Shown here: one piece after another, positions 1 through 17,751 of the stretch
How the letters are laid out: every line of letters starts with the position of its first letter
Numbering within the stretch: the stretch's first letter is position 1
Assembly (NCBI GenBank): GCA_037443365.1
Contig: JBBIOM010000036.1
Span: 1-17,751, forward strand
Origin: Armatimonadota bacterium
Lineage (GTDB): Bacteria; Sysuimicrobiota; Sysuimicrobiia; Sysuimicrobiales; Humicultoraceae
Reading direction: 5' to 3'
DNA length: 17,751 nucleotides
Notes under the pieces: generated by a model
Told to the model about the DNA's origin: nothing
Seen by the model: the letters and a program-made list of their open reading frames with translations, nothing else
The model's database searches: none
Position numbers and translations under genes: made by a program

Positions 1-512
1 TAGTACGTCAGCACCGAGAACAGCTCCGCGCCTTCCAGCGCTCCCCGGCCGTTCAGGAACGTGAGCTCCACCAGGCAGGCCATCCCCACGACGATGCCGC
101 CCAGGCGCTCGACAAGCCGGCGCGTGGCACCGAGCGTGCCTCCGGTTGCGATCACATCGTCCACAATGACCACGCGCTGCCCTGGGGCGATTGCGTCCTC
201 GTGCATTTCCAGCGCCGCCACCCCGTACTCCAACTGGTACTCTTCGCGGATGGTCTTCCACGGCAGCTTGCCGGGCTTGCGCGCCGGCACGAACGCCGCG
301 CCGAGTCGCAGCGCCAGCGGCGCGGCCAGGATGTAGCCGCGCGCCTCGATCGCCACGATCACGTCCGGGCGCTTGGGCCGGCAGTAGGCCTCGAGCGCGT
401 CGAGCGCGTGCGTGAACGCCTCCGGCGAGCGCAGCAGGGGGGTGATGTCCCTGAAGATCACGCCCTCGATCGGGAATCCGGGCACGTCGCGTATGTAGGC
501 CTTGAGATCCAA
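1..512 (-). CDS. apt: Adenine phosphoribosyltransferase (stop codon cut by window edge)
   Basis: Not in ORF track; translated by hand. TTG at 512, 8 nt downstream of AGGAGG (526-521). Reads MDLKAYIRDVPGFPIEGVIFRDITPLL...IEARGYI...ARKPGKLP...EYQLEYG...VVIVDDVIATGGT (PRPP-binding motif)...ELFSVLTY, 170 codons, then 'TA' at positions 2-1 (probable stop). Confidence 0.97.
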   Translation of the reverse strand, partial: MDLKAYIRDVPGFPIEGVIFRDITPLLRSPEAFTHALDALEAYCRPKRPDVIVAIEARGYILAAPLALRLGAAFVPARKPGKLPWKTIREEYQLEYGVAALEMHEDAIAPGQRVVIVDDVIATGGTLGATRRLVERLGGIVVGMACLVELTFLNGRGALEGAELFSVLTY

Positions 513-526
513 GAGTGCCACCTCCT

Positions 527-1513
527 CTAGGAAGCAGGTCGTCGAGTGTAGAAGGCCACGGTACGAGCCAGCCCTTCGCGGAAGGCCACTTGCGGCTCGT
601 AGCCGAGGCGGGCGCGCGCCCTGGAGATGTCGGCCTGGGTGTGCCTTGCGTCTCCCAGGCGGGGGCCGGTGTGCCGCATCTCCAGACGGCGTCCGGTAAT
701 CCGCGCGATGGCCTCGGCAACCTCAAGCAGCGTGAAGCGCTCGCCGCAGGCGATGTTGAGCGGTTCGCCACCCAGGTTGGGTCCATCGGCCGCCAGGAGG
801 CTGGCGGAGGTGACGTTGTCCACGTACGTGAAGTCCCGCGACTGCAGGCCGTCCCCGTGGATCTCCAACGGGCGGCCTGCCAGCGCCCATGCGATGAACA
901 ACGGTATGACAGCGGCGTACGGTGAACGCGGATCCTGGAGGGGCCCGAAGACATTGAAGTACCGAAGCACAACGGTCGGCAGCCCGTAGATCCGGGAGAA
1001 CACCCTGCAGTAGTGCTCGCCCGCCAGCTTGGAGGCGGCGTACGGCGATGCCGGCAGCGGGACCTGATCCTCCTGCTTGGGCAGGGCCTCGTTGTCGCCG
1101 TACACCGAGGACGACGACGCGTACACGAACTGACGCACCCCGGCCCGGACGGCGGCGCGCAGCATGTGCAGCGTGCCGGTGACGTTGACGTCGTGGGCGC
1201 CGAGCGGGTCCTCAACCGAACGGGGGATCGAGCGCATCGCTGCCTGATGCAGCACGACGTCCGCGCCGCGGCACGCGCGCTCGCAGATCTCTGGGTCGCG
1301 GATGTCCCCGCGCACTATCTCAACGTTGCCGAGGCGTGCGGGGAACCCTTCGCCGGGCTCCTTGACCTCGTGGCCGAGCACGAAGGCGAGATTCGCGGCG
1401 GTGCCTGTGGAGAAGTCGTCCAGCACCCTGACGGGGTGCCCGCGACGCGCCAGGGCGCCCACGAGATGGGCGCCGATGAACCCGGCACCGCCGGTCACCA
1501 GGTAGAGGGGCAT
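527..1513 (-). CDS. NAD-dependent epimerase/dehydratase (extended SDR), WbpP/TviC-like UDP-HexNAc or UDP-glucose 4-epimerase
   Basis: GGAGFIG Rossmann motif, ASSSSVYG, catalytic YAASK (YxxxK), and RYFNVFGPLQDPRSPYAAVIP typical of WbpP-like epimerases. ATG abuts the upstream TAG (TAG-ATG at 1516-1511). Confidence 0.92.
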   Translation of the reverse strand: MPLYLVTGGAGFIGAHLVGALARRGHPVRVLDDFSTGTAANLAFVLGHEVKEPGEGFPARLGNVEIVRGDIRDPEICERACRGADVVLHQAAMRSIPRSVEDPLGAHDVNVTGTLHMLRAAVRAGVRQFVYASSSSVYGDNEALPKQEDQVPLPASPYAASKLAGEHYCRVFSRIYGLPTVVLRYFNVFGPLQDPRSPYAAVIPLFIAWALAGRPLEIHGDGLQSRDFTYVDNVTSASLLAADGPNLGGEPLNIACGERFTLLEVAEAIARITGRRLEMRHTGPRLGDARHTQADISRARARLGYEPQVAFREGLARTVAFYTRRPAS

Positions 1514-2491
1514 CTATCCGAGTTCGACCTCTGATGAGTCGCCCAGGTTGATCCGCGCCGGCCGGCCGGCCACCGAGGCGTGCTCACCGATGATGGAATG
1601 CTCCAGCAGCACGCCGTCCAGCGTAGCGTCGGCGTTCACGATGCTGTCCCTTATGACCGAGTGCGACACGCGCGCGCGCTGGGCCACCGAGGCGTACGGG
1701 CCTATCACCGAGCCCTCGATTAGGGCCGAGGGATCCACGTACGACGGGGGCAGCACGACCGAACCGTCGGGCACGTAGGCGGGCAGCAGCTCGCTGGACA
1801 GCAGCTCGCGGTTTGCCTCGAGCAGCGCCTCACTTGTCCCGCAGTCGTACCAGCCGGTGATGTGGAAGGTCTGCATGCGCTCGCCGGCCTCGACCATCAT
1901 CTGCAGCGCATCGGCCAGCCAGTACTCGCCGCGCACCTGCCGGCGCTCGTCGATCAGGCGCTCGAGGCACCCGGCCAGCAGGAGGGGGTTCCTTATCAGG
2001 TAAACGCCCACAACGGCCAGGTTGCTCTGCGGCATCTCGGGTTTCTCGACCAGGCGACGCACGTAGCCGTCACAGACCTCCACGACCCCGAAGCGACGCG
2101 CATCGGCGACCTCGCGAACGCCTATGGCGGACTCCTCGAGCGCCAGCACGCAGGGAAGGTCGGCCTTTATGATGGTGTCGCCCATGACGATAAGGACACC
2201 GTCGCCGTCCAGGTGCTGCCGCGCCACGTAGATCGCGTGCCCATTGCCAAGCGCTTCTCTCTGCACCACGAAATGCACCGGGATCTTGTAGCGGCTGCGG
2301 ACGAACTCCTCGACCTTCTCGCCCAGGTGCCCGACAACGAGCACCGCCTCGTCCACGCCCGCGGCGACCAACTCGTCGAGGATGTGCCCGAGGATCGGCC
2401 GGCCGGCCACGTGCATGAGCGCCTTGGGCTGAGTGTGGGTGTGCGGCCTCAGGCGGCGGCCGACGCCGGCAACCGGGACGATGGCCTTCAC
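1514..2491 (-). CDS. Sugar-phosphate nucleotidyltransferase (glucose-1-phosphate thymidylyltransferase long form-like, with C-terminal left-handed beta-helix)
   Basis: N-terminal KAIVPVAGVGRRLRPHTHTQPKAL (GxGxRLxPxTxxxPK), LVEKP, GEYWLADA, GWYDCG, and a hexapeptide-like C-terminus (SVIGPYASVA..SVIRDSIV..SIIGEHASV). GTG start overlaps the MNT stop (GTGA 2491-2488). Confidence 0.92.
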   Translation of the reverse strand: MKAIVPVAGVGRRLRPHTHTQPKALMHVAGRPILGHILDELVAAGVDEAVLVVGHLGEKVEEFVRSRYKIPVHFVVQREALGNGHAIYVARQHLDGDGVLIVMGDTIIKADLPCVLALEESAIGVREVADARRFGVVEVCDGYVRRLVEKPEMPQSNLAVVGVYLIRNPLLLAGCLERLIDERRQVRGEYWLADALQMMVEAGERMQTFHITGWYDCGTSEALLEANRELLSSELLPAYVPDGSVVLPPSYVDPSALIEGSVIGPYASVAQRARVSHSVIRDSIVNADATLDGVLLEHSIIGEHASVAGRPARINLGDSSEVELG

Positions 2492-2901
2492 AGATCCGGC
2501 TCCCGCGCGACCGGGCTACCCGCGCCGCGCTGAAACAGCACGACGCCCTCGCGCAGCGCCCGCCGAATGAACCAGTTGCCTTCGGCTTTCATCCGTTCGA
2601 CCTCCGCACGCGTGTAGGGGAACACCTCTACGGCTACTCCAGCCACCGGGGAAACGGCATATCGCACAAGCCGCTCCATCCAGGGAAGGTCGCAGCCCTC
2701 TAGGACGAGGAGCAGATCGGCATCGCTTCCCGGAACCGCCTCGCCGCGAGCAAGGGAGCCGAACAGCACAACGGACTCAATCTCCGGGTGCGTGCCCGGC
2801 AGACCTAGAACCGTCTCCCGCAGCGCCCGGAGCACCTCATGCCGGTCTAGAAAAGTGACCTGCACAGAACCGAAGGATATCTTCCGCAGCGCGGATCGCA
2901 A
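2488..2901 (-). CDS. Minimal nucleotidyltransferase (MNT) domain protein, putative antitoxin
   Basis: VVLFGSLARGEAVPGSDADLLLV is an exact GSX10DXD motif; later VEVFPYT..E..M...GN.FI..ALREG. Start reassigned from track 2955 to TTG at 2901 (GGGAGG 9 nt upstream), giving 137 aa. GTG at 2865 is an alternative. Confidence 0.88.
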   Translation of the reverse strand: MRSALRKISFGSVQVTFLDRHEVLRALRETVLGLPGTHPEIESVVLFGSLARGEAVPGSDADLLLVLEGCDLPWMERLVRYAVSPVAGVAVEVFPYTRAEVERMKAEGNWFIRRALREGVVLFQRGAGSPVAREPDL

Positions 2902-3235
2902 CGTCGGCGTCCTCCCGCGTGTAGTAACGATGCGGCGCTCCCTCGGGATGGGCATTGGGATAGCGCGTACCTATGTAGTGTCGGTCGAGTGCCCGCGCAA
3001 GATCCCGCATCTGCCCGCTTACCGCAAGGTCACTCGGGAGAGACTCGAGCAAGCCCAGAACGGAGTGCCCCCGGGCCTCGGCACCGAGTCTCTGGAACAG
3101 GGCCTTGACCGCCTTCTCGGCCGCCTGCTGTGAAGCGAAGCAGGCCCACTCGTAGTATCCAGCCTCTAGCGCATGCCGGGCATGCTGAAGGTCACGTTCG
3201 GCCTGACTGAACCAGTCCTCGTGCCGCGCCGGCAT
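2837..3235 (-). CDS. HEPN domain protein (COG2250-like), MNT-paired putative toxin
   Basis: W..QAERDL..A......YEWACFASQQAAEKAVKA...GHS...LDRHYIGTRYPNAH pattern of MNT-associated HEPN proteins. ATG at 3235 with GGGAGG 8 nt upstream, 132 aa (track start 3277 is over-extended). Confidence 0.92.
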   Translation of the reverse strand: MPARHEDWFSQAERDLQHARHALEAGYYEWACFASQQAAEKAVKALFQRLGAEARGHSVLGLLESLPSDLAVSGQMRDLARALDRHYIGTRYPNAHPEGAPHRYYTREDADVAIRAAEDILRFCAGHFSRPA

Positions 3236-3350
3236 GGCGCCACCCTCCCGCATCGCCCCGCGCCCAAGATCCGGCAAACCGGGTTACCCACTAAGCTTCG
3301 CCTTCCCGAAGGTGCTTCCTCCAGAGACAGGCGCCTCCGCAGGTCAATAC

Positions 3351-4754
3351 TCATCGTCGGCCGCCGCCTCGGAGCACGTACCCCAAGGTCCGGATGAGGA
3401 TCTGCGCGTCGAGCAGCACCGAGCGGTGCTTGATGTAGTACAGGTCGTAGCGCAGCTTCACCAGGGCACCCTCAACCGAGTCGGCGTATCCGAATCTGAC
3501 CTGCGCCCATCCTGCCACGCCCGGCTGGACGCCGAGGCGCACCCTGTAGAAGGGAATCAGCGCCTCCAGTTCAACCACGATCTCGGGCCGCTCGGGCCGG
3601 GGTCCCACCACGCTCATCTCGCCGCGCAGGATGTTGACCGCCTGGGGCAGCTCGTCCAGGTGCAGCCGCCGCAGCACGCGCCCTACCCTGGTTACGCGCG
3701 TATCGTCAACGCCGGCCCAACGCGGGCCCTCGGGCTCCGCGTCGGCGACCATGGTGCGGAACTTCAGGAGGAAGAACTCACGCCCTCCCCTTCCGACCCG
3801 GCGCTGGCGATAGAAGGGCGACCCCCGGTCCTCCAGCCACACCGCCGCGGCCACGAAGGGCAATATCGCCGCCACCGCCAGCAAGCCGGTCGCACCCAGC
3901 AGGAGATCGGTCAGGCGCTTCAAGGTCTCGTAGAGCGCAGGTGGAGGGCGATCCAACGGCAGCGCTATGTGCAGATCGCCATCCGCCTGCTCGATCGGGA
4001 CCTGCCCGGTGAGGTCCTCGATCAGGCGGTGCGCCGGTGTCACCGCAACGCCGCGCTCCTGGCAGGCAACCAGGGCGCGCACGAGATCGCCGTCGAACCC
4101 TCCGGGGCAGGCAACGATCACCTCGGAGGCCTGCGCCTGGTGCGCCACGCTTGGGAGATCGCGATATGTGCCCAGGACCGGAAGCCCGTCCACCTCCGCC
4201 CCCTCGCGCGCGGGTGCGCCGACAACGAACCCGGCAGGCACGTACTCCGTGCGCCCGTACTCGCGCATGGCCGCCAGCGCCCCGCGTCCTGCCTCGCCGG
4301 CGCCCGCGATCACGACCGTGTGACGGAAAGAAGGCTGAACCAGGATGAGCGCGTAGAAGGCCCGCCAGGCGGCAACGGCCGCCGTGGTTGCGCCGAAGAA
4401 CCACAGCAGCGTCAGGCGCGACGGCAGCAGGTTCGGCGTGACGTAGGGAAGGGTCAGGTAGAGCGCGTCGGCCACAACCACGGCCAGGGCCGCGCGGATG
4501 GGCCCGGCCGGCAGGCGGGCCGCCAGCCGCAGGTCGTAGAGCTCGCCGACAGACGCCGCCAGCAGCCACGCCGCCGAGAGCAGGACGAACCAGGACGCCC
4601 GCTCCACGATCGTGCCCGCGGCGAGCGCATAACTCAGCCGCGCAGACAATGTGAGAAGCAGCGCAAGATTCAGCAGGACCAGATCCAGCAACCCCAGCAG
4701 GATCTTGCGCTCCGAGATCTGCAGCGGCCAGCGGAATCCGTGCGCGTCCCTCAT
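3351..4754 (-). CDS. Polyprenyl glycosylphosphotransferase (WcaJ/WbaP-type priming sugar transferase)
   Basis: About four N-terminal hydrophobic segments, a Rossmann-like middle domain (VVIAGAGEAG), then the bacterial sugar transferase domain: KRLTDLL, FYRQRRVG, KFRTM, LDELPQ, GEMSVVGPRPERP, YDLYY. ATGA overlap with GT4 stop at 4754-4751. Confidence 0.95.
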   Translation of the reverse strand: MRDAHGFRWPLQISERKILLGLLDLVLLNLALLLTLSARLSYALAAGTIVERASWFVLLSAAWLLAASVGELYDLRLAARLPAGPIRAALAVVVADALYLTLPYVTPNLLPSRLTLLWFFGATTAAVAAWRAFYALILVQPSFRHTVVIAGAGEAGRGALAAMREYGRTEYVPAGFVVGAPAREGAEVDGLPVLGTYRDLPSVAHQAQASEVIVACPGGFDGDLVRALVACQERGVAVTPAHRLIEDLTGQVPIEQADGDLHIALPLDRPPPALYETLKRLTDLLLGATGLLAVAAILPFVAAAVWLEDRGSPFYRQRRVGRGGREFFLLKFRTMVADAEPEGPRWAGVDDTRVTRVGRVLRRLHLDELPQAVNILRGEMSVVGPRPERPEIVVELEALIPFYRVRLGVQPGVAGWAQVRFGYADSVEGALVKLRYDLYYIKHRSVLLDAQILIRTLGYVLRGGGRR

Positions 4755-5911
4755 GGCGTCCTCGGGGATGCGTCGCGCATTGGGCGCGCTGTCGCGGAGA
4801 GCGCGCGCTCGTAGACCGCCGCGGTCTGCGCCAGCATCCTCTCCTCGGTGAACCGCTCGAGCGCCCTGCGCCTGCCTGCCTCTCCCATGCGCTGGCGGAG
4901 TTCGGAATCACCCAGCAGCCGGGCCAGCGCCAGCGCGAGCGCGTCGGGATCCCCGGCCGGCACGAGAAGACCAGTCTCTCCGTGCACCACCGCCTCCGAG
5001 ACACCCCCTGCATCAGTGGCCACGACGGGCAGGCCGCTCATCATTGCTTCAATCACGGAGAGCGGCATTCCCTCCCAGCGGCTGGACAGCACGAAAACGT
5101 CCGCCATAGAGAGCAGCGCGGGCACGTCCTGGCGCGTGCCGAGCAGCGTGACACGCCCGCCCAGCCCTGACCCCTGCACCAGGGCTTCGACCTGCTCCCG
5201 CATGGGACCGTCGCCCACCAGCAGGAGGCGGCGATCCGCGCCGAGTTGCGTCCAGGCCTTGACGAGCGTGATCGGGTCCTTGGGCTCCTTGAGCCTGCTG
5301 ACCATGACGGCCGTGCAAGGTCTGCCGGTCCCTGCTCCGTCCTCTTGCACCGGGGCGCGCGCAAGCCAGGGATCAGGGGCGATGCCGTTGGGAATCACCT
5401 CGAGGCGCGTGGGCGGGCCTATCCCAACCCGGAGCGCTGCCTCCCGGTCACGCTGTGAGACGCAGATGATGGTTGTTGTGAGTCGAGCGGCCACCTTCTC
5501 TGCCAGCGCAAGGAGCATGCGTACCGGTGGGGGCCACCATGGTCCGGCAAACGGCCATCCATGGGCCGTGAAGAGCACTGCGGGAGTCCCGGCTAGCCTC
5601 GCGGCCATCCTCCCCAGCAGCCCTGCCTTGGTGCTGTGACAGTGCACCAGGGCGAACCGCTCGCTGCGCATCCAGCGTGCGAGCCGCACGAGCGTGGCAA
5701 GGTCGGCAAGCGGGCTGGGCGCACGGACAAGACGCGGGATCTCAACAACGCGGATGCCCTCCTGGCGGAGACGCCCCACGAGCGGCCCTCCCGGGCCGCA
5801 TGCCACGGTGACATCGTAGAGGCCCCGGAGGCCCTGAGCCAGCGCAAGGACGTTTGCCTGGGCCCCGCCCCAGTCAGACAGGGTGATCAGCATCAGTATC
5901 CGGTGAACCAC
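4751..5911 (-). CDS. Glycosyltransferase family 4 (GT-B, retaining)
   Basis: WGGAQ, VHCHSTKAG, TAHG, VIPNGI, SRLKEPKD, and SRWEGMPLSVIEAM (EX7E motif). GTG start with GGAG 7 nt upstream, overlapping the GT2 3' end. Confidence 0.95.
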   Translation of the reverse strand: MVHRILMLITLSDWGGAQANVLALAQGLRGLYDVTVACGPGGPLVGRLRQEGIRVVEIPRLVRAPSPLADLATLVRLARWMRSERFALVHCHSTKAGLLGRMAARLAGTPAVLFTAHGWPFAGPWWPPPVRMLLALAEKVAARLTTTIICVSQRDREAALRVGIGPPTRLEVIPNGIAPDPWLARAPVQEDGAGTGRPCTAVMVSRLKEPKDPITLVKAWTQLGADRRLLLVGDGPMREQVEALVQGSGLGGRVTLLGTRQDVPALLSMADVFVLSSRWEGMPLSVIEAMMSGLPVVATDAGGVSEAVVHGETGLLVPAGDPDALALALARLLGDSELRQRMGEAGRRRALERFTEERMLAQTAAVYERALSATARPMRDASPRTP

Positions 5912-6666
5912 TCCAGCGCTCCGAAGGCCGCCACGCCCAGCAGCGTGGGAACCAGCCCGAGACGCGCGCCCGCGGGAAGGCCCAGGCGCTGGATCGCCAT
6001 GCGTTGGAACTCCAGCTTCGTGCGCAGTCTGTGGCTGCGGGATCCGGATCGCGACAAGCTATTCGGCCGGAGCCGCCTTATTATCACCAGGGGCTCAGCC
6101 AGGTTCGCGACGGGGTAGGCGGCCGCCATTTGGACCAGGAGGTGGTAGTCCTCGAAGCGGGTATCCGCATACCCCCCGCATGCCTCCATCGCGGAACGGC
6201 GCATCATCATCGAAATGTGCACAAAGGGATTACCCCAGGCCATGGCGCGGCGAATCGCACCGTCCGAGGTGGGAACCCGGAGCAGCCGCTCGCGACCATG
6301 CTCATCCCGCAGATATGCGCTCGATCCGACAGCCGCAATTGCAGGATGAGCATCGAGAAACGCCACCTGCCGACTGCATCGTTCAGGAAGCCAGAGGTCG
6401 TCCGCGTCGAGGATGGCGATCAACCCGTGCCTCGCCGACGCGATGCCCTTGTTCAGGGCGGCGGCCCGGCCGATGCGGGCCTCGCGGAGAACCCGAACAC
6501 GCGGATCCCCAACTGCCTCGGCCAGATCCGCGGTCCTGTCGGCGGACCCGTCGTCCACAACGATGACCTCGCAATCAGCATGCGTCTGTGCAAGGACGCT
6601 GGCGATTGCCTCACAAATGAGGTCCTCCTCGTTGTAGGCGGTGATGACCGCGGTCACGCCGGGCAA
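5893..6666 (-). CDS. Glycosyltransferase family 2 (GT-A)
   Basis: VTAVITAYNEE, VIVVDDGSAD, AALNKG, AILDADD (DxD), FEDYHL. Start reassigned from track 6774 to TTG at 6666, 6 nt after GAGGAG and just downstream of the upstream gene's TGA (6679-6677); 257 aa. Confidence 0.92.
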   Translation of the reverse strand: MPGVTAVITAYNEEDLICEAIASVLAQTHADCEVIVVDDGSADRTADLAEAVGDPRVRVLREARIGRAAALNKGIASARHGLIAILDADDLWLPERCSRQVAFLDAHPAIAAVGSSAYLRDEHGRERLLRVPTSDGAIRRAMAWGNPFVHISMMMRRSAMEACGGYADTRFEDYHLLVQMAAAYPVANLAEPLVIIRRLRPNSLSRSGSRSHRLRTKLEFQRMAIQRLGLPAGARLGLVPTLLGVAAFGALEWFTGY

Positions 6667-6676
6667 TCTGATCTCC

Positions 6677-7951
6677 TCATGCCAGCCCAGCGGGCGATGC
6701 CGGACCGGCGCATCGTCTGTGCCAGCAGGCCATTGCGAGGGCGATCCACAGGTGCCGCCAGTGCAGGCTGTCAACTACGAGCGAGTCCACAAGTTGACCC
6801 GCGAGAACGGCCAGAGCCGTGCCACCTCCCGGCTCGACGCCCACGAAGTGCATTGCAACAAGCGCGGCGAAGAGCACGAGCGCCGGCAGCCCGTTCTCGC
6901 TCAGGATACGCAGGTAGAGGCTGTGGGCGGCGTAGCCGTACGCGGCCTCAAACTGCCCCGGGCCTATGCCTAGCACCCGCTCGGGAAGAAGACCGCCGGT
7001 CAGTGCCTTATGCTGCACCTCGAACCTCGTGCTGTCGTAGCTTTGAAGCGCGGCCCTACCAACAAGGGCAGGGGCGAGATCGTGCGCGAGGACGAATCCC
7101 CCGACCACCGCCAGCCCCAGAGCCAGCGTAAGGGCGCCGCGGCGCACCTGCGCATACTCGCGCCTGCGCAGGGCAATGACCGCCATGATCGCCAGCGTGA
7201 CCGCTGCTGCCAGGACCGCTCCCCGCGAGAAACTCATGACGAGGCCGAGCAGCAGCAGCGCCGCAGAGAGCATCCAGCCGACCTGCCCCCCGACCATGGC
7301 CCGCTCCACGGACCATGCCAGGGGCAGGACAAGGAAAGCCCCGAGGACGTTTGGGTCTTTGAATGTGCCCTTCCAGCGAGGGCCTCTGTGGTATAGCAGG
7401 TGTTGCAGCCGCGGCACACGGTAGAACGCCACGAGCGTGAGCGCGGTTGTTGCCAGCGCAGCGACGACGATGCCGGTAGTGACAGCCTGCCGGGTATCCT
7501 GGCGCCGCAGCCCTGCCACAGCGAGATAGAGCACGGCCAGGTACCCGGTGATTGCCACGTACCTTATCGCCGCTTGAAGATCACCGGCCTGCGCCACCGA
7601 AGCGACAGAGAGCGTCAAGAACGCCACCAGGACCCAGAACCGCGTGTCGGTCTTGATCTGGAAGTGCCGTCCTGCCAGGCCGGCGACCAGCACCACGGGG
7701 ACCAGCACATCGAAGGGCGCCGGCTCGATCCGCACTACGGCAATGGTCGAGAAAGCGGCAAGGAGGAAGGCGCGGTAGTCCGCCAGGGCCCATGCAAGGT
7801 ACAGCGGGAGCCCCGATAGGGTGAGGACAACCACTCCCTGAGGGGGGAGCAGCCGGGCGATGGCGGTCGCGGTCACCGCCAGAAGATGCGTGACGGCAGC
7901 GCAGGCGAGCAGGCGCCTGTATCGCCCGCATATCGCCTGCAGAGCGGTCAC
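6677..7951 (-). CDS. O-antigen ligase / Wzy polymerase family membrane protein
   Basis: Polytopic hydrophobic protein with RWKGTFKDPNVLG, SFSRGA, LGIGPGQF, AHSLYLRILSENG and DSLHWRHLW. Start reassigned from 8020 to GTG at 7951 (AGGAGG 5 nt upstream), which removes the overlap with PMM/PGM; 424 aa. Confidence 0.88.
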   Translation of the reverse strand: MTALQAICGRYRRLLACAAVTHLLAVTATAIARLLPPQGVVVLTLSGLPLYLAWALADYRAFLLAAFSTIAVVRIEPAPFDVLVPVVLVAGLAGRHFQIKTDTRFWVLVAFLTLSVASVAQAGDLQAAIRYVAITGYLAVLYLAVAGLRRQDTRQAVTTGIVVAALATTALTLVAFYRVPRLQHLLYHRGPRWKGTFKDPNVLGAFLVLPLAWSVERAMVGGQVGWMLSAALLLLGLVMSFSRGAVLAAAVTLAIMAVIALRRREYAQVRRGALTLALGLAVVGGFVLAHDLAPALVGRAALQSYDSTRFEVQHKALTGGLLPERVLGIGPGQFEAAYGYAAHSLYLRILSENGLPALVLFAALVAMHFVGVEPGGGTALAVLAGQLVDSLVVDSLHWRHLWIALAMACWHRRCAGPASPAGLA

Positions 7952-7970
7952 CGTCGCCTCCTGGCAGGCC

Positions 7971-9347
7971 CTACCAAGCCACCTGGCCCACTTCGGGAAA
8001 GCGTGAGAGCACCCCCGCAATCACCTGCTTGATCCTAGCCAGGCCGGAGGGGGTCGCCGCCTCCGCCCGCACCACCAGGGCCGGCTGCGTGTTACTGGCC
8101 CGCACGAGGCCCCAACCATCATCGAACAGCACGCGCGCGCCATCCACATCGACTACCTCGTGGTCGAGCTTGAACGCCTCGACCACCGATGCCACGACAT
8201 CGAACTTGCGCGCGTCGGGGCACGCCACGCGCACCTCGGGCGTCACCGGGTATCTTGGCACGTCGGAAGTGAGCACCGATAGCGGGAGATCGGACTGCGA
8301 GAGAATCCGCAGCAGACGCCCTGCGGCGTAGAGCGCGTCGTCGAAACCATAGTACTCGTCCGCGAAGAACATGTGCCCCGACATCTCGCCGGTGAAGACC
8401 GCGCCGATCTCGCGCATCTTGGCCTTGATCAGCGAGTGGCCCGTGCGGTAGAAGAACGGCTTCCCCCCCAGGCGCCTGACCTCGTCCACAAGCGCCTGCG
8501 AGCACTTCACCTCGACGATCACGTCGGCCCCAGGATGCCGCGGCAGGATCTCGCGCCAGTAGAGGACCATCAGGAGATCACCCCAGAGGATCTCGCCCTG
8601 ATCGTCCACGACCCCTATCCGGTCGCCATCGCCGTCCACCCCGATCCCCAGGTCGCACCGCTCGCGGCGCACCAGCGCGATCAGATCGGACAGGTTGCGC
8701 GGATCCACCGGGTCCGGATGGTGATGCGGGAAGCTGGGGTCGGAATCGCAGTAGATCGGCACGACCTCCACGCCCCACGCGGCCAGCACCTGGGGGGCGA
8801 TGAGGCTGGCCGTACCGTTTCCGCAGTCGAGCGCCACGCGCAGGCGCCGGGGGCCCAGGCGGATCTTCTCTTGCAACGTCTCCATGTAGGCCGGGACGAT
8901 CGCGCGCGGCTGGACGCGGCCCTGGCCGATGACAAACGGCCCGGTCTCGGCCCGGCGCCGCACGGCCTGTATCTGCTCCCCGTGCAGCGTCCCGAACCCG
9001 CCGGCCAGTTTGAAGCCGTTGAACTCGGACGGGTTGTGGCTGGCCGTCACCATCACCCCGCCATCTATGTCCCAGTGCACGCGCGCGAAGTAGAACGTGG
9101 GCGTGATGACGGTTCCGATCCGGACCACATCGCACCCTGAATCGGCAAGGCCCTCGGCCGCGCCCGCCGCCAGCGCTGGGGAGTGCGCGCGGTTGTCCGC
9201 TCCCAGCACCACCGGGCTTCCGGACAGGTTCCGGTCGGCCACGTAAGCCCGGGCGATTCTCGCGGCGATCTCGGGGGTCAGGTCGGTGCCGACCACGCCG
9301 CGGATGTCGTACTCGCGGAAGATCTCGGGATTGATGACGGGCTCCAC
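7971..9347 (-). CDS. manB: Phosphomannomutase/phosphoglucomutase (AlgC/ManB-like)
   Basis: IFREYDIRG, catalytic TASHNP, metal-binding DGDGDR, sugar-binding GEMSGH, phosphate-binding RASNT. GTG start with GGGGAG 8 nt upstream. Confidence 0.96.
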   Translation of the reverse strand: MEPVINPEIFREYDIRGVVGTDLTPEIAARIARAYVADRNLSGSPVVLGADNRAHSPALAAGAAEGLADSGCDVVRIGTVITPTFYFARVHWDIDGGVMVTASHNPSEFNGFKLAGGFGTLHGEQIQAVRRRAETGPFVIGQGRVQPRAIVPAYMETLQEKIRLGPRRLRVALDCGNGTASLIAPQVLAAWGVEVVPIYCDSDPSFPHHHPDPVDPRNLSDLIALVRRERCDLGIGVDGDGDRIGVVDDQGEILWGDLLMVLYWREILPRHPGADVIVEVKCSQALVDEVRRLGGKPFFYRTGHSLIKAKMREIGAVFTGEMSGHMFFADEYYGFDDALYAAGRLLRILSQSDLPLSVLTSDVPRYPVTPEVRVACPDARKFDVVASVVEAFKLDHEVVDVDGARVLFDDGWGLVRASNTQPALVVRAEAATPSGLARIKQVIAGVLSRFPEVGQVAW

Positions 9348-9349
9348 GC

Positions 9350-10900
9350 CTAGAGCTCCCCGGGGCGAGGCGGCGCGTCCTCCGGCAGCACCGGACCCGG
9401 CCGGGTGGTGCGCGGGACCATGCCCCGGCGCTCGGTGATGCCCACGAACCCGAACTCAATTGAGAACTCGTTGCGCATCTGACGATAGCGAGCCACGACA
9501 TCCACGCAGTCCCGGATCAGGCGCAGCGTGTAGTCAACGTCGTCAAAGGCCGACAGGCGAAGGTTGTAGGATGCGGAGGCGCCGGCCTCCAGCGACGGCG
9601 TTGCGACAACCATGAAGGACGCCGTCAGCTTCGTCTCGGGAACGACGGTGTTGTGGGCGACCCCGGCCGATAGGCGGAAGCGGTCCGGCACGGTGCGCGT
9701 GACGCTCAGGCCCAGCGTGCTGGCCGGATCCACAACATCAATGCTAAGCGGCGTGCCCCCATGCACCGCCACGTAGAGGTAGCGAAGCGAGGTTGTCGTG
9801 TAGCGATCGAGACGGTAGTTCAGCGCCGCGCCCAGGGTTGTCACGGTGCGGGTCGTTCCCGTTCCGTACACCGAGACGCGCGCCGCGCCGCGCGCGGCAA
9901 AGGTCAGGCCCGGCGCGACGCGCAGGCGTTCGGTCTCGACGGCAAGCTCGCCGTCGAGACGCGAGGTGGCAACGCCCGAGGCAATCTCGCCGTACCATCC
10001 GGCCGCGGCGGACAGTGACCAGGACAGCGGCGCCGGGCCGATGCGGGCAGGGCGCGTTGTCATTCCGATCTCGGCCACGTCGTAGCGCAGCCCGCTGTAG
10101 GCCTGGCGGTCATCAACCAGTTGCGTCCTGCCCAGCTGCAGGGTCGCTGTGAAGGCCGGCCCTTCCCAGGCCTGGGTAAGCAGCGGCGCGATTCCGCTGA
10201 TCGTGCCGTACTTGAGGTAGAGACGCCCGCGTCCCGATCCCATCCCCACTGGAATCCGGTAGTCCGCCCAGAAGCCGTCGAGGCTGTTGTATCCCAGGCC
10301 GGGGAGGATCGTCCCCTCCACCCCGGGACGCAACGAGAGGATGTAGCGAGGGAAGGTCAGCAGCCGGCGGTTGCGCAGGTACAGCGTGGCGTGATAGGCC
10401 ACGATCTCCCGGTCGGGAATCAGCTCGATGCGCCGCGCGGTGACGTGGTAGAAGGGGCGGCGGGGATCGCAGTTGGTCACGAACCCCTCGAAGCAGACGA
10501 AGCGATCCGCCGTGAAGTCCAATCGGTCCCCGCGCACGTAGACGCGGCGATCGCGATCCACAATCCCTTCTATGGGTTCGAACCGCCCCTCATCGGTGCG
10601 GGCGTCGTAGGTGAGCGTGCGGCCTCGCAGTTCGTGGCCCCGTGCATCCACCATCCGCACATTCCCGGTGGCCACGATGATCTGCGTGCGCAGATCGTAG
10701 CGCGCGCTGTCGGCGAACAGGCGATACCGCCGTAGCGTCACGCGGACGTTGCCCGAGGCCACGACGACCTGGCCCGCGGAGTCGTAGACGATGCTGTCGG
10801 CCTCCACGGTCACCGGAGCCGGCTGGGCGCCCGCGGTCCCGGCGCAGGCCAGGATCACGGAAAGCACGGCGACCACAACATGCCGCACGCTGCGCCTCAC
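9350..10900 (-). CDS. lptD: LptD/OstA-like LPS-assembly outer-membrane protein (short form)
   Basis: Signal peptide MRRSVRHVVVAVLSVILACAGTAGA|QP. OstA jelly-roll repeats (VEADSIVYD..ASGNV, LFADSARYD..ATGNV). FVTNCDPRRPFYHVTARRI resembles the LptD 'FTTC..P.W...A..I' motif. Amphipathic beta strands follow, ending FSIEFGF. Best start is GTG 10900 (GGAGG 8 nt upstream), 516 aa; ATG 10933 is an alternative; track start 11095 rejected. Confidence 0.8.
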   Translation of the reverse strand: MRRSVRHVVVAVLSVILACAGTAGAQPAPVTVEADSIVYDSAGQVVVASGNVRVTLRRYRLFADSARYDLRTQIIVATGNVRMVDARGHELRGRTLTYDARTDEGRFEPIEGIVDRDRRVYVRGDRLDFTADRFVCFEGFVTNCDPRRPFYHVTARRIELIPDREIVAYHATLYLRNRRLLTFPRYILSLRPGVEGTILPGLGYNSLDGFWADYRIPVGMGSGRGRLYLKYGTISGIAPLLTQAWEGPAFTATLQLGRTQLVDDRQAYSGLRYDVAEIGMTTRPARIGPAPLSWSLSAAAGWYGEIASGVATSRLDGELAVETERLRVAPGLTFAARGAARVSVYGTGTTRTVTTLGAALNYRLDRYTTTSLRYLYVAVHGGTPLSIDVVDPASTLGLSVTRTVPDRFRLSAGVAHNTVVPETKLTASFMVVATPSLEAGASASYNLRLSAFDDVDYTLRLIRDCVDVVARYRQMRNEFSIEFGFVGITERRGMVPRTTRPGPVLPEDAPPRPGEL

Positions 10901-10940
10901 ACCATGCGCCTCCGACCGCTGTTCGTTCGCCATTCCTCCA

Positions 10941-12608
10941 CTATTCCTCCGCGCCGGGCGGCTTCCCTGCGTCGTTCCAGTTGGCCACCAGGAGCAGTCT
11001 GGCCGGACTGATGAAGAGCTGTACCGGAGGCGGGACGAGCACGCGCGACAGTGTCTCGAAGCGTTCCTCGGGCACAACCAACAGCACCCGCTCACGGCGC
11101 CACAGGTCCGCCACCTGCCGGGCGTCCGTCGCGACCAGCACAGGCTCGTCGAGGTAGAAGCGCACGAAGTTGAGTCCGTCTCCGGCGCGCCCGAAGAGGA
11201 TCACGCGATCGCTCTCATCCGCAAGCGGGGCGGCCGCCGTGGAGATCTCGCGCCACGGAGCCAGATGCGCGGCGTTCGCCATGATCCCGATCTCGAACGA
11301 AGCGAAGGCCAGAAGCGATCCGGCCGCTGCCAGCGCCACCGCCGCCGCTCCTCGGCCGCGCAACGCGGCCAGGCCGAGCGCGACCAGCCCGGCGGCAAGC
11401 GCAACCACGAACATGCCCGCCACGCCAACCCATGGCGCGCGCTCGACCGGGAACTGCGCCCAGAGAAACCAGAATCCGGCTGCGGCCAGCGCCGGGGCCG
11501 GGAGCAGGGCGGCCCAGCCGACCCGGCGCAGGCGCCCGGGCCTGTCGAAGAGGGTCGCGGCGGCGCACCCGGCCAGGATTGCCGCCGGCGGGAAGCAGGG
11601 CAGGAGGTACCGGGAAACCTTGTCTCCTGAGGAGAGCGAGAGGGTCACGAAGATCGCGAGGAACCAGACAGCGACGACTCTCATGCCAGGCGAGGCATCG
11701 CGCCACAGGCGGCGCGGGCCTGCCGACACCGCCGCCAGCAGCGGAGACCAGGGCAGCATCCCGATCAGGAGAAGCGGCAGATAGGCGAAGATTGAGAGCC
11801 AGTAGGGCGGAGGCGTGGAGATGGCCGGCGCGAAGTACCGCCCTATCCCAAGCGTGCCCGACGTGACGAAGGTCCTGACGAACTGCTCTCCTCCCCGTGC
11901 GATTCCAACCGCGAACCAGGGCACTGCCAGCGCCGCGAAGACCGCGACGGCCAACACCGCGTGTCCGAGCAGCGCGCGCCCCGCGTGCGGCAGCGCCGGG
12001 CGCACCGCGACAAGCGCCGCGAGCACCGCCACACCGAATAGACCGACCCCGGGCACGCCGCGTGTGAGCGCGGCGAGCGCCGCGCTCGCGGCCGCGACCA
12101 GGACCCAGCGCACCGCGCCGCCATCTATGTATCGCACCACCCCGTACATGCCCAGCGTCAGGAAGAACGTGAGAGGCAGATCCTGCTGGGGCACGGTGGC
12201 CTGATAGAGGAACTGCGCCGAGGTGCCAAGCACAAGCGATGCCAGCAGCCCTGCCTCGTGGGATGCGCCGGCCGCGCGCGCGGTCCTGTACGTAAGCGCA
12301 ACGAGCGCCACTGCCATGACCAGTTGCCAGAGGCGCAGCGTCAGGTCCGAGACACCCAGCAGCCGGAAGGAAAGCGCCATCAGCCAGAAAGTGAGAGGGG
12401 GCTTGTCCACGAACCAGCCCGGATAGTGCATGGTAACCCAGTCCCCGGTGGCGAGGATGTTAGCGGCAATCCGGCCGTAGAGTGGGGCGTCGCCGTCGAG
12501 ATGGGGCAAGGGGGCCGCGGCAAGCACTGTCGCGCCTGCCAGGAATAGCAGCGCGAGCCAGAGACGGGCGCGTACAGAAGCAGGATCGGGTGGCAGCGGG
12601 ATGTTCAT
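10941..12608 (-). CDS. ArnT-like polyprenyl-phosphate-sugar-dependent glycosyltransferase (GT-C, GT83/GT39 family)
   Basis: LDGDAPLYGRIAANILATGDWVT...DKPPLTFWLMALSFRLLG, LPWSPLL, DKVSRYLLPCFPPAAIL. Many transmembrane segments and a soluble C-terminal domain. No clear SD before ATG 12608. Confidence 0.9.
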   Translation of the reverse strand: MNIPLPPDPASVRARLWLALLFLAGATVLAAAPLPHLDGDAPLYGRIAANILATGDWVTMHYPGWFVDKPPLTFWLMALSFRLLGVSDLTLRLWQLVMAVALVALTYRTARAAGASHEAGLLASLVLGTSAQFLYQATVPQQDLPLTFFLTLGMYGVVRYIDGGAVRWVLVAAASAALAALTRGVPGVGLFGVAVLAALVAVRPALPHAGRALLGHAVLAVAVFAALAVPWFAVGIARGGEQFVRTFVTSGTLGIGRYFAPAISTPPPYWLSIFAYLPLLLIGMLPWSPLLAAVSAGPRRLWRDASPGMRVVAVWFLAIFVTLSLSSGDKVSRYLLPCFPPAAILAGCAAATLFDRPGRLRRVGWAALLPAPALAAAGFWFLWAQFPVERAPWVGVAGMFVVALAAGLVALGLAALRGRGAAAVALAAAGSLLAFASFEIGIMANAAHLAPWREISTAAAPLADESDRVILFGRAGDGLNFVRFYLDEPVLVATDARQVADLWRRERVLLVVPEERFETLSRVLVPPPVQLFISPARLLLVANWNDAGKPPGAEE

Positions 12609-12666
12609 CGTGTACAGGTCTCGATTCGGCGGGTGGGGCTGGCGGCCCTGTAGGCGACCGGTGAAA

Positions 12667-12696
12667 TTGCCGCGACGCCCCCTTGGACACTATAAT
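12667..12696 (+). promoter_or_regulatory. Putative sigma70-type promoter for the rightward operon
   Basis: TTGCCG (12667-12672), 18 nt spacer, perfect TATAAT (12691-12696). It lies in the only divergent intergenic gap of a very GC-rich window. Confidence 0.7.
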
Positions 12697-12720
12697 GAAG
12701 CGTCGTGCGCGCGATGACAA
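12689..12720 (-). promoter_or_regulatory. Putative sigma70-type promoter for the leftward operon, overlapping the + strand -10
   Basis: Minus strand reads TTGTCA (12720-12715), 17 nt, CATTATAGT. This gives CATTAT at 17-nt spacing or TATAGT (12694-12689) at 20-nt spacing. Confidence 0.5.
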
Positions 12721-13931
12721 ACCACTTTCCTGCCCGCACCCTGATCATCGTCGGCAACAGCCCTGGCGAGGTAGCGGGGTGGGCCGTGCCCCTCGCCGCT
12801 GAGGCCCGCAGGATGGCGCAGGCCGGCGTGCCGTTCGTGGAGACGGTGCTCTGCCTGCCACCGTGCCAGTTCGCCAGCGGGCAGGAGGAGGCAGCAGCAC
12901 ACGCGGCCGGTGTGTTCGACCGGGTGCTGAATCCCGGCGCGACCCTGCGGCTTGCACTCGGGCTCCCTGGATGGACCCCTGCGGCGACGCCAGTGGTGCT
13001 GCATGTCGGCGGCGACTTCTGGTTCTCCCGACGCCTGGCCCGCCGGTGGCGTGCCAGCGCCTTCGCCTTCGTCGAGCGCGCGCACATCGCGCGCTCGCAC
13101 AGGGGATACAACCGGGTCTTCGTCCCCACGCCGGCGCTGCGGGAGCGGCTCGTGGATCTCGGCGTCCCCTTCGAGAAGATCGAGGTCACCGGCGATCCGA
13201 TCCAGGACGCGGTGCTCGAGGACCGTACCGCCCGCGAGACCGGTGACGGTGATGCCGATTACCCGCGAATCGCGCTTCTGGCCGGTAGTCGCGACAGCGT
13301 CTTCTCCGCTGTGTTCCCATTCTGGGTCAGAACCGGGGCGGCCCTGCGTGCACGGGCGCCCGAGGCCCGGCTGCTGGCGGTGATCTCACCGTTCGTGTCA
13401 CCCTCGGTGAGGGAACATCTGCTGGCCCGATACCAGTCCGGTCTTGATGCCGCCGGGATCGAGGTCTGCTGCGGCGGCCGTCCCTGCTTGCGGGGTGCAG
13501 ACCTGGCGTTGACGATTCCGGGCACCAACACGCTGGAGCTGGCGCTGATGCGCATTCCCACCCTGGTCGTCCTCCCGTTCGGTCTGGCCCCGCAGATCCC
13601 GGTGGAGGGCGCGATTGAGTGGCTCACGCGCGTGCCGCGAATCGGGCTGGCGTTCAAGCTCGCCCTGGCGCGCAGGTACATCAGCCGCAGGCCCTACCTG
13701 GCGCTGCCCAACATGCGAGCCAGGCGCCTGGTAATGCCCGAACTCGTGGGCGACGTGACGCCCGAGCAGGTGGCCGAAGAAGGGGCCAGGCTGATCCGCG
13801 ATCGCGCCGCCCGGCAGGGGCTCGCAGAGGCGCTGGAGGCGATCCCGTTCGAGCCCGGTGCATCGCGCCGCATCCTGGACGCGATCGCACCCGACGGTGG
13901 CGCGGCCGCGCCAGGCGGAGCCGGCGAGTGA
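12705..13931 (+). CDS. Lipid-A-disaccharide synthase (LpxB)-related GT-B glycosyltransferase, divergent
   Basis: The C-terminal half matches LpxB motifs: VTGDP, IALLAGSR (cf. LLPGSR), ADLALTIPGTNTLELALMRIPTLVV (cf. ASGT..LE....P.VV), YLALPN....VMPEL. The N-terminus has GNSPGE instead of AGE.SGD. Start is GTG 12705 or ATG 12714; neither has an SD. Confidence 0.75.
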   Translation: MRAMTNHFPARTLIIVGNSPGEVAGWAVPLAAEARRMAQAGVPFVETVLCLPPCQFASGQEEAAAHAAGVFDRVLNPGATLRLALGLPGWTPAATPVVLHVGGDFWFSRRLARRWRASAFAFVERAHIARSHRGYNRVFVPTPALRERLVDLGVPFEKIEVTGDPIQDAVLEDRTARETGDGDADYPRIALLAGSRDSVFSAVFPFWVRTGAALRARAPEARLLAVISPFVSPSVREHLLARYQSGLDAAGIEVCCGGRPCLRGADLALTIPGTNTLELALMRIPTLVVLPFGLAPQIPVEGAIEWLTRVPRIGLAFKLALARRYISRRPYLALPNMRARRLVMPELVGDVTPEQVAEEGARLIRDRAARQGLAEALEAIPFEPGASRRILDAIAPDGGAAAPGGAGE

Positions 13932-15700
13932 GCGACCTGCGCGGCCTGGCCGCCCGGGTGGCGCCCTACCGCCTGCAGATCGCGGGAGCCCTGGCAGCGG
14001 TGCTGGTGGCCACCGGGGCCAACCTCGCGGTTCCCAGGTACACGGGCTTCCTGATAGACCAGATCGTGGCCACGCGCTCCTTCTCCACCCTCAATCGCGG
14101 GGCCGGCATAATACTGCTCCTGTTCGCGCTCAACAGCCTGGCGCTCTTCGCCCAGATCTACCTGATGTACTACCTGGCGCATCGCATCGTGGCCGACCTG
14201 CGCCAGGACCTGTTCGCGCGCATCCAGCGCTGGTCGCTCGACCGGTTCGCGGTCTGGCAGAGCGGCGACGCGATCTCCCGGAGCCTCCAGGACACGCAGG
14301 TGGTGCAGACCGAGATGCTGATGGGAGCGGTGGACGCGATCTCCACCGCGCTCATGTTCGCGGGCATCGTGGGCATGCTGCTGTGGATCGACTGGCAGCT
14401 CGCGCTCGCGATCGCGGTGGTCATCCCGCTCGTCGGCGCGATCGCGCGTGCATTTGGCAGGGAGATACAGGGCACGGCCACGCGTGCCCAGGAGCACGTG
14501 GCGGGCCTGGCAGGCCTGATCCGCGAGGCGTTCTCCGGTGCGCGTGTGATCCGCGCGTTCTCGCGCGAGGATCGGGAGATCCGGCGGTTCCGTGACGAGA
14601 ACGAGCTGACGTTCGGGGCGAACCTCCGCATCGGCCGGATGGTGGCGCTACAGGTGCCCGTGGTCAGCTTCATGACGGCGTTCGGCGTCGTAGTCGTCCT
14701 GTGGCTGGGAGGGCAGTGGGTGACATCGGGCCGGCTCACGATCGGGACCCTCGTCGCGTTCCTGGGGTACGTGGGCCTGGCCGTCCAGCCGGCGGTAAGC
14801 CTCACGCGCCACTACGCCGGGTTACGGCAGGCGATGGGCGCCTTCCGACGGATCCGCGCCCTGCTCGATGAGCCCCCGGGCCTGCAGGAGAGCCCGGGCG
14901 CGGCGGCGCTACCGCCGATCGCGGGCCGCGTCCGCTTCGACAACGTCTCGTTCTCGTACGAACCTGATCAGTGGGCCCTGCGCAACCTCTCGCTGGATAT
15001 CTCACCGGGTGAGCGCGTTGCGCTCGTAGGGCTGAGCGGTGCAGGTAAGACGACGCTCGTGAACCTGATCGCCCGCTTCTACGATCCCGCCGAGGGGCGC
15101 ATCGAGATCGATGGATGGGACCTGCGCCGTGTGACGATCCGGTCGCTGCGGCGGCAGATCGGGCTGGTCCCGCAGGAGACGGTCCTGTTCCGCGGCACAG
15201 TCCACGACAACATCGCGTACGCGCGACCCGACGCGCAGTTCGACGAGGTCGTGGCCGCGGCGAAGGCCGCCAACGCGCACGATTTCATCATGTCGTTGGC
15301 GGACGGGTATCGGACCCTGCTGGGTGAGGACGGCCTGCAGCTCTCGGGTGGACAGCGCCAGCGCATCGCCATAGCGCGCGCGCTGCTGTGTGACCCACGC
15401 CTCCTGATCTTCGACGAGGCCACGTCGGCCCTGGACAGCGAGTCCGAGAACCTGATCCAGGACGCGCTCAACCGGGCGACACGCGGGCGCACGACATTCA
15501 TCATCGCGCACCGTCTGTCCACCGTGCGGGGGGCGGACCGGATAGTCGTGCTGGACCAGGGCGCGGTCGCAGAGGACGGCCGGCACGAGGACCTGCTGAC
15601 GCGGGGCGGAACATACGCCAGGCTTCTCCGGCTGCAGTGGGTGGACGCGGCTCCGGCCGACGTGCCGGCCGCGCCGCCCTCTCCACCGTCCGCAACGTGA
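13928..15700 (+). CDS. msbA: ABC exporter, fused permease/ATPase, MsbA-like lipid A flippase
   Basis: N-terminal TM domain plus Walker A GLSGAGKT, Q-loop VPQE, signature LSGGQRQR, Walker B IFDEATSALD, H-loop IAHRLST. True start is GTG 13928 (GTGA overlap with upstream stop, GGAG 7 nt upstream), 590 aa. The msbA name rests on gene context. Confidence 0.9.
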   Translation: MSDLRGLAARVAPYRLQIAGALAAVLVATGANLAVPRYTGFLIDQIVATRSFSTLNRGAGIILLLFALNSLALFAQIYLMYYLAHRIVADLRQDLFARIQRWSLDRFAVWQSGDAISRSLQDTQVVQTEMLMGAVDAISTALMFAGIVGMLLWIDWQLALAIAVVIPLVGAIARAFGREIQGTATRAQEHVAGLAGLIREAFSGARVIRAFSREDREIRRFRDENELTFGANLRIGRMVALQVPVVSFMTAFGVVVVLWLGGQWVTSGRLTIGTLVAFLGYVGLAVQPAVSLTRHYAGLRQAMGAFRRIRALLDEPPGLQESPGAAALPPIAGRVRFDNVSFSYEPDQWALRNLSLDISPGERVALVGLSGAGKTTLVNLIARFYDPAEGRIEIDGWDLRRVTIRSLRRQIGLVPQETVLFRGTVHDNIAYARPDAQFDEVVAAAKAANAHDFIMSLADGYRTLLGEDGLQLSGGQRQRIAIARALLCDPRLLIFDEATSALDSESENLIQDALNRATRGRTTFIIAHRLSTVRGADRIVVLDQGAVAEDGRHEDLLTRGGTYARLLRLQWVDAAPADVPAAPPSPPSAT

Positions 15701-15701
15701 G

Positions 15702-16631
15702 ATGCCGCAGCCGGCGCACGTCCCGTGCCTCAGCGTCGTCGTGCCAACCTACAACGATGCACCCGTGCTGCGACTGTGCCTGGCGCACCTGACCGCGCAG
15801 ACGCTCGCTCCTGCCGCCTTCGAGGTAGTGGTTGTAGACGACGGCTCCACCGACGATACACCCCGGGTGGTGGCCGAGGCAGCCGCCGGGCGGGTCCGGA
15901 TCCGGGGCGTCCGGCTCGACCGCAACCTGGGCAGGAGCGCGGCGCGCAACGCCGGGATCCGGGCCGCCGGGGCGCCATTGATCGTCTTCATTGACAGCGA
16001 CGTGCTGGTGCTCCCCGACTTCCTGGCGCGCCACATGGAGATCCACCGTGCGGCCGGCTCTCAGGTGGTGGGGCGCGGGCCGGTCGTGGTCATTCCCTCG
16101 CCAGACATCCCTGCGCGGCGTCCTCGCATCGGGATCTCGCCGGCGTACATGGACACGGCCAACGCGTCGGTCCCGCGGCAGGTCCTCGTGGACGCGGGGA
16201 TGTTCGACGAGGGGTTCAGGGTCTACGGATGGGAGGATTTCGATCTCGGGCTGCGCATCAAGGCCCGCGGCATCCCCAGGGTGTTCTCGCCTGCGGCCCT
16301 GGCGTACCATATCCAGCAGCCGCCGACGCTGGAGTCCCTCGACCTGCATCTGGCCAAGGAGGAAGATCGGGCGCGCACGGCCCTGTACCTGCTGGCGAAG
16401 CACCCGGGGAGTGAGACACTGATGCTCGTACAGGACACGCGGCCGCAGAGGGCGCTGCACTTCCTGCTGGGCGGGGCCGGGCTGATCGCGCCAGCGGCCG
16501 CCCTGCGCCTGGCGCGGTGGCTGCGGCGACGCAACCTGCACACGCTGGCGTTCCTCGTGACGCGCGGGATCCTGAACCGCCACTACCTCGCCGCGTTGGA
16601 CCGGTTCCGCGCGGCCGCCGAGGGGCGGTAA
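15702..16631 (+). CDS. Glycosyltransferase family 2
   Basis: LSVVVPTYND, VVVVDDGSTD, AARNAG, VFIDSD (DxD), FDEGFRVYGWEDFDLGLR. Starts 1 nt after the ABC transporter stop. Confidence 0.94.
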   Translation: MPQPAHVPCLSVVVPTYNDAPVLRLCLAHLTAQTLAPAAFEVVVVDDGSTDDTPRVVAEAAAGRVRIRGVRLDRNLGRSAARNAGIRAAGAPLIVFIDSDVLVLPDFLARHMEIHRAAGSQVVGRGPVVVIPSPDIPARRPRIGISPAYMDTANASVPRQVLVDAGMFDEGFRVYGWEDFDLGLRIKARGIPRVFSPAALAYHIQQPPTLESLDLHLAKEEDRARTALYLLAKHPGSETLMLVQDTRPQRALHFLLGGAGLIAPAAALRLARWLRRRNLHTLAFLVTRGILNRHYLAALDRFRAAAEGR

Positions 16632-16632
16632 C

Positions 16633-17751
16633 GTGGAGGCCTGGCGCTGGAGGGAGTTCCTGCTTCTGCTGACGGTGTTCGTCTTCTCCGCGGGCTTTGC
16701 CTCAGGAGGGTTCCTCCTGTTGCTTGTGCTGGCGGCCGGCGAGGTCATGGCAGGCGAGCCGCTGTGGCGCCGCACCCCGGTGGATACCGGCCTGCTCGGC
16801 CTGATGGCGGCGGTGGTCCTGTCAGGCCTGTGGTCAGAGTGGCGGGCGACGGCCTTGTGGTCGGCGGCCGCGTTCGGGCTCTGCGCAGCGATCACGCTGC
16901 GAGCGGTGGTGCTGGCGGTTCATCGTAGCCAGGCGTTTGCCCAGAGGTTCATCGAGACATGGGCCGCGGGAGGGGTGGCGGCAGGGGCGCTTTGCATTGC
17001 ATGGCTGGGGTCCGCGCCCGGCGCGCGGGCGCAGGTGTTCAACATGAACCCCAACGAGTTGGGCACGACCCTGGCGATCGCTGCGGTGCTGCTGCTGGGC
17101 CTGACGCTTGACGGGCCGCGACGCAAGCGTCTGTTCTGCCTGGCCGGCCTCGGCGTGGTGATGGTGGGCCTGGCGCTGACCTGGTCGCGCGGCGCCTGGC
17201 TGGCCGCCGCGGTGGGGGTGGCCGTGCTGCTCGCCCGGGTCGAGCGACCGCGACTATGGCCGGGCCTGCTCACAGCCGCGCTCGTCCTAGGCGCGGCTAT
17301 GCCCATGTTGGGGCCGCGCTGGGCCTGGCATGCCGGTCGCATCCAAGAGATCGCCGCCGCCGATGGCCCGTTCAGTCGCATCCCCATCTGGCGCCTGGTC
17401 CCAAAGATGGTCGCAGACCATCCGGTGCTGGGCACCGGACTCTCGACCTTCCAGTTCGTGTACGAGAGGTACAGACAGGGGACCACGGCGGTTCCGTACG
17501 CGCCGCTGGCGCACAACCTCTTCCTTCAGTTCGCCGCCGAGACCGGTGTGGTGGGCCTGGCGGCGCTGCTGTACTTCCTGACAGCAGGGGTTCTCAGCGT
17601 CGCCAGGTGGCATGTCAGGAGCCCCCCGGGCGAGCAGCGCTACCTGAGCGCGACCGTGCTCGCCTCGCTGGCAGCCCTGCTCGCCCACCAGATGGTGGAC
17701 GGCACCGTGCTGCGCGTGCACATATCCGTGGGACTCTTCGCCCTCGTGGCG
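16633..17751 (+). CDS. O-antigen ligase (WaaL-like) family protein, 3' end beyond the window
   Basis: Not in ORF track; translated by hand. GTG at 16633 (GAGGGG 7 nt upstream, 1 nt after GT2 stop), open for 373 codons to the edge. Hydrophobic, with NPNELG, LTWSRGAWLA, SRIPIW..MVADHPVLGTG..F and AHNLFLQFAAETGVVGL. Confidence 0.92.
   Translation, partial: MEAWRWREFLLLLTVFVFSAGFASGGFLLLLVLAAGEVMAGEPLWRRTPVDTGLLGLMAAVVLSGLWSEWRATALWSAAAFGLCAAITLRAVVLAVHRSQAFAQRFIETWAAGGVAAGALCIAWLGSAPGARAQVFNMNPNELGTTLAIAAVLLLGLTLDGPRRKRLFCLAGLGVVMVGLALTWSRGAWLAAAVGVAVLLARVERPRLWPGLLTAALVLGAAMPMLGPRWAWHAGRIQEIAAADGPFSRIPIWRLVPKMVADHPVLGTGLSTFQFVYERYRQGTTAVPYAPLAHNLFLQFAAETGVVGLAALLYFLTAGVLSVARWHVRSPPGEQRYLSATVLASLAALLAHQMVDGTVLRVHISVGLFALVA

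Follow-up and report, generated by a model that had tools for sequence, protein, structure and literature searches.

Putative Kdo-independent lipopolysaccharide assembly and export genes, with a candidate LpxB-related glycosyltransferase, in a CSP1-3 bacterium

The window analysed here, a stretch of 17,751 nt from an uncultured CSP1-3 (Sysuimicrobiota) bacterium, probably encodes the late-assembly and export part of the lipopolysaccharide (LPS) pathway of a diderm whose lipid A would be made without LpxK, Kdo or heptose; we put this reading at a little above 0.6. Kdo-less lipid A itself is already known. A four-enzyme pathway has been described from gene absence in Cyanobacteria and Dictyoglomi, and cyanobacterial LPS without Kdo, heptose and phosphate is covered in the same paper (Opiyo et al. 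2010, PMC3087551). The new point is a GT-B glycosyltransferase family related to LpxB. The searched literature names no enzyme that joins the core to lipid A in Kdo-less bacteria, among them the cyanobacteria with their globally abundant LPS. The locus offers a concrete candidate, an LpxB-like transferase in a conserved slot between lpxB and msbA. Orthologues are carried by cyanobacteria that can be grown and genetically manipulated, so testing the idea does not require CSP1-3 in culture. For CSP1-3/Sysuimicrobiota as such, our literature search returned no earlier account of the envelope; gene content suggests a diderm one, with a short LptD and lipid A made by a Kdo-free route.

Organization of the locus

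The followed-up part of the window (9350..17751) carries two divergent, close-set operons. The initial annotation had described six genes there, and all six were recovered on the claimed strands by ORFs and domain matches. The features of the window are the following.

527..8020, minus strand: O-antigen-like unit genes, an extension of the minus-strand run (Pfam matches), comprising the next seven entries
527-1513, minus strand: NAD epimerase/dehydratase (Pfam)
1514-2491, minus strand: sugar-1-P nucleotidyltransferase (Pfam)
2488-2955, minus strand: NTP_transf_2 protein (Pfam)
3351-4754, minus strand: Bac_transf phosphoglycosyl transferase (Pfam)
4751-5911, minus strand: GT4 (Pfam)
5893-6774, minus strand: O-antigen-cluster GT2 (Pfam)
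6677-8020, minus strand: second Wzy_C protein (Pfam)
7971..9347, minus strand: phosphomannomutase/phosphoglucomutase (PGM_PMM domains I-IV), 2 nt downstream of the lptD-like gene
9350..10933 (ORF 9350-11095), minus strand: short LptD-like outer-membrane protein, 527 aa (PF03968, AF2, Foldseek)
10941..12608, minus strand: ArnT-like GT-C glycosyltransferase (PMT_2 family), polytopic membrane protein, 555 aa (PF13231, PF02366)
12609..12713: divergent intergenic region with back-to-back sigma-70-like promoters, by consensus matches only
12720-12692, minus strand: promoter-like site TTGTCA-17-CATTAT
12667-12696, plus strand: promoter-like site TTGCCG-18-TATAAT
12714..13931 (ATG 12714; alternative GTG 12705), plus strand: GT-B glycosyltransferase of an unnamed LpxB-related family, 405 aa (profiles, AF2, tree)
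13928..15700, plus strand: MsbA-like homodimer-type ABC exporter, TMD plus NBD, 590 aa (PF00664 and PF00005)
15702..16631, plus strand: GT2 glycosyltransferase, 309 aa (PF00535, 106 bits)
16633..17751, running past the contig end, plus strand: O-antigen-ligase-like (Wzy_C) membrane protein (PF04932)

The tight coupling claimed for these genes is borne out by the spacing: 7 nt between arnT-like and lptD-like, a GTGA overlap joining the end of the GT-B gene to the start of the msbA-like gene, and gaps of 1 nt on either side of the GT2 gene (msbA-like/GT2 and GT2/waaL-like). The divergent gap measures 97-105 nt and contains two promoter-like sites placed back to back; the expectation from shuffles is 0.0. 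The annotated extent of the operons needed correction, as the minus-strand run continues beyond 9350 into the phosphomannomutase/phosphoglucomutase gene and the O-antigen-like cluster, and the plus-strand run is interrupted by the contig end. As had been stated, there is no lpxK, waaA, kds or heptose gene in the window. The system extends beyond the window, with the lpx and lpt genes on contig C14 and a TIGR03492 gene on contig C20. The guess that the DNA came from CSP1-3 agrees with the nearest named records, which are Sysuimicrobiota/CSP1-3 MAGs.

From family membership, gene context and co-occurrence, on which all the enzymatic assignments rest, we infer the following biochemistry. LpxA, LpxC, LpxD, LpxI and LpxB would make a tetra-acyl glucosamine disaccharide 1-phosphate. 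At the cytoplasmic face, the LpxB-like GT-B, having retained the UDP-binding and leaving-group residues of LpxB but with a different acceptor-side domain, would transfer a sugar from a UDP-sugar to this lipid and so fill the place of WaaA. A TIGR03492 paralogue, whose gene is probably just past the contig end, may perform a second such transfer, and the GT2 would lengthen the short core. The MsbA-like exporter would flip the core-bearing product. At the outer face of the inner membrane, the ArnT-like GT-C would add a sugar from a polyprenyl-phosphate donor, and the Wzy_C protein may ligate an undecaprenyl-linked glycan built by the neighbouring phosphoglycosyl transferase, GT4, GT2 and Wzy_C genes. 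The Lpt bridge would then deliver the molecule to the short LptD.

Lipid A, Kdo and heptose genes

Profile searches of the contigs of the window's own genome, which is 97.7% complete, recovered on C14 the order skp-lpxD-(unknown)-lpxC-fabZ-lpxA-lpxI-lpxB-lptC-lptA-lptB-lptF/G, with LpxB at 241 bits, LpxC at 286 bits and LpxI at 153 bits; this LptF/G gene is the only one found in the genome. No match was obtained there for LpxK (PF02606), for heptosyltransferases (GT9, PF01075) or for WaaA (PF04413), the WaaA search being positive in the E. coli, Caulobacter and Bacteroides controls. KdsA was not found in this genome: the best TIGR01362 match reached 114.7 bits (cut-off 314) and was rejected as a DAHP synthase (NF006421, 494 bits). 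The CTP_transf_3 matches resembling KdsB were rejected likewise, being IspDF, GlmU and MocA. The initial annotation had proposed a possibly Kdo-independent system on a lipid A-like anchor. Consistent with both parts of this, canonical waaA, kdsAB and lpxK did not turn up genome-wide, and lpxA, lpxC and lpxD were present together with lpxI and lpxB.

This gene content matches the four-enzyme pathway as set out in the part of PMC3087551 considered here: LpxA, LpxC, LpxD and LpxB remain, LpxK, WaaA and the late acyltransferase steps drop out, and the order lpxD-lpxC-fabZ-lpxA-lpxB is common to both. The present case differs in belonging to another phylum and in having an additional LpxI gene. That part of the paper names no enzyme acting after LpxB, whereas here the GT-B and TIGR03492 families track the pathway type. 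With the E. coli Raetz pathway (WaaA, LpxK, MsbA, LptB2FGC-A-DE), the logic of cytoplasmic lipid A-core assembly, ABC flipping, O-antigen ligation and an Lpt bridge to the LptD barrel would be shared; unlike in E. coli, LpxK, WaaA, KdsA, KdsB and heptosyltransferases were not found in our genome, and only a single LptF/G gene was recovered.

In a sample of 80 genomes of the phylum, the GT-B profile matched in 79 (best E<=1e-30 in 73) and LpxC in 77. WaaA gave no real match in these 80 genomes, two matches of about 21 bits falling within the GT-B gene. For LpxK, the matches in the sample all fell on the model's P-loop region and scored only 19-26 bits; one of them reaches the cut-off, and only when summed with in-frame neighbours.

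An LpxB-related GT-B family

The GT-B protein matches LpxB models only partially (PF02684, 35.6 bits; TIGR00215, 54.4 bits against a cut-off of 190.25), and the profile of its family matches E. coli LpxB with E 4.7e-18. Its AF2 model (pLDDT 90.5) has a GT-B fold. By sequence, the closest solved relative is LpxB (GT19; PDB 5W8N/5W8S/5W8X), with which it has this fold in common. In a tree, LpxB, TIGR03492 and the GT-B family form three separate clades (support 100, 100 and 99), so that the window protein falls outside the LpxB clade; when the tree is rooted on LpxB, TIGR03492 groups with the GT-B clade.

The residues involved in UDP binding and the leaving group are largely kept among 80 members of the clade (G199 in 79, S200 in 77, R201 in 76, T277 in 72 and E281 in 73), as is N316 (in all 80), and the window protein has all six, conserving LpxB's PGSR and GTxxxE motifs and its LPN asparagine. 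It differs from LpxB by an insert of about 25 aa ahead of the LPN motif and on the acceptor side. E15, S17 and D98 are named for LpxB catalysis, D98 as the predicted catalytic base, in the portion of PMC5785501 drawn on here. In the GT-B clade, E15 is N in 79 of 80 members, S17 is P in all 80 and D98 is never D; the window protein carries N, P and H at these positions, the N-domain being aligned with less certainty than the C-domain.

TIGR03492 ('lipid-A-disaccharide synthase-related protein', an NCBIfam hypothetical equivalog) is a further LpxB-like paralogue that shares clusters and genomes with the GT-B family. Its model (cut-off 219.2 bits) did not match the window GT-B at E<=0.1; the TIGR03492 member of the genome is a different gene (C20:1-1098, 255.3 bits), and in TIGR03492 the positions matching E281 and N316 are replaced. 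TIGR03492 also occurs in a control, Deinococcus radiodurans, which has no LpxC match.

An MsbA-like gene lies immediately downstream of the GT-B gene in 46 of 70 assessable loci. The order lpxB-GT-B-msbA was seen in Aminivibrio and a Bacillota MAG, and lpxA-GT-B-msbA in Meiothermus and Trueperaceae. Fusions were found of LpxB with GT-B (P0166, P0235) and of GT2 with GT-B in both orders (P0248, GT2::GT-B; P0268, GT-B::GT2), the window GT2 being 34% identical to the GT2 half of P0268 and 29% to that of P0248. A fusion seen in Synergistaceae joins a TIGR03492-like domain to LpxK (190.9 bits).

The family was also profiled against the absence of WaaA, as had been suggested. Among 61 Cyanobacteriota genomes, 40 have the GT-B, the same 40 have TIGR03492, 19 others have WaaA, two have neither and none has both. 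The 19 genomes with WaaA are without exception small (1.6-2.2 Mb). The 40/19 split probably goes back to a single ancient event or a few of them and should therefore not be counted as 59 independent observations. A second sample, of 27 GT-B-bearing genomes from several phyla (a non-random one, drawn from the 80 best GT-B loci), had LpxC in 27, WaaA in two and LpxK in two. In two Synergistaceae genomes, GT-B, WaaA and LpxK occur together in one cluster; the GT-B is thus not a strict substitute for WaaA.

Because of its separate clade, its placement between lpxB or lpxA and msbA, the fusions and the exclusion of WaaA in Cyanobacteriota, we regard the GT-B as a candidate lipid A glycosyltransferase replacing the Kdo step. 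The synteny in other phyla, the fusions and the cyanobacterial exclusion likewise lend comparative support to the earlier suggestion that the GT-B and the GT2 build an alternative core. A wider generalization is possible, although we hold it only tentatively and would sooner bet against it: the GT-B and its sister TIGR03492 might replace WaaA and LpxK in all Kdo-less LPS, glycosylating the disaccharide directly from UDP-sugars before the MsbA flip. Theirs might then be an ancient alternative route to the inner core in outer membranes of the Terrabacteria type, the Kdo route being the other branch. Its scope would then take in Cyanobacteria, CSP1-3, Eremiobacterota, some Deinococcota, diderm Bacillota and others.

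The MsbA-like exporter and the GT2

The exporter has the half-transporter architecture, PF00664 followed by PF00005, and is linked to lipid A genes: orthologous GT-B-msbA neighbours lie within lpx clusters at four loci in three phyla (Deinococcota, Synergistota and Bacillota). It stays below the equivalog cut-offs of both TIGR02204 (502 bits against 780) and TIGR02203, the MsbA model (470 against 602). Sav1866 (371.7 bits) and MsbA (367.1 bits) are its best two and near-equal matches among half-transporter structures. It is the sole homodimer-type exporter in the genome, where the only other full-length exporters are one adjacent pair on C35.

Other readings of the GT-B and of the operon

The GT-B, and perhaps TIGR03492, could instead decorate lipid A at the 4' or 1 position, the usual phosphate sites, with another enzyme such as the GT2 adding the first core sugar. 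We consider this unlikely, while recognizing that several observations fit it: LpxK and WaaA are jointly missing throughout the phylum sample and in 25 of the 27 genomes that have a GT-B, the fusion to LpxK in Synergistaceae links the TIGR03492 paralogue to the 4' position, and the coexistence of GT-B and WaaA in two genomes of that family suits a role other than Kdo replacement. Their mutual exclusion in Cyanobacteriota argues the other way, and the present data do not separate sugar positions. Less probable again is a role for the GT-B as an LpxB isozyme, which would make it a second synthase of the lipid A disaccharide, redundant with or specialised beside LpxB and perhaps using another acyl or diamino-sugar substrate. 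In Meiothermus (G013, G015) and Trueperaceae (G005-G007), the GT-B is the sole LpxB-like match, directly after lpxA, and therefore could act there as the disaccharide synthase; the retained R201, E281 and N316 of the C-domain and the family profile match to LpxB are also in line with an isozyme. The changed catalytic residues of the N-domain, the low TIGR00215 score and the clade of its own speak against it, as does the canonical LpxB that co-occurs in most other lineages, often adjacent or fused.

The plus-strand operon might finally be a run-of-the-mill module for exopolysaccharide, O-antigen or protein glycosylation, not directly connected to lipid A, whose exporter flips an undecaprenyl-linked glycan, as PglK does, or handles other cargo. 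In favour of this, the exporter is under the MsbA cut-offs and is also matched by HepA, glucan and PglK-type models, the top NCBIfam match of the GT2 is EpsD (153 bits, under the cut-off), and the remainder of the window is an O-antigen-like cluster. We nevertheless judge this reading very improbable. The GT-B-msbA pair sits inside lpx clusters in three other phyla, LpxB::GT-B fusions are known, all 27 GT-B genomes have LpxC, and the exporter is the only one of homodimer type available for the lipid A flipping that this genome requires. In addition, comparison of the match positions of both profiles placed the GT-B and the short LptD on the same contig, at most 2 kb apart, in 48 of the 80 phylum genomes. 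A lipid A-directed role for the operon remains our preferred reading.

The short LptD-like protein

The lptD-like ORF probably starts at M55 (position 10933), giving a 527-aa protein with a signal-peptide-like N-terminus, identical to the database protein P0101. It would consist of a signal peptide, an LptA/LptD_N beta-jellyroll and a smaller C-terminal beta-barrel. The jellyroll is matched by PF03968 (23.3 bits, cut-off 20.4). The LptD barrel model PF04453 did not match the window protein; the same model fired only in the E. coli and Caulobacter controls and failed in Synechococcus and Bacteroides. The AF2 model (pLDDT 88) is all-beta. Full-length LptD structures rank first when it is searched with Foldseek (5iv9_A, E 4.8e-20), with TM-scores of only 0.39-0.48, and a rough count from predicted secondary structure gives 18-22 barrel strands; the E. 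coli LptD barrel has 26. The N-terminal jellyroll and the predicted C-terminal barrel would be shared with the LptD of Proteobacteria, which provides the best structural matches (PDB 4q35, 5iv9, 8h1s), but those solved chains have 740-825 aa, and E. coli LptD is about 260 aa longer than the window protein.

No other jellyroll-plus-barrel gene was found in the genome. The short-LptD profile matched 74 of the 80 phylum genomes at E<=1e-30, some matches spanning the jellyroll part only. A congener (G048) has a second module, made up of an LptF/G, a fusion of LptC with OstA and an LptD-like protein that is longer, at some 700 aa. As this module is absent from the window's assembly, the short LptD may be a specialised paralogue, or the assembly may be missing a locus.

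The ArnT-like and Wzy_C proteins

The ArnT-like protein matches PF13231 (PMT_2) with 55.7 bits and PF02366 with 53.2 bits, and the ArnT equivalog model NF009784 with 83 bits over residues 43-356, well below its cut-off of 567; the assignment is established to the GT-C/PMT_2 superfamily only. A search of PDB sequences gave no match for it. The plus-strand Wzy_C protein matches PF04932 (62.5 bits) and the RfaL model with 16 bits (cut-off 277). Its relatives have 403-437 aa, and by comparison with L018 about 14 aa are missing from its C-terminal end. Judged by sequence, either Wzy_C protein of the window may be a ligase (WaaL) or a polymerase (Wzy). The ArnT-like and Wzy_C proteins belong to the superfamilies of ArnT (GT-C PMT_2) and WaaL (Wzy_C) and would be expected to act on the same membrane side, but lie far under the equivalog cut-offs. 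A paralogue of the ArnT-like gene adjoins lptF/G on C14.

Gene content and organization of the locus

The window is the whole 17,751-base contig C36 (GC 65-71%) of a 2.22 Mb genome in 69 contigs, 97.7% complete (G000). A non-canonical, possibly Kdo-independent LPS-like assembly and export system had been proposed at 9350..17751, built from six genes in two divergent groups. Family matches and coordinates bore out the six genes and their strands. The gene content of the region also stood, whereas gene starts and extent had to be corrected, the minus-strand run continuing past 9350. The corrected features are:

10941-12608, minus strand: ArnT-like GT-C (PMT_2, 55.7 bits)
ORF 9350-11095, minus strand, probable start ATG 10933: LptD-like gene, 527 aa with a signal-peptide-like N-terminus (hereafter short LptD; database entry P0101)
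12705/12714-13931, plus strand: LpxB-related glycosyltransferase with a partial LpxB match (hereafter GT-B)
13928-15700, plus strand: MsbA-like ABC exporter, overlapping the GT-B stop at GTGA
15702-16631, plus strand: GT2
16633 to contig end, plus strand: Wzy_C/O-antigen-ligase-like gene

The gap of 97-105 nt between the divergent operons carries two back-to-back promoter-like sites, compared to 0.0 expected from shuffled sequences. On the minus strand, the ArnT-like gene is separated by 7 nt from the LptD-like gene, which is followed after 2 nt by a phosphomannomutase gene and then by a second Wzy_C protein, GT2, GT4, a Bac_transf phosphoglycosyl transferase and sugar-nucleotide genes. Each operon thus contains one Wzy_C-domain protein (6677-8020, minus strand, and 16633-17751, plus strand), and the pair may comprise a polymerase and a ligase. 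Among the ORFs of the window none was recognised as a Wzx-type flippase, Rfam gave no match within the window at gathering thresholds, and a phmmer search of the PDB with the ArnT-like protein returned no match. Three ORFs were treated as spurious: 12605-13189 (minus strand), antisense to GT-B and matching no family, and 3234-4814 (plus strand) and 1-1215 (minus strand), which match no family and overlap real genes.

The plus-strand operon probably continues on another contig, C20. In relatives, the GT-B-msbA-GT2-waaL-like order leads on, in the same orientation, to a gene of TIGR03492 (the NCBIfam 'lipid-A-disaccharide synthase-related protein', an LpxB-like paralogue distinct from GT-B), sometimes with 1-2 GT2 or Wzy_C genes between. 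The TIGR03492 member of G000 lies at C20:1-1098 (plus strand; L017:1-1098; 255 bits for a cut-off of 219) and is cut by the contig start: C36 stops about 14 codons short of the Wzy_C gene end and C20 begins about 7 codons into TIGR03492. The end of C36 shares no sequence with the start of C20 or with any other contig end, so that the adjacency is deduced from synteny only; the gap expected on this basis would be about 70 bp, or would hold one additional GT2 gene.

A lipid A pathway without LpxK, WaaA and KdsAB

The lpx genes and most lpt genes lie on a third contig, C14, where a single strand carries skp, lpxD, a 593-aa conserved unknown, lpxC, fabZ, lpxA, lpxI, lpxB, lptC, lptA, lptB, lptF/G, a PMT_2 GT-C and a DUF3084 gene. 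The initial annotation would have been overturned by canonical waaA, kdsAB and lpxK elsewhere in the genome, or by the lack of lpxA, lpxC and lpxD. The latter three are all on C14, and none of the former was found in G000. For KdsA, the best look-alike proved to be a DAHP synthase (NF006421, 494 bits), and the CTP_transf_3 look-alikes of KdsB are IspDF, GlmU and MocA. No GT9 heptosyltransferase was found in G000 either.

The absence of WaaA and LpxK extends to the phylum, for which 80 genomes with a completeness of 80% or more, among them G000, were sampled. Of these, 77 have LpxC, and WaaA has no real match in any. The only hits to PF04413, the Kdo transferase N-domain, are marginal (about 21 bits; G096:C44:123914-124042 and G100:C152:1089-1268), and both fall inside the GT-B gene, at profile positions 121-178. 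All LpxK matches in the sample score 19-26 bits and are confined to the P-loop segment of the model; a single one attains the cut-off, and then only by summation with its neighbours in frame. Excluding two genomes flagged as unpublished (G041 and G046), LpxC is found in 75/78 and a real WaaA or LpxK match in 0/78. Incompleteness of the assembly therefore does not explain what is missing from G000.

The guess of a CSP1-3 bacterium was confirmed by the nearest named loci, which belong to 'Candidatus Fervidifonticultor' and 'Candidatus Sysuimicrobiota' MAGs (63-66% identity in GT-B); 'Armatimonadota'-labelled MAGs are among the other nearest loci. The name Sysuimicrobiota was proposed for CSP1-3 in PMC11604079, a study with CSP1-3 enrichment cultures. 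The main texts of two CSP1-3 papers contain no mention of lipopolysaccharide, outer membrane, diderm or lipid A. In Cyanobacteria and Dictyoglomi the pathway is reported to be limited to LpxA, C, D and B, with the genes clustered as lpxD-lpxC-fabZ-lpxA-lpxB, and cyanobacterial LPS is described there as devoid of Kdo, heptose and phosphate (Opiyo et al. 2010, PMC3087551). Since this four-enzyme pathway was reported in 2010, Kdo-independent LPS was already known, and CSP1-3 adds a new lineage to those that have it. We conclude that the module is real and conserved and serves the late assembly and export of LPS in a pathway free of Kdo and LpxK.

Two observations concern C14 itself. No Pfam or NCBIfam family matches the 593-aa ORF between lpxD and lpxC (C14:14419-16200, minus strand; L015). 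The ESM Atlas clusters closest to it (287, 69 and 55 members, for the most part with Armatimonadota labels) are annotated 'hypothetical protein', and the ORF is apparently a conserved gene of unknown function within the lipid A cluster. Directly after lptF/G, the only LptF/G gene found in G000, comes a second ArnT-like PMT_2 GT-C and then the DUF3084 protein (C14:5376-7832 and 4474-6234, both minus strand). This GT-C is 31% identical to that of the window, and both GT-C paralogues of G000 thus stand beside Lpt genes.

GT-B as a third LpxB-like family

GT-B is the most interesting element of the locus. Its AF2 model (pLDDT 90.5) has a plain GT-B fold for which Foldseek ranks UDP-GlcNAc 2-epimerases and MurG above LpxB; the fold alone therefore gives no family name, which comes from the sequence profile. 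The family profile matches E. coli LpxB with E 4.7e-18, in an alignment that takes in the LPN region as well as the motifs PGSR and GTxxxE. We then compared residues in 110 sequences aligned with E. coli LpxB, 80 of them from the GT-B clade, using the roles assigned in the LpxB structure paper (PMC5785501). Residues for UDP binding and leaving-group stabilisation are common to both families, being kept in 72-80 of the 80 members (G199 in 79, S200 in 77, R201 in 76, T277 in 72, E281 in 73, N316 in 80), whereas acceptor-side residues are changed: E15 is N in 79/80, S17 is P in 80/80 and D98 is never D.

A FastTree phylogeny of 11 LpxB, 19 TIGR03492 and 80 GT-B sequences gave three clean clades (support 100, 100 and 99). 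Membership of the cyanobacterial and Deinococcota homologues in TIGR03492 was ruled out by this tree and by a TIGR03492 search. Judged by profile and phylogeny, GT-B is a third LpxB-like family beside LpxB and TIGR03492. At E<=1e-30, its profile retrieves 487 cluster representatives out of 1.84 billion. Predicted proteins include fusions of canonical LpxB followed by GT-B (P0166 and P0235; 789 and 814 aa) and of GT2 with GT-B in both orders (P0248 and P0268; 739 and 717 aa), the GT2 halves of the latter being 29-34% identical to the GT2 of the window. In the open-access literature searched, no description of the GT-B family was found, searches for LpxB-like paralogues yielding only the LpxB structure paper and lpxB2 of Leptospira, and no enzyme was named as acting after LpxB in organisms of this kind.

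Distribution and neighbourhood of GT-B

Within the phylum sample, the GT-B profile matches 79/80 genomes at E<=0.001, G062 being the only one without a match, and the best match reaches E<=1e-30 in 73. In the remaining six (G029, G037, G054, G067, G069 and G073) it is no stronger than the matches of the profile to its LpxB and TIGR03492 paralogues, so that an orthologue is not shown there. GT-B and short LptD lie at most 2 kb apart on one contig in 48/80 genomes, G041 and G046 included (as read from the coordinates of the two profile searches), and 10-20 kb apart in phylum family f3. Beyond the phylum, an MsbA-like gene directly follows GT-B at 46 of the 70 loci with enough flank.

MsbA-like gene directly downstream of GT-B, by taxonomic label
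Deinococcota: 21/24
Sysuimicrobiota: 4/4
Bacillota: 5/10
Synergistota: 3/7
Aerophobota: 1/1
Cyanobacteriota: 0/3
Other labels and unnamed records: 12/21

Pfam scans placed GT-B inside lipid A clusters at four loci.

Lipid A clusters containing GT-B
Bacillota MAG: lpxC-fabZ-lpxA-lpxB-GT-B-msbA-...-lptC-TIGR03492-lptA-lptB-lptFG
Aminivibrio: lpxA-lptFG-lpxI-lpxB-GT-B-msbA-lpxK::TIGR03492-kdsA-kdsD-waaA-?-kdsB
Meiothermus taiwanensis DSM 14542 (L060:5849-12892): lpxD-lpxC-GFO/IDH/MocA oxidoreductase-fabZ-lpxA-GT-B-msbA
Trueperaceae MAG (L026:6026-12875): order much like that of Meiothermus, the oxidoreductase being named for Meiothermus only

The lpxK::TIGR03492 gene of the Aminivibrio sp. MAG (L081:7968-10250, plus strand) encodes a 760-aa fusion of LpxK (TIGR00682, 176.6 bits) and a TIGR03492-like domain (190.9 bits). 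In G019, another Synergistaceae genome, the frame containing the LpxK match is 825 aa long.

To compare GT-B with WaaA, 27 GT-B-bearing genomes with long contigs and a wide taxonomic spread were picked from the 80 best loci. All 27 have LpxC; WaaA was found in two, both Synergistaceae, and LpxK in the same two. Cyanobacteriota were sampled evenly over the phylum (61 genomes); Synechococcus elongatus, used as a control, matches TIGR03492.

GT-B, TIGR03492 and WaaA in 61 Cyanobacteriota genomes
GT-B and TIGR03492, no WaaA: 40
WaaA, neither GT-B nor TIGR03492: 19, all of 1.6-2.2 Mb
None of the three: 2
GT-B together with WaaA: 0

As the sampled genomes are related, this split may reflect one or few events and is to be read as a pattern, not as a statistic.

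We propose with moderate confidence that GT-B is a candidate lipid A glycosyltransferase, at the place held elsewhere by WaaA, with TIGR03492 as its constant companion. Confidence is kept at this level because Synergistaceae have GT-B together with WaaA, and because some Deinococcota have no LpxB-like gene other than GT-B: canonical LpxB has no match anywhere in the genomes of the Meiothermus and Trueperaceae loci, where GT-B thus occupies the lpxB place.

The MsbA-like exporter and the short LptD

Of the full-length ABC exporters in G000, the MsbA-like protein is the only one of homodimer type, the others being an adjacent pair on contig C35; from its sequence alone, the MsbA-like protein cannot be told from Sav1866-type exporters. 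For short LptD, the model (pLDDT 88) matched full-length LptD structures first (E 4.8e-20), with TM-scores of only 0.39-0.48. Its secondary structure gives an estimated 18-22 barrel strands, compared to 26 in solved LptD. PF04453, the LptD C-terminal domain, was uninformative since non-proteobacterial controls were also missed.

The short-LptD profile matches 74/80 phylum genomes at E<=1e-30, some by the jellyroll part only. Many phylum genomes have a second match to this jellyroll part, with similar ones in 30 or more, and the sole match in at least G029 and G037 is of the kind read as a longer paralogue. A second Lpt-like module, absent with its neighbours from the G000 assembly at DNA and protein level, was observed in the congener G048 (contig C19, L106:324-5157), where this longer paralogue, an LptD-like protein of about 700 aa, adjoins a second LptF/G gene and a 572-aa LptC-OstA fusion ORF.
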